Sequence record: SRR31156797_150
Strand: one strand, 5' to 3'
Length of the DNA stretch: 56,927 nt
Shown: positions 1 through 56,927 of the stretch, in pieces
How the letters are laid out: the number at the start of each line of letters is the position of its first letter
How positions within the stretch are numbered: position 1 is the first letter of the stretch
The notes under the pieces: model-generated
The model's input: the letters and a program-made list of their open reading frames with translations, nothing else
What the model was told of the DNA's origin: nothing
Database searches by the model: none
Position numbers and translations under genes: made by a program

Positions 1-3
1 TTT

Positions 4-81
4 CTTAGTGTTTCTGAGTGAGCTAAGTGATTGATAGAAAGAGATTACCACTAAGACACCAGGACACTAAGATTCACTAAG
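4..81. repeat. Imperfect inverted array of CTTAGTG/CACTAAG heptamers (REP-like intergenic element, possibly cut by the window edge)
   Basis: CTTAGTG 4-10, CTGAGTG 14-20, CTAAGTG 23-29 face CACTAAG 49-55, CACCAGG 57-63, CACTAAG 65-71, CACTAAG 75-81. Confidence 0.55.
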
Positions 82-156
82 TTGCTTAACAATGTGACAT
101 TTTAAATTACGATGCATCAGGAGTTCTGAAATTATCAGAACCTGACTTGATGGCAC

Positions 157-190
157 AAAAAAACCCCCGCCGCGGGCGCGACGGAGGGTC
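157..190 (-). terminator. Rho-independent terminator downstream of the large GH gene
   Basis: Minus strand reads ACCCTCCGTCGCG-CC-CGCGGCGGGGGT followed by a T-run; GC-rich stem with a G-U pair and a bulge. Confidence 0.7.
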
Positions 191-237
191 CCAGCAAAAA
201 AGATTCCCCCAAGGATGGGGGTGAGAAAAGCAAATCT

Positions 238-3200
238 TTATTCTTTTACATATATAATCAATTCAGAAATATTTGCAGATGGTTCGTGTTTTGTAATTCT
301 GACGTATCTTGATTCAGCATTAATAACGTGGTAACTCCAAATATTGTACCGTCCACAGTTTTCCTGGGCTACTTCTGTCCAGTTACCCGGCTCACCGATA
401 GAAATTGTTAAATCACCGGTGCCGTTTAAATCCCTTAGGTAAATATTATCGACCATTTTCTGGCTGCCAAGATCAATATAGGCATGAACCGGGTAGGCAA
501 TTCCATAACTAGTTGACCAAATTGTAGTTGGCTCTCCTGAGTTACCAAGATATGGATCGCCCGAAAGTTCCTGTTCGTCTACCAGCAAAATTGGATCGCC
601 ATCACCGGATTCGTTGATAACCATGCCAGGGCTAAGTTCAAGCTTAACGCGGTTTGAAAAAGCAGGGAACTCATAATCATCTGAACCCGCCAAAACAATG
701 ACAGGCCTTTCTCTAACATCAACACTCACTTTTCCATCGGTGATTTCAAGTACAGTCTCATTTCCATTAATTGTGCCTTCCCCCAGTTCGATAAGCCTGG
801 CCTGCGTCGTGCCTTGTGGCAAGGCCAATTCAAAATCATTCACGGTTGTTTCATTACTGGTAGGGCACCAAACAGCTAACGCGGTTACATCATCTTCAAC
901 GTGCTCAAATTTATAGATCCATACATTGTTGTTCCCTGATTCAATTTCGGTGCTGAATTTCATTCCGGCTAACCTGTTTTTCAGGGTGTAAATATAATAC
1001 CACGATGGTTTTGGTTCCCAATTATTTGATTTGCTTGCACAAAGCCCGGATGTGTTAAACTTGGTTGTGCTGTTTGGATCCACATCACGAAGCATGTACA
1101 TTGCGGCCCTGTCAACGCCGGCTGCAGCAAGTGCCAGGTAAGACCTGACAAGCCACTGTGCCTGAACTTCCTCCTGCGATGTGCTTCCAATTGTCGGTGC
1201 ACGTTGCACTGATTGCGGGTGGGTATCATAGCCAAATTCTGTGATCCAGACCTCTTTTCCGGGCAGGTAGCTGTCGCGATAGTCTGTAAATTCCTTCATC
1301 AGGCCCTTGAGGTCATCGTCTTCCGGGCTTACCCCAACACTGCCCGAAGACTGCGTGTCCCCGTCATTACAGTAATGGTGCACATTGATAACGTCCACAG
1401 GAAAATCTCCATCACGATGATAATCACCCCAAAGTTTCAAGGCTTTTACATAATTCAGATCAGGTTTTGCCAGTCCGGCCATAACAAGTTTTGCCTCCGG
1501 ATCAGCATTTTGTAATCCCAGTGTAGCATCCATTGCACCCTGATGTCCGTCCTTATCGGCACTGGCCATCGCCGCATATTCGTAAGGATTGAAAAATGCA
1601 TCACCGCCTTTCCACCATTTGTCCTGTTCATTCCAGTTTTCATAGTACGTAAGACGATTCGTTCCGGTTAATCTTTCCTGACCGTCAGCCAGCTTAAGCA
1701 GGATATCATCAACTGTTGTGTTTCCATATCTTGCTCCATACTGGAAAAGATGGTCAGCATGTTCGGCATAGGCAAATGGATCTGTTGACGTTTCATCCGG
1801 AGAAATCGGCTTGTTTTCCAACTTGCTGTAATTAAAGTCTGTGAGCCAGGGCACGTTTCGCTGTATTGCGGGACAAGCTGTTATCCCGGCATTATTAAGG
1901 TTATCATAGAAATAGTCAAAATTCCAGCCCATTACATTAAACATGTTTTGGTTTTCAGGATAACCTGGATAGGACTGGTCGTTGTTTCCTTCACACCACA
2001 TCCACGAATGGTATTCTCTTACAAATCCTCCGGCGGCAATCCTGCCCAAGGGGTCATCAATGAATGCATTCATCCCGATCAGTTGATCCATGGTTGTGGT
2101 TTCGTGTGATGTTGGTGCCGGTGGTGTTTCAATTTCTTCAAGCCTCGAGGCGTACACAACCACTTCCGCCAGCTTTGTGTTCGCCGAATTAATCTTAAGC
2201 CTGACATACCTTGATTGCTGGTTTAACTGATGGATGTTCCAGGACCCATTATTTATCAGGCTATCTGTAAAGACCCAGGTCCAGTTGAAGGGTTCTCCCA
2301 CATAAACATCCAGTGCATCGCTGCCTTCAGTATCAAAAATGCAGATTTTGGTGATGCTACAATTACCCTTCAGGTCGATCATGGCGTAGCAAGGATAAAT
2401 CCAGTCTGCTGAACCGGGTTCCCATATTGTTGATGGTGTTCCGCCGTTTCCCGTTGCCGGATCACCGGCTTCCTGTTGTTCATCCACCAGCAACTTCTCA
2501 TCGCCCTGCACAAATTCATTCAAAACCATATCCGGGGTTAATATAATCTTAGCCGGAGGGCCGCCTATTTCATAATCGGTGGTATGGTTTGCATTTGCTG
2601 AAACTTCCGATTGGTTCAGGTTGTCATCATATGCAACCACACTAAAGTAGTACGCGGTTCCGGAGGTTAATCCCTGGATAGTCGTAGTTTCCAAAGTGCC
2701 CACCAATGAAGGTGTCGGAGGAAGGGGCCAAACAGTGGCATCCTGATAGTTATCGTCGGTAATTTCTAAAGTACTGAATCGAATTTCGTAGGATGAACAG
2801 GTTCCTTCTAAATTATCATCACCAGGTGCAGTCCAGGTTAACGTAATCTCATTGGTTGGGTTTGAGCCCGCTGCAGCAGCCAGGTCAGTAATGGTAGCAG
2901 GTGGAATATCATCCAGTTGTCCGGGGGTATGGTCGATGCCATAAACCACGACTTCAGCCACATTTGATTTAGGGCCTGACTTTCCAAACCTGATAAACCG
3001 GGTGTATGTATTGATATCGTGCTGGTTCCAGCAAAGATATCCGCCAAGGTTGTCGGTTGCTGCCAGTTCCCAGTTATTTTCATATCCCGTCCAAATCGTG
3101 AAGTCGCCAACATTGTAGGAGTCCCTGATGAAGAGTTTTGTTACTTCAGTAATCTCGCCCAGATCAAGTGTAGCGTAGAGCGGGTAGGGTATTGAGCTTT

Positions 3201-4620
3201 GAAATCCTGTTTCCCAGAAATTGAGCGGATTTCCACCAGGGCCATTTGCAGGATCACCTGCGAGTTCCTGTTCATCAACAAGTTTCCAGGCTTCACCATA
3301 TCCTGATGGATTTGAAATCATTTCAGTATTGAGTGCAAGCTTTTCCTCCGTCAATTCTGTCATTTTGTGGTACAGGACAATTTCCGAAAATTTAGCTTCC
3401 CGGTCGGTAATGGTTATTCTAATGTACCTTGTTTCTACATCCACATCATGTTGTTTCCATTGCATGTAGTTTGTGCAGGGTTCGGTGAGCAGGTAGGTCC
3501 ACTGGTCGGGTGAACCATACTCCACAATCACATCCCCAATCGAATTGATGTCCATAAAGAATACCCGGGAAAGCCTGGTTTCCATTCCCAGGTCGATGTA
3601 GGCAGATGCCGGATAGTCTTCAGGGTAATTGCTGGGTTTCCATTCTTCCAGCGGGGTTCCACCATTATTTGTCAGAGGGTCACCAGCAAGTTCTTGCTCA
3701 TTGACCAATTTGCCCGCATCTCCCATGCCTGATTCATTTATCACCATAGAAGGATCCAAGGATAATTTGAGTTCTATTTCATTGGCGAAGATTTTGGTTT
3801 TTTCTGTTGCAATATTCGAAAGCGCAGTGTTGCCGTTAATGCCATTGATTTTCAAAGCAAAATAATATGGTGTGTTTGGCTCCAGGTTGGTGACGATTAC
3901 CGTTTTTGAGTCGCCGGGTATTGGGCTTACTTCAATGGGGAAAGTGCTGGAAGTTTCAAAGTTAGATGTTAATATTTTTACGGTATTGTATCGCAAATCA
4001 TAATCAGTAAATTCACCGGTGGCATCATTGGGTTCGGCATCAGTCCAATGTAGGGTAACGGACGAATTATCAGGATCAGAGGCTGTTAAATCCATAACTG
4101 CCGGTGGCGGTACAGCCGGGTTCTCAGCATATAATACAACCTCACAAAATTTGGGGTTTCGGAGTGTTTTTACAAATCGGATATACCTTGTTGAAACCGT
4201 AACATCATGTCGTTTCCACTGCTTATATTTATTAAGTGGTTCTGTTAGCAGATAGTTCCAATTGCCTGGCTCCCCGTATTCAACAATCAAATCGCCAACA
4301 CCATAAAGATCAAAAATAAAGATGTGCTTTAATGTTGTTATGGTTCCAAGATCAATGTAGGCACCCAATGGATATTCGGAATTGTAGCTGGTAGTCCAGA
4401 ACGTAACCGGTTTTCCCGATTCACCGTTTAACGGATCTCCACTCACATCCTGTTCATCAATCATGAGGGTTGCATCACCATCCCCAGTCTCATTTACAAC
4501 CATGTACGGAAAAAGATCCATTTTCACTACCTGCCCATGTAAGGCAGGCAGCGAAAACAGCATCATAATCATGATAAATATAATAGGAGGATTACATTTC
4601 AAATAGTCAGTTTTTTTCAT
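238..4620 (-). CDS. Large secreted multidomain glycoside hydrolase (clan GH-A, GH39/GH5-like TIM barrel) with 5 discoidin/CBM-like repeats and 2 Fn3 domains
   Basis: N-terminal signal peptide; five ~135-aa repeats 'MV.NE.G.G....LVDEQ...GDP....G.P...W...YP..A.IDLG...RY.R....SE.V.Y'; two Fn3 units (LxW...YxxRy...L.pgT.YYF); acid/base motif ENWNEQD (~1621-1640) and nucleophile motif VWITEFGY (~1228-1250). Confidence 0.75.
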   Translation of the reverse strand: MKKTDYLKCNPPIIFIMIMMLFSLPALHGQVVKMDLFPYMVVNETGDGDATLMIDEQDVSGDPLNGESGKPVTFWTTSYNSEYPLGAYIDLGTITTLKHIFIFDLYGVGDLIVEYGEPGNWNYLLTEPLNKYKQWKRHDVTVSTRYIRFVKTLRNPKFCEVVLYAENPAVPPPAVMDLTASDPDNSSVTLHWTDAEPNDATGEFTDYDLRYNTVKILTSNFETSSTFPIEVSPIPGDSKTVIVTNLEPNTPYYFALKINGINGNTALSNIATEKTKIFANEIELKLSLDPSMVINESGMGDAGKLVNEQELAGDPLTNNGGTPLEEWKPSNYPEDYPASAYIDLGMETRLSRVFFMDINSIGDVIVEYGSPDQWTYLLTEPCTNYMQWKQHDVDVETRYIRITITDREAKFSEIVLYHKMTELTEEKLALNTEMISNPSGYGEAWKLVDEQELAGDPANGPGGNPLNFWETGFQSSIPYPLYATLDLGEITEVTKLFIRDSYNVGDFTIWTGYENNWELAATDNLGGYLCWNQHDINTYTRFIRFGKSGPKSNVAEVVVYGIDHTPGQLDDIPPATITDLAAAAGSNPTNEITLTWTAPGDDNLEGTCSSYEIRFSTLEITDDNYQDATVWPLPPTPSLVGTLETTTIQGLTSGTAYYFSVVAYDDNLNQSEVSANANHTTDYEIGGPPAKIILTPDMVLNEFVQGDEKLLVDEQQEAGDPATGNGGTPSTIWEPGSADWIYPCYAMIDLKGNCSITKICIFDTEGSDALDVYVGEPFNWTWVFTDSLINNGSWNIHQLNQQSRYVRLKINSANTKLAEVVVYASRLEEIETPPAPTSHETTTMDQLIGMNAFIDDPLGRIAAGGFVREYHSWMWCEGNNDQSYPGYPENQNMFNVMGWNFDYFYDNLNNAGITACPAIQRNVPWLTDFNYSKLENKPISPDETSTDPFAYAEHADHLFQYGARYGNTTVDDILLKLADGQERLTGTNRLTYYENWNEQDKWWKGGDAFFNPYEYAAMASADKDGHQGAMDATLGLQNADPEAKLVMAGLAKPDLNYVKALKLWGDYHRDGDFPVDVINVHHYCNDGDTQSSGSVGVSPEDDDLKGLMKEFTDYRDSYLPGKEVWITEFGYDTHPQSVQRAPTIGSTSQEEVQAQWLVRSYLALAAAGVDRAAMYMLRDVDPNSTTKFNTSGLCASKSNNWEPKPSWYYIYTLKNRLAGMKFSTEIESGNNNVWIYKFEHVEDDVTALAVWCPTSNETTVNDFELALPQGTTQARLIELGEGTINGNETVLEITDGKVSVDVRERPVIVLAGSDDYEFPAFSNRVKLELSPGMVINESGDGDPILLVDEQELSGDPYLGNSGEPTTIWSTSYGIAYPVHAYIDLGSQKMVDNIYLRDLNGTGDLTISIGEPGNWTEVAQENCGRYNIWSYHVINAESRYVRITKHEPSANISELIIYVKE

Positions 4621-4674
4621 TTGATCAGTTTTGCCCGATTTTGAAAAAGTATTATTCGTTCGATATAATTTGAT

Positions 4675-5421
4675 TTAGTTGATGATTAATTTTTCACTTA
4701 CTGTATGATTGGCCTTACCCGAGATTTGAACGCTGTAATAACCAGCAGGCAGATCATTCAGGTATAATGTATAAGTTGAGCCATTGTAATTGGATATATC
4801 CGCAGTCTGTAAATGCGTGCCATTCATGCCTATCACTGATAATGTGGTAAAATCTGCGTTTGGAATTTCAATGTTGGTGAAGGTGGTTGCCGGAGCGGGA
4901 AACATTTTAAAACCGGATTGATTTTCCAGGAAAGGGTTTTGGGTTTCTGAACTGAGATTAAAATTGCGAATCGAAATCTGCCCTTTATAGTACTCACCGG
5001 GGTTCACATAAAAAATCAAATAAACAACATCAGTGAGGTCGATATCATGAATCAATTCGGTGAAATCGAATGCTATCGTTGTAAAGTTATTTGCCATGCT
5101 GATCTCTTCTTGCACGATGTCAGCATTTTTGCTCATAAAAACACCATCGGTCAAATCAACCCTGATTGTGATTGCCTCGCTGGTTTTTATGTCAAGGTTT
5201 ACAATCGGGTTTCTCAGGATTTCATTGCTATTCACGGCAAGCGTAAACGACTCCCAGGGATTTTTTGTAATATCAATTGTAATTTCTTCAGGTTGGTGCG
5301 TAATTTGAAAATTTTGGTTGGCAAAAACAGATTCAATATGATTGTTGGCGAATAAGGGCGAGTTTATCAGGATAAGAAATATGGTAACCAATCTTAATGT
5401 TGTGTAAAGTGTTGCTTTCAT
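4675..5421 (-). CDS. Secreted protein with T9SS type A C-terminal sorting domain
   Basis: Signal peptide from MKATLY (ATG at 5421, preferred over the ORF-track start 5460); C-terminus FPAPA...LNDLPAGYYSVQI...EKLIIN matches the Por secretion tail. Confidence 0.75.
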   Translation of the reverse strand: MKATLYTTLRLVTIFLILINSPLFANNHIESVFANQNFQITHQPEEITIDITKNPWESFTLAVNSNEILRNPIVNLDIKTSEAITIRVDLTDGVFMSKNADIVQEEISMANNFTTIAFDFTELIHDIDLTDVVYLIFYVNPGEYYKGQISIRNFNLSSETQNPFLENQSGFKMFPAPATTFTNIEIPNADFTTLSVIGMNGTHLQTADISNYNGSTYTLYLNDLPAGYYSVQISGKANHTVSEKLIIN

Positions 5422-6187
5422 CTCGTAAGGTTTAATTAATTTTTGCTGGAAAAAAATCAATCAGTGATTCAAATATAATGTAAAGATTTTTACGGGTTAG
5501 TTGTAAAAATTATTTTCCATTTTATGGAAACAAGCCAATTTGAGAAGCTTTTGTGTGTAATATTTTTTTTATGAAATCATAATAGGTGTGTAAATTATTT
5601 ACAAGTAATGATTTATGGCTTTACCGGGATCAGCGAGTAAATAATCACCTAAATAGTTATTAGTCACTTAAACAGGCCTTTATGGAATGATTAATGGTTT
5701 GGGCCGGCATTGTTTAAAAAAAAGGACAAAAATTTACCGGAAATGATTCTTATACCTGTGGTAAATTTTATCAAGTTGATATGCAACCAAGTAGCAAATA
5801 GATTTACATTGTAATAGAAAAAGGCCTGTTTTGGGTTAAATTTGTTGCCAGGCAAATTCTAAATATTGGAATAATTTGCATTAGCTGATACAATAATGTA
5901 TTTAACTAACATTAAATCAGGAAATAATATAATAATCCAAAAATGAGAATAAAAATCATTACATAAATAATGCCAGAAGCTAACGAGTAAAATTATTTTC
6001 CTTGATTAACTTTTATTTTTCTGCCAGATTGCATGAGGCCGTCAGTCATCAAAAACAATCCAATTTAATGAGGCAGCTATTAGTTATTGTAAGGTATGGT
6101 TCATGGCTTCATTTGTAATGGTCTGAAAAATAAAACTTTATCTGAGTTTAATATTAATTCCCAAAGCAGGTATTTGATAATTTATAC

Positions 6188-6195
6188 TACTTTTG
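6188..6195 (+). promoter_or_regulatory. Bacteroidetes sigma-A -7 element for tig-clpP-clpX
   Basis: TACTTTTG matches TAnnTTTG, 27 nt before the tig ATG. Confidence 0.6.
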
Positions 6196-6222
6196 CAGGC
6201 CAAAATTTAAAATTCAAACTGA

Positions 6223-7683
6223 ATGAATATTACAGAAGAAAAAACAAGTGAATTGACCGCCACATTGAAACTTGAAGTGAAAGAGCAGGACTATTCTGAA
6301 ATTTATGACAGAGAATTAAAAAATTACCGGAAACAAGCATCCATGCCTGGTTTCAGGCCCGGTAAAGTTCCGATGGGTATTATCCAAAAAAAATATGGTT
6401 TAGCCGTTAAGGTTGAAGAAATTAACAAAATGATTTCAGAAGAAATCACGAAATATATCCGGGAGAATAAACTTAATTTGCTTGGAAATCCTATTCCAAA
6501 TGCAGATAAAGAACCTCAGGATTTTACCCGTCAAAAAGACTTCAATTTTTACTTCGACATTGCTTATGCACCGGAACTGGATTTGGACCTGGCGGATTAT
6601 GCAGCTGTTGATTATCTGGAAATTAAAGTTGATGACGAGCGCATTGATGAGCAGATAGAAGAGATTAGAAAGCGCAATGGTAAAATGGTTGAGCAGGATG
6701 AGGCATCAAAGGATGATATGATCCATGTAAATATTGCGGAATTGGATGAAGACGGAAAAGTAAAAGAAGATGGGATTACAAAAGAAACCATGATATTGGT
6801 AAATTTCCTGAAAAAAGAGGAAGTACAGGAGCAGGTAATTGGATCAAAGGTAGGAGATGTGGTTATCTTTAATCCACTTGAGGCAACTGGCAGTGATACC
6901 GAAACGGCATCGATGCTTGGCATTGATAAAGAAGTAGCGAAGGAGATAAAAAGCGATTTTCAGTTTGAGATCACTAAAATAGAGCGCAATACTATGGCAG
7001 AGCTTGATGAGGAACTGTTTAAGGCTGCCTTCCCGAAAGATGAAATTAAATCTGAAGAGGAATTTCGTGAAAAGGTAAAAGAAGAGATTTCGAAGGCATA
7101 TAAAATGGAATCCGACAGGCTTTTTTCAAGAATGGCCATGGATAGTTTGTTCGATAATACCAACGTAGAGCTACCAGATGAATTCTTAAAGAAATGGCTT
7201 TACCAGAATAATGAGGGTAAAATTTCGATGGATGACATCGAGAAGAATTATGAAGGTTATCAAAAGGCGATGAAAATGGAGCTGATCGAAAACGCACTGA
7301 TCAAAAAGAAAGAAAGCCTGAGGGTAACTGATGCTGATCTCAAGGAAGAAATTAAAAACTACTTCAGGGGATATTTCCTTCCCGGGCAGAACATGAGTGA
7401 AGACGATCCTGCCATGAACGAACAGCTTGAACAAATTGCCAATAACTACCTGGAAAAAAATAAGGACGAAACCCGCAGAATTCATGATGAATTGTTCAGT
7501 CGCAGAATTGCAGCTTTTCTCAAAGATGAAATGACACTTGATCAGAAAGAAGTAACATATGGGGAGTTTGAAGAAGAGATTAAGAAAATAACCGGTCATA
7601 ACCACGACCACGATCATAACCACGAACATGATCATGACCACAACCATGAACATGATGAAGGCGAAGAACAGGAAACGAAGTAA
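6223..7683 (+). CDS. tig: Trigger factor with His/Asp-rich C-terminal tail
   Basis: Ribosome-binding signature MPGFRPGKVP; upstream of clpP-clpX; tail HNHDHDHNHEHDHDHNHEHD. Confidence 0.95.
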   Translation: MNITEEKTSELTATLKLEVKEQDYSEIYDRELKNYRKQASMPGFRPGKVPMGIIQKKYGLAVKVEEINKMISEEITKYIRENKLNLLGNPIPNADKEPQDFTRQKDFNFYFDIAYAPELDLDLADYAAVDYLEIKVDDERIDEQIEEIRKRNGKMVEQDEASKDDMIHVNIAELDEDGKVKEDGITKETMILVNFLKKEEVQEQVIGSKVGDVVIFNPLEATGSDTETASMLGIDKEVAKEIKSDFQFEITKIERNTMAELDEELFKAAFPKDEIKSEEEFREKVKEEISKAYKMESDRLFSRMAMDSLFDNTNVELPDEFLKKWLYQNNEGKISMDDIEKNYEGYQKAMKMELIENALIKKKESLRVTDADLKEEIKNYFRGYFLPGQNMSEDDPAMNEQLEQIANNYLEKNKDETRRIHDELFSRRIAAFLKDEMTLDQKEVTYGEFEEEIKKITGHNHDHDHNHEHDHDHNHEHDEGEEQETK

Positions 7684-7739
7684 TGATGAACAATAACCTG
7701 ACGCCTTCGTTATTTGGTCAATAAATAAAAAATTGAACT

Positions 7740-8417
7740 ATGATTCCACAAGATGAATTTCAAAAATATGCTGTTCACCACAGAGGCATCAGCAGCACAA
7801 GTTTACACAAATACACTTCAGCGGTAAAAAATTACATTTCGCCAACCATTATTGAGGAACGCCAGCTTAATGTGGCTCAAATGGATGTTTTCTCAAGGTT
7901 GATGATGGATCGCATTATTTTTCTTGGCGTACCAATTGATGATTATGTTGCCAACATCATACAGGCCCAGCTTCTGTTTCTGGAATCGGTGGATACATCC
8001 AAGGATATTCAGATTTATCTGAACACCCCGGGTGGATCAGTTTATGCCGGTTTGGGTATTTACGACACCATGCAATATATTTCATCTGATGTTGCCACAA
8101 TTTGTACAGGTATGGCAGCTTCAATGGGCGCTGTGTTGCTATGTGCAGGCCAGGAGAAAAAACGTACGGCCCTCAAGCATTCCCGCATTTTGATTCACCA
8201 GCCCATGGGCGGTGCACAGGGACAGGCTTCGGACATTGAAATTACCGCACGTGAAATTCAAAAATTGAAAAAAGAGTTATACGAAATAATTGCCAAGCAC
8301 TCAAACCAGGATTACAAAAAAATCTGGGAAGATGCCGATCGCGATTACTGGATGACATCGCAGGAAGCCAAGGATTATGGTATGATTGATGAAGTGCTGG
8401 AACAAGGGAAAAAATAA
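7740..8417 (+). CDS. clpP: ATP-dependent Clp protease proteolytic subunit
   Basis: DVFSRLMMDRIIFLG, YLNTPGGSV, GMAASMGA (catalytic Ser), ILIHQP (His). Confidence 0.98.
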   Translation: MIPQDEFQKYAVHHRGISSTSLHKYTSAVKNYISPTIIEERQLNVAQMDVFSRLMMDRIIFLGVPIDDYVANIIQAQLLFLESVDTSKDIQIYLNTPGGSVYAGLGIYDTMQYISSDVATICTGMAASMGAVLLCAGQEKKRTALKHSRILIHQPMGGAQGQASDIEITAREIQKLKKELYEIIAKHSNQDYKKIWEDADRDYWMTSQEAKDYGMIDEVLEQGKK

Positions 8418-8431
8418 CAGCATTTTAAATT

Positions 8432-9676
8432 ATGGGTAAACAGTCAACCGACAGGTGTTCGTTTTGCGGCAGGAACAGGGATGAGGTGAAAATCCTCATT
8501 GCAGGGATCAATGGAAACATTTGTGATGAATGTGTTGATCAGGCGCAATTGATATTGCAGGAAGAGCAGGCGATCACCCAAAAAAAACACGAACAGGATT
8601 TTAAGTTACTCAAGCCTAACGAGATTAAGCATTTTCTTGATCAGTACGTGATTGGCCAGGAAGAGGCGAAGCGTATCATGTCGGTTGCGGTTTATAACCA
8701 TTACAAACGGATTTCATATACACAAAAGCAGCGGCCCCAGGATGATGATGTGGAGATCGAAAAGTCAAACATCATCATTGTTGGTGAAACCGGAACAGGT
8801 AAAACACTGCTGGCACGCACAATAGCGCGCATGCTCCAGGTGCCGTTTGCCATTGCCGATGCTACAATCCTCACCGAAGCCGGATATGTTGGCGAAGACG
8901 TTGAGAGCATTCTTTCGCGCCTGTTGCAGGCTGCAAACTATGATGTGAAGTCAGCAGAGCGTGGTATTGTTTTTATCGATGAAATTGATAAAATTGCCCG
9001 CAAGAGCGATAATCCATCCATCACACGCGATGTTTCCGGTGAAGGCGTTCAGCAGGCTTTGTTGAAGCTGCTCGAAGGATCCGTGGTTAATGTGCCGCCT
9101 CAGGGAGGTAGGAAGCATCCGGAACAGAAACTGATCCAGATCAATACCCAAAATATCCTTTTCATGGCAGGTGGTGCTTTTGACGGCATCGAAAAAGTGA
9201 TTGCTTCAAGATTACGAACAAATATTATCGGCTATAAAAAGGATGGTGAGTCTCACATTGTTGATAAGGAAAATATGCTGCAATATGTGGCACCACCGGA
9301 TTTAAAGAAATTTGGCCTGATCCCTGAGATCGTGGGGAGGCTGCCCCTGGTTTCTTACCTCAATCCACTTGATAAATCTGCACTCAAACGCATTTTAACT
9401 GAACCGAAAAATGCCCTCGTAAAACAATTTACCAGGTTGTTTGAACTGGATGGTATTGAGCTCTCCTTTACCGATCAGGCGTTGAATTTTATCGTTGAAA
9501 AATCCATCGAATTTAAACTGGGTGCCCGTGGGTTACGGTCAATCATGGAGCTGATCCTCAACGAGGCTATGTTTGAAATGCCCGACAATAAAGATGTCAA
9601 AGAGTTTAAGGTTACCCGTCCCTATGCTACGGAAAAGCTGGAGAAAACCAACTTTGCCAAGCTGAAGGTTGCCTGA
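8432..9676 (+). CDS. clpX: ATP-dependent Clp protease ATP-binding subunit ClpX
   Basis: C4 zinc finger CSFC...CDEC, Walker [42 protein letters not shown]. Confidence 0.98.
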
Positions 9677-9758
9677 AAAAAAAACAGGGAAGAAATCTCT
9701 GCCTGTGGCTTCTCAAATATTTTTACATCCCGGAACGTTGTTTGCATAATAGCCCTTT

Positions 9759-10343
9759 ATGCGAATTTCAATTTTGTTCATATTATTTTTATTTACCTCC
9801 ACACTGATTCTATCCGGCCAGGAAAAAGAACTTCATGTGCTCCGATACAGAATTGTTGGTGAAGATACTATACCTTATGTAAAGATATCAGGCGTTGAGA
9901 TTTATGATTTTAAAATTTTCAAGACCAAGCGACAGGCCAAGCGGAATAACAAACTTATCCGAAATGTAAAAAAGGTTTATCCCTGGGCAAAACTTGCCGG
10001 CCAAAAGATGCTTGAATACGAAGAAATACTGGCAAATGTTGAAAGTGACCGTGAGAAACGCAAGATCATGAAACAGGTTGAAAAGGAAATTCAACAGGAG
10101 TATGGCGGAGAACTTCGAAAGCTTACCATAAGCCAGGGGAAAATCCTGATTAAACTTATCGATCGTGAAACAGGGGATACTTCCTTTGAACTGGTCCAGG
10201 ATTTCCGTGGGAATTTTGTTGCTTTTTTCTACCAGTCGTTTGCCCGAATTTTTGGCTATAACCTCAAAAACCGTTACGACCCTGAAGGTGAGGATCGCAA
10301 TATTGAAATCATTGTGCGGATGATTGAAAACGGGATGATTTGA
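9759..10343 (+). CDS. DUF4294 family protein (Bacteroidetes-specific, exported)
   Basis: Signal peptide; KKVYPWAK...LTISQGKILIKLIDRETG.TSFEL...FYQSFARIFGYNLK..YDP. Confidence 0.8.
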   Translation: MRISILFILFLFTSTLILSGQEKELHVLRYRIVGEDTIPYVKISGVEIYDFKIFKTKRQAKRNNKLIRNVKKVYPWAKLAGQKMLEYEEILANVESDREKRKIMKQVEKEIQQEYGGELRKLTISQGKILIKLIDRETGDTSFELVQDFRGNFVAFFYQSFARIFGYNLKNRYDPEGEDRNIEIIVRMIENGMI

Positions 10344-10501
10344 TGTTTTCGGTTCCCAGGATTTTGTAGATGATTGGTTTTGGTTAGATGTTGCTTAAAA
10401 TCCCCAACTCAAGAATACAACGCCCCTTCGATAAACAAACCCCACGACTCACGGCCCACAAACTCAAAACCCGCCTTCAACGAGGCAAGCTCACAACAGT
10501 C

Positions 10502-12604
10502 CTATTCCCATTCCATATATTTGAAATATTTTTCAGGAGGCATTGAAAGGTCATATGTTTTTAACCTGGTGGATTTATCATTAAATTTATAATCATACAT
10601 CTCCAATATCTTCCAGTTCTTATTACGGAAGCCGCTTTCCGGACCTGTCCTTTCAAAATCGATACCCATATTCAAAAGCTCCATATTATAAAACCGGATG
10701 CAGTCATTAAAATCAGGACCGAATTTCATGAGGGCACTTAAAAAATACATCCCGGTGTTGTACCCTGAAAAGGCATAATTATTTGGCTCTGTGGCATATT
10801 CTTCCCTGAACTTACCTACAAATCGCCTGACAGGCTCCTGGTTGTAATCGGTGTAATTGCGGGCAAAAATGTGTGTGTTCAGGTTGTTGAGGTGTTCGGC
10901 TTCCAGCCCTTCAATTTTCTGCCATTCCGGGATCCCGACCACCATAATGTTGAATGTGTCGCGTAATTCGTTGAGACTTCTGAGGATATCCAGGATAAAT
11001 ACCTTGCTTTCCGAATACACCACTACCACATTTTGGTGATCCACAGATGCAAGGTGCTCAAAGGTGTAAGTGCTGTCGTGGCTAAAAACAATTTCATGGT
11101 ATAGGCTGGTGAAAATTGGTAATCTTGAGTCAAGGTCCTTGTTCAATAAATTTTTCAAATCATTCAGGGCCAACTCATCACGGTATTGATTATGCCGTGC
11201 GATAAATATCTGAGAATAATCGTGTTCCTTATTCAAATACTCCACCAGCTTTTGGTTTTGATCACGATTAACGGGTTGTGGCTGGAAAACATAAGGGTTC
11301 CCATAAGTTGTTTCTTCACGGGTGGAGAGAGGATTTACGATGTTGATGCCATGCTCCATGGCAAAGTTGGCAAACAGCTTAAATGTATTTCCATAAACCG
11401 GACCGATGATCAAATCAACATTTTTCAACGCTGGATTTTTAAGGAGTACTTTGGCCTGCTGGATATTGTCCTCGAGGTTGTAAACATGCAGGTTTACATT
11501 CAAGCCTGCTTTTTCCAGCGAATCCATGGCCATCATAAACCCTTCATAAAACTGGATAAAAACATACGATTTTATAAACTCAGGATCAGTCTTGGCCTCT
11601 TCTTGATCTGATTTTTCGGTCTCAATTTGCTGCAGCGAATCATATACCGAGAGGAAAAACGGGAGTACAAGGGCAACATCGTATTCACCCATGTGGTATT
11701 GGTTATGGCAGATCTCTTTTTGTGATTTTTCGCGTATTTCTTCAAGCCTTTCCCGGTCTTTGTCTGTAACCAGGTTTTCTTTATCCTTTTCTTTTTCGAT
11801 TTCGGGCAGAGGAATCCTGATAACCTGGCCAACCTGTAAATGTCTTGAAGTGTATGGATTTATTGCTTTTACAGCTTCCACCTCCAGGTCATATTTCCTG
11901 GCAAGGCGGTTCATGGTTTGCCTTTGTTTGATGGTGTGCCGGATGAATGATTTGGGTTCGGTTTTTAAAGGGATTTTAATGATATGGCCAGATGATAATT
12001 TTTCTTCAATACCGGGGTTCAGGGCAAAAATGCTATCAACACTTACCCTGTATTTTATGGCCAACATATAAAGGGTTTCTTTTTCTTTGGCCTGGTATTC
12101 AAACCAATCGGTGTTTTTTGCCTGGGGTGTATTTTCAGTATTTTCACTGCTTCGGTTTCTTACCGGGATTTTTATAAATGAACCAGTCTTAAGTCCCTCA
12201 TGCAATCCATTGTTGGCGGCTCTTATTTCTTCAACCGAAACATTGTATTCTTTCGACAGGCTGTAAAGCGTTTCGCCTTTGGCCACCCGCCTGTAGTTCA
12301 TGCTTTCGCCGGATGCGTAATCATTTTCAGGCTTTTTAGGATTAACCGGAATTTTGATGATATCACCAGGTTTGATCCTGTCAGTCAGGCCGTAATTCGA
12401 GCTGCTTATGTCATCAACCTTTACATGGTATGCCCTGCTTATTGCCGAAAGTGTTTCGCCTTGTTGCACTTCATGCAGGTAGTATTCAATACCATTTATT
12501 TCCTGTGTTATATTGGACCGCTTTACATTACTTAAATCCTGGGCTGCGCCGGAAAAAAAAGTGGTTAACAGAATGGTGATGATCAACAATTTTGGAAATC
12601 TCAT
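10502..12604 (-). CDS. LysM (x4) peptidoglycan-binding protein with C-terminal type 1 periplasmic-binding fold
   Basis: Four LysM repeats (GETLSAISRAY, GETLYSLSKEY, KETLYMLAIKY, QTMNRLARKY), then VALVLPF...FYEG...DLIIGP domain; signal peptide. Confidence 0.85.
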   Translation of the reverse strand: MRFPKLLIITILLTTFFSGAAQDLSNVKRSNITQEINGIEYYLHEVQQGETLSAISRAYHVKVDDISSSNYGLTDRIKPGDIIKIPVNPKKPENDYASGESMNYRRVAKGETLYSLSKEYNVSVEEIRAANNGLHEGLKTGSFIKIPVRNRSSENTENTPQAKNTDWFEYQAKEKETLYMLAIKYRVSVDSIFALNPGIEEKLSSGHIIKIPLKTEPKSFIRHTIKQRQTMNRLARKYDLEVEAVKAINPYTSRHLQVGQVIRIPLPEIEKEKDKENLVTDKDRERLEEIREKSQKEICHNQYHMGEYDVALVLPFFLSVYDSLQQIETEKSDQEEAKTDPEFIKSYVFIQFYEGFMMAMDSLEKAGLNVNLHVYNLEDNIQQAKVLLKNPALKNVDLIIGPVYGNTFKLFANFAMEHGINIVNPLSTREETTYGNPYVFQPQPVNRDQNQKLVEYLNKEHDYSQIFIARHNQYRDELALNDLKNLLNKDLDSRLPIFTSLYHEIVFSHDSTYTFEHLASVDHQNVVVVYSESKVFILDILRSLNELRDTFNIMVVGIPEWQKIEGLEAEHLNNLNTHIFARNYTDYNQEPVRRFVGKFREEYATEPNNYAFSGYNTGMYFLSALMKFGPDFNDCIRFYNMELLNMGIDFERTGPESGFRNKNWKILEMYDYKFNDKSTRLKTYDLSMPPEKYFKYMEWE

Positions 12605-12687
12605 TTCCTCTAGGTTCAGTTTTGATTAAAGCTTGTGTTCTATACCAAAAAAACAGGTTTTGTACATTTTTATTTTGCCCCGGGATT

Positions 12688-14217
12688 TTATTCCCACTCT
12701 ATTGTGGCAGGCGGTTTCGAACTGATGTCGTAAACCACACGATTCACACCTTTCACCTTATTGATAATATCGTTTGAGACTTTTGCCAGAAAATCGTAGG
12801 GGAGCTGCGACCAGTCTGCGGTCATGCCATCAGTAGATTCCACAGCCCTGAGGGCAACCACATTTTCATAGGTTCTTTCATCACCCATCACACCTACCGA
12901 TTGCACTGGAAGCAACACAACCAGTGCCTGCCAGACATCATCATATAACTTGTGATCTTTTAATCCCTGGATGAAAATGTGGTCAACATCCTGAAGAATC
13001 CTGATTCTTTCCGGAGTTATCTCGCCCAGAATACGAATGCCAAGGCCCGGACCCGGGAATGGATGGCGGTGCAGGATTTCGGGCTTTAGGCCCAGTTCCT
13101 TTCCAACTCTTCTCACCTCATCTTTAAAAAGTGCATTCAGTGGCTCAACCACCTTAAGTTTCATATAATCAGGCAGGCCTCCAACATTGTGATGTGATTT
13201 TATGGTTGCGGAGGGCCCTTTTACCGAAACCGATTCGATAACATCCGGATAAATGGTGCCCTGGGCCAGCCACGTTACATCCTGGATTTTATGGGCTTCA
13301 TCATCAAAGACATCGATAAATGTTTTACCAATGGCCTTGCGTTTATCTTCCGGATCGGTTTTTCCCGACAGTGCATCGTAAAATAATTGTGCCGCCGGAA
13401 CGCCCTTAACATTCAAACCCATATCCTTATAGGCCTCAAGCACTGTGTCAAATTCATGTTTGCGCAAAAGGCCGTTATCAACAAAAATGCAATGCAGGTT
13501 TTTGCCAATTGCACGGTGCAACAGGAGCGAGGCCACTGAAGAATCAACACCTCCTGAAAGGCCCAGCACCACTTTGTCGTTCCCAAGTTTTCGCTTCAAT
13601 TCGGCAACAGTTGAATCAACAAATGAAGCAGGTGTCCAGCTTTGTTCACAGCCACAAATTACTACAACAAAATTCCTGAGTAAGATCATGCCTTCTTTGG
13701 AGTGATACACTTCGGGGTGGAACTGGATGCCGTAGATATTTTCTTCACCGGCCTGGTAACCTGCAACTTCAACATCGTTGGTGCTCGAGATAATATTGTA
13801 TCCCTCAGGGAGGCTTAATATTGTGTCGCCATGCGACATCCAGACCTGGCATCCCGGTGTCATTCCTTTTAAAAGTTCATGGTTCTGTATGATATGTTTG
13901 AGGTTGGCGCGGCCATATTCCCTGATTCTAGAAGGCTCAACTGATCCGCCGTTTTTTTTCGCCAAAAACTGTGCACCGTAACAAACGCCCAGCAATGGAA
14001 TTTTACCGTTAAGGATTTCATTAAGATCAGGTTCGGGAGCTCCATCATCAAGTACCGAATGCGGGCTGCCTGAAAGGATAACCCCTTTTACATTTTCAAG
14101 GGAAGGAATTTTATTGAATGGATGTATTTCACAATATACATTGAGTTCGCGTACACGTCTGGCAATGAGCTGGGTATATTGCGATCCGAAGTCGAGAATA
14201 AGTATCATTTGCTGCAT
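12688..14217 (-). CDS. guaA: GMP synthase (glutamine-hydrolysing)
   Basis: [56 protein letters not shown]. Confidence 0.99.
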
Positions 14218-14222
14218 GCGCG

Positions 14223-14230
14223 CAAAAATA
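14223..14230 (-). promoter_or_regulatory. -7 element for guaA
   Basis: TATTTTTG on the minus strand, 5 nt before the ATG. Confidence 0.5.
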
Positions 14231-14496
14231 CGAATTCAGGTAATCGAAATGCAGGTGTGTTGAAATATTGTGATATGTTTTTGACCTGGTTACCTGAAAC
14301 AGGGATCATAATTTGGATTGTTTCTAGAGCCGAAAAATGCTTTTGATTTGATAATAACCCATATTTTTGCGTGCTATTTTGACCAGATTGTATTAGATTC
14401 TTCCAGTTAGGCCATTTCTGGAATTCATTTTACCAAACCGTATCCATATTTTTCAGTTGGTTTGAGGATAAAACAAGGAACCAAAAACATGAATCA

Positions 14497-15213
14497 ATGA
14501 TAAACTTATTTACCGGAATTATTGCTGCGATGGCGCATGTGCTTGCCGGTCCGGATCATCTGGCCGCTGTAACACCTTTGGCCATCGAATCCAAAAAGCG
14601 ATCGTGGCGTATCGGAATGGCCTGGGGAGTTGGCCACACGCTTGGTATACTGATTATCGGCGTGCTGTTTTTGCTGTTCCGCGATGTGATCCCGGTTGAA
14701 AAGATATCGGCACATAGTGAACAGATTGTTGGTGTGATGCTTATCCTGATTGGCCTTTGGGCTATCATAAAAGCCCATCACTCAAAAAAGCATGCGCATC
14801 CTCATGTGCATAAATCCGGTAAAGGGAAATTTATGCATATCCACGAACATGATCATAAAACGGAGCACGATCACACAAATCCTGAAGCCCATGTTCATGA
14901 TCATCACAGGCAGCATAAGCAAAATATGAGAACTTCCCTGGGCATCGGCATTTTTCACGGACTTGCCGGGGTTTCACATTTATTTGCCATCCTGCCAACA
15001 CTTGCACTGCCAAGCCAGTGGGATGCAGCTTTATACCTGTCAGGCTTTGGAGTGGGTACCATAGCGGCGATGATCATTTTTTCAGCAGTTCTGGGATTTA
15101 TTTCCCTGCGGACATCCAGTTCAGGAAGGCAGAATGCATTTAGAGCATTACGAATTTTTGGTGGTGTTGCTGCAATTGCAGTTGGAATCTGGTGGATATT
15201 TTCTACATTTTGA
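14497..15213 (+). CDS. UreH/NicO-like nickel/cobalt transporter with His-rich loop
   Basis: About 6 TM segments; motifs HVLAGPDHLAAV, WGVGHT, GIFHGLAG; central His-rich loop (HAHPHVH...HIHEHDH...HVHDHH); -7 element TATTTTTG at 14362-14369. Confidence 0.8.
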   Translation: MINLFTGIIAAMAHVLAGPDHLAAVTPLAIESKKRSWRIGMAWGVGHTLGILIIGVLFLLFRDVIPVEKISAHSEQIVGVMLILIGLWAIIKAHHSKKHAHPHVHKSGKGKFMHIHEHDHKTEHDHTNPEAHVHDHHRQHKQNMRTSLGIGIFHGLAGVSHLFAILPTLALPSQWDAALYLSGFGVGTIAAMIIFSAVLGFISLRTSSSGRQNAFRALRIFGGVAAIAVGIWWIFSTF

Positions 15214-15291
15214 TCCTGGCACATGATATCTTTAGATCATATTTAATATAATTAAATATTTTTAATACTTTCGCCGAAAACTTAGGTATTT

Positions 15292-15519
15292 ATGAAAAAG
15301 ATCGATACTTCAAAACTTTCAAAAGATGAATGCTGGGGTGTTCAAATCAGTGGGTTTAAACACTGCCAGAATTGTAAGTGGACCGGTATCAGTGCCTGTG
15401 AGGGACAAAACATCGTAAAAACCGGGCGTAACAAAAATGGTTATCGAATCGGTGATCATGGTATCGTAGAAGAGGATTGGATTAATCCGAAATGGATACA
15501 ACAAGAAGTTTCCAAGTAA
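15292..15519 (+). CDS. Small 4-Cys hypothetical protein (C-X10-C-X2-C-X7-C)
   Basis: 75-aa ORF with ATG start in an A/T-rich context, fills the gap and ends 12 nt before rex; Cys14/25/28/36. Confidence 0.7.
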   Translation: MKKIDTSKLSKDECWGVQISGFKHCQNCKWTGISACEGQNIVKTGRNKNGYRIGDHGIVEEDWINPKWIQQEVSK

Positions 15520-15531
15520 TGGCCCAGATTC

Positions 15532-16149
15532 ATGGATAAGTTACCCGATAAAACTGTCGAACGTTTGAGCCGCTACCGCAGGCTTTTGATGCGATACCAA
15601 TACCTGGAAAAACCGCATATATTTTCCCGTGATTTAGCTTCCATGCTAAAAATTAACCCGGTACATGTAAGGCGTGATTTGATGTTGCTTGGCGCAAAAG
15701 GCAGCCACATCTCTGGTTATGATGTTCGGGAATTGATCAGCCAGATTTCTGAAAAGCTCCACTGTGCTTCCGGAAAAAATGCCTGCATCATTGGTTTTGG
15801 TCACAGCGGAAGGGCGGCATTCGAATTATTTGTCCATGATTTTACACCTGTCAATATCCGGGCAATTTTTGATTCATCGCAAAAATCGATCAACAAATCT
15901 TTCGAAGGTGTCCCCTGCTATTCGATGGATAAACTGGCTACAGTAATCGAGGAAGAAAAAATTGATTTGGCAGTTTTTACCGAAGCCGATGAAAATCCTG
16001 AAGCTACAGCTAACCTGTTGATAGCCCTTGGGATAAAAGGAATTATGAATTTAACGCCTGTTCAACTGTATGTTCCTGAGGGTATACACCTGGAGGAATT
16101 TGATATGGTGACATCCATGATAAAACTGGCCTATTTTTCAGTGAAATAG
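15532..16149 (+). CDS. rex: Rex-family redox-sensing transcriptional repressor (divergent)
   Basis: N-terminal wHTH (TVERLSRY...SRDLA...VRRDL...GYDV); Rossmann GFGHSG; GIKGIMNLTP. Confidence 0.85.
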   Translation: MDKLPDKTVERLSRYRRLLMRYQYLEKPHIFSRDLASMLKINPVHVRRDLMLLGAKGSHISGYDVRELISQISEKLHCASGKNACIIGFGHSGRAAFELFVHDFTPVNIRAIFDSSQKSINKSFEGVPCYSMDKLATVIEEEKIDLAVFTEADENPEATANLLIALGIKGIMNLTPVQLYVPEGIHLEEFDMVTSMIKLAYFSVK

Positions 16150-16194
16150 GTTAAGTTGGAAGTTGACAAAATTCACCCCCCAAAAAGCAGTTTG

Positions 16195-17091
16195 TTATTT
16201 TCTGATTCTTGTCATTGGCTCTACGTGGATTGTAGCGATCATTTTCAGATCACTCCTTAGTTGTTCTTCAATTTTTACGGTTAAATCATGCGATTCCTCT
16301 ACGGTCATTTCATTGGGAAGTAATATATGAAATGTCAATTCTTTGTGATCCACATAATCGTGTACGTGAATATGATGGATGTTCAGGTTGATATTCGTGA
16401 TCTTTCGGGCAGATTTTTCAATTTTTTGTTTTAGCTTTGGATCGGGTGCTTCGCCGAGGAGGCGACTGTTGGCATCTTTTAAAATTCCATAAGCTGACCA
16501 CAAGATCATCAGAGCAACAATGATGCCCAGTACTCCATCGATCCACCAAAAATAATTACCCAAAAATATACCTGTCAGGATTATCAGTGAGGATAAGGCA
16601 TCGGTACGATGATGGATACCGTCAGCCCTGAGCGAATTTGAACTTGTTTTACGTGCCGCCCTGAAAGCAAACTGTGCAAGGCCTTCCTTAAAGATGATGG
16701 AAATAATGGTAACAATAATGGCTATTTTACCAAAGTAAACTTCTTCATGATGATTGAGCTTAGAAATGGATTCTGAAATGAATTCATAGGAGACAAATCC
16801 GAGCAGTGCAGCAATTAATACGGAGGCAATCAGCTCGGCACGTCCATGGCCAAAAGGGTGTTCTTTATCAGGTGGTTTGCTCGAAACCCTGGCCCCGATG
16901 ATCACAAAAATAGAGCTTAACGAATCGGAGAGTGTATGCCAGGCATCAGCAATGATGGCCACGGATCCCGTTACTACACCGGCCCAGTATTTCAGGGCAA
17001 AAAGCAGCAGGTTTGTACCAATGGAAAGCCAACCTTCGGTGTAGGCCAGCTTTTGAGAATTTTTACCGGAATGATCTTCAGGATTACCCAA
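16195..17091 (-). CDS. Cation diffusion facilitator (FieF-like) metal transporter
   Basis: SVAIIADAWHTLSD, PPDKEHPFGHGRAE, ADGIHHRTD, C-terminal IHVEP; start uncertain (TTG 17091 vs ORF-track 17154). Confidence 0.9.
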   Translation of the reverse strand: MGNPEDHSGKNSQKLAYTEGWLSIGTNLLLFALKYWAGVVTGSVAIIADAWHTLSDSLSSIFVIIGARVSSKPPDKEHPFGHGRAELIASVLIAALLGFVSYEFISESISKLNHHEEVYFGKIAIIVTIISIIFKEGLAQFAFRAARKTSSNSLRADGIHHRTDALSSLIILTGIFLGNYFWWIDGVLGIIVALMILWSAYGILKDANSRLLGEAPDPKLKQKIEKSARKITNINLNIHHIHVHDYVDHKELTFHILLPNEMTVEESHDLTVKIEEQLRSDLKMIATIHVEPMTRIRK

Positions 17092-17173
17092 AATATTTTG
17101 CTTTAATGGCTGTAAAAATAATGATGAAAACTGTGATTTAAAAACCTCAGGCAATTTTGTATATGATCCAGAT

Positions 17174-17210
17174 AAAAATAGACCCCGAAAATAATTGGAT
17201 TTTCGGGGTC
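17174..17210 (-). terminator. Rho-independent terminator ending the hox-DHODH-like operon
   Basis: Perfect 12-bp stem GACCCCGAAAAT/ATTTTCGGGGTC (17181-17210), followed on the minus strand by TATTTTT. Confidence 0.8.
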
Positions 17211-17234
17211 GGATATGCTTGTGGTTTTTGTTTT

Positions 17235-18218
17235 CTAATTGAAAATACCCGTGGTTTTTCGCATAAACTGGATACGTTCAAATTCGGCGGAGTTATCAGT
17301 TCCGATATGGATTTTACCTTTCAGTTCAGCTAGTGATTTCACATGGTTTTCATTCATCCAGGTTTCGATGCCCTTGATGATTTCACCAATATATGGGATG
17401 CCCTTTTTATACAGTGCAGAGCAAATTTGAGCAGCTGATGCACCAGCCATGATCTGCTTGATCACACCCTGATAATCATGAATTCCTGTAGCTGCGGCTA
17501 TATCACAATTTACTTTGTTCGACATGATACCTACCCAGCGGAGCGATTGTGTCATTTCTGAAGGCTCGCTCAGATAATTATCATAAACCGGTTTGGCGTT
17601 TTGGATATCGATATCCGGACGGAAAAAGCGATTGAACAAAACAACGCCATCGGCGCCGGCTGCATCCAACAAAGATACCATACGGCTTACATTGGTGAAG
17701 TATGGGCCAAGTTTTACACTTACCGGAATATTGACATACAATTTAACTTCTTTAAGAATGTCGATGTAAAGATTTTCGATGTCCTTGCTTTCTACGTTTT
17801 CATCAAACGGGAAAATAGCAATATTCAATTCGATGGCATCAGCACCGGCAGCTTGCAATTCTTTGGCAAAAGCAGGCCATTCCTGCGATGTTGTACAGTT
17901 TACACTGGCAATCACCGGAATGGAAACATTGGCTTTAACCTTTTCGATGAGTTTCAGGTACTCATTTACGCCGTGCTCCTTTGAAATGCCTTTTACAAAC
18001 TCCGTAGCTTCAGGATACCAGAAATACATTTCATGATTCTTAAGTTTGGATTCGATGTCTGAAATGATTTGCTCTTCGAAAAGTGATTTTAACACAATCG
18101 CACCGGCACCATTGTCGGCGCATTCGATTACTTTGTCGTAAGAACCGGTTAACCGGGAACTGGACACAATGATCGGGTTCTTTAATTCAAGACCCAAATA
18201 TTTTGTTGTTGTATTCAT
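17235..18218 (-). CDS. Dihydroorotate dehydrogenase-like FMN protein (DHOD-like subfamily)
   Basis: YLGLELKNPIIVSSS, GAGAIVLKSLFEEQI, PVSVKLGPYF, GVVLFNRFFRPDID; lacks the class-1 N.SCPN catalytic Cys. Confidence 0.85.
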   Translation of the reverse strand: MNTTTKYLGLELKNPIIVSSSRLTGSYDKVIECADNGAGAIVLKSLFEEQIISDIESKLKNHEMYFWYPEATEFVKGISKEHGVNEYLKLIEKVKANVSIPVIASVNCTTSQEWPAFAKELQAAGADAIELNIAIFPFDENVESKDIENLYIDILKEVKLYVNIPVSVKLGPYFTNVSRMVSLLDAAGADGVVLFNRFFRPDIDIQNAKPVYDNYLSEPSEMTQSLRWVGIMSNKVNCDIAAATGIHDYQGVIKQIMAGASAAQICSALYKKGIPYIGEIIKGIETWMNENHVKSLAELKGKIHIGTDNSAEFERIQFMRKTTGIFN

Positions 18219-18239
18219 ATTGTCGTGTATTAATGAATT

Positions 18240-18719
18240 TTATTGGTAGTTTAAAAGCTTCTGCGGATCAGTTAACAATGGTTTCATGTATTTAAATGAC
18301 GCCTCAAAGTTTTGCAGGGCTTGCGCTGTTATGCCTTCCATAAATTCCCACTCGTAGCCTTTGATATGCAAAAGAAATGCTTTTGGCGACTTTCTGTATA
18401 TATCCTTACAAAGGTGTACCACATAAGATGCTGAAACCGAATGCATCGAAAACTCCACTTTATCATCCGGTGTGATTTCATCCAGTTTAAAAGCTTTGAG
18501 ATCTTCTAACGATGCATCCACAAAGATAACAATGTCTTTGTCTGAAATCTCTGCAGCATCTTCAATGTTGAGCTGGTAATTGGAATCAAAGGAGATATTA
18601 TCCAGCCCTTCCCTTTCAGCCCAAGCTTTGGCCTGATCCACAAAATGGTTACCCAGGCCATCATCCTGACGGCCCGGGTTCCCATATCCATAAATTAGTA
18701 TTTTGGTTTTGAAATGCAA
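18240..18719 (-). CDS. hoxW: [NiFe]-hydrogenase maturation protease
   Basis: IYGYGNPGRQDDGLG, QLNIE, VIFVDAS, FSMH; directly after hoxH; TTG start. Confidence 0.88.
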   Translation of the reverse strand: MHFKTKILIYGYGNPGRQDDGLGNHFVDQAKAWAEREGLDNISFDSNYQLNIEDAAEISDKDIVIFVDASLEDLKAFKLDEITPDDKVEFSMHSVSASYVVHLCKDIYRKSPKAFLLHIKGYEWEFMEGITAQALQNFEASFKYMKPLLTDPQKLLNYQ

Positions 18720-20171
18720 TTATGAGCGCTTTTTATCAATCAGTGTATTTGAAGCATCAAACAGTGAAATTTCAAGCGGCATCTGACCTAAGGCATGTGT
18801 TGCACAGCTCAGGCAGGGGTCATAAGCACGGATAGCCACCTCAACGGCATTCATCATACCTTCGGTGATCTCTTGTTGTCCGTTCATATATTCCTTGGCT
18901 ACACTGTTTACGGCACGGTTCATCGGCTCATTGTTGTTGGTTGTTGAAACGATCAGGTTGGCCATTTCTATCTGGTCCTTATCGTTAATCTCATAGTGAT
19001 GGAAGAGGGTTCCTCGTGGTGCTTCAATCAAACCAACACCTTTTTTAACCTTGGTACCTTTGGTCACCAGGTCGTCTTTTTGCAGGTCGGGATCGTTGAG
19101 CAGGTCGCGGATCACCTCAGCTGAGTGCAGTGTTTCGATCAGGCGGGCCCAGTGCATGTGCATCGACATGTTATTGGGTTTGCCTTTGGTGTAATCCTTG
19201 TAAATCTCAAACTCTTTTTGTGCGAGAGGAGTCGTAATGAAATCAGCGGTGTTGAGGCGGGCGAGTGGCCCAACCCGGTACCAGCCATCTTCTTTACCCA
19301 AATGCATCAGGTAAGGGAACTTCATATAGCTCCAGTTCTTGACTTCTTCGTTGATGTATTCCATGTAATCCTGGTAATCAACATCATTGAGTATCTTTTT
19401 ACCATCAGCATCAACAGCGCGAAGTACGCCGTGATAAAGATCCATGGCTCCATCTTTGCGAACAAGGCTGAGGTGGCTTGACGGAAATTCAGCAAATCCA
19501 TCAATGAAAGCCTGGTTTTGCTTATGATAACCCTTGAAGAAATCAAGGGCTTCCTGTGCCCATGAAACCATTTTTTCAATGTTAAATGGATCTTCGCCTT
19601 TGGTGAAGAAATTACGTTCTTCGATGCTCAGGTTTTTATTGATACCACCTGGGATTGCACCTGTTCCGTGAATTTTTTTACCTGCAGTGGCACGAATGAT
19701 CTCCTGTCCGAACTTACGCATCATCACACCCTGAACGGCAAGGTCTTTATGTTTGAGGGCCACGCCAATCACATTTCGTGTAAGCGGATCGCCGTCAACG
19801 CCAAAGAGCAGGTCGGGTGATGCCAGATGGAAAAAGTGAAGTGCATGCGACTGGAACATTTGTCCGTAGTGCATCAGTCGGCGCATCTTTTCACCGGTAG
19901 GGGTGAGGCCGTCACCGGTTCCTGCACCAACAATTACGTCGAGAGCCTTTGCCGCAGCAAGGTGATGGCTCACCGGGCAGATACCGCAAAGACGCTGAAC
20001 GAGTACCGGAGCTTCCCAATAGGGGCGCCCCTGAACGAAGCGTTCAAAACCACGGAATTCTACAATGTGCAGACGGGTTTGATTTACGTTTCCTTTATCA
20101 TCAAGATGAATAGTAACCTTTCCGTGGCCTTCCACGCGGGTTACCGGTTCAATTGTTATTTTTTGTCCCAT
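18720..20171 (-). CDS. hoxH: Group 3d NAD-reducing [NiFe]-hydrogenase large subunit
   Basis: EPVTRVEGHGK, RGFERF, L1 motif RLCGICPVSH, EAPRGTLFHHY, L2 motif DPCLSCATH plus a 24-aa cleavable tail. Confidence 0.95.
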   Translation of the reverse strand: MGQKITIEPVTRVEGHGKVTIHLDDKGNVNQTRLHIVEFRGFERFVQGRPYWEAPVLVQRLCGICPVSHHLAAAKALDVIVGAGTGDGLTPTGEKMRRLMHYGQMFQSHALHFFHLASPDLLFGVDGDPLTRNVIGVALKHKDLAVQGVMMRKFGQEIIRATAGKKIHGTGAIPGGINKNLSIEERNFFTKGEDPFNIEKMVSWAQEALDFFKGYHKQNQAFIDGFAEFPSSHLSLVRKDGAMDLYHGVLRAVDADGKKILNDVDYQDYMEYINEEVKNWSYMKFPYLMHLGKEDGWYRVGPLARLNTADFITTPLAQKEFEIYKDYTKGKPNNMSMHMHWARLIETLHSAEVIRDLLNDPDLQKDDLVTKGTKVKKGVGLIEAPRGTLFHHYEINDKDQIEMANLIVSTTNNNEPMNRAVNSVAKEYMNGQQEITEGMMNAVEVAIRAYDPCLSCATHALGQMPLEISLFDASNTLIDKKRS

Positions 20172-20189
20172 TGTTATTTCCTTTTTTCG

Positions 20190-20738
20190 TTAATCGAATT
20201 TTACAACTTCATAAGGCAGTTTCAACTCATCACCGGTAACCAGTGCAACAAGTGCATTCCAAATCAGTTCAGCACGTGGCGGGCATCCGGGGAGGTAATA
20301 ATCTACCTTAACAATTTCATGACATGGATAAACTTTGTCGAGCAGCATGGGCAACTCATCATCGTTTGGAACAATACCTTTTGGATTGTCGCGAACGGTT
20401 GGTCCATTCAGGTATGCTTCGTCAATACATTCCTTGATGGGAATTCCATTACGCAACGCTGGCAATCCGCCCATGATAGCACATTCGCCCACCGAAACAA
20501 GGATCTTACAGTTTTTCCTGAAATCTTTCAACACATGAATGTTTTCGCTGTTGCAGCATCCACCTTCAATCAGTCCGATGTCGCACTGTTTGGTGAATTC
20601 TTTGATATCGTCGATTGGTGATTTGTTAAATTCTACCAGTTCAATCAAATCCAGGATCTTCTCGTCAATATCGAGGATCGACATGTGACAACCAAAGCAT
20701 CCTGCAAGTGATGTAGTAGCAACTATTGGTTTACTCAT
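20190..20738 (-). CDS. hoxY: NAD-reducing hydrogenase small subunit
   Basis: SLAGCFGCHMSILD, IEGG, VGECA, LPGCPP; short form with a single [4Fe-4S] cluster. Confidence 0.93.
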   Translation of the reverse strand: MSKPIVATTSLAGCFGCHMSILDIDEKILDLIELVEFNKSPIDDIKEFTKQCDIGLIEGGCCNSENIHVLKDFRKNCKILVSVGECAIMGGLPALRNGIPIKECIDEAYLNGPTVRDNPKGIVPNDDELPMLLDKVYPCHEIVKVDYYLPGCPPRAELIWNALVALVTGDELKLPYEVVKFD

Positions 20739-20755
20739 TTTATAAATCTCCTATT

Positions 20756-21454
20756 TTAATTTTTTTCAATATCACTACCGATAACTTCTGTATCGTACTT
20801 GCGCTTTCCAATTGGAGTTTGGTAGCCTTTTTCCCTCGGGAGAATAGCGCCAACCGGGCAAATGTCAACGGCCTCCTGAGCCAGTTCATCTGTGAATTGA
20901 TCGCCAAGTTCCGGGTCAACATTGATTTCCAGTTTGATACCTCTCTTCTTGAAAGCGAATACATTTTTACCATCTTCGGTTTTGATGGCACGAATACAGC
21001 GTTTGCAAAGGATGCAACGGTTATGGTCTTTGATGATCTTTGGATTTGAAGCGTCCACCTCGCGTTGCGGGAAGAGATAAGGGAAGCGCGGAACCATCAT
21101 CTGGAACCTGTAGCCAAGCGCCTGCAACTCGCAGTTTCCGCTTTTTTCGCAGGCCGGGCAAAAATGGTTGCCTTCCACAAACAAAACTTCAATAATTGAT
21201 TTACGGATTTCATTGATCTGTTCTGTGTCGTTTTGGATTTCCATACCGGAGCCTACGGGCGTAGTACAGGCTGACATGGGGCGTCCGTTTACAAGAACTG
21301 TACAGATGCGGCATGAGCCTCTGGGTTTTACGCCGCGAATGTTGCACAAAGTTGGAATGTAGATGCCATTTTCACGGGCAGCCTCTACTATATAGGTACC
21401 CTGCTCGGCCATACATTCCACACCATCGATTTTAAATTTAACTAATGTGCTCAT
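20756..21454 (-). CDS. hoxU: NAD-reducing hydrogenase diaphorase Fe-S subunit
   Basis: IPTLC...GSCRICTV...ACTT, EGNHFCPACEKSGNCELQ, CILCKRC, CPVGAI. Confidence 0.93.
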   Translation of the reverse strand: MSTLVKFKIDGVECMAEQGTYIVEAARENGIYIPTLCNIRGVKPRGSCRICTVLVNGRPMSACTTPVGSGMEIQNDTEQINEIRKSIIEVLFVEGNHFCPACEKSGNCELQALGYRFQMMVPRFPYLFPQREVDASNPKIIKDHNRCILCKRCIRAIKTEDGKNVFAFKKRGIKLEINVDPELGDQFTDELAQEAVDICPVGAILPREKGYQTPIGKRKYDTEVIGSDIEKN

Positions 21455-21489
21455 ATTATTAATGTTATGATTTTCTTAAATGAATAAAA

Positions 21490-23298
21490 TTAGTTGAGAT
21501 TTGGAATTCTTCCAACCGCCTCACATGATGCTTTAACTGCCTCCGAAATATCGAAATCACTATCAAAATCTTTGTCTTTCTGTACTTTTTCTTCGTACAG
21601 GTGAGGGAAGTTTTTGATGCTGGTAAGGATTGGGTTACCTGCAGTTTGGCCCAGTCCGCAACGGCTCACTTTCAGTATTTTACCCCATTCTTCCAGGTCA
21701 TTGATATCCTGCATGGTACCTCTAGCATCAAGGATTTTTTCCAGTTTTTTCTTCATGAGATAAGGCAGGTTACGGCATGTGGAACATGAACCACACGATT
21801 CTTCGATGAAGAATTCTGTGAAGTTCAGTACGATTTCGGATAGGATATCGCGGGTATCATCGATGATGATCAGCGATCCACCGGTGGCCAGGTCGGCAAA
21901 ACACAAGGTACGTTCAAAATCAGCCGGCCCGATCAGCGAACCTGAGGGCCCACCCACCTGAACAGCCTGCACGCGTTCCTCGTCAGTACCTACCATTTCG
22001 AGGATATCCTTAACAGAAAATCCCCACTCAACTTCATATACACCGGGATATTTACAGTCGCCCGAAATGCTCAACAACTTTGTGCCTGTGGAATCCTTGG
22101 TTCCGAATTTTGTATACCATTCGCCACCATTGAGCAACACTTTTACTGCTGAGCAAAGTGTTTCAACATTGTTCACAACAGTTGGCATATCCAGGTAGCC
22201 TTTTTCTACCGGAAATGGCGGTCTGTCGCGGGGTTCACCGCGCTTACCTTCTGATGATTCGATCAAAGCTGATTCTTCACCACAAACATAGGCTCCGGCA
22301 CCAAATTGCAGACGGATGTCGAAGTCAAACCCTTCGATGCCACCAATGTTTTTGCCCAGGAGGTTACGATCACGGGCACCCTGTAAAAGATTCTCAAGGT
22401 AGTTCTTCAGATACTTATATTCATGACGGACATAAACGATACCTTCTGAAGCTCCAACAGCATATCCGGCAATTACCATACCTTCGAACAACAACTTTGG
22501 ACGTTCGGTAAGGATTACCCTGTCCTTGAAAGTTCCGGGCTCACCTTCGTCAGCGTTACAGAAAATGTATTTCTTTTCACCTTTGGCTTTACGACAAAAC
22601 TCCCATTTCAAACCTGTCGGGAATCCGGCACCACCACGGCCACGGATGTTCGATTTTTTGATTTCATCGATAACCTGAACGGGTGTCATTTCCGGAAGCT
22701 TTTTCCAGATCACAATACCCGGTGTGTAATCCTCGGAAAGGATTGGGCCTTTCTTACGGATGTTGTTTTGCACAACAGACATGATCAACTCATTGCGGTT
22801 TTCACCATCGCCATAAGAGGAGTCGTGCATTTCTTCCACAGGCTTTCCATCTTTAATATCGCGCAAAATTTCCTTAACCCTGAAAGGTGTAAGGTTGGTG
22901 AAAACTTTGCCGTTGATCAGCGCGGCAGGTTCCTGGTCATTCATGCCGATACACGCAGTATCAAAAAGGCCGATTGATCCGTCAGGCGTTACCTGGCCAA
23001 ACTGGATACCGGTTTCCTTCTCGAAAGTTTCTTTTACTTTTTGACGGCCCATCATGTTGGCGACTGCGCTATCGTTGAGGTAGATAGCGTATTTTCCGGT
23101 GGGGGTGTCGGAAAAGAAATGGTAAAACGACATGGTTTGCTCAACATCAACATGGGAAATGTCCAGCTGGTGTGCAATCTCACTGATTGTCTCCTTTGGA
23201 ATGTAGCCATGCTCTGATTGAACATCAATAAGAACATCCATCAATCGGGTTTTGTCCTTATTGTACTTTTCAATGATGTTCTGTACGCTTGTTGCCAT
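21490..23298 (-). CDS. hoxF: NAD-reducing hydrogenase diaphorase flavoprotein subunit (NuoE-like plus NuoF-like)
   Basis: RGRGGAGFPTGLKW, CNADEGEPGTFKDR, GAGAYVCGEESAL, ESCGSCSTCR, SRCGLG; N-terminal NuoE-like domain with degenerate Cys. Confidence 0.93.
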   Translation of the reverse strand: MATSVQNIIEKYNKDKTRLMDVLIDVQSEHGYIPKETISEIAHQLDISHVDVEQTMSFYHFFSDTPTGKYAIYLNDSAVANMMGRQKVKETFEKETGIQFGQVTPDGSIGLFDTACIGMNDQEPAALINGKVFTNLTPFRVKEILRDIKDGKPVEEMHDSSYGDGENRNELIMSVVQNNIRKKGPILSEDYTPGIVIWKKLPEMTPVQVIDEIKKSNIRGRGGAGFPTGLKWEFCRKAKGEKKYIFCNADEGEPGTFKDRVILTERPKLLFEGMVIAGYAVGASEGIVYVRHEYKYLKNYLENLLQGARDRNLLGKNIGGIEGFDFDIRLQFGAGAYVCGEESALIESSEGKRGEPRDRPPFPVEKGYLDMPTVVNNVETLCSAVKVLLNGGEWYTKFGTKDSTGTKLLSISGDCKYPGVYEVEWGFSVKDILEMVGTDEERVQAVQVGGPSGSLIGPADFERTLCFADLATGGSLIIIDDTRDILSEIVLNFTEFFIEESCGSCSTCRNLPYLMKKKLEKILDARGTMQDINDLEEWGKILKVSRCGLGQTAGNPILTSIKNFPHLYEEKVQKDKDFDSDFDISEAVKASCEAVGRIPNLN

Positions 23299-23391
23299 AA
23301 AATTTTTAATATTTATTGTTGGTTAACTTCTGGTTCTGAAAATCAATGTCATATAGGTTTCATGCTCTAACTTGGTTATTGATTATCAGAG

Positions 23392-23409
23392 TTGTTAATT
23401 AATTAACAA
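23392..23409. promoter_or_regulatory. Perfect 18-bp palindromic operator (Rex-type) at the hoxF promoter
   Basis: TTGTTAA-TTAA-TTAACAA, 2 nt downstream of the minus-strand -7 element. Confidence 0.75.
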
Positions 23410-23411
23410 TG

Positions 23412-23419
23412 CAAAACTA
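23412..23419 (-). promoter_or_regulatory. -7 element of the hox operon promoter
   Basis: TAGTTTTG on the minus strand (TAnnTTTG). Confidence 0.65.
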
Positions 23420-23651
23420 AGCTGAAATTGATAGTGTAACAAACACCCTTGGAATTTAGAAGGGTTATAAATAGTTTTTGGGGTATAAAATTCAGATAAT
23501 CAGTTCTTTAAATGAAATTTAGAATAGATTTAAATTTAATCGATCTAAATGCTTTATTTTGCCCTCGCATATTGGATTTTAAAGGTTGAAGATAAAATGA
23601 TTAGGTGTGGTTAAGTAATCCAATATTTTTGATGATAAAATTATTTTTGCA

Positions 23652-24428
23652 GTGCGGTATTTTATTGAATTGGCATATAACGGATCAGCCTATCATGGCT
23701 GGCAAATACAGGATGAACAAACCACTGTACAGCAGCGCCTGGAGCAGAGCCTTAAATATAAAGTAAGCTTACAGGGCAGGGTAACAGGCTGTGGCCGAAC
23801 AGATACAGGTGTGCATGCCAGGCAGTTTTTTGCCCATTTTGACCTGGACCTTGCCCTGGATAGCCAACAACTTGAAAATTCCGCTCGTGAACTGAATAGT
23901 TTTCTACCTGCTGATATCGCCGTTAAACAAATTTTCAGGGTTTCTGATGGAGCGCATGCCAGGTTCGATGCCATCTCACGAACCTACAAATACTATATCA
24001 ACACCCGAAAAGATCCCTTTTCAGAGAGATTTGCCTGGACATACGGAGTAGCCCTGGATGTGGACGGGATGAACCGGGCAGCGGATATTTTAAAAAAACA
24101 TACAGACTTTACAAGTTTCGCCAAATTGCATTCTGATGTAAAAACCAACAAGTGCAAAATCTCCGAAGCATTTTGGAGTTTGTCCGGTGGACAATTGATA
24201 TTCACTATCAGAGCCGACAGGTTTCTGCGAAATATGGTCCGGGCCATCGTGGGTACGATGGTGGAAATTGGCCGGGGTAAGATTATGGTGGAAGGCTTCA
24301 GAGAGATCATCCAGCGCAAGGACCGGGGTGCTGCTGGTATGTCGGCACCTGCACAGGGGTTGTTCCTGCATAAGGTTGAATATTCCTGGAATGATACCCT
24401 GCCCGATAATGGAAGTTACGACGGATAA
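23652..24428 (+). CDS. truA: tRNA pseudouridine(38-40) synthase
   Basis: YNGSAYHGWQIQ, GCGRTDTGVHA, HARFDA, FLRNMVRAIVGT, APAQGLFL; GTG start 2 nt after TATTTTTG (23642-23649). Confidence 0.97.
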   Translation: MRYFIELAYNGSAYHGWQIQDEQTTVQQRLEQSLKYKVSLQGRVTGCGRTDTGVHARQFFAHFDLDLALDSQQLENSARELNSFLPADIAVKQIFRVSDGAHARFDAISRTYKYYINTRKDPFSERFAWTYGVALDVDGMNRAADILKKHTDFTSFAKLHSDVKTNKCKISEAFWSLSGGQLIFTIRADRFLRNMVRAIVGTMVEIGRGKIMVEGFREIIQRKDRGAAGMSAPAQGLFLHKVEYSWNDTLPDNGSYDG

Positions 24429-24707
24429 GTCGCTGCTGTTATATATGGAGAAAAAAGTTCCTGATCGTTGAAATTCCCGATTGTAATTCATTGCATCAGT
24501 ATATCCCTCCCATGGCATTAAACAATGCCCGTGACTGCTTGTTTAATTTTTATGTTTTCTGCAATATGAAAGCATTTGATAATCGAGCCAAGTAAAAACA
24601 CAGGTAATTTTTTGTACTTTTTCGTATGCATAAATTTAACATGTACCTGTTATTTTTTTAATCAGGCGTTTGTAACATGTTTAGGACGCAAAAAAAGAAT
24701 TACAATT

Positions 24708-25928
24708 ATGGCAAAATGTTTTGCATTATTAGGTTGGAGTTTACCCGTTATCGAAAGTATGCAAAAAACAGGGAAACCCTATGTAGTGGTTTCATTTCCC
24801 GATTTTGAATCTTATGCCCAGGAAAACAATATCCCGTTTGTGTCTTACCATTTTGATGAGTGGAGCGACACGAGCAATTCACTGGATTTGCTTGAAAAGC
24901 TTAAGCCGTTTGACGCAGATGTTGCGGTACCGCTTTTTGAGGAAACTGTAGAATGGGCAGGTACTCTTAATTCGATCTACCGTAGTGATCCGAGGGTACT
25001 GAACAGGGCATTCCTTTTCAGGAACAAGGCAATGATGAAGCGTAAAGCCCTTATTGGCGGTTTGCGTGTGGGCTTGTTTGAGGAAGTTTATAACAAAGAA
25101 GGTGTAAAAAACTTTATGAAAAGATTAAATGAGGCCAACCTGCAAATAGAAGGTGAGGAAGATAGCTGGGTACACATCAAACCATTTGCATCTGCAGGCA
25201 CCGTTGGACACCGTTTACTGAAATCGATGAGTGATATTGACCAAAAGGCTCAGGACGAGGATTTTCCATGCCTGGCCGAAAGTCACCTGCCCGGCACCGA
25301 ATTTTCCTGCGAAGCATTTATCCATGGTGGAAAAATCAGGTTTCTGAATATTACTGAATACGTAAAGCTGGGTTATTCCAACTTCATCCCCGAAGGTCAT
25401 CACCTGCATTCACGGCGCGATAGAATTCTAAAGGAAATGCAAAAGCTGGTGGATATTTTTGGTATTCAGTATGGAATGATACACCCTGAATGGTTCCTCA
25501 CTGAAAATGATGAACTGAGTTTTGGTGAAGTTGCATGCCGTATTCCCGGAGGACATATTCTGGAGCTTGCCGGCAGAGCTTACGGATTTGATGCTTTGGC
25601 TGCGTTTGTTATGTGCCACGATCCAGGCCTCACGGAAGCAGAGTTAAGCGAAATCCTGCCGCCCCTCAATGCAAGACCTGATCATTTCTATGGAAATGTA
25701 ATGATTTATCCCAGAAAGCAATCGATATCGAAACTCGAGATTCCTGATGAGCTTAAGGAAGAGCCTTATTTCTTCGATCATAACCTGGTGCCTCCAATGA
25801 GTACAATGAAAATTAATGACAGGTCCGGTTTTGGCAACCATTTCGGTACCATAAACTTTAAAGGTGGTGATCCCGACCGCATGACTGAATTGCTGAAGCA
25901 TTACGAAAACGTTGACTTTTACCATTAA
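24708..25928 (+). CDS. ATP-grasp carboxylate-amine ligase (L-amino-acid-ligase-like)
   Basis: RNKAMMKR, HIKPFASAGTVG, AESHLPGTEFSCE, MIHPEWF, FGEVACRIPGG; ATG at 24708 preferred over the TTG at 24576. Confidence 0.85.
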   Translation: MAKCFALLGWSLPVIESMQKTGKPYVVVSFPDFESYAQENNIPFVSYHFDEWSDTSNSLDLLEKLKPFDADVAVPLFEETVEWAGTLNSIYRSDPRVLNRAFLFRNKAMMKRKALIGGLRVGLFEEVYNKEGVKNFMKRLNEANLQIEGEEDSWVHIKPFASAGTVGHRLLKSMSDIDQKAQDEDFPCLAESHLPGTEFSCEAFIHGGKIRFLNITEYVKLGYSNFIPEGHHLHSRRDRILKEMQKLVDIFGIQYGMIHPEWFLTENDELSFGEVACRIPGGHILELAGRAYGFDALAAFVMCHDPGLTEAELSEILPPLNARPDHFYGNVMIYPRKQSISKLEIPDELKEEPYFFDHNLVPPMSTMKINDRSGFGNHFGTINFKGGDPDRMTELLKHYENVDFYH

Positions 25929-26014
25929 TATTGCAGTCTGAAAAATTAACCATTACTTGTATAATAAAACTTTAGAAAATCCTTTAGTCAGGCTGTAAAA
26001 TTATTAATGTATTC

Positions 26015-28009
26015 ATGTCAGAACAGGCCGTTTTAAATCAAAATCACCAAATCCTGAACGAACTATTTGATGAGTTTTGCACCGCAACAAAGCTCACCCG
26101 CACAGATAAAGCTCAGAAGCTCTTAAGCAGAATTGATGTTGTGTGCGATTCAAGGGAAGGCATCATCATATTGTATAACATGATCGGGCGGCTGGTTTCT
26201 GCCGGTATCTTTGATGAATCAGCATGGTCTGACCCATCAAAACTTGTGCCGGCACTTGTGCATGGAAGCATGAAGAGTGGGCATCCCACCTCGACCATCG
26301 AATTGCTAAGTGAATTACGCATGCTGGCCATTGCAGAAGGAATAATAATTTCGGATACGGTATCTCACGCTGAAGCTGACGATTACATCCAGGATGTTGT
26401 GGTTTCAAATTTTGAGTTTGTGTTTAACGAACCCATGGAAGAAACCCGGTTGTTTATGAGTAGTCATGAGCGGCGGAAGGCGCATGCGGTGTTTTCTTTC
26501 CTGATGGAGCACAGCACCCTTGATGGAATAAAGCATAAACTGGCCGAAGAGATTAGGCAGATTTGTCTGCAAAGGCCGGTAGTTACCGAGAAGCAAAGGA
26601 AACTTATTGCGCTTATCCATGATAAAATTGATCTTGATCCTAACCAGGCAGAAGATGCTGAGTTGTTGAAGTACCAGAACTGTATTTACAATCCCTCCGC
26701 CAGAACATTGGGAAAAGATATACGAACCTATCGAAGTCTGCTGGAAGGGCTGAGTCTGGATGAACTGATGGAAGAGGCCGCCCAACTGGGTAAGTTGATG
26801 TTGGAAACCGGCCTTGTGAGCGGGTTTCATGCGGTATTGCTTAGGTATCTGGTGGAAGATAAGCGCAGGGATATTGTGCCTGTATGCCTTGGTCTAAGTC
26901 CAACTGGTAAAGCCAATTGGGAAAAATATGAAGCTTTCATATCCGATCTTATCCTGCGCGTGATAAAACCTGCCAACGAGCAGTGCATTTATGGTTTGGC
27001 AAACATGATGGAGCTCGATGTTTTTTCGCGGGAAGTCATCCGGTCGGGAATATCAAATTTGTTTTCCATTAGGATACATCCGGCTGTTGAAGAACGAATC
27101 ATGAAAAGCACTCATGCTTTGCGTGATGAGGTTTCGCCACAGCAATATCTAATCGGATCGGTTATCCGGATTCTTGGCCAGCCCCTTGGCGTGCGCCAGG
27201 GAAATAATCCCACTTGTCAGAGTGCACGTGGCATTAGCATGTGGAGCCAGTTTGCCCCGGCCCGTTTAATCAATATGGTGCAAACGGCTGCCGTGTACAA
27301 CGACCTGACCCTGCGTTTTGAGGATCGCGAAGTTAAATCATCGGAAACAGGAAAAGGACTGGTACAAACCCTTGACTATAATCTGGATGCGGTTTCGGTT
27401 ACCCTGGTTCCCATTCTCGATAAAATTTACAACGAAATGATGCACAGGGCATCAGGACGTGGTGAAGACCCCCATAAATGGGTGAACCCTGCGTTGTATG
27501 GGCAGTGGATACAGGTAGGCTTTGCATCCGCCTACAGCTATTTATCGAGTGCCATCGTTGATTTCAAAGGATTTGTAAGAATTTTTTATGCCATGTGTCA
27601 CCCGGAATACAATGGTGGCTTCAGGCTCGTTTATCCAAACCCGGTGGGCATCTATATTACCTCATCAAAGGGCGAAATGATGGGCTTTCATGCTATTTCG
27701 CTACTCAGGGTGGACAAGGATAAAGATGAAAATTACCGGGCTTACTTTTTAAATCCCAATAATGAAGGACGTCAGGACTGGGGGCAAAATATCAAACCTG
27801 CGGTGGTTGGCAATGGAGAACGCTACGGGGAATCCTCATTACCACTTCACGAGTTTGCTGCCAGGGTTTATGCCTTTCATTACAATAGTCTTGAAACACC
27901 GGAAAATGCAGCCAGTGTTCCTGAAAATGAAATAATGAAAGTTTATAACCTGGCAAAGAACAGCTGGGGAAAATCATATGTTTGGATCGATACACAAAAA
28001 CAATGGTAA
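26015..28009 (+). CDS. Hypothetical protein: helical N-terminus plus predicted papain-fold Cys-His-Asn catalytic domain
   Basis: QGNNPTC (Q395/C401), GFHAISLLRV (H559), YFLNPNN (N580), then QDWG; no signal peptide. Confidence 0.6.
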   Translation: MSEQAVLNQNHQILNELFDEFCTATKLTRTDKAQKLLSRIDVVCDSREGIIILYNMIGRLVSAGIFDESAWSDPSKLVPALVHGSMKSGHPTSTIELLSELRMLAIAEGIIISDTVSHAEADDYIQDVVVSNFEFVFNEPMEETRLFMSSHERRKAHAVFSFLMEHSTLDGIKHKLAEEIRQICLQRPVVTEKQRKLIALIHDKIDLDPNQAEDAELLKYQNCIYNPSARTLGKDIRTYRSLLEGLSLDELMEEAAQLGKLMLETGLVSGFHAVLLRYLVEDKRRDIVPVCLGLSPTGKANWEKYEAFISDLILRVIKPANEQCIYGLANMMELDVFSREVIRSGISNLFSIRIHPAVEERIMKSTHALRDEVSPQQYLIGSVIRILGQPLGVRQGNNPTCQSARGISMWSQFAPARLINMVQTAAVYNDLTLRFEDREVKSSETGKGLVQTLDYNLDAVSVTLVPILDKIYNEMMHRASGRGEDPHKWVNPALYGQWIQVGFASAYSYLSSAIVDFKGFVRIFYAMCHPEYNGGFRLVYPNPVGIYITSSKGEMMGFHAISLLRVDKDKDENYRAYFLNPNNEGRQDWGQNIKPAVVGNGERYGESSLPLHEFAARVYAFHYNSLETPENAASVPENEIMKVYNLAKNSWGKSYVWIDTQKQW

Positions 28010-29160
28010 AACACTCATCCAGAATCGAACTGAAGCAGTCGGCCTATAAAAATAACATTACTTTCATCAGAAAAAAAATAGGCGAGGATGTAATATTATC
28101 TTCGGTGGTTAAAGCAAATGCTTACGGGCATGGAATCACAACTTTTGTTCCAATGGCTGAGGCCTGCGGTATTCGTCATTTCTCGGTGGCCTCCTCCTTT
28201 GAAGCAGAAGCGGTTTTAAACGTTTGCCGACCTGATTCGGAGATCATGATCATGGGGATTATCTACGAAGAAGATATTCCCTGGGCAATTGAGCATGGTA
28301 TAGGCATGTATGTGTACAATTATAACAGATTGCCTGTTGTACTTTCAGCTGCGAAAAAAACCGGGAAACCAGCAAAAGTTCATGTTGAAGTAGAGACCGG
28401 GGCCAACCGGACCGGAATGCCGAATAAAGAATTTTCCAAATCACTAACCTTTTTAAAAAAACACCAGGAACACGTAAAATTTGAAGGGTTATGCACACAT
28501 TTCGGTGGTGCCGAAAGTTTTGCCAACAGGTTTAAAATTGATATGCAGCGTAAGCGATATAAGGCATTTTTGAAGGAATGCCGGACTAAAAGAATATTGC
28601 CAAAGTACCGCCATATTGCCAGTTCAGCTGCTGCCTTATCTATGGAAGATACCCGTTATGATATGGTGCGAATTGGCGTTGCTCAATATGGTTTCTGGCC
28701 CAGCCCCGATATTTATTATGACCATTTGCAGGCAGTAAACAAAAAATCGGATGTTGGTTTGAAAAGGATATTCACCTGGAAAACAGATGTAATGGACATG
28801 CGGCACGTTAGTCAGGGTGAGTTTATTGGTTACGGAACTGCTTTTCAGGCTACTCAGGATATGACGATTGCCGTGCTTCCGCTTGGATATTCTAACGGAT
28901 ACCCCCGGGCACTTTCAAATCGGGGCCATGTGCTGATCAAAGGAAAAAAAGCACCCATTGTAGGATTAATCAACATGAATCTTTTTATGGTGGATATTTC
29001 GCATATTGAAGGCGTCGAAATTGGGGACGAGGTGGTTTTGATTGGACGACAAAACAACAATATCATCAATGTGTCAAGCTTCACAAATATTACCCAGTTG
29101 CTCAACAACGAGATGCTGAGCCGTTTGCCATCTGGCATACCCAGAAAGGTGGTCAGGTAG
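28003..29160 (+). CDS. alr: Alanine-racemase-family PLP enzyme (divergent active site)
   Basis: VVKANAYGHG (Lys37), ETGANRTG, THF, VRIG, IGYG (Tyr277); ATG overlaps the upstream stop by 7 nt. Confidence 0.88.
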   Translation: MVKHSSRIELKQSAYKNNITFIRKKIGEDVILSSVVKANAYGHGITTFVPMAEACGIRHFSVASSFEAEAVLNVCRPDSEIMIMGIIYEEDIPWAIEHGIGMYVYNYNRLPVVLSAAKKTGKPAKVHVEVETGANRTGMPNKEFSKSLTFLKKHQEHVKFEGLCTHFGGAESFANRFKIDMQRKRYKAFLKECRTKRILPKYRHIASSAAALSMEDTRYDMVRIGVAQYGFWPSPDIYYDHLQAVNKKSDVGLKRIFTWKTDVMDMRHVSQGEFIGYGTAFQATQDMTIAVLPLGYSNGYPRALSNRGHVLIKGKKAPIVGLINMNLFMVDISHIEGVEIGDEVVLIGRQNNNIINVSSFTNITQLLNNEMLSRLPSGIPRKVVR

Positions 29161-29247
29161 CCCGGCCATACCAAAGAATTGTAATTTCAGTTATTCTAAC
29201 TGTTACCAGTAAATGTCCGATTTATTCAGGATGGAAAAAATCCCTGC

Positions 29248-30567
29248 CTATTTTTTGCTGTGATCTTCGTGAAACTTCTTCAGCCTGTATTCAAGGTCGG
29301 GAAACTGCGAACGTTGCACCAGGGAAACACACGCACGAATACCTTCATGGCGCTCACTTCCGGTAATATCCAGGGTAATGGCTGAAATACCATAATACAT
29401 GAGTTGGTGCAATAAGTCCGCACCGCTAAATCCAGGGTAGGCAAACGTAAAATAAAATCCATCTGCTATAGGTTTATCCTCGTCTTTATCATACACGATG
29501 TTAAAGCCGTTATCGATGAACATTTTCTTCATGATTTTTGCTTTTTCGCCATATTCCTTTACTTCATTCACAAAATTGAACCGGCCATCATTTGCGGCCT
29601 CCAGCATAGCTGCCAGGGCATACTGTGATGAATGATTGGTGCCCGAACTCAACGAATACATCGTCCCGAAAATCATGGCATAGCCCACATTATCCGATTG
29701 ATAATAACGCAAAAGGTCCGGGGCTGTAGTGTTGAATAGTTTATTGGAAATCACCATCATACCTATTCGTTCCCCGGCATAGCTGAAGGCCTTTGAACTG
29801 GAGATGAGCAGCACAAAATTATCTGTAAAGTTTGCAACAGTTGGCTGGTAAGGTGGTTGACCCGGATTGGAATAATCTTTCCTGAAATCCATGCCAAAAT
29901 AGGCAAGGTCCTCGATTACGATGATGTTGTATTTGTTGGCCAGTTCACCAATAATCCTGAGTTCGTTATCGGTAAAACAAATCCAGGATGGGTTATTGGG
30001 ATTCGAATATAGCAGTGAACAGAAGCGGCCGGTTGACAGGTATGACTCCAATTTATCACGAAGTTTTTCACCCCGGTATTCATAAACATCAAACGATTCC
30101 CAGCCCTGGCCCATTACCCGGAGTTGTTGCTTATGTACAGGAAAGCCGGGATCCAGGAATAATGTTCCTTCACGTTCAGCATACATCCGGTTAAGTGTCA
30201 TAAAGGCAGCAAAACTTCCCTGCATCGAGCCAACTGTTGGGATGCAGCCCTCGGAGTGAACTTCTATGTTCATGAAGTTTTTCACGAATTTTGAAATCTG
30301 TTCTTTCAAATGGCCAACTCCAAAGATGTCAGGATATATGGCGGCAATGCCCTTATCCAGGGCAGCTTTTTGAGCCTCAACGCCAATTTTTGATGGTTTT
30401 AATCCTGGTATGCCCATCTCCATCCTGACGAATTTTTCGCTGGATGCTTTTTCAATTTGATCAACAAGTTTTTTGATTTCACGGATGGATGCCTCTCCGA
30501 CACTTTTTAAACCGCTTTCCTTAATTTTTTCGTTAACAATCTCAAAGTTGATGGGCGTATCTTTCAT
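29248..30567 (-). CDS. PLP-dependent aminotransferase class I/II
   Basis: YSNPNNPSW, IEDLAY, SSSKAFSYAGERIG. Confidence 0.9.
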   Translation of the reverse strand: MKDTPINFEIVNEKIKESGLKSVGEASIREIKKLVDQIEKASSEKFVRMEMGIPGLKPSKIGVEAQKAALDKGIAAIYPDIFGVGHLKEQISKFVKNFMNIEVHSEGCIPTVGSMQGSFAAFMTLNRMYAEREGTLFLDPGFPVHKQQLRVMGQGWESFDVYEYRGEKLRDKLESYLSTGRFCSLLYSNPNNPSWICFTDNELRIIGELANKYNIIVIEDLAYFGMDFRKDYSNPGQPPYQPTVANFTDNFVLLISSSKAFSYAGERIGMMVISNKLFNTTAPDLLRYYQSDNVGYAMIFGTMYSLSSGTNHSSQYALAAMLEAANDGRFNFVNEVKEYGEKAKIMKKMFIDNGFNIVYDKDEDKPIADGFYFTFAYPGFSGADLLHQLMYYGISAITLDITGSERHEGIRACVSLVQRSQFPDLEYRLKKFHEDHSKK

Positions 30568-30815
30568 GCTGTCAATAATTTAGTTATTGGAGAATATAAA
30601 TTTTTGTAGCTAACAAAAATAAAAAAATTTGCAAATGATGTATTAATTTGAAGTACAGAAAGCAGGAATTGGCCTAATTTTTACTGATTACAAAGAGCGA
30701 TGTGGAATAACGATTTGTTATTTGGTTTATGGAATACTCTAAAAAGACAAGCAGGAAATAAATGAGCAGATGTACAGAATAAGAGACCGATGTATCGGCT
30801 TCGATCAACCTGGTT

Positions 30816-31640
30816 TTAATCAATTGCCATTCTAATTTTTACCAATTTAGCCAAAAGCCCCTCCAATAAATCCAACCTGAGCATATTTGCCCCATCAGAT
30901 TTGGCTTTTGCAGGATCGGGGTGGGTTTCGATGAAGAGGCCATCGGCGCCAACGGCAATGCCGGCTTTTGCGATGGTTTCGATGAGTTCGGGTTTACCGC
31001 CTGTTACTCCCGCTGCCTGGTTGGGTTGCTGCAGCGAGTGGGTGCAGTCGAGTACCACAGGCACATTGTTTTTTTGCATTTCCGGGATTCCGCGAAAATC
31101 TACTATAAGATCCTGGTAGCCAAAAGTTGTTCCGCGTTCGGTGAGCATGATGTTTTCGTTGCCGGCTTCCCTCACTTTTTCCATGGCAAATTGCATAGCT
31201 TCGGCAGATAGGAACTGGCCTTTTTTAATATTGACCACTTTCCCGGTTTTTGCGGCTGCCACCAACAAATCTGTCTGGCGACAAAGGAAGGCCGGTATCT
31301 GTAAAACATCCACATAACTGGCAGCCAAAGCTGCTTCTTCAGCTGTGTGGATATCGGTGATCACCGGAACCCCGAGTTTTTCTCTGATCCCTGCCAAAAC
31401 CTGAAGCGCTTTTTCATCACCAATCCCGGTAAAGGAGCTGAGTTTGGAGCGGTTGGCCTTGCGGTAGGATGCTTTAAAAATGCATGGGATTTCCAGCTTG
31501 TTGGTGATATTAATGATATCTTCAGAGATAGCAAATGGTGAAGTTTCATCCTCAATTACACACGGGCCTGCCATTAAAAAGAAATTTCCGGCGTTTTGAT
31601 GTTGAAGTTTTGGAATGTTATGCAAAATATCCTGAATCAT
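30816..31640 (-). CDS. kdsA: 3-deoxy-8-phosphooctulonate (KDO8P) synthase
   Basis: AGPCVIE, KASYRKANRS, QIPAFLCRQTDL, NIKKGQF, ERGTTFGY, DCTHSLQ, ETHPDP..AKSDG; start taken at MIQD. Confidence 0.96.
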   Translation of the reverse strand: MIQDILHNIPKLQHQNAGNFFLMAGPCVIEDETSPFAISEDIINITNKLEIPCIFKASYRKANRSKLSSFTGIGDEKALQVLAGIREKLGVPVITDIHTAEEAALAASYVDVLQIPAFLCRQTDLLVAAAKTGKVVNIKKGQFLSAEAMQFAMEKVREAGNENIMLTERGTTFGYQDLIVDFRGIPEMQKNNVPVVLDCTHSLQQPNQAAGVTGGKPELIETIAKAGIAVGADGLFIETHPDPAKAKSDGANMLRLDLLEGLLAKLVKIRMAID

Positions 31641-31676
31641 GATCTGATGTTTTTTTTGAATATGCAAAGTACAGCA

Positions 31677-32618
31677 TTATTTGTTTTTGATTGAAATTGT
31701 TTCCGGTTGGTCGTTTATCTTAAGGTCGAAAACATCCGGTCTGGCGTAATGGCCGATTGGGTCAAAATCCATTTTTGATCGCGTGATTTCTGAAAGGTCA
31801 AGATCACAAAACAGAATTTCCTCCTTATTCCAGGCAGGGCCCGCAAGAACATCTCCAAGTGGAGAGATAATCACACTTCCACCTGCACTCATGATTTCGG
31901 GCTGGCTTTTAAGCAAGCGTTTTAGGTCATCCGGGTAATCTGATTTCTTTACGAACTGGTTACAGCCCAGCACAAAGCACCGGCCTTCCATGGCAATATG
32001 CCGCATTGTACTTTGCCACGATTCACGGGCATCGGCGGTTGGGGCCAGATAAATCTGTACACCTTTATTATACATCGCCATCCTAGCCTCCGGCATGTAA
32101 TTTTCCCAGCAAATCAGTCCGCCAACTTTAGTAAACCCCAAATCAAAAGTGGATAGTGTAGTGCCGTCGCCTTCACCCCAGATCAAACGCTCCGTTCCGG
32201 TAGGCTTGAGTTTCCGGTGTTTCCCGGCAATGTTGCCGATTTTATCAAAATAGACGATTGAGCAATACAGGCTCCCCGATATTTTATCCCTTTCCGTGAT
32301 GCCCAGCGCTATGAATGCTTTTGCCTTTTTCACAGCTTTGCCGATGATTTCTGTTGCCGGGCCAGGCACTTCAATGGCATTATCACTGTAGCGTTGCCAC
32401 AATTTTCGGCCTTCATTGGACCGGCTTCCAACTACCGCTCCAAAATCCAGTCCACGCGGATAGGCCGGGATAAAAGATTCAGGGAACAGGATCAGTTCAG
32501 CCTGCTGCAGCGCACATTGGTCAACAAGTGAGACCACCTTTTCAACGGTTGCATTTTTATAGAAGAGCTTTGGCGTTGCCTGAACAACAGCCACTTTTAT
32601 TTGATTTTTTGCAGACAT
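31677..32618 (-). CDS. Nitrilase (carbon-nitrogen hydrolase family)
   Basis: Glu-Lys-Cys triad: LFPES, HRKLKPT, ICWENYMP; DPIGHYARPD; start could be 32630. Confidence 0.9.
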   Translation of the reverse strand: MSAKNQIKVAVVQATPKLFYKNATVEKVVSLVDQCALQQAELILFPESFIPAYPRGLDFGAVVGSRSNEGRKLWQRYSDNAIEVPGPATEIIGKAVKKAKAFIALGITERDKISGSLYCSIVYFDKIGNIAGKHRKLKPTGTERLIWGEGDGTTLSTFDLGFTKVGGLICWENYMPEARMAMYNKGVQIYLAPTADARESWQSTMRHIAMEGRCFVLGCNQFVKKSDYPDDLKRLLKSQPEIMSAGGSVIISPLGDVLAGPAWNKEEILFCDLDLSEITRSKMDFDPIGHYARPDVFDLKINDQPETISIKNK

Positions 32619-32633
32619 AAGCAGTAGCATGTT

Positions 32634-33986
32634 TTAACGGAACAGCTCTTTTTTGAATGGATGCGCCTCGGTACTGAAAACATGCTCATCCAGGAAATTT
32701 TCGTCTTCTTTAGAAAAAGTCAGGAAGAGGTATTTTAGCGTTTCGGCAAAGAAGAAAGTCGGCATATTATCCCTGGGCTCTTTGTTAATCACATTTTGCA
32801 TAGAATGGAAAGCCACATCATTTTTGCAGGATTCCAGCAGGTCGGCAAAATATTTTTCATTCATCTGCCTGTATTTTTCATCGCCGGTGATTTTATAAAG
32901 GTAGTATGCCGATTCGATGATCTCCGGGTTTAGATCATACCCCGGATTGGTGATCGAATCCAAACCATAATCATACACCTTGGGCTCCAGCCCGTTTTGA
33001 TCCCAAAGTTTGTCCCAGGAATCCTGTAGTTTTTCGGCTTTATCAACATCCCCCGAAACGGCCAGCAGTGCCGGGAAATAAGCGTCGTAAAGGGTGACGA
33101 TCCTGTTCATCATTTCACCGGTTTGCATGTTGGCCTGCCCATACCAAAAACCATTTTCATGATCTTCGGCGATATATTTATTGATGGCTTTAATGCTGCT
33201 TTCCCACATTTCTTTGGCTTCAGCATCACCAAACAGCAGCCAGCTTTTATAAAGGTATTCCAGGTAGCTGTCGATGCAACAGCCCACATGACTCCGCTCA
33301 TCAGTCCATTCGCCGGTTTCCACATTGATGCGTTCACCGATTAGCCCGATTTCAGAGCGTCGGTCGTAAATGGCCCTGGAAGCTTTTTTGGCAGCTATAT
33401 AATATTTCGGATCATTCGTAAAACGGCTGAGCACGCCCATTTCAAACATGTAGCTTCCGGCTTCGGCAATGTTCACTTCTTCACCTTTAGCTTCGCCGGT
33501 TTTAAGGTTGAACCAATAATACGGGATTCCGGTTGGCGAGTTAAATGCAGCCAGCATCCGGTCACCAAAATCCCTGGCCAGATCAAGCACTTTTTCATCC
33601 TGTGTGTACTGGTACATAGCCAGCATTCCGCCCAAAATCCGGATGTTTACTTCAAAGGTTTTTACGTCCAGGTCTTTGTCGAAATCAACTTCGTTTACAA
33701 TATAGTTTTGCACTTCTTTGGCTTCGGCATCCAAACCCATAACCTTCATGGTACTGTATGCGTCGATGGGGGAGATGTGCAGCGATTGGTCATACCAGTC
33801 GGAGTGGCTTTTGGAGAGTGGTTTTAACACATCATGTCCCCAGGCATAATTTTTATAACCCTGCCATGAGCGCTGAAATTCCTTTTTGACGCTTTCGGAT
33901 AATGATTGGTTTTCGTTTTGTGAGTTTTGACAGGCAGTGAGCCCTGTAAAAAGAATCAAAGCCGTCAGGTAGATCAAATTCTTCAT
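32634..33986 (-). CDS. Glycoside hydrolase family 47 (class I alpha-1,2-mannosidase-like) lipoprotein
   Basis: Lipobox LTAC; YAWGHDVLKP, TFEVNIRILGG, DSYLEYLYK, PEIIES, AETLKYL, STEAHP. Confidence 0.88.
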   Translation of the reverse strand: MKNLIYLTALILFTGLTACQNSQNENQSLSESVKKEFQRSWQGYKNYAWGHDVLKPLSKSHSDWYDQSLHISPIDAYSTMKVMGLDAEAKEVQNYIVNEVDFDKDLDVKTFEVNIRILGGMLAMYQYTQDEKVLDLARDFGDRMLAAFNSPTGIPYYWFNLKTGEAKGEEVNIAEAGSYMFEMGVLSRFTNDPKYYIAAKKASRAIYDRRSEIGLIGERINVETGEWTDERSHVGCCIDSYLEYLYKSWLLFGDAEAKEMWESSIKAINKYIAEDHENGFWYGQANMQTGEMMNRIVTLYDAYFPALLAVSGDVDKAEKLQDSWDKLWDQNGLEPKVYDYGLDSITNPGYDLNPEIIESAYYLYKITGDEKYRQMNEKYFADLLESCKNDVAFHSMQNVINKEPRDNMPTFFFAETLKYLFLTFSKEDENFLDEHVFSTEAHPFKKELFR

Positions 33987-34250
33987 CAAAGCATGTTTTT
34001 GGTTAAGCTGTCAAAAGTATGATTTTTTATCGGCTGTCCAGCCCAACCTGATTTGCTTATCCATACAAATATACTTTTAAATGGCTGTGTCAATGGCGTA
34101 GCTAACGGACACTGGGTTTTTAGAACTCAACAAGATTGTTGGAAGCATTTAACAAAACCTGATGGGTCGGTGTTTATTGGATGGTATTTAAAAACAGATA
34201 ATAAGGCGTTTGTCAGCCCATACTGCGCAACCCCTAATAAAAATTGAATT

Positions 34251-34988
34251 ATGGAAAAAGATAAGAAATCAATTCTTGAACGATTGAATACTAAGTGGGT
34301 AACACCTATTTTTGCAATCGTTGCCGTTGTTTATGGATTTTTTATCCAGGTGAATTTTGACAAGTTGGACACCATATCCAAAAGAATTGACAATGAATTG
34401 CGGGTAAAAGAATTTGATAATAATCTGAAAATGACCATTTACAGCGAGGTAAAAGAAGCCATTCAAAAAAAGGATACTGCGCTGCAAAATGCTACCCTAA
34501 TCGTGATCAACGAGATGCTTCAGGACGATTCGCTTTTCAGGGAGAAGCTAAAAACCGTATTGTTTGCCAGTTCTAATTCCAGAAAATTAATCGAAGTTCA
34601 GCAAAAAATCGATCAGTTTTCTACGGAACAGAAAGCGGTAGAAAAAGAGAAAAATATTACCGGTGATTTCAAAATCGATGTCTTTTACCTGGATGATATT
34701 GTTGATGAGGCCAAACCGCGTGCAGAGAAAATTGTGAAGTTGATCAGGTCGGCGTATCCTGACATGAAAGTTAGGTTAAGGCTTCTGCCAAAAGAGGTGA
34801 ATGCACGAAGCGGATACCGGATCAGTGCCAACCAGATTCGATACAATAAAAACGAGCGTGAAATTGCGGAGGAAGTTTTGGAGTTGATTAAAGAAGAAAA
34901 CATCTTTCCGCTCGAAACCCCGGTTCTGAAGCAAATTGATTATTACGATTCACCAAATTACATCAGCATTTTCGTGCGAAATATGTAA
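34251..34988 (+). CDS. Hypothetical membrane-anchored protein
   Basis: 245-aa ORF with ATG start, one N-terminal TM helix, coiled-coil segment and a globular C-terminal domain. Confidence 0.7.
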   Translation: MEKDKKSILERLNTKWVTPIFAIVAVVYGFFIQVNFDKLDTISKRIDNELRVKEFDNNLKMTIYSEVKEAIQKKDTALQNATLIVINEMLQDDSLFREKLKTVLFASSNSRKLIEVQQKIDQFSTEQKAVEKEKNITGDFKIDVFYLDDIVDEAKPRAEKIVKLIRSAYPDMKVRLRLLPKEVNARSGYRISANQIRYNKNEREIAEEVLELIKEENIFPLETPVLKQIDYYDSPNYISIFVRNM

Positions 34989-35142
34989 AGTCACTCTGTG
35001 ATTTGTGTAAGATAAACACCTCTTTTCCCGGAGGAATCCCGGGGTGACTGTGAAACCAGCCGGCCGTTACAATTTCTGTCCAATTGCATTAGGCTCAGTT
35101 ACTTTATCGATTTGTTCTACTTTTGCGAGAAAATTAATAGAT

Positions 35143-36066
35143 ATGGTATCAGTTGTTGTTCCGGTTTTGAACGAGGAAGAAAACGTTCCTGTTTTGTATA
35201 GGGAAATTGTCGACGCATTAAAGGGTTATGATCTGGAGATCATCTTTTCCGATGATGGTTCCACCGATAAAACCTACGATGTTTTGATGAAGTTGAGGCA
35301 GAATGATCCGCGCCTCAAAATACTGAAAATGCAAAAAAATTACGGCCAGTCTGCCGCACTGGCTGCCGCAATTCAGCATGCAAAAGGAGATATTGTTGCA
35401 ACCCTTGATGGCGATTTGCAAAACAATCCTGCCGATATTCCCATGATGATCGAAAAGTTGAATGAGGGTTACGATTTTGTGGCTGGCTGGCGATTCAACC
35501 GGAAAGATACCTTTTTCAAAAAGCGTTTTTCAAGATTTGGTTACCGATTGAGGAAAACCATCATTGGAAAGGTTGTTCATGATTCCGGGTGTACTCTTCG
35601 CGTTTATAAGAGTAAGGTGGTTAAGAGTCTGGATTTGATGGGCGAGATGCATCGCTATATTTCTGAAATGCTGATTTTGCAGGGCTTTACAGTTGCCGAG
35701 GTGAAAGTTGACCATCGCCCCCGTACTGCCGGAAAAACCAAATATAACCTGCGACGCCTTCCGAAAGGATTTCTGGATTTATTGATGGTAGCTACATGGC
35801 AAAAATACCGTACTCGTCCGCTACACCTGCTGGGAGGCATTGGTCTGGTTGCTATGATCCTTGGATTTCTTACGGGACTTTATTTGGTGATTTACAAATT
35901 TGCCACCGGCGCTGATATCGGTAACCGTCCTTTGTTGCTTCTTTCTGTGCTGCTCATTACTACTGGTATTCAGTTTGTTATCCTTGGTTTTCTGGCAGAT
36001 TTGATGACCAAAATTTACCACCAGGGTGATAAGCGGGAATATATCATCGACAAAGTGGAGGAGTAA
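35143..36066 (+). CDS. Glycosyltransferase family 2 (polyprenol-phosphate glycosyltransferase, ArnC/GtrB-like)
   Basis: SVVVPVLNEE, DDGSTD, NYGQSAA, LDGDLQN, two C-terminal TM helices; -7 element TACTTTTG at 35118-35125 supports the ATG at 35143. Confidence 0.9.
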   Translation: MVSVVVPVLNEEENVPVLYREIVDALKGYDLEIIFSDDGSTDKTYDVLMKLRQNDPRLKILKMQKNYGQSAALAAAIQHAKGDIVATLDGDLQNNPADIPMMIEKLNEGYDFVAGWRFNRKDTFFKKRFSRFGYRLRKTIIGKVVHDSGCTLRVYKSKVVKSLDLMGEMHRYISEMLILQGFTVAEVKVDHRPRTAGKTKYNLRRLPKGFLDLLMVATWQKYRTRPLHLLGGIGLVAMILGFLTGLYLVIYKFATGADIGNRPLLLLSVLLITTGIQFVILGFLADLMTKIYHQGDKREYIIDKVEE

Positions 36067-36206
36067 TTCTTTCCTGATAATCATTACTTTATTTGAGTTT
36101 CAAGAAAAGTAAAGCCTCATTTTATACACAGGCTTGCTTTTTACATCCCCTTGCACGAAATACAAAAACTCTTTTTTACTGTACTTTTGCAGAAAAAGCA
36201 ATTGCT

Positions 36207-36878
36207 ATGAACGTTGGTGAAAATATCCTGAAGATTAAACAGGAAATTCCTGATTATGTCAAATTGATAGCCGTTTCGAAGACCAAGCCGGATGAATTGG
36301 TGATGGATGCCTACGACACCGGCCATCGTTATTTTGGAGAAAATAAGGTACAGGATCTGGCAGCACGGCAGCCCAGGCTCCCCGATGATATCCGGTGGCA
36401 CTTCATTGGCCACTTACAAACCAACAAAGTAAAATTCCTTGCACCATTTGTGAGTATGGTCGAATCTGTGGACCGGTTAAAAGTTTTGCGCGAAATTGAT
36501 AAGCAGGCCGCAAAAGTGGAACGTGTAATTCCCTGTTTGCTGCAGTTTCACATTGCTGAAGAAGATACCAAGTTTGGTTTGGATATGGATGAGGCAAGAG
36601 ACTTGCTGGAAAGTGACGCTTATGGAAAAATGCAGAATATCCTTCTGGCCGGTGTGATGGGCATGGCAACCTACACGGATGACGAAGATCAGATCAGACG
36701 CGAATTCGGTACACTCCGAAACTTCTATAAGCAACTAAAAGTCATGTATTTTGCTGATGATCCTGATTTTAAAGAGATCAGTATGGGCATGTCAGGGGAT
36801 TACAAAATTGCCATCGGGGAAGGCAGCACGATGGTTCGTATCGGGAGTTCCATTTTTGGAGAACGAAATTATCATTAA
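36207..36878 (+). CDS. yggS: PLP homeostasis protein YggS/PROSC
   Basis: LIAVSKT, FGENKVQ, WHFIGHLQTNKVK, SMGMSGDY, GSTMVRIGSSIFG; -7 element TACTTTTG at 36182-36189. Confidence 0.95.
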   Translation: MNVGENILKIKQEIPDYVKLIAVSKTKPDELVMDAYDTGHRYFGENKVQDLAARQPRLPDDIRWHFIGHLQTNKVKFLAPFVSMVESVDRLKVLREIDKQAAKVERVIPCLLQFHIAEEDTKFGLDMDEARDLLESDAYGKMQNILLAGVMGMATYTDDEDQIRREFGTLRNFYKQLKVMYFADDPDFKEISMGMSGDYKIAIGEGSTMVRIGSSIFGERNYH

Positions 36879-37058
36879 AATAAGTTATACGATTTTTCGC
36901 TTTTTGGAAGCCGGATTTTAGAAATGTCCGGAAAAAAAAAGCAGTCCACGGTCGGCAGTCCTCAGTTAGTTTACTGCCTTCTGGTTTTGTATCAGGTTTA
37001 TTTGGTTTTCATCGTATCTGAAAAACTGGAAGCAGGAAATTTAAAACAAAAATTGCCA

Positions 37059-38012
37059 ATGGTTTATGTGCTGTTTGTAATCGGTTTTGTTGTGCTTATC
37101 GTTGGAGCAAATATTTTGGTGGATGGCGCCAGTTCTGTGGGCACCAAAATGAAGATGTCTCCGGTGGTAATTGGCTTCACCATTGTTGCGCTTGGAACTT
37201 CCCTGCCTGAACTCATCATTAATATTTTTGCTGCTGCCGAGGGCGAAACCGACCTGGCCATTACCAATGTGCTGGGGAGCAATATCATGAACACGCTGTT
37301 CATAATTGGTACCTCAGCATTCATATACCAAATCGTTCCCGGCAGGCGAACCATCATTACCCTGGTGCCAATCAGTCTTTTTGCGGCTATTGTATTGGGT
37401 GTTTTCGCCAATGTGCAGATCAGGAATTTCTCTTTGCCTACGGCTATCAGCCAGGGAGAGGGCTTAATCATGATTGGCCTGTTGGTGGCCTACCTGTTGT
37501 TTTCTTACCGTTTTTCAAAATCAGAATCCGAATTGGTTCCTGAGGAAATAAAAACTTTTTCCTCAGGGCGGTCAATAGGAATGATCGCCATTGGTGTTGC
37601 AGGTTTGTACTTTGGCGGAACCTGGGTGGTGGATGGTGCTGTGGTGATCGCTACAGAGTTTGGGATGAGCAGTGCTCTTGTTGGGATAACCATCATAGCT
37701 GTGGCAACTTCATTACCTGAACTAGTGACTTCAACTATCGCTGCATTGAAAAAGAATTCGGGGGTGGCTATTGGAAATGCACTGGGGTCGAATATTTTCA
37801 ATATTTTCCTCGTGCTGGGACTGAGTTCCATCATCCGCCCATTGCCATTTAATACCGCACTAAATTTTGATATGGGTGTCATGATTGTTTCAAATCTTGT
37901 TGTGGCGCTTTTTGTTTATGTTGGTCGTGGCCGGATGATTACCCGTTTAGAGGGCGGTATTATGATGCTGGTTTATCTTGCATACATCGTTTGGTTGGTT
38001 TTAAGCAACTAA
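37059..38012 (+). CDS. Calcium/sodium antiporter (YrbG/CaCA family)
   Basis: Two alpha-repeats GTSLPEL...GSNIMN and ATSLPEL...GSNIFN; about 10 TM segments. Confidence 0.92.
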   Translation: MVYVLFVIGFVVLIVGANILVDGASSVGTKMKMSPVVIGFTIVALGTSLPELIINIFAAAEGETDLAITNVLGSNIMNTLFIIGTSAFIYQIVPGRRTIITLVPISLFAAIVLGVFANVQIRNFSLPTAISQGEGLIMIGLLVAYLLFSYRFSKSESELVPEEIKTFSSGRSIGMIAIGVAGLYFGGTWVVDGAVVIATEFGMSSALVGITIIAVATSLPELVTSTIAALKKNSGVAIGNALGSNIFNIFLVLGLSSIIRPLPFNTALNFDMGVMIVSNLVVALFVYVGRGRMITRLEGGIMMLVYLAYIVWLVLSN

Positions 38013-38181
38013 CTAATAACCTCAGGAATTCCAGATTTTTTGAAGTGTGTAACAGGTCAGATTATCACCTTAAATCCGGCATATTAATAAATCATTAATT
38101 TTTTCCACAAAATTTTGCCAGGCTCCTTAAAAGCAGGTAATTTGCCGCCTTTAACTGAGAGATTTACCAAGGGTAAGAAGC

Positions 38182-39909
38182 ATGGATTTTTTCAATGTCA
38201 TCATTCAAATCCTCACTTTAATAGGGGCACTTGTCCTGTTTTTGTATGGGATGAAGGTGATGAGTGAATCGTTGCAGAAAATTGCCGGGCAAAACATGCG
38301 CAACATCCTGGCCCGGATTACCTCAAAACCATCCCGCGGAATCCTCACAGGATTTCTGATCACGGCCTTAATTCAGTCCTCTTCTGCCACAACTGTTTTG
38401 CTGGTAAGTTTTGTGAATGCCGGCCTAATCTCTTTTACGGAATCCATTGGAATTATTTTCGGTGCAAATATCGGGACTACCATTACAGCCTGGCTTATTT
38501 CACTGGTAGGGCTCGGAAACAGTTTTGGAATTTACAGCATTATTCTGCCTCTGGTGGCACTTTCGTTACCGCTTTTTTTTTCTTATAACAATAAAAATAA
38601 AGCCCGTGCTGAATTTGTCATTGGATTTGCGATGCTGTTTGTCGGGATACTCTTTTTTAAAGAAAACCTTCCTGAAATAAATGAAGATTCGGCTTTGTTT
38701 CAGGGACTTTCACTCTTCGAGAATAGCTTTATCAACACACTGATGTTTGTTGGTATTGGAATATTGATCACCATAATTTTCCAGTCCTCCAGTGCTACGA
38801 TCACCCTGACCATGGTACTTGCCATCGAAGGCTGGTTTCCGTTTAGTGCTGCTTTGGCAATGGTTGTTGGTGAAAATATTGGTACAACGGCAACGGCAAT
38901 TCTTGCCGGTATTGTAGCCAACCGATCAGCGAGACGTACTGCACTGGCCCATTTGTTGTTTAACCTGATCGGACTATTATGGATTCTGCCGTTGATCAGT
39001 GTTATCTCAGGTTCGTTAGAGCAGTTGATTGCTCAATTAAATATTGATCCGTCCAATCAAATTCCCATTGGAGTTGCTGTTTTTCATACCTCCTTCAACC
39101 TGGTGAATGCTTTGATACTGACGATCTTTTTTGTTCCATTCAGGAATTTATGTCTCGCTCTTATGCCCAACGGTACCGGGCTAAATGAGGTGTTTACACT
39201 GAAACATATTGATAATTCACTTTTATCAACTTCTGAATTATCGATATTACAGGTGCGAAAGGAAATTGCTCATATGGGAAAGCAGGTAACCATGCTGTTC
39301 AACATGGTTCCTGAACTTTTGCTGGAAAAAAAGGAAAAGAAATTTGCCAAAAAATTCAAGTTTTTGCAAAATGGTGAGGAAATGATTGATGAAATGGAAA
39401 TTCAGATCGCAGGCTATATCACTAAAATGTCAGAAGCAGAGTTGAGTAGCCAGGGTAAACAGCGCATTGAAATGATGCTTAAAATTATTGATTACCTAGA
39501 ATCCATTGCTGACATAAGTTTCCAGATGTCGCTAACCATTTTGAAAAAGCGTGAGGCAAACGCCTGGTTTACCCAGGAATTGCGAAATAACCTGGCCAGG
39601 GAATTCAACCTGATCGAAAAATCGCTGAATCTCATGGTTTACAACCTTGAAAACGATTACATGATAGCGAACCTGGAAGATGCAGAACGTATTGAAAACG
39701 AAATAAACCAAACGCGAAACGAACTTAATGAAGCATACCTGGAGGAGATAAACAGAGAAAAGCTGCCATATAAAACGGGTGTTTTTTATAACGACTTGCT
39801 GAGTTTTTCTGAAAAAATTGGCGACTATGCTTTTTTGGTCAATCAGACAATATGTATTAATGAAAACATACGCTCTTCAAGGGGTATTCAAAAAAGTCAA
39901 AAAAAATAA
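38182..39909 (+). CDS. Na+/Pi cotransporter (NptA/YjbB family) with PhoU-like C-terminus
   Basis: Two QSSSAT repeats, GANIGTT and GENIGTT, helical C-terminus ending EKIGDY. Confidence 0.92.
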   Translation: MDFFNVIIQILTLIGALVLFLYGMKVMSESLQKIAGQNMRNILARITSKPSRGILTGFLITALIQSSSATTVLLVSFVNAGLISFTESIGIIFGANIGTTITAWLISLVGLGNSFGIYSIILPLVALSLPLFFSYNNKNKARAEFVIGFAMLFVGILFFKENLPEINEDSALFQGLSLFENSFINTLMFVGIGILITIIFQSSSATITLTMVLAIEGWFPFSAALAMVVGENIGTTATAILAGIVANRSARRTALAHLLFNLIGLLWILPLISVISGSLEQLIAQLNIDPSNQIPIGVAVFHTSFNLVNALILTIFFVPFRNLCLALMPNGTGLNEVFTLKHIDNSLLSTSELSILQVRKEIAHMGKQVTMLFNMVPELLLEKKEKKFAKKFKFLQNGEEMIDEMEIQIAGYITKMSEAELSSQGKQRIEMMLKIIDYLESIADISFQMSLTILKKREANAWFTQELRNNLAREFNLIEKSLNLMVYNLENDYMIANLEDAERIENEINQTRNELNEAYLEEINREKLPYKTGVFYNDLLSFSEKIGDYAFLVNQTICINENIRSSRGIQKSQKK

Positions 39910-39912
39910 TTT

Positions 39913-42171
39913 ATGGACATCTACCTAATCATTGTAATTGTGCTCATTGTTCTTGCGATATCCGACCTGATTGTAGGCGTGAGCAATGATGCTGTGAATT
40001 TTTTAAATTCAGCAATCGGATCAAAAGTTGCACCACTCAATGTAATTATGGCAATTGCCAGTGTGGGGGTTGTAGTAGGAGCTACTTTTTCAAGTGGTTT
40101 GATGGAGGTTGCAAGGAAAGGTATCTTTCATCCCGACCAGTTTGTTTTTTCCGAAATTATGATCATATTCCTGGCTGTAATGGTAACGGATATTATTTTG
40201 CTTGATTCGTTCAATACCTTTGGGCTACCAACATCCACAACGGTGTCCATCGTTTTCGAGTTGCTGGGATCCGCAGTGGCTTTATCCATCATAAAAATTT
40301 CCCTTTCATCAACCGAAACCATGCTGGATATCAATAAATATATTAATTCCGATAAGGCCCTGGCCATCATAACCGGTATTCTGTTATCCGTGTTTATTGC
40401 CTTTATTGTGGGAGCCATCATTCAGTATTTGTCCAGGTTGTTATTCAGTTTCCGTTACCAAAAAAGTTTAAAATATTTTGGGTCGCTCTGGGGTGGCATG
40501 GCCATAACAGCTATCACATTTTTTATGCTGATAAAAGGTGCCAAAGGGGCATCGTTTATTACGCCTGAGGCTGCTGCCTGGATAAAGGAACATTCCTGGA
40601 ATATCCTCGTTTTTGGATTGGTTGGCTGGACAGCCCTGTTACAGTTATTAAACTCGCTTTTTAAGGTAAGTATCCCGAAAGTGATTGTTTTGGTGGGAAC
40701 TTTTGCCCTGGCGATGGCTTTTGCCGGAAATGACCTTGTGAACTTTATTGGGGTACCACTGGCAGGCTTGAAATCATACCAGGAATTTCTTGCCAATCCC
40801 GGAGCTGATCCGGATGCTTTTCAGATGGGGGCTTTGGCACTACCCGTAAAAACAAATACCTATTTACTGCTCATTGCGGGTATTATCATGTTGCTAACAC
40901 TCTGGTTCTCGAAAAAAGCAAAATCAGTTGTTGCCACCACCATCGACCTGAGCCGTCAGGGTAGCGGTGATGAACGTTTTGGTGCATCAGTGCTGTCAAG
41001 ATCTATTGTGCGGGCTTCCATCAACGTTAATAAAAATATATCAGCTGTTGTGCCGGTTACATTGCTGGAAAAAATTAACAAGCGGTTTGAAATCCCGAAA
41101 GACATGAAAAAGCAGGCATCCTCAAAAGATGCTGCCTCCTTTGATGTGATCAGGGCATCGGTAAACCTTTTGGTTGCGAGTATTTTAATCGCAATCGGTA
41201 CTTCATTAAAACTCCCGCTCTCAACAACCTATGTCACATTTATGGTAGCGATGGGAACCTCTTTGTCCGACAGGGCCTGGGGACGTGAGAGTGCCGTCTA
41301 CAGGATACAGGGTGTTTTCTCGGTAATTGGCGGTTGGTTCCTCACGGCGTTGATTGCCTTTACTGTGGCGTTTATTATTGCAAATATTATTTACTGGGGC
41401 GGGGTGATCGGCATTTTACTTTTGCTGGCCGCTGCTGTATATTTTGTTTATCGTTCACATATTTTACATAAGGATCGCGAAACCGAGAAAAGCGAAGATG
41501 ATAAGGAAAACGAAATTATTGAGGAGATTACAAGCGCTTCACTGGTTTTTGATAAATGTCAGAGTCATACCATTAAGGCCTTGAACAGGGTGCCGGAATT
41601 TTATGAGAAGCTGGTTTTGGGAATGGCCAACGAAGATCGAAATGTGCTGAAGGAAATGAACAAAGGGGTGAAGAAATTCAATAAGAAAACCAAGAAAACC
41701 AAAGATCGCATCGACGAAACCGTAAGAAGCCTTCAGGTTGACCTGATTGATACAGGGCATTATTATGTGCAAAGTGTAGATTATCTGCGCGAAATCGCCC
41801 ATTGTCTGAACTTTATGACCACCCCGGCTCTCGAGCATCTGGAAAACAATCATAATCCGCTGGACGCCACCCAAATTAAAGACCTGACCCGACTCAGTGA
41901 TGGAGTTGGTAAACTCTACAGAAATATCGTATTGCAAATCGATTCAAAAACGTATGATTATCTGGAAACAGTTATAGTTGAACAACGGAACCTTCTTGAG
42001 ATGATAAGCGAAATGCGTGTTAGTCAGGTGAAACGCCTGCGTGATGAAGAGGCACATACGAAACCGGGACTTTTATTCCTCGATATACTCGCCGAAACCA
42101 AAAACCTGTTGCTATATTCAGTGAATTTACTGAAATCACAAAGAGACTTTTACATTGAAATCAACAAATAA
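39913..42171 (+). CDS. PiT-family inorganic phosphate transporter with helical C-terminal extension
   Basis: GVSNDAVN, GLPTSTT, AGNDLVN, LPLSTT. Confidence 0.9.
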   Translation: MDIYLIIVIVLIVLAISDLIVGVSNDAVNFLNSAIGSKVAPLNVIMAIASVGVVVGATFSSGLMEVARKGIFHPDQFVFSEIMIIFLAVMVTDIILLDSFNTFGLPTSTTVSIVFELLGSAVALSIIKISLSSTETMLDINKYINSDKALAIITGILLSVFIAFIVGAIIQYLSRLLFSFRYQKSLKYFGSLWGGMAITAITFFMLIKGAKGASFITPEAAAWIKEHSWNILVFGLVGWTALLQLLNSLFKVSIPKVIVLVGTFALAMAFAGNDLVNFIGVPLAGLKSYQEFLANPGADPDAFQMGALALPVKTNTYLLLIAGIIMLLTLWFSKKAKSVVATTIDLSRQGSGDERFGASVLSRSIVRASINVNKNISAVVPVTLLEKINKRFEIPKDMKKQASSKDAASFDVIRASVNLLVASILIAIGTSLKLPLSTTYVTFMVAMGTSLSDRAWGRESAVYRIQGVFSVIGGWFLTALIAFTVAFIIANIIYWGGVIGILLLLAAAVYFVYRSHILHKDRETEKSEDDKENEIIEEITSASLVFDKCQSHTIKALNRVPEFYEKLVLGMANEDRNVLKEMNKGVKKFNKKTKKTKDRIDETVRSLQVDLIDTGHYYVQSVDYLREIAHCLNFMTTPALEHLENNHNPLDATQIKDLTRLSDGVGKLYRNIVLQIDSKTYDYLETVIVEQRNLLEMISEMRVSQVKRLRDEEAHTKPGLLFLDILAETKNLLLYSVNLLKSQRDFYIEINK

Positions 42172-42649
42172 CATCATCATAAATAGCGGAGGCCAAACCG
42201 GTGTAGACAGGGCAGCGCTTGATTTTGCACTGTCCAATGGATTGAATTGCAAAGGGTGGTGTCAATTGGGCAGGTTAGCTGAAGACGGGTTTATTAATCC
42301 GCGTTACCCACTATCTGAGACCAATTCAACGAATCCTGTTGTGCGCACCGAAATGAACATTATTGACAGCGATGCAACCCTGATCATTTATACTGAGGAA
42401 ATGGATTCCGGAACATTGGTCACGAGGGATTATGCATTCGAATATCAAAAACCTTTGTTTATCTGGAAAATCGGACGTAACCGAAATGAGCACCAGTTCC
42501 GGCAATGGTTATCCAATCATCAAGTTCGCGTGCTCAATGTGGCCGGGCCGAAATTATCCAATGCCCCTGATATTTATGGCGAAACACTTGAGCTGTTGGA
42601 AATCTTGCTGGCCGGGCAAATTCGTGTTGCTGACAGCAGAATGTATTAG
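42155..42649 (+). CDS. SLOG-superfamily putative molybdenum carrier protein
   Basis: SGGQTGVDRAALD, RTEMNIIDSDATL, SGT, VLNVAGP; TTG start overlaps the PiT gene end. Confidence 0.8.
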   Translation: MKSTNNIIINSGGQTGVDRAALDFALSNGLNCKGWCQLGRLAEDGFINPRYPLSETNSTNPVVRTEMNIIDSDATLIIYTEEMDSGTLVTRDYAFEYQKPLFIWKIGRNRNEHQFRQWLSNHQVRVLNVAGPKLSNAPDIYGETLELLEILLAGQIRVADSRMY

Positions 42650-42662
42650 GATTGAAGGTAAC

Positions 42663-43532
42663 CTACTTTTTCAAACCAAAGGCCATCCGATCTTTACCCT
42701 GAAGATCCTGCCTGATCTCAACCTTTATGAAACCGGAGGCTTCAAAAAGTTGCCTGATTTCAGGGCCAAAATTTTCATTGATTTCAAAGAATATTCTGCC
42801 ATGGTTCCTGAGTTTGAGTTGTGCAAAAGACAAAATCTGTGTGTAAAAAATCAAAGGGTCTTCATCAGATACATAGAGTGCCTGGCCCGGTTCATGAATA
42901 AGCACGTTTGCATGCATATGGCGTTTGTCTGACTGGGTTACATAAGGTGGGTTGCTCACAATAATGTCGTATTCCGGGAAGCTGTTCCAATTGTCATTTT
43001 CCAAAATATCACACTGGCGAAGCTTTACTTCAAGGTTGTAATGATCAGCATTTTTTTGTGCCATTTCAAGTGCCGTTGTGCTTATGTCGATGGCTTCAAC
43101 ATCCCAACCAGGTTTTGCCTTTTTTAATGCCAGCGATATGGCACCGCTGCCTGTCCCAATATCAAGAAGTTTTAATCCTGACGATCCCGATTGTGATTTC
43201 AGTATCCATTCAATCAACTCCTCGGTTTCCGGCCTTGGAATTAAAACGTGTTTATCCACATGTAGTTTCAGGTTATAAAAGTGCGCTACACCTGTAATGT
43301 GCTGAACAGGTGTGTTGTTAAGCAGTTTTTTAAATGCAAAATGTATTTTTAGCATCTCTGATTCGCTGATCCGGATATCAGGATTAGACAAGAGTTGCAT
43401 CTTTGAAATGCCCAGTAACTCTTCGAAAAGAATTTCCAAAAGATTGACGGCTTCTTCTTTCGGGTAAATTTTTTGAAGTTCTCCGGCATAATGGTCACGG
43501 ATATCTTTAACTTTGTTACTTTGTACCTTCAA
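42663..43532 (-). CDS. prmC: Release factor glutamine methyltransferase
   Basis: PVQHITG, VLIPRPETEEL, LDIGTGSGAI, IVSNPPY; TTG start at 43532 inferred. Confidence 0.95.
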   Translation of the reverse strand: MKVQSNKVKDIRDHYAGELQKIYPKEEAVNLLEILFEELLGISKMQLLSNPDIRISESEMLKIHFAFKKLLNNTPVQHITGVAHFYNLKLHVDKHVLIPRPETEELIEWILKSQSGSSGLKLLDIGTGSGAISLALKKAKPGWDVEAIDISTTALEMAQKNADHYNLEVKLRQCDILENDNWNSFPEYDIIVSNPPYVTQSDKRHMHANVLIHEPGQALYVSDEDPLIFYTQILSFAQLKLRNHGRIFFEINENFGPEIRQLFEASGFIKVEIRQDLQGKDRMAFGLKK

Positions 43533-43537
43533 AATAT

Positions 43538-44302
43538 ATGATCGAAATGAATGATATTTATGCAAAACTAGTTGATTTAAATAAACGACACATCAGATCT
43601 GCCCTTTGCGTGCTTACATCAACCACCGGTTCTGTTCCAAGGAAGGCCGGCGCTAAAATGATAGTGACCGCTTCTGGTGAATTGATTGGAACCATTGGCG
43701 GAGGCAAAGTAGAGCAGCAGGTAAAAATGCGCGCCATTGAAGCATTAAATAGTAATCAACCTGAAATGCTGCGGATTAATCTCGAAGATGATGCCGAAAT
43801 GCATTGCGGTGGTTCCGTTGAAGTATTTATTGAGCCTTCTCAACCCGGTAGTGAACTTTACATTTTTGGAGGCGGGCACGTAGGTGCAGCCCTGGCTAAA
43901 CTGGCCGTCAATTTTGATTTTGAGGTAACAGTAGTTGACAACCGGAAAGATTTGCTGGATGAATTGAATAGAAATGGGATTAAATTGATCGAGGGCGATT
44001 ATCAGGAAACAGCTTCTGAACTGCCCACAGGAGAAAACACCTATTTAGTTGTAACTACACCAAAACATGATACTGATATTGGTACAACCGGAATCCTGGC
44101 AAAAAAGAGCCATAAATACCTGGGTATGATCGGCAGCAAAAAGAAAGTGAAACAGGCACAACAAAGCTTTGCAGAACAAGGTGTGGATGAGTACCTTATC
44201 AATAAAATAGACATGCCCATCGGATTGCCTTTTAATGCACAAACTCCAGGGGAAATTGCCCTTAGCATACTGGCTAAAATTATTGACGTTCGGAATGGCT
44301 GA
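43538..44302 (+). CDS. XdhC/CoxI family molybdoenzyme maturation factor
   Basis: GSVPRKAGAKM, GTIGGG, MHCGG, IFGGGHVG, YLGMIGSKKK, PIGL...TPGEIALSI; start could be 43547. Confidence 0.9.
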   Translation: MIEMNDIYAKLVDLNKRHIRSALCVLTSTTGSVPRKAGAKMIVTASGELIGTIGGGKVEQQVKMRAIEALNSNQPEMLRINLEDDAEMHCGGSVEVFIEPSQPGSELYIFGGGHVGAALAKLAVNFDFEVTVVDNRKDLLDELNRNGIKLIEGDYQETASELPTGENTYLVVTTPKHDTDIGTTGILAKKSHKYLGMIGSKKKVKQAQQSFAEQGVDEYLINKIDMPIGLPFNAQTPGEIALSILAKIIDVRNG

Positions 44303-44388
44303 TCGCCATATATAATCTTATAAAATCATAAATTGTTTTATTTTTCCTCTGAATACCTAACTTTGTGTTGAGCTTAAAGCCTGGTCTA

Positions 44389-46944
44389 ATGAAAAATTTT
44401 TTAACTGTTGTTTTTTTGTGGTTGCTTACGCTCAATGTTATTGCACAGTCCACAGTATTTCATCGGGTGTCGATTGATGTTTCGCAGGAAAACATTGAGT
44501 TATTGAAATCAACTGGTATGGTTTCATTAATATATGCTCACCAGGGAGAATACATCGCCGAGTTATCAGAGGATGACCTGAAGTTACTTGATGCGGCAAA
44601 GGTTGATTACACATTTAAAATCAGGGATATATCAAATTTTTACGAGCGGCAAAATCGTGGTAAAAATCCGGACCTCATAACCGCCGGATTTAAAGGCAGG
44701 GAAGATTTTGATGTGCCTGAAAATTTTACACTGGGATCTATGGGCGGGTTTTGCACCTTGCAGGAGATCAATGCCCACATGGACAACATGTATAATCAGT
44801 TCCCGGATTTGATTTCCGAAAAGGAAGCGCTGCCAACATCCTCCGATCTGGGAAATCCCATTTATTGGGTAAAAATATCTGATAACCCCGGAGTAGATGA
44901 GGAAGAACCTGAGATTTTTTACAATTCACTAATCCATGCCCGTGAGCCCGCTTCAGCACAACAGTTGCTTTATTTCATGTATCATTTACTTGAAAACTAT
45001 GATACCGATCCTGAATTAAATCGGATTATCGATAATACGGAGTTGTATTTTATACTGTGTATAAATCCGGATGGCTATTTATATAATGAGCAACAATATC
45101 CTGAGGGTGGTGGTATGTGGCGGAAAAACAGGTCGTTGAATAGCAATGGGTCCTTTGGCATTGACCCGAACAGGAACTTTGAATATATGTGGGGTTATGA
45201 TGATATCGGCTCCTCACCGGTGCCTAACAGTTCTACTTATCGGGGTGAGAATGCCTGGTCGGCACCTGAAATCCTTGCGGTGAGGGAATTTGCTGAAAGC
45301 CGCGACTTTAAGCTTGTTTTGAATTATCACTCATTTGGTAAATTGCTACTTCATCCGTGGGGATATGTTAGTTATTATATTCCTGATGATTACGATCAAA
45401 TCAGCGAAATGGCATCAATGCTTACCGAAAATAACACTTTCGATTATGGTACTCCCGCACGATGGTTATACCTTGTAAATGGTGACGCAACAGATTGGTT
45501 CTATGGAGACGAAGAGGATAAACCCCGGGCATTTGCTTTTACGGCCGAGGTCGGTGGCCCGGAGCACGGCTTTTGGCCACCCATGGAGGAAATTATACCC
45601 CAATGCCAAAGTTGTCTTGAAATGAATATTCTGGCCGCTAAGTTGACAGGGCCATTTACCAAATTTGTAGATGCCGGGCCGTTGAATATAGAAAAAACGG
45701 AAGGCTTTCTTTTTTTCGATTTGAAGCGTATTGGTTTTTCAACTACACCGGTTGATGTTTCCTTTTTTCCATTGAATGACGTTTTTGATTCTTTGGGTAA
45801 TGTTGGAATGGTGACCACTGTACCGGTTGACAGTATGCGGGAAGACTCTGTTTTTTACCGGTTGAAAAATGGCTTGAGGCCCGGAGATGAAATCAGGTAT
45901 GTAGTTAAAATTGAAAATGATGCCTTTTTAACCACCGATACTGTTACAAAAGTGTTTGGCCCGGAATTGCCTGTTTTGGAAGATGATTTTGATGATTTAA
46001 TACATTGGCAAACGGATGAATGGGCCTACCGTGATAACTATTTCACCTCTCCCCAGTTTTCAGCGTCAAATGTTGAGGGTAGCTATTATGGAAATAATGT
46101 CCAATCGTTTATGTATCTAAACGATACCATAACAATCAGTGATGCGGATCATGTTTGGGTGAATTTCAAGGCCAGGTGGGACCTCGATGGCGGGCGCGAT
46201 TACATTAAGTTTGTTTATTCTGATAATTATGGCCAAATCTGGAATGTGCTCCAGGGAAGGTATTCCTCCCGGCAACTGTCTGATTCGGGAGTCATGTATG
46301 TTTACAAGGGGCAGGCAGAAGAATGGCTCAATGAATGGGTTCTGATGGATGATATAAAAGATAAGCCTTTGCGGTTTGGGTTTCAGTTTGCCAGTGACGA
46401 AAAATATGGCCGGTCGGGTTTTTATTGCGATGATTTCAGGGTGATAACCGTTGACATGCAAAAAGCCAATCAATCCATAACCCTGGGACCCGGGTGGACC
46501 GGAATCAGTTCTTTCATCCTGCCCGATAGTGCCAGCGTTGAAACCATTCTTGAAGACCATATGGAGGAGATTGATTTCTTAATGGATAATGTCCGGTTTT
46601 TCCAACCCGGAAACAACAACAATACACTCCATACCTGGAATACAAATGACGGTTACATGATCAAAACATTGCAACCCATTACACTCGTCCTCAGCGGTTA
46701 TCCCGAACAATCGCGCAGGCTTTCGTTGCAGTCGGGCTGGAACCTGGTTTCCATTGTTTCTGAACAACCTGTTCCTGTGAGTTCACTGGTTACCAACCCA
46801 TTAAACAGAATTGATGTTATAAAAGAGGCCTGCGGTTCATTAACAAGCTGGCCTGAACAGGATATACAGTCACTCCAGATCCTGCAACCCGGGAGCTCCT
46901 ATTTTATAAAAACCAATGGAGACGCCATCCTGATCCTGAAATAA
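44389..46944 (+). CDS. Secreted M14 zinc carboxypeptidase (carboxypeptidase T-like) with C-terminal beta domains
   Basis: HARE zinc motif, INPDG, WRKNR, DPNRNF, YHSFG, FTAEVG; signal peptide; -7 element TAACTTTG at 44358-44365. Confidence 0.9.
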   Translation: MKNFLTVVFLWLLTLNVIAQSTVFHRVSIDVSQENIELLKSTGMVSLIYAHQGEYIAELSEDDLKLLDAAKVDYTFKIRDISNFYERQNRGKNPDLITAGFKGREDFDVPENFTLGSMGGFCTLQEINAHMDNMYNQFPDLISEKEALPTSSDLGNPIYWVKISDNPGVDEEEPEIFYNSLIHAREPASAQQLLYFMYHLLENYDTDPELNRIIDNTELYFILCINPDGYLYNEQQYPEGGGMWRKNRSLNSNGSFGIDPNRNFEYMWGYDDIGSSPVPNSSTYRGENAWSAPEILAVREFAESRDFKLVLNYHSFGKLLLHPWGYVSYYIPDDYDQISEMASMLTENNTFDYGTPARWLYLVNGDATDWFYGDEEDKPRAFAFTAEVGGPEHGFWPPMEEIIPQCQSCLEMNILAAKLTGPFTKFVDAGPLNIEKTEGFLFFDLKRIGFSTTPVDVSFFPLNDVFDSLGNVGMVTTVPVDSMREDSVFYRLKNGLRPGDEIRYVVKIENDAFLTTDTVTKVFGPELPVLEDDFDDLIHWQTDEWAYRDNYFTSPQFSASNVEGSYYGNNVQSFMYLNDTITISDADHVWVNFKARWDLDGGRDYIKFVYSDNYGQIWNVLQGRYSSRQLSDSGVMYVYKGQAEEWLNEWVLMDDIKDKPLRFGFQFASDEKYGRSGFYCDDFRVITVDMQKANQSITLGPGWTGISSFILPDSASVETILEDHMEEIDFLMDNVRFFQPGNNNNTLHTWNTNDGYMIKTLQPITLVLSGYPEQSRRLSLQSGWNLVSIVSEQPVPVSSLVTNPLNRIDVIKEACGSLTSWPEQDIQSLQILQPGSSYFIKTNGDAILILK

Positions 46945-47001
46945 CATCGGCTTTTCAAAGTAATTCATAAATTTGCGACTTCATAATTAATTCCATCAGC
47001 T

Positions 47002-48375
47002 ATGAGATTTGTTTTATTGGTTGCAGGTTTGATTTTTACTGGTTTAATCTCCGCACAATCCTATTCATTACAGGGTAAAATTGTTGGCCTCAAAAATGAA
47101 ACCATCAAAATTTCAAACTTTTATGGTAACGAAGATCGTGTGATCGACTCTGTAATGACAGATAATTCCGGAGCATTTACTTACCAATTCCCTGAGGGAT
47201 TTCAAACAGGCATGTACCGGCTGAGGTTTTTGCAGAACCAGTTTATGGATATCATATTCAATGATGAAAATATCCGGTTTTCCAGCGACCTTACAGCTTT
47301 GATCGACAGTCTTGAATTTTCCACATCGGTGGAGAACCAACTGTATTTTGAGTACCTGAACAAGCGCAACAAGATGGAATATAAAATGGAGTTGCTGGGC
47401 CCGGTAAAATCTTACTATCCGCAGGACGATCCTTTTTATGAAGTGGTTTACGACCAGTTTAAATCAATCAACAACGGTTTTGAAGCATTTGTGGATGAAC
47501 TGATTCAAGGCAATAAAAACACTTTTGTTTCCAGAATTGTAAAATCGGATTATACGCCTTCTCCACCTTTGGATATGGATCAGATGCAGGCCATGCAATA
47601 CATGCGCGATCATTTTTTTGATAACGTCGATTTTTCGGATACAACACTACTTTATACCAACATCATTTCAGGAAAGGTGATGCAATACCTGTCGTTTTAT
47701 CAGAATAACCGCATGACCAAAGATCAGTTACAGGTTGAATTTATCAAAGCAGTGAACAAAATTATGGACGTTACCAGCGTTAACCAGGAAGTTTACCAGT
47801 ATGTGCTGGATTACCTGTTAACAGGCTTTGAAAGCTACGGGTTCGAAAAGGTGATCACCTATATTGCCGACAATATAAGCTTTGATGAAACGTGTGTTAA
47901 CAGCGAAAGAAAAGCGCAACTGGAGAAAAAAGTGGAAAGCCTGAAGAAGTTTTCCGTTGGAAACAAAGCCCCTGATTTTTCCGCAACTGATCTTTACGGG
48001 AATAGTTTTACGCTTTCCGAGTCCGGCTCACAATATACATTACTCGTATTTTGGGCTACCTGGTGCCCGCATTGCACGAGTTTAATCCCACAGCTCCAAT
48101 CAATTTATTTCCCCGAAAGCAGCGACAAACTGGAGATTGTGGCTGTTTCGCTGGATGACTCTGAGGATGACCTGAGATCATTTCTGGACGAAGGTGAATA
48201 TGATTGGGTGAATATTTCCGATTTTAAAAAATGGAAAGGTGAGATAGTACAAAAGTATGATGTATACGCAACACCAACAATGTACCTGCTTTTCCAGGAT
48301 CAGACAATCCTGGCCAAACCCATGACATTCGAAGAGCTCAAAACAGAATTGTTCGAAAGGAACATTCTGCATTAA
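47002..48375 (+). CDS. TlpA-like thiol-disulfide oxidoreductase with large N-terminal region
   Basis: Signal peptide; GNKAPDF, FWATWCPHC, VAVSLD, YDVYATPT; -7 element TAAATTTG at 46968-46975. Confidence 0.88.
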   Translation: MRFVLLVAGLIFTGLISAQSYSLQGKIVGLKNETIKISNFYGNEDRVIDSVMTDNSGAFTYQFPEGFQTGMYRLRFLQNQFMDIIFNDENIRFSSDLTALIDSLEFSTSVENQLYFEYLNKRNKMEYKMELLGPVKSYYPQDDPFYEVVYDQFKSINNGFEAFVDELIQGNKNTFVSRIVKSDYTPSPPLDMDQMQAMQYMRDHFFDNVDFSDTTLLYTNIISGKVMQYLSFYQNNRMTKDQLQVEFIKAVNKIMDVTSVNQEVYQYVLDYLLTGFESYGFEKVITYIADNISFDETCVNSERKAQLEKKVESLKKFSVGNKAPDFSATDLYGNSFTLSESGSQYTLLVFWATWCPHCTSLIPQLQSIYFPESSDKLEIVAVSLDDSEDDLRSFLDEGEYDWVNISDFKKWKGEIVQKYDVYATPTMYLLFQDQTILAKPMTFEELKTELFERNILH

Positions 48376-48498
48376 ATCTTATCTAAAACATTTCTGGAAC
48401 CTTTTCAGGTGCTAATACTTTTGGTTGGGGATTAGGTTCCTCTTATGGAGAAACCTGTGAGGATTATTTTTGTGACTGTCGTTATGTGATTAGTTATG

Positions 48499-48945
48499 CT
48501 AAACTTTTTTCACATTAACGGCAATATACCCTTTTGGCCCTTTATCAATTTCGTACGACACTTTGTTGCCTTCAATAATATCATCAATACAATTGTTGAT
48601 GTGCACAAAAATGTCTTGTTTGGAGTTTGCGTCTTTGATGAAACCAAATCCTTTCGAATCGTTAAAGAATGACACGATACCTGTTTTTTCGGTTTCTTCC
48701 TCACCATCATTGCGGTTTGGCGAACCCAACGGGATGTCCTCTGCTTTGATCTCTTCTTTTTCAGCAGGATCAGGAGGAGTATCGGTGATGTTACCATGTT
48801 CATCAACGTAGGCAATCATATCGTCCAGGCTACCGGATGAGCTTTCTTCCTTACGCGCCTGGCGTTTTTCAGCTTTTTCCTTCCTTTTCTTTTCTTTACG
48901 TTTTTGTATTTCCTTTTTGTTAAAAGATTGTTGCGATCTACCCAT
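48499..48945 (-). CDS. Cold-shock domain protein with basic N-terminal extension
   Basis: GIVSFFNDSKGFGFI (RNP1), DIFVH (RNP2); N-terminus MGRSQQSFNKKE. Confidence 0.9.
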   Translation of the reverse strand: MGRSQQSFNKKEIQKRKEKKRKEKAEKRQARKEESSSGSLDDMIAYVDEHGNITDTPPDPAEKEEIKAEDIPLGSPNRNDGEEETEKTGIVSFFNDSKGFGFIKDANSKQDIFVHINNCIDDIIEGNKVSYEIDKGPKGYIAVNVKKV

Positions 48946-49011
48946 TTTAAACTTTCTATCGAATTTTAGATGTTATTAAATCAATAATCTGTTTCTACCG
49001 TAAACCGGAAG

Positions 49012-49054
49012 AAATAAAACCCATGCCTTTTAAAAGAAGACACAGGTTTTATTT
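49012..49054 (-). terminator. Hairpin/terminator after the RRM gene
   Basis: Minus strand AAATAAAACC-TGTGTCTT...AAGGCATG-GGTTTTATTT; the inner stem pairs only on this strand, through G-U pairs. Confidence 0.55.
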
Positions 49055-49065
49055 TACCTCAAGAA

Positions 49066-49320
49066 TTAATAATTCTCTCTTCTTGGGCGGGCTTCGTTTA
49101 CGGTGATGTTTCTGTCGTGATTTGAACTGCCGTTCAATTCTTCGATAGCTGTTTTTGCTTCTGATTCATCATCCATTTCAACAAAACCAAATCCCTTACT
49201 TCGTCCACTGTACTTATCAGTGATAACTTTGGCTGAACTTACTGTACCATAGGCGCTGAAGAGTTCTTCAAGTTCCTGTTCATCAACCTTGAAGTCAAGG
49301 TTTCCTACATAAATATTCAT
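49066..49320 (-). CDS. RRM (RNP-1) RNA-binding protein
   Basis: IYVGNL (RNP2), KGFGFVEM (RNP1), ITVNEARPR; -7 element TACCTTTG at 49434-49441. Confidence 0.95.
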   Translation of the reverse strand: MNIYVGNLDFKVDEQELEELFSAYGTVSSAKVITDKYSGRSKGFGFVEMDDESEAKTAIEELNGSSNHDRNITVNEARPRRENY

Positions 49321-49916
49321 AATAAAAAATTGTTATGTGACTAATAATTCAAAAAAAATGGTGCAATTTAGAACTAACAACACTGAGGGCATTAGCAAAC
49401 ATTTACGCAGTTTTTTTAAATCTGTAATTGCTGCAAAGGTAGTTTTTATTTCGCAATTGCTAAATTTTTCAGAAACTTTAGCAGCTTCAATGTTAGTAAT
49501 TTAAAGTTCAATTGGTAGTTAATCGGTGGAAGTTTTGACGGTTGTGGCATGCTGGATTGTTAAAAATCGCTCATTTGCAAATGATTGGAATCCAAAGTTA
49601 CCCCATTTAATCATGTGATGATGTTAGGATGGCATACCCGTATAATTCACCAAAATCGTGCGCTGATGCCACGTCCTGAAGGGTGTGGGTACAAAATTTA
49701 TTATTTTGAGTATTAATCGTTCAGCGGTAGTTTCAAGCTTATAATCCTCGTATAGTTTTTATTCAGCTTACAGTTTGGGTTGTATTTCAGGATGATCGTG
49801 TTCCTTTCCATAGTTGCCAGGTTACAAAATCAGAATTCATTGCCCGGAAAACGCTTTGAAAGCATTGCTTTGAAAATATTTATTTTCGTGCAAAATACAT
49901 ATTATCACATTTAAAA

Positions 49917-50558
49917 ATGACTGCATTCACAACAGTTGATATAAATACCTGGCCACGGCAGAAGCAATTCGATTTTTTTAAGGATTTTGAGGAGCCGTTT
50001 TTTAATGTTACCGCAAACGTTGTGGTTGGTAGTTTACGGCAATGGGCAAAAACCAATGGGTACGCTTTAAATTTGGCGGTCCTTTTTGTTTCGCAAAGGG
50101 TCATTAATTCCATACCCGAATTTAGAATGCGAATTGTGGGCGATGAGGTGAGGTTGTATGAGGAGGTTCAGTGTGGATCGACCATATTCATGCCGGATAA
50201 AACCTTTAGCTTTTGCTATTTTGAAAATGCAGCTTCTATGGCGGAATTCGATAAAACAGGTAAAGGAAAAATTCTCCATTTGAAACAAACCGGTGATTTC
50301 GACCCACGTGATGAACAGTTGAACATCATTCATTACTCTACCCTGCCCTGGATAAGTTTTTCATCTGTCAAGCATCCACGCAGGTTTAGTTTCCCGGATT
50401 CATTACCCAAAATTGTTTTTGGTAAGATTCATCAGAAGGGTGGTGAAAATGTTATTCCGGTTTCGGTGGAGGCTCATCATGCATTGATTGATGGCTACCA
50501 TATCGGTTTGTATTTAAATGGCTTGGAATCAGCAATTAAAAACCTATTTCAGGAATAG
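49917..50558 (+). CDS. CatA-like (chloramphenicol acetyltransferase family) O-acetyltransferase
   Basis: W.R..QFDFF, INSIPEFRMR, STLPWISFS, PKIVFGK, HHALIDGYH (catalytic His). Confidence 0.88.
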   Translation: MTAFTTVDINTWPRQKQFDFFKDFEEPFFNVTANVVVGSLRQWAKTNGYALNLAVLFVSQRVINSIPEFRMRIVGDEVRLYEEVQCGSTIFMPDKTFSFCYFENAASMAEFDKTGKGKILHLKQTGDFDPRDEQLNIIHYSTLPWISFSSVKHPRRFSFPDSLPKIVFGKIHQKGGENVIPVSVEAHHALIDGYHIGLYLNGLESAIKNLFQE

Positions 50559-51215
50559 ATGATAACACGTGTAAAAATATGCTGCATATCGGGCGTGGAT
50601 GAAGCAAGGCTGGCAATAAAGTACGGTGCTTCGGCCATCGGTTTGGTTGGGCACATGCCCAGCGGACCGGGGGTTATTACTGATCAATTGATCACAAAAA
50701 TCGCACAATCTGTTCCTCCTGGCCTGTCCACGTTCCTGCTCACCAGCGAAACCACTTCAGCCGGTATTATCAAACATGTCAAATCAGCCTGCACCAACAC
50801 GGTTCAAATTGTTGATACGCCAGAACCAGGAGCTTACCAAAAAATCAGGCAAGAGTTACCCTGGTTAAAGATCGTACAGGTGATTCATGTTATTGATAAG
50901 GATAGTGTTGATGAGGCCATTAATATTTCTTACCGGGTTGATGCGTTGCTGTTGGATAGCGGCAATCCAAAATTGAAGGTAAAAGTTCTTGGCGGAACTG
51001 GCAGAGTGCACAACTGGGAACTCAGCCGAAAGATTGTAAGAGGTTCTAAAGTGCCGGTGTTCCTGGCCGGGGGATTAAAACCCGAAAATGTGAAGGAAGC
51101 CATCCAAAAAGTTGGCCCTTACGGGGTAGATGTTTGTAGTGGGGTAAGGACTGATGGCAGATTGGATGAGGGAAAATTAATGCGATTTATGGAAAAAGTG
51201 ACTTTCAAAGGTTGA
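50559..51215 (+). CDS. trpF: Phosphoribosylanthranilate isomerase family protein
   Basis: RVKICCI, ALLLDS, GGTGRVHNW, FLAGGLKPENV, GVDVCSGV. Confidence 0.85.
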   Translation: MITRVKICCISGVDEARLAIKYGASAIGLVGHMPSGPGVITDQLITKIAQSVPPGLSTFLLTSETTSAGIIKHVKSACTNTVQIVDTPEPGAYQKIRQELPWLKIVQVIHVIDKDSVDEAINISYRVDALLLDSGNPKLKVKVLGGTGRVHNWELSRKIVRGSKVPVFLAGGLKPENVKEAIQKVGPYGVDVCSGVRTDGRLDEGKLMRFMEKVTFKG

Positions 51216-51224
51216 CCTTTGATA

Positions 51225-51968
51225 ATGGATAAAATGATCCAAATAAGATTTTACGAGGAGCTCAACGATTTTTTGCCACACCAAAAAAGAAAGCGGGATT
51301 TTGAGTTTGAATTTAAAATCAACCAAACCATAAAAGATGCCATCGAGGCTCTGGGTGTGCCACACACCGAAGTGGATTTGATTTTGATTAACGGTGAACC
51401 GGTTGGGTTTGATAATCAGATGCAGGCCGGGGATCGCATCTCGGTTTATCCGGTTTTTGAGAGCCTGGATATTTCACTGGTAAACCGGCTTCGCCCGGAG
51501 CCCTTGCGCGAAATACGTTTTATCCTGGATGTGCACCTTGGGAAATTGTGCCGGTATCTGCGCATGCTGGGTTTTGATACCTATTATCGTAATGATCTGG
51601 ATGATCCTGAAATCATTGAAAGGTCAGTTAACGAAAAGCGGATTATCCTCACCAGGGATTTGGGCATTTTAAAGCATGGCCGTGTGACCCATGGATATTT
51701 CCTGCGGTCACAAAATTCAAAAACCCAATTGGAGGAGGTTATCAAAAGGTTTGACCTGAAAAGCCAGGTAACTCCTTTTAAAAGATGTATGGAATGCAAT
51801 GGCCTGATGACACAGGTTAAAAAAGCAGAAATTGAACATCAACTAAAGGAGGGGACCAAAAATTGCTATGATGATTTCTTTCAGTGCAAATCCTGCAAAA
51901 AGTTGTACTGGGAAGGGTCACACTATCAAAAAATGCAGGAATTTATGCGTTCAGTTTTGCAGAAATAA
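51225..51968 (+). CDS. Mut7-C RNase (PIN) domain protein with N-terminal ubiquitin-like domain
   Basis: RFYEELNDFL...TIKDAIEALGVPHTEVDLILING (Ub-Mut7C), FILDVHLGKLCRYLRMLGFDT, RIILTRD, zinc ribbon CMEC...CKSC..LYWEGSH. Confidence 0.9.
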   Translation: MDKMIQIRFYEELNDFLPHQKRKRDFEFEFKINQTIKDAIEALGVPHTEVDLILINGEPVGFDNQMQAGDRISVYPVFESLDISLVNRLRPEPLREIRFILDVHLGKLCRYLRMLGFDTYYRNDLDDPEIIERSVNEKRIILTRDLGILKHGRVTHGYFLRSQNSKTQLEEVIKRFDLKSQVTPFKRCMECNGLMTQVKKAEIEHQLKEGTKNCYDDFFQCKSCKKLYWEGSHYQKMQEFMRSVLQK

Positions 51969-52003
51969 AAAATGCCGGAAATCATTTCCCGGCATTCTTT
52001 CAT
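51969..52003. terminator. Bidirectional terminator between the convergent Mut7-C gene and ackA
   Basis: AATGCCGG...CCGGCATT stem flanked by an A-run and a T-rich run. Confidence 0.7.
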
Positions 52004-52017
52004 TTATAACGCTCAGG

Positions 52018-53217
52018 TTATTTGCTAACGATCTCGTAGGTGTCTTTCGCAATCATCATTTCCTCATTGGTAGGAACCACCAAAACTTTCACTATCGATC
52101 CGGGCTTTGACAGGATGATCTCTTTTCCACGTAATCCTTTATTCAGGTCAAAGTCGAAATCAATGCCCAGGAACTCCAAACCTTCAATCACATTAGCGCG
52201 GGTCACGGAATCATTTTCCCCAATTCCACCGGTGAAAACAATCGTGTCAACACCACCCATTGCTGCCGCATAGGCCCCAATATATTTCTTCACACGATAG
52301 GCATACATTTTATAAGCAACCTGTGCCCGGTGGTTTCCTTCTTCTGCCGCAATCTCCACATCACGCATATCCGACGAAAGCCTTGAAACACCCAGCACAC
52401 CGCTGAACTTGTTCACCAATGTATTGGCTGTTTTCAAATTCAGGTCTTCCTTGTTCATGATGTGGAACAATGCACCCACATCCAGGTCGCCACAACGTGT
52501 GCCCATCATCACCCCTTCAATCGGGGTCATCCCCATTGATGTATCCACTGATTCGCCATACTTTACGGCTGCCATTGATGCACCATTGCCAAGGTGGCAG
52601 GTTACGATCTTTTGTTTTTTAATGTCAACATTTAAAACTTCACAAGCGCGGGCCGAAACATATTTGTGGCTGGTTCCGTGAAATCCGTAGCGGCGGATTT
52701 TATGTTTTTCGTAAAGTGAGTATGGAATACCGTAAAGGAATGAATGCTCAGGCATGGTCTGATGGAAAGCAGTATCGAAAACACCGGCCTGCGGGATGCC
52801 CGGGAGCAGTTGCTTCATCGCGTAAATCCCTTTGAGGTTAGGTGGGTTGTGCAACGGTGCGAGCTCTGACGATTCTTCAAGCGCATCAATTACTTCCTCT
52901 GTAATGGCTACACTGCCACTGAATTCTTCTCCTCCGTGAACCACACGGTGCCCAACAGCCTGGATTTCGTCCAGGGCTTTCAGGCTTCCGTAATCTTTAT
53001 CAGTGAGCACACCAAGCAAATATTCTATACCCGATTGGTGGTCCAGGATTTCGCCTTCAGCCCTGAGTTCTTTTCCATCGTTGCGTTTATGTTTGATGGA
53101 AGCGCCCTTAAGCCCGATCTTATCCACGAGGCCCTTGGCTAAAACCTCGTTTTCAGGCATATTAAAGAGTTGATATTTTATGGACGAACTTCCGCAATTC
53201 AATACGATAATTTTCAT
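52018..53217 (-). CDS. ackA: Acetate kinase
   Basis: VLNCGSSSIKYQL, GHRVVHGG, LAPLHNP, FDTAFH, RRYGFHGTSH, CHLGNGAS, FTGGIGEN, PTNEE. Confidence 0.98.
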   Translation of the reverse strand: MKIIVLNCGSSSIKYQLFNMPENEVLAKGLVDKIGLKGASIKHKRNDGKELRAEGEILDHQSGIEYLLGVLTDKDYGSLKALDEIQAVGHRVVHGGEEFSGSVAITEEVIDALEESSELAPLHNPPNLKGIYAMKQLLPGIPQAGVFDTAFHQTMPEHSFLYGIPYSLYEKHKIRRYGFHGTSHKYVSARACEVLNVDIKKQKIVTCHLGNGASMAAVKYGESVDTSMGMTPIEGVMMGTRCGDLDVGALFHIMNKEDLNLKTANTLVNKFSGVLGVSRLSSDMRDVEIAAEEGNHRAQVAYKMYAYRVKKYIGAYAAAMGGVDTIVFTGGIGENDSVTRANVIEGLEFLGIDFDFDLNKGLRGKEIILSKPGSIVKVLVVPTNEEMMIAKDTYEIVSK

Positions 53218-53257
53218 GTCTTCTGATTTTTTACAACAGTTAAACCTTGGTTTATGA

Positions 53258-54223
53258 CTATCTGCCCAGCGTACGAACGGATCCTGTTTTTGCAATTTTC
53301 ACACCGTCTTTCCAGTAATAGAATCCCTCGCCAACATAGCGGCCAAGCATTTTGGCCCTGACCATTCTTTTAATGATGGGAGAGGGCTTATATTTGAGAT
53401 CGCCCTGCTCATGGTAAAGGTTTTGCATCCATTTGTGGATTTTATCCACACCAAACTTATCAGCCATTTCAAACGGACCAAACTCAAATCCGGTGGCTTC
53501 TTTCATCACCTCATCAATGTCGGTAACTGTGGCAACCCCTTCCATCAAAACGCTACAGGCTTCGTTGATCATGGTCGCGATCATTCTGGTACTGATATTC
53601 CCGGGCGATTCGCTGCATTCGATGATCTTTTTGCCGATCATTTTCGAAAACTTTTCCACCATGTGAAATGTATCATCACTGGTGTTGGCATGGCGCACAA
53701 CCTCAACAATGTTGATTTTTGAAACCGGGCTGATAAAATGCATACCAAGGGCTCTTTCGGGACGCTCAAGCACCGATGCCAGGTCAGAGATCATAAGCGT
53801 GGCTGTATTTGAAGTGATTACGGTTTTTTCGTCCACAACCTGTTCAACCCTGCGGAAAACCTCCAATCGCTCCTCAAGGCTGGTGCCAGATTTCTTTGAA
53901 TGGATGGTTTCGATGATGATGTCGCAATCACTAATTTCAGCATAATCGGTAGAACCATTTATGCGGGACAGCACAAGTTTTTTCTCGCCCCCTGTCATGC
54001 CCCACTTTGCAATGCGGCTTTCCAGTTCGTTATCCATGCGTTGCATGATTTCTTGAATTCGTGTTTCACTCAGGTCTATGAAAACCACTTCGATGCCCTT
54101 ATGGCTCACATGAAGTGCAATCTCCTGTCCTACAGAGCCACAACCAATCAGTCCGACTTTCTGTAGCATTCCTTTTGGCTGAAGGTTCTTGCTCAGGCTA
54201 AATCGTTCGAGTTTTTCTGCCAT
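53258..54223 (-). CDS. 3-hydroxyacyl-CoA dehydrogenase family protein (divergent)
   Basis: GLIGCGSVG, SNTA, GMHFISP, VEVV, GPFEMAD..GVD, GEGFY; -7 element TACTTTTG at 54296-54303. Confidence 0.85.
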   Translation of the reverse strand: MAEKLERFSLSKNLQPKGMLQKVGLIGCGSVGQEIALHVSHKGIEVVFIDLSETRIQEIMQRMDNELESRIAKWGMTGGEKKLVLSRINGSTDYAEISDCDIIIETIHSKKSGTSLEERLEVFRRVEQVVDEKTVITSNTATLMISDLASVLERPERALGMHFISPVSKINIVEVVRHANTSDDTFHMVEKFSKMIGKKIIECSESPGNISTRMIATMINEACSVLMEGVATVTDIDEVMKEATGFEFGPFEMADKFGVDKIHKWMQNLYHEQGDLKYKPSPIIKRMVRAKMLGRYVGEGFYYWKDGVKIAKTGSVRTLGR

Positions 54224-54543
54224 AATTTTGGGTTTATGAGATGCTTAATATGTTGATATCCAAATATTAAAATGTTAGTCTTCTGATTTTCGGCGCAAAA
54301 GTAAGTAAGTTATCCGCGGATTTTTTGATGTAAGAAATTATTTATAAAGAGTTTAAATTTAAAATGGCTCCAAATGAACTGCCAATTTAATATTTCTAAA
54401 AAGGATCGCTAAAGATCAGAAATACAGTGCTTTAAAAAATCAGTACAAAAATTATTTATGTCATATTCAAGGATTTGAAAATACCTGCACCCGAATGTGT
54501 CAATATTTAGAATCAATCAATTTTTATTCACAAAAAAATGTTA

Positions 54544-54551
54544 TAATTTTG
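54544..54551 (+). promoter_or_regulatory. -7 element of the porin-acs promoter
   Basis: TAATTTTG (TAnnTTTG). Confidence 0.6.
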
Positions 54552-54567
54552 GCAGCTAATTGATTAA

Positions 54568-54585
54568 TTGTTAATAAATTAACAA
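54568..54585. promoter_or_regulatory. Rex-type operator upstream of porin-acs
   Basis: TTGTTAA-TAAA-TTAACAA; arms identical to the hoxF operator; lies between the -7 element and the ATG. Confidence 0.75.
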
Positions 54586-54607
54586 TGTAAATACCTAATA
54601 CTCAGCT

Positions 54608-55897
54608 ATGAAAAAAATCATTGTACTACTTCTTGGGTTGTTTTGTGTGCTAACAATTTCTTACGCACAGGATGCCCAAAAATTCGGGATTAAATTCACG
54701 GGTTTTGTTAAAACAGATATTTATTATGACTCCCGTCAGTCTGTTTCAATTCGTGATGGTCATTTCCTGCTGTATCCAAAAAATGAGATGACCGACTGGA
54801 ATGGTGATGATATAAATGCAAAGGATGTGTTTAATATTATCAGCATCCAAACCCGTTTACGCGGCAACATTACCGGGCCCGATGCATTTGGAGCCAAAAC
54901 TTCAGGTGCTATTGAAGGCGAGTTTTTTGGTCATGCATCAGGAGAAATTAATGAGTTCAGGCTGCGTCATGCCTATGTGAAGCTCGACTGGACAAACGCT
55001 CAATTACTTGTTGGGCAATACTGGCATCCGTTGTTTGTAACAGGATGTTTCCCCGGCACAGTTTCCTTCAACACGGGAGTGCCGTTTTTGCCATTTACCA
55101 GAAATCCCCAGATCAGGTTTACACAAAAATTTGCTGACTTTAAAGTGATGGTGTCGGCTATTACACAACGCGATTTTTTAAGCACCGGACCAGATGGCCC
55201 CAGCACAAAATACATGCGTAATTCTGTTATCCCGGCCCTTAATCTCCGACTAGAATATGGCTCAAAATATGATAACGGTCATGAGGTGTTGTTTGGCCTT
55301 GCTGCGAATTACAAAGCCATTTTGCCCAGGATGCAAACGGTAGCAGGCTATAAAACCAATACCAAGGCCACAAGCACACTTTTTATGGCTTATCTGAAAT
55401 ATGTGGTTCCTGCGGTAACTTTTAAACTGGGTGCAACGCACGGACAGGATGCCTATAACCTGACGATGATTGGTGGGTATGCAGTTGATAAATTTAATGA
55501 TGAGATTACACAGGATATGGATTATACCCCTTATCAGACTTTGGCCCTGTGGGGTGATTTCCATACCAACGATAAAGTGTGGCAGGTTGGGCTATTCATG
55601 GGTTATACCAAAAATTTGGGCACGGTAGAAAGTATTCTTATGGGCGAAGATGGGGTTGTAGATTCTCAGTATGTTTATGCCAGAGGTGCTGATATTGATT
55701 ACGTTTACAGATTTTCACCACGTTTTATATACAACACGGGCAAGTTCAGGATAGCTCCGGAAATTGAATACACCGTTGCTGCTTATGCAACTATCCATAA
55801 TGATTGGAGCTACAACATCGATTCGAAGGGCAAAGTTACCGACTCGAAAGAGGTTGGCATGGTGAGGTTTTTACTCGGCGTATATTATTTCTTTTAA
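54608..55897 (+). CDS. Outer-membrane beta-barrel porin (DcaP-like)
   Basis: Signal peptide; GFVKTDIYYD, QTRL, IEGEFFG, FRLRHAY, GQYWHP, RNPQIR; C-terminal aromatic YYFF. Confidence 0.75.
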   Translation: MKKIIVLLLGLFCVLTISYAQDAQKFGIKFTGFVKTDIYYDSRQSVSIRDGHFLLYPKNEMTDWNGDDINAKDVFNIISIQTRLRGNITGPDAFGAKTSGAIEGEFFGHASGEINEFRLRHAYVKLDWTNAQLLVGQYWHPLFVTGCFPGTVSFNTGVPFLPFTRNPQIRFTQKFADFKVMVSAITQRDFLSTGPDGPSTKYMRNSVIPALNLRLEYGSKYDNGHEVLFGLAANYKAILPRMQTVAGYKTNTKATSTLFMAYLKYVVPAVTFKLGATHGQDAYNLTMIGGYAVDKFNDEITQDMDYTPYQTLALWGDFHTNDKVWQVGLFMGYTKNLGTVESILMGEDGVVDSQYVYARGADIDYVYRFSPRFIYNTGKFRIAPEIEYTVAAYATIHNDWSYNIDSKGKVTDSKEVGMVRFLLGVYYFF

Positions 55898-55956
55898 CAG
55901 ATAAAATTCATTCAATAGTTCAATTTATTTAAACTAATAATTAAACCAAAAAGATT

Positions 55957-56927
55957 ATGACGAACAAGATTTCAAACCTGGCGGAATATTTTCAAAAGTA
56001 CCAGGAAAGTGTAGCAAATCCTGAAGGATTCTGGGCAGAAATTGCAGAAAGCCACTATTGGCACAAGAAATGGGACAAGGTATTGGATTGGTATTTTGAT
56101 GGTAAGGATGCACCATACGTTAAATGGTTCCAGAATGGTAAGCTTAACATTACCGAGAATATTTTCGAAAGGAATATGTTCCAGCGTAAAGATCAACCGG
56201 CGATTATCTGGGAACCCAATGATCCAAAAGAAGATAATGTAACTTACACGTATGGTGAGCTATACGAAAAGGTTTGCCAGTTTGCAAATGTACTGAAAGC
56301 ACAAGGCGTAGAAAAAGGTGACCGTGTGGCCATTTACCTCCCCATGATACCTGAGCTGGCAATCGCCATGCTGGCATGCGCACGAATTGGTGCCATCCAC
56401 AGCATTGTATTCGCCGGATTCTCGGCTAACGCACTCGCCGACAGGATCAACGACTCAACCTGTAAGGTGGTCATCACCTCCGATGGTGCATATCGTGGAA
56501 CCAAAAATGTTCCCCTGAAAGAGATCGTTGACAAAGCACTTGAAACCTGCCCTTCAATAGAAACATCAATCGTTTACAAGCGTACAGGCGAAAATATCGA
56601 AATGAAAGAAGGCCGTGACCTTTGGTGGCACGACCTGATTGAAGGTGTGAGTACAGAAAACAAAGCCGAGGTAATGGAATCTGAAGATACACTCTTCATA
56701 CTTTATACTTCCGGGTCAACCGGAAAACCAAAAGGTGTTCAGCACTCAACAGCCGGATATATGATTTATGCTGAGTATACCTTTAAAAATGTATTCCAAT
56801 ACAGCGATGGCGATGTTTACTGGTGTACAGCAGATATCGGTTGGGTAACAGGGCATTCTTACATCGTTTACGGTCCGTTGCTTGCCGGTGCCACATCAAT
56901 TATGTTTGAAGGTGTACCAACATGGCC
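55957..56927 (+). CDS. acs: Acetyl-CoA synthetase (acetate-CoA ligase), 5' part running off the window end; absent from the ORF track
   Basis: Translated by hand from ATG 55957: MTNKISNLAEY...PEGFW...WFQNGKLNITEN...GDRVAIYLPMIPE..IAMLACARIGAIHSIVFAGFS...LFILYTSGSTGKPKGVQH...YWCTADIGWVTGHSYIVYGPL. Confidence 0.96.
   Translation, partial: MTNKISNLAEYFQKYQESVANPEGFWAEIAESHYWHKKWDKVLDWYFDGKDAPYVKWFQNGKLNITENIFERNMFQRKDQPAIIWEPNDPKEDNVTYTYGELYEKVCQFANVLKAQGVEKGDRVAIYLPMIPELAIAMLACARIGAIHSIVFAGFSANALADRINDSTCKVVITSDGAYRGTKNVPLKEIVDKALETCPSIETSIVYKRTGENIEMKEGRDLWWHDLIEGVSTENKAEVMESEDTLFILYTSGSTGKPKGVQHSTAGYMIYAEYTFKNVFQYSDGDVYWCTADIGWVTGHSYIVYGPLLAGATSIMFEGVPTW

Follow-up and report, generated by a model that had tools for sequence, protein, structure and literature searches.

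The window, i.e. the whole 56,927 nt stretch from sequence record SRR31156797_150, harbours three co-oriented genes located between truA and a convergent aminotransferase gene, with the following layout:

23652-24428, truA, one flank of the module (TIGR00071, 170 bits)
24708..25928, plus strand, ATP-grasp ligase ORF (ATG at 24708, stop ending at 25928, 406 aa)
25929..26014, plus strand, intergenic gap of 86 nt between the ligase gene and the gene of the 664-aa protein
26015..28009, plus strand, ORF of the 664-aa protein
26015..27184, plus strand, predicted N-terminal all-alpha domain of the 664-aa protein (residues 1 to ~390)
27197..28009, plus strand, predicted C-terminal papain/calpain-like cysteine-enzyme domain of the 664-aa protein (residues ~395-664)
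28003..28009, plus strand, overlap of 7 nt (ATGGTAA) between the racemase start and the stop of the 664-aa ORF
28003..29160, plus strand, fold-type III PLP racemase of the Alr family (ATG at 28003, 385 aa)
29248-30567, minus strand, convergent class I/II aminotransferase, the other flank

Re-reading of the ORF coordinates bore out the co-orientation, the 86 nt gap and the overlap described in the first-pass annotation, and inspection by eye found a hydrophobic signal-like N-terminal stretch in none of the three proteins, in agreement with its claim that they lack signal peptides. In relatives, the ligase and 664-aa genes are separated by anything from around 8 to 546 nt. The 7 nt overlap, kept in 70/71 genome loci and 23/23 metagenome loci in which both gene ends were fully aligned, is consistent with translational coupling.

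Using the 664-aa protein, 80 loci were retrieved as the genome set. The ATP-grasp gene was located directly upstream of the 664-aa gene in 76 of them, the contig end falling inside the 664-aa gene in the remaining four, and an Alr gene followed directly downstream in 75/76, i.e. the trio is complete and syntenic across taxa as the proposal of a functional module had supposed. When the flanking ORFs of the 80 loci were clustered, only the module's three families were conserved (in 80, 77 and 73 loci), with the next commonest family found in 14/80, and the window's own flanks (truA, aminotransferase, kdsA and a nuoF-like gene) were found in 0/80 of the relatives' loci. The three-gene arrangement is far beyond chance. 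The ATP-grasp gene adjoins the 664-aa gene in every related locus long enough to judge, and this adjacency also holds in metagenome loci whose ligase is only 40-51% identical to that of the window. In the sampled family of genome G001, the same 44/201 genomes carry both genes at adjacent coordinates and the other 157 carry neither, while the module was present in 6/301 genomes of the order sample. Its hosts are mainly Gram-negative Bacteroidota, and the 664-aa family extends to halophilic Bacillales, e.g. Halobacillus. A literature search found no description of the ligase/664-aa/racemase module, which is a conserved, uncharacterised operon.

The racemase is the variable member. Ten metagenome loci with at least 1.3 kb of flank each (on both sides in 7/10, downstream only in 3/10) harbour the ligase and the 664-aa gene without Alr, and in diverged loci of three types a GNAT acetyltransferase gene is found instead, which lies directly upstream in L157 and L161, and upstream in divergent orientation in L164. 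The invariant core is the ligase plus the 664-aa protein; this is a new finding, as are the diverged loci without racemase, their GNAT variants and the occurrence in halophilic Bacillales. As the ten loci had space for the racemase and yet lack it, the core chemistry cannot depend on a D-residue, whose production appears to be a lineage-specific addition to the two-gene core. Therefore, of the ligase/papain-fold/racemase module first suggested, the core pair stood, whereas the racemase did not hold as a universal member; likewise, the overall reading as a D-amino-acid peptide pathway is partly supported, in its enzyme classes and synteny, but not in assigning a racemase to every module.

These distributions bear on whether the operon could serve the salvage or catabolism of D-amino-acid-containing peptides such as cell-wall fragments, with the cysteine peptidase cleaving, the racemase turning the D- into the L-form and the ligase rebuilding a usable peptide. 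All three enzyme classes could run that way, racemases being reversible, and the lack of signal-like N-termini would fit cytoplasmic recycling. However, cell-wall recycling is expected in most bacteria, unlike the patchy module, the clustering of the 80 loci revealed no conserved transporter or other recycling gene beside it, catabolism needs no ATP-consuming ligase, and the GNAT variants fit synthesis better, which makes salvage improbable.

In the ligase, four residues are invariant in alignment A3:

25179-25181, plus strand, Lys158
25488-25490, plus strand, Glu261
25527-25529, plus strand, Glu274
25539-25541, plus strand, Arg278

Its matches reach the cut-off of no curated family: Pfam ATP-grasp_4 scored 20.9 bits, under the gathering score of 27, PRK02186 and PRK07206 of NCBIfam matched weakly, and at E <= 0.01 there was no match to any Ddl or Van ligase model. 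The best sequence matches among solved structures are L-amino-acid ligases of similar size (~400 aa), i.e. RizA (4wd3), BL00235 (3vot) and BacD/YwfE (3wo1). A profile search of the PDB returned RizA at 1.3e-8 over residues 62-312 and BL00235 at 0.08, a single-sequence search returned RizA at 6.3e-7 and BacD at 0.87, and the Glu-Glu-Arg block of the module ligase (HPE..., GE..R.PGG) aligns with RizA. With RizA as the closest solved structure and the Ddl models silent, the assignment to the L-amino-acid-ligase type rather than to Ddl was upheld, although identity to these enzymes is very low and the resemblance, as judged by alignment, distant (E 1.3e-8, ~250 residues). To our knowledge, pairing with a calpain-like protein or with an Alr-type racemase is not described for any L-amino-acid ligase, and our literature search found no such case.

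The 664-aa protein matched no Pfam or NCBIfam family, and a Pfam search with 26 family members gave nothing at E <= 10, Peptidase_C2 included. In its AlphaFold2 model (mean pLDDT 82.9), the helices H3 to H388 make up the N-terminal all-alpha part, for which structure searches returned generic helical-repeat matches only, none of them specific. Across 131 homologues, this part has invariant G49, W71, L81, V82, G84, E96, R102 and R187, and includes a conserved loop (residues 81-91) modelled with low confidence. In the C-terminal domain, four residues are kept in 131/131 homologues:

27197-27199, plus strand, Gln395
27215-27217, plus strand, Cys401
27689-27691, plus strand, His559
27752-27754, plus strand, Asn580

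In the model, Cys401 opens helix 401-413, His559 lies within strand 555-568 and Asn580 follows strand 574-579. The order Gln, Cys, His, Asn is that of calpain-type (family C2) and other clan-CA peptidases, and the predicted placement of Cys at a helix start, with His on and Asn after neighbouring strands, likewise resembles theirs. While no Foldseek match of the cysteine domain reached E <= 0.001, the best ones were calpain protease cores (E 0.05, probability 0.85-0.92), to which VIA-align gave Z 5.6-6.3 with ~200 residues aligned and an rmsd of 4.2-4.6; the C39 peptidase domain of PCAT1 also matched by structure (Z 5.7 over 123 aligned residues). Folded alone, the domain reached a pLDDT of only 66, its top structural matches being mostly clan-CA peptidases. 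The papain fold assigned to this orphan in the first-pass annotation was thus recovered in the model, the calpain-core matches and the invariant residues, and we regard the domain as probably papain/calpain-like, with modest structural scores. Family C2 is described as possessing a triad plus Gln in the accessible part of PMC4631099, in which the term 'ATP-grasp' has 0 occurrences. In contrast to calpains, the 664-aa protein has an all-alpha domain of ~390 residues preceding the cysteine domain and its gene is strictly paired with an ATP-grasp gene.

For an enzyme acting on small molecules, the ligase shows unusually strong conservation, with orthologues 70-88% identical across families (76 genome loci) and a mean column identity of 85% vs 68% for the 664-aa protein, and the synthesis of a small peptide gives no reason for that. 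Such conservation would fit a macromolecular partner, as would be the case if the ligase added an amino acid (the D-form where the racemase is present) to a protein or ribosomal peptide, the candidate target being the 664-aa protein itself, at loop 81-91 or the C-terminus, while maturation of the target or removal of the tag would fall to its cysteine-protease domain. The strict pairing of the ligase with one large protein, the match to the PCAT1 peptidase domain and the fusion of P0244, a ligase relative at ~30% identity, to an HprK-related kinase B domain, a domain linked to peptide-modification systems, point in the same direction. On the other hand, neither conserved sequence nor a conserved small ORF was found in the intergenic regions, the closest solved relatives are free-amino-acid ligases and not RimK or graspetide enzymes, a free-amino-acid racemase as partner points towards small-molecule substrates, and the C-terminal Trp664, found in 95/131 homologues, is not conserved in the diverged ones. 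Macromolecule modification is therefore unlikely.

The racemase residues considered are:

28111-28113, plus strand, PLP Lys37
28402-28404, plus strand, Ala134
28831-28833, plus strand, catalytic Tyr277
29107-29109, plus strand, Asn369, at the position of Tyr354 in BsAlr

The protein matched TIGR00492 with 276 bits (cut-off 168), followed among NCBIfam models by vanT-G-Cterm with 238 bits (cut-off 460). Residues were aligned to BsAlr (1epv) and VanTG (4ecl) and tallied in 75 module orthologues and 10 Alr paralogues. While Lys39, Tyr43, Arg136, His166, Arg219 and Tyr265 were retained in 75/75 module orthologues, the Tyr354 position is occupied by Asn (67), Gln (6) or Ala (2), with Tyr retained in 10/10 paralogues, and the Met134 position by Ala in 72/75. 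These pocket changes agree with the description of the racemase as altered. Nor is it the only Alr in the relatives searched, a possibility raised in the first-pass annotation: 5/5 complete genomes of relatives have three above-cut-off Alr matches each, i.e. the module copy, a solo Alr and a MurF-Alr fusion frame of 806-845 aa. Tyr354 restricts Alr to alanine, and VanT serine racemases have Asn there; according to the accessible part of PMC4542195, Tyr354Asn in BsAlr raised serine racemase activity 62-fold, and Asn696Tyr in VanTG lowered serine turnover 30-fold.

The logic of the D-Ser-type van clusters (VanC/E/G/L/N), i.e. remodelling of the peptidoglycan precursor terminus to, for instance, D-Ala-D-Ser, would also suit a racemase able to use serine together with a ligase and a peptidase that clears the normal dipeptide. 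As far as described in the accessible parts of PMC4542195 and preprint 10.64898/2026.10.22.760690, these clusters combine a VanT racemase bearing the same Asn (Tyr354/Asn696 position) on the Alr fold with a peptidase and an ATP-grasp ligase, much as the module racemase has a ligase and a peptidase-like neighbour, and vanT-G-Cterm is the second-best match of our racemase. Yet the latter scores under the VanT cut-off, carries Ala-Pro-Asn in place of the three other VanT-specific residues, i.e. lacks equivalents of Tyr543, Ser567 and Thr695 (accessible part of PMC4542195), and the conserved set has no membrane domain, Zn D,D-peptidase or two-component regulator. Moreover, the ligase does not resemble Ddl, the candidate peptidase is a cysteine enzyme and not a VanXY Zn enzyme, and the core pair occurs without any racemase, so that a van-like role is very improbable.

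We tentatively favour, at slightly less than an even chance, a cytoplasmic operon whose two-protein core produces and subsequently processes a capped small peptide or amide. Beyond the observed gene order, conservation, fold classes, catalytic residues, paralogy and co-occurrence, we infer every chemical step, substrate and the physiological role. The racemase, its pocket opened by Tyr354 to Asn and Met134 to Ala, would supply a D-amino acid, most likely D-serine, with D-alanine probably still possible. The ligase would activate a carboxylate as acyl-phosphate and join it to an amine, yielding a D-residue-containing dipeptide or short oligopeptide. The putative Cys401/His559/Asn580 centre of the 664-aa protein would act on this amide, either by hydrolysis, i.e. 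dedicated turnover of a peptide resistant to ordinary peptidases, or as a transpeptidase handing the acyl group on, while the all-alpha domain may have a regulatory or substrate-holding role. A ligase co-expressed with a hydrolase of its product is a futile cycle unless regulated. In glutathionylspermidine synthetase/amidase, an ATP-dependent amide-forming synthetase and a papain-like (CHAP) cysteine amidase act on the same bond, with regulated turnover; the module may follow the same principle, although the two activities are fused there, belong to other sequence families and lack a racemase. Since the racemase is missing and a GNAT gene present in some diverged loci, N-acetylation and a D-residue may be alternative product caps. 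Both have parallels: the NAGGN synthase Ngg combines a GNAT and an ATP-grasp dipeptide ligase to produce an N-acetylated dipeptide osmolyte, and in Enterococcus faecium an ATP-grasp D-aspartate ligase is in an operon with an aspartate racemase supplying the D-substrate, though the latter is of a different fold family (Asp/Glu racemase) from the module Alr, and neither system has a calpain-like partner.

Most of the bacteria with the operon bear names suggestive of a marine or saline environment, among them Belliella, Indibacter alkaliphilus, Marivirga, Mangrovivirga, Balneolaceae, Halobacteriovoraceae and Marinobacter, and among the Bacillales Halobacillus, Gracilibacillus, Pontibacillus, Salipaludibacillus and Oceanobacillus; SL_, BRINE or TARA tags also appear in the names of some metagenome contigs. 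Because many of the organism names suggest marine, saline or soda-lake habitats, our leading guess is that the product serves as a solute or reserve related to salt, and the organism and contig names possibly link the operon to salt adaptation. Some named hosts, namely Neobacillus terrae, Peribacillus and Paenibacillus, may be soil bacteria.

The putative operon comprises three co-oriented genes, i.e. a candidate ATP-grasp ligase, the gene for a 664-aa protein and an Alr-family racemase, arranged as follows:

24576-25928, + strand: ORF of the ATP-grasp ligase, conserved start ATG at 24708, 406 aa
25929-26014, + strand: intergenic gap between the ligase gene and the 664-aa gene, 86 nt
26015-28009, + strand: 664-aa gene (ORF listing)
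27982-29160, + strand: ORF of the Alr-fold racemase, conserved start ATG at 28003, 385 aa
28003-28009, + strand: overlap of the racemase start with the 664-aa stop, ATGGTAA, 7 nt

The chosen start codons are backed by the N-termini of homologues (consensus MAKCFALMGWS...) and by tblastn start points. The orientation, gap and overlap are as described in the first-pass annotation, as is the lack of a signal peptide look-alike at the N-termini of all three proteins, judged by eye. The module is located downstream of truA (TIGR00071, 170 bits) and is followed by a class I/II aminotransferase gene on the opposite strand, and its composition is not odd, with a GC content of 0.439 vs 0.422 for the window. 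No Rfam family reached its gathering score in the window, promoter-like and terminator-like matches around the operon were at background (12 vs 11.2 expected and 7 vs 5.2 expected, respectively), and PADLOC, which covers anti-phage defence, matched none of the three proteins.

Based on tblastn searches with the window proteins of 80 genome loci, fetched with the 664-aa protein from one-genome-per-species contigs, the ATP-grasp gene lies directly upstream of the 664-aa gene in 76/80 loci, the remaining four being cut off by a contig end within the 664-aa gene. Of the 76 loci with the ATP-grasp gene, 75 have a co-oriented Alr gene immediately downstream, and the synteny elsewhere on which the first-pass annotation had staked its proposal was thus observed. 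The window's flanking genes were found in none of the genome loci (0/80, tblastn), and all-vs-all clustering of the flanking ORFs gave only the three families of the module as conserved (80, 77 and 73 loci), with 14 loci for the next most frequent one. The 7-nt overlap is kept in 70/71 genome loci and 23/23 metagenome loci, counting those in which both gene ends aligned in full. The sole genome locus with the ligase and 664-aa genes and no racemase gene, labelled as an Anditalea MAG, harbours an NAD-dependent epimerase/dehydratase gene in its place (L048:7947-9346).

In a 201-genome sample of the taxonomic family to which G001, a relative with a complete genome, belongs, the 664-aa gene occurs in 44; these 44 also have the ATP-grasp gene at adjacent coordinates, a gene that was not found in the remaining 157. 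Since the module was found in only 6/301 genomes of the order sample, it is accessory and patchy in its distribution. This patchiness, together with the absence of a conserved transporter, weakens the alternative that these genes serve the salvage of D-amino-acid peptides. In-frame stops were seen in one ligase gene (G347:C68:7523-8608, two TAA) and in two copies of the 664-aa gene (G423:C149:2183-4147 and G143:C31:5868-7835; one TAG, one TAA), which may be decaying or reflect sequencing errors.

A metagenome scan with the sister ATP-grasp protein P0121 alone found nothing, and a scan with an alignment of sister ATP-grasp sequences gave 80 loci. The ligase gene is accompanied by the 664-aa gene in 69/80, the other 11 ending at or within around 600 nt of the ligase gene.

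Racemase gene in the 69 metagenome loci carrying this gene pair
Downstream, same strand: 42/69
Upstream, divergent (L091-L094): 4/69
Flank too small for judging: 13/69
Absent, both flanks at least 1.3 kb long: 7/69
Absent, downstream flank alone at least 1.3 kb long: 3/69

The ten racemase-free loci, with ligases at most 63% identical to that of the window, keep the ligase and the 664-aa gene, and these two genes therefore form the invariant core. The D-amino-acid peptide pathway put forward in the first-pass annotation was thus supported in part, i.e. in its predicted enzyme classes and its synteny, and not with the racemase as a fixed member, which is absent from ten loci with flank. In L091-L094, of which at least three are near-identical, the racemase gene lies on the opposite strand upstream of the ligase gene, and the association thus outlasts a rearrangement.

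Among the racemase-free loci and two further diverged loci (L157 and L164), some carry a GNAT gene beside the core pair. It is located directly upstream of the ligase gene in L161-L163, which are near-identical loci from three assemblies (L161:3909-4763), abuts the ligase start in L157 (L157:4363-4977), where it is preceded by an ArgJ-family gene (L157:2762-4351), and lies divergently upstream in L164 (L164:734-1612), the flank being too short for a racemase call in the latter two. The 664-aa proteins of the GNAT-bearing loci are closest to Bacillales proteins. A consistent partner gene was not seen in L165, L167 and L170, and amidohydrolase-family genes lie near the pair in L145 and L154. An upstream ORF of 674 aa in L154 was rejected as a paralogue of the 664-aa protein, showing no similarity to it (E 0.44).

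The matches of the ligase to ATP-grasp models are significant (E 1.3e-10) yet under the family cut-offs, i.e. 20.9 bits vs a gathering score of 27 for Pfam ATP-grasp_4, and 40.2 vs 625 bits and 32.5 vs 302 bits for NCBIfam PRK02186 and PRK07206, respectively. Its best solved match was RizA (4wd3), with E 6.3e-7 for the single sequence and 1.3e-8, over residues 62-312, for a 21-sequence profile, which also matched the PurD-like protein 4dim at 0.0019; further solved matches were BL00235 at 0.08 and BacD at 0.87. Judged by these searches, the nearest solved relatives of the ligase are L-amino-acid ligases. Lys158, Glu191, Glu261, Glu274 and Arg278 are invariant in 21/21 sequences, and the last three align with the Glu/Glu/Arg block of RizA in the profile search. 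All five residues presumably have catalytic roles.

The ligase is 70-88% identical among the genome loci, with a mean column identity of 85%, and the 664-aa protein is less conserved (identity 48-70%, column identity 68%). Among representatives clustered at 50% identity, which were searched exhaustively, 240 ligase relatives reached E <= 1e-10, of which the closest full-length ones are 42-44% identical and the more distant ones have generic sub-threshold L-amino-acid-ligase, PurK or Ddl-like matches alone, one of them carrying a fused HprK-related kinase B domain. With a ligase so conserved and a pairing so strict, the ligase may instead tag a protein or peptide. On the other hand, neither a conserved small ORF nor conserved DNA for a precursor peptide was found nearby, i.e. 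in three intergenic stretches searched by tblastx and blastn, and the nearest solved enzymes ligate free amino acids. A complex prediction for the ligase with residues 71-664 of the 664-aa protein (median 0.11, mark 0.34) speaks neither for nor against an interaction.

The 664-aa protein as a whole matched no Pfam or NCBIfam family, and five of its Bacillales homologues had no Pfam match at E <= 0.01. Cysteine-peptidase families are likewise absent among the matches listed at E <= 10 for the C-terminal domains of 26 members, the best match of any kind being 0.076, and a profile search of the PDB reached only E 0.27. The AlphaFold2 model (30 sequences; mean pLDDT 82.9, pTM 0.77) is all-alpha to around residue 390, followed by an alpha+beta C-terminal part. 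With this model, Foldseek ranked calpain protease cores first (E 0.05-0.1, probability up to 0.92) and other C1-type cysteine peptidases next, and VIA-align matched many calpain cores (Z 5.6-6.3, around 200 residues, rmsd 4.2-4.6), both below the confident range, as well as the C39 domain of PCAT1, Pd_dinase and staphopain. The C-terminal domain folded alone gave a weaker model (pLDDT 66.4) than within the full-length fold, and its top Foldseek matches are mostly clan-CA peptidases, none at E <= 0.001. A wide structure search with the whole model was set aside, since residues 1-44, the first helix hairpin, filled most of its list with trivial matches.

Because these structure scores are modest by themselves, the argument for a cysteine enzyme is carried by residue conservation. 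Gln395, Cys401, His559 and Asn580 are invariant in 131/131 full-length homologues, down to 39.6% identity, and in the model Cys401 opens helix 401-413, while His559 lies on, and Asn580 after, neighbouring strands. The same order of Gln, Cys, His and Asn is found in the calpain family C2, as described in the available part of PMC4631099. The papain fold that the first-pass annotation had assigned to this orphan is backed chiefly by the invariant residue set, alongside modest calpain-like structural matches, and we accept the protein as a predicted papain/calpain-like cysteine enzyme with regard to fold and active site, and as no more than a possible member of C2. The N-terminal domain has invariant residues of its own, and its conserved loop 81-91 is modelled at low confidence.

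The racemase, of the fold-type III PLP family, contains both Pfam domains, Ala_racemase_N (6.2e-45) and Ala_racemase_C (1.7e-37), and scored 276 bits vs a cut-off of 168 with the alr equivalog TIGR00492. Five complete genomes of relatives (G001-G005) have three above-cut-off Alr matches each, i.e. an 806-845-aa frame of the MurF-Alr fusion type, a solo copy and the module copy. The module racemase is thus a third paralogue there; a sole, Ala-specific Alr would have told against the proposed pathway. The fusion type is reported for Bacteroidota in the abstract of PMC13726279. The solo copies (for example G004:C1:2935860-2937002 and G005:C1:2462107-2463237) keep Tyr354, and G004 and G005 each have one more, weak alr-model match a few hundred bases away.

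Active-site positions in 75 module orthologues and 10 paralogues (MurF-Alr and solo), BsAlr numbering, from alignments to the references BsAlr (1epv) and VanTG (4ecl)
Lys39, Tyr43, Arg136, His166, Arg219, Tyr265: kept in 75/75 module orthologues; kept in the 10 paralogues
Tyr354: Asn 67, Gln 6, Ala 2 of 75 module orthologues; Tyr in 10/10 paralogues
Met134: Ala in 72/75 module orthologues; Met, Phe or Leu in paralogues
Lys129 and Asp313: Glu and Asn in the module racemase; likewise Glu and Asn in the solo paralogue of G001-G005, so not specific

While the catalytic set of PLP-Lys39, Tyr265', Arg219 and Arg136 is conserved, the claim of an altered racemase was borne out by the replacement of Tyr354 in every module orthologue and of Met134 in nearly all. 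According to the available part of PMC4542195, Tyr354 restricts the Alr pocket to alanine, Tyr354Asn in BsAlr raises serine racemase activity 62-fold and leaves alanine racemisation unchanged, Asn696Tyr in VanTG lowers serine turnover 30-fold, and lysine racemases have small residues at the Tyr354 position. From the residues at these positions we infer an enlarged pocket for the module racemase, with D-serine as its most likely extra product, although other small polar residues would be possible too.

The Asn at this position could also hint at a van-like change of the cell wall. However, within the Asn696/Tyr543/Ser567/Thr695 set of VanT, as listed in PMC4542195, the module racemase has the Asn alone, and the other three positions (Ala209, Pro233 and Asn368, read by hand from the 4ecl alignment) follow the Alr pattern. 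VanT has an N-terminal membrane domain or an adjacent transport gene, whereas the module racemase consists of the racemase domains alone, and neither a transport gene nor a Van ligase neighbour is found in the module's conserved gene set. All VanT models scored under their cut-offs (vanT-G-Cterm 238.1/460, vanT-CELN 148.9/900 and vanT-L-cat 127.2/750 bits), and the window's ligase is not Ddl-like, with no match to the Ddl, D_ala_D_ser and Van ligase models of NCBIfam at E <= 0.01. Considering that the core pair also occurs without the racemase, a van-like change is unlikely, in agreement with the earlier view that this is not a van cluster. Judged by the TIGR00492 score, Asn354-type racemases are likely to be named alanine racemase in annotation, and resistome surveys can mistake them for vanT, a difficulty to which the preprint 10.64898/2026.10.22.760690 draws attention.

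The 664-aa family is large, as a profile of the diverged proteins matched no fewer than 2292 clusters (90% identity) at E <= 1e-20, without a Pfam or NCBIfam model match. The best 120 of these 2292 matches are mainly from Bacillales with salt- or sea-related names, including many Halobacillus (among them H. halophilus), Gracilibacillus, Pontibacillus, Salipaludibacillus and Oceanobacillus, as well as Thalassobacillus, Salimicrobium and Planococcus halotolerans; a few of these hosts may be soil-associated. Among the source names listed for the family, all but two UniRef labels read 'hypothetical' or 'uncharacterized', and fragments are also labelled Balneolaceae, Halobacteriovoraceae, Marinobacter, Pseudomonadales and Myxococcales. 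Bacteroidota hosts include Belliella, Indibacter alkaliphilus, Marivirga, Mangrovivirga, Cyclobacterium, Algoriphagus, Fulvivirga, Saprospiraceae and Cryomorphaceae, which by name suggest isolates from the sea, saline sites and soda lakes; the pattern is one of names.

Taken as a working model, the ligase would make a small amide or peptide, on which the calpain-like enzyme would act as a dedicated hydrolase or acyl-transferring enzyme, and a lineage-specific third enzyme would cap the peptide, either with a D-residue (Asn354 racemase) or with an N-acetyl group (GNAT). Either cap could shield a cytoplasmic peptide from ordinary peptidases, and such protection would account for a private cysteine enzyme travelling with the ligase. 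The principle resembles that of glutathionylspermidine synthetase/amidase and of the combined GNAT and ATP-grasp enzyme that makes the osmolyte N-acetylglutaminylglutamine amide. Because of the apparently salt-related host range, our leading guess is that the product would be an osmoadaptive solute or a reserve. The capped-peptide model leaves the very high conservation of the ligase unexplained. It is tempting to speculate further, although we consider it improbable, that the ligase and the 664-aa protein constitute a previously unrecognised cycle, spread horizontally among salt-adapted bacteria of several phyla, in which a capped dipeptide solute resistant to proteases is made and released, with a D-residue as the cap in Bacteroidota and N-acetyl in the GNAT loci, and with the all-alpha domain as a salt or turgor switch on the cysteine hydrolase. 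If true, this cycle would represent a new compatible-solute class with its own dedicated valve.

While the enzyme classes and the idea of combining racemase, ligase and peptidase are already known, the 664-aa family, its obligate pairing with one ligase, the racemase/GNAT swap and the product itself are new. Full-text literature searches found no description of this gene combination; a 2009 survey by Iyer and colleagues, outside the reach of these searches, is said to treat the gene neighbourhoods of ATP-grasp amidoligases and may cover related contexts. The family is reachable experimentally, being present in well-studied halophiles such as Halobacillus halophilus. Once found, the product would give a new ligase specificity, of use in enzymatic peptide synthesis, and a physiological role for Asn354-type racemases; it would also show, for the first time, what a bacterial calpain-like domain does when linked to a biosynthetic enzyme.

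Elsewhere in the window, a gene run on the minus strand (18720-23298) encodes a soluble NAD-linked [NiFe]-hydrogenase-like complex, which is uncommon in aerobic Cytophagales-like bacteria, and a glycoside hydrolase of family 47, a chiefly eukaryotic family, is encoded near a KDO-8-phosphate synthase gene:

18720-20171, minus strand: NiFe large subunit
20190-20738, minus strand: Oxidored_q6 small subunit
20756-21454, minus strand: 2Fe-2S/4Fe-4S NuoG-like protein
21490-23298, minus strand: NuoE/NuoF-like fusion
30816-31667: KDO-8-phosphate synthase
31677-32630: carbon-nitrogen hydrolase, adjoining the family 47 gene
32634-33989, minus strand: glycoside hydrolase family 47 protein, alpha-mannosidase type (Pfam 9.1e-110)

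The GC content falls to 0.356-0.375 in the stretch 4001-8000, vs around 0.42 for the window. According to the GC scan and the ORF listing, this stretch contains ORFs at 4675-5460 and 6223-7683, and the listing also gives an ORF of 1460 aa at 238-4620 on the minus strand.
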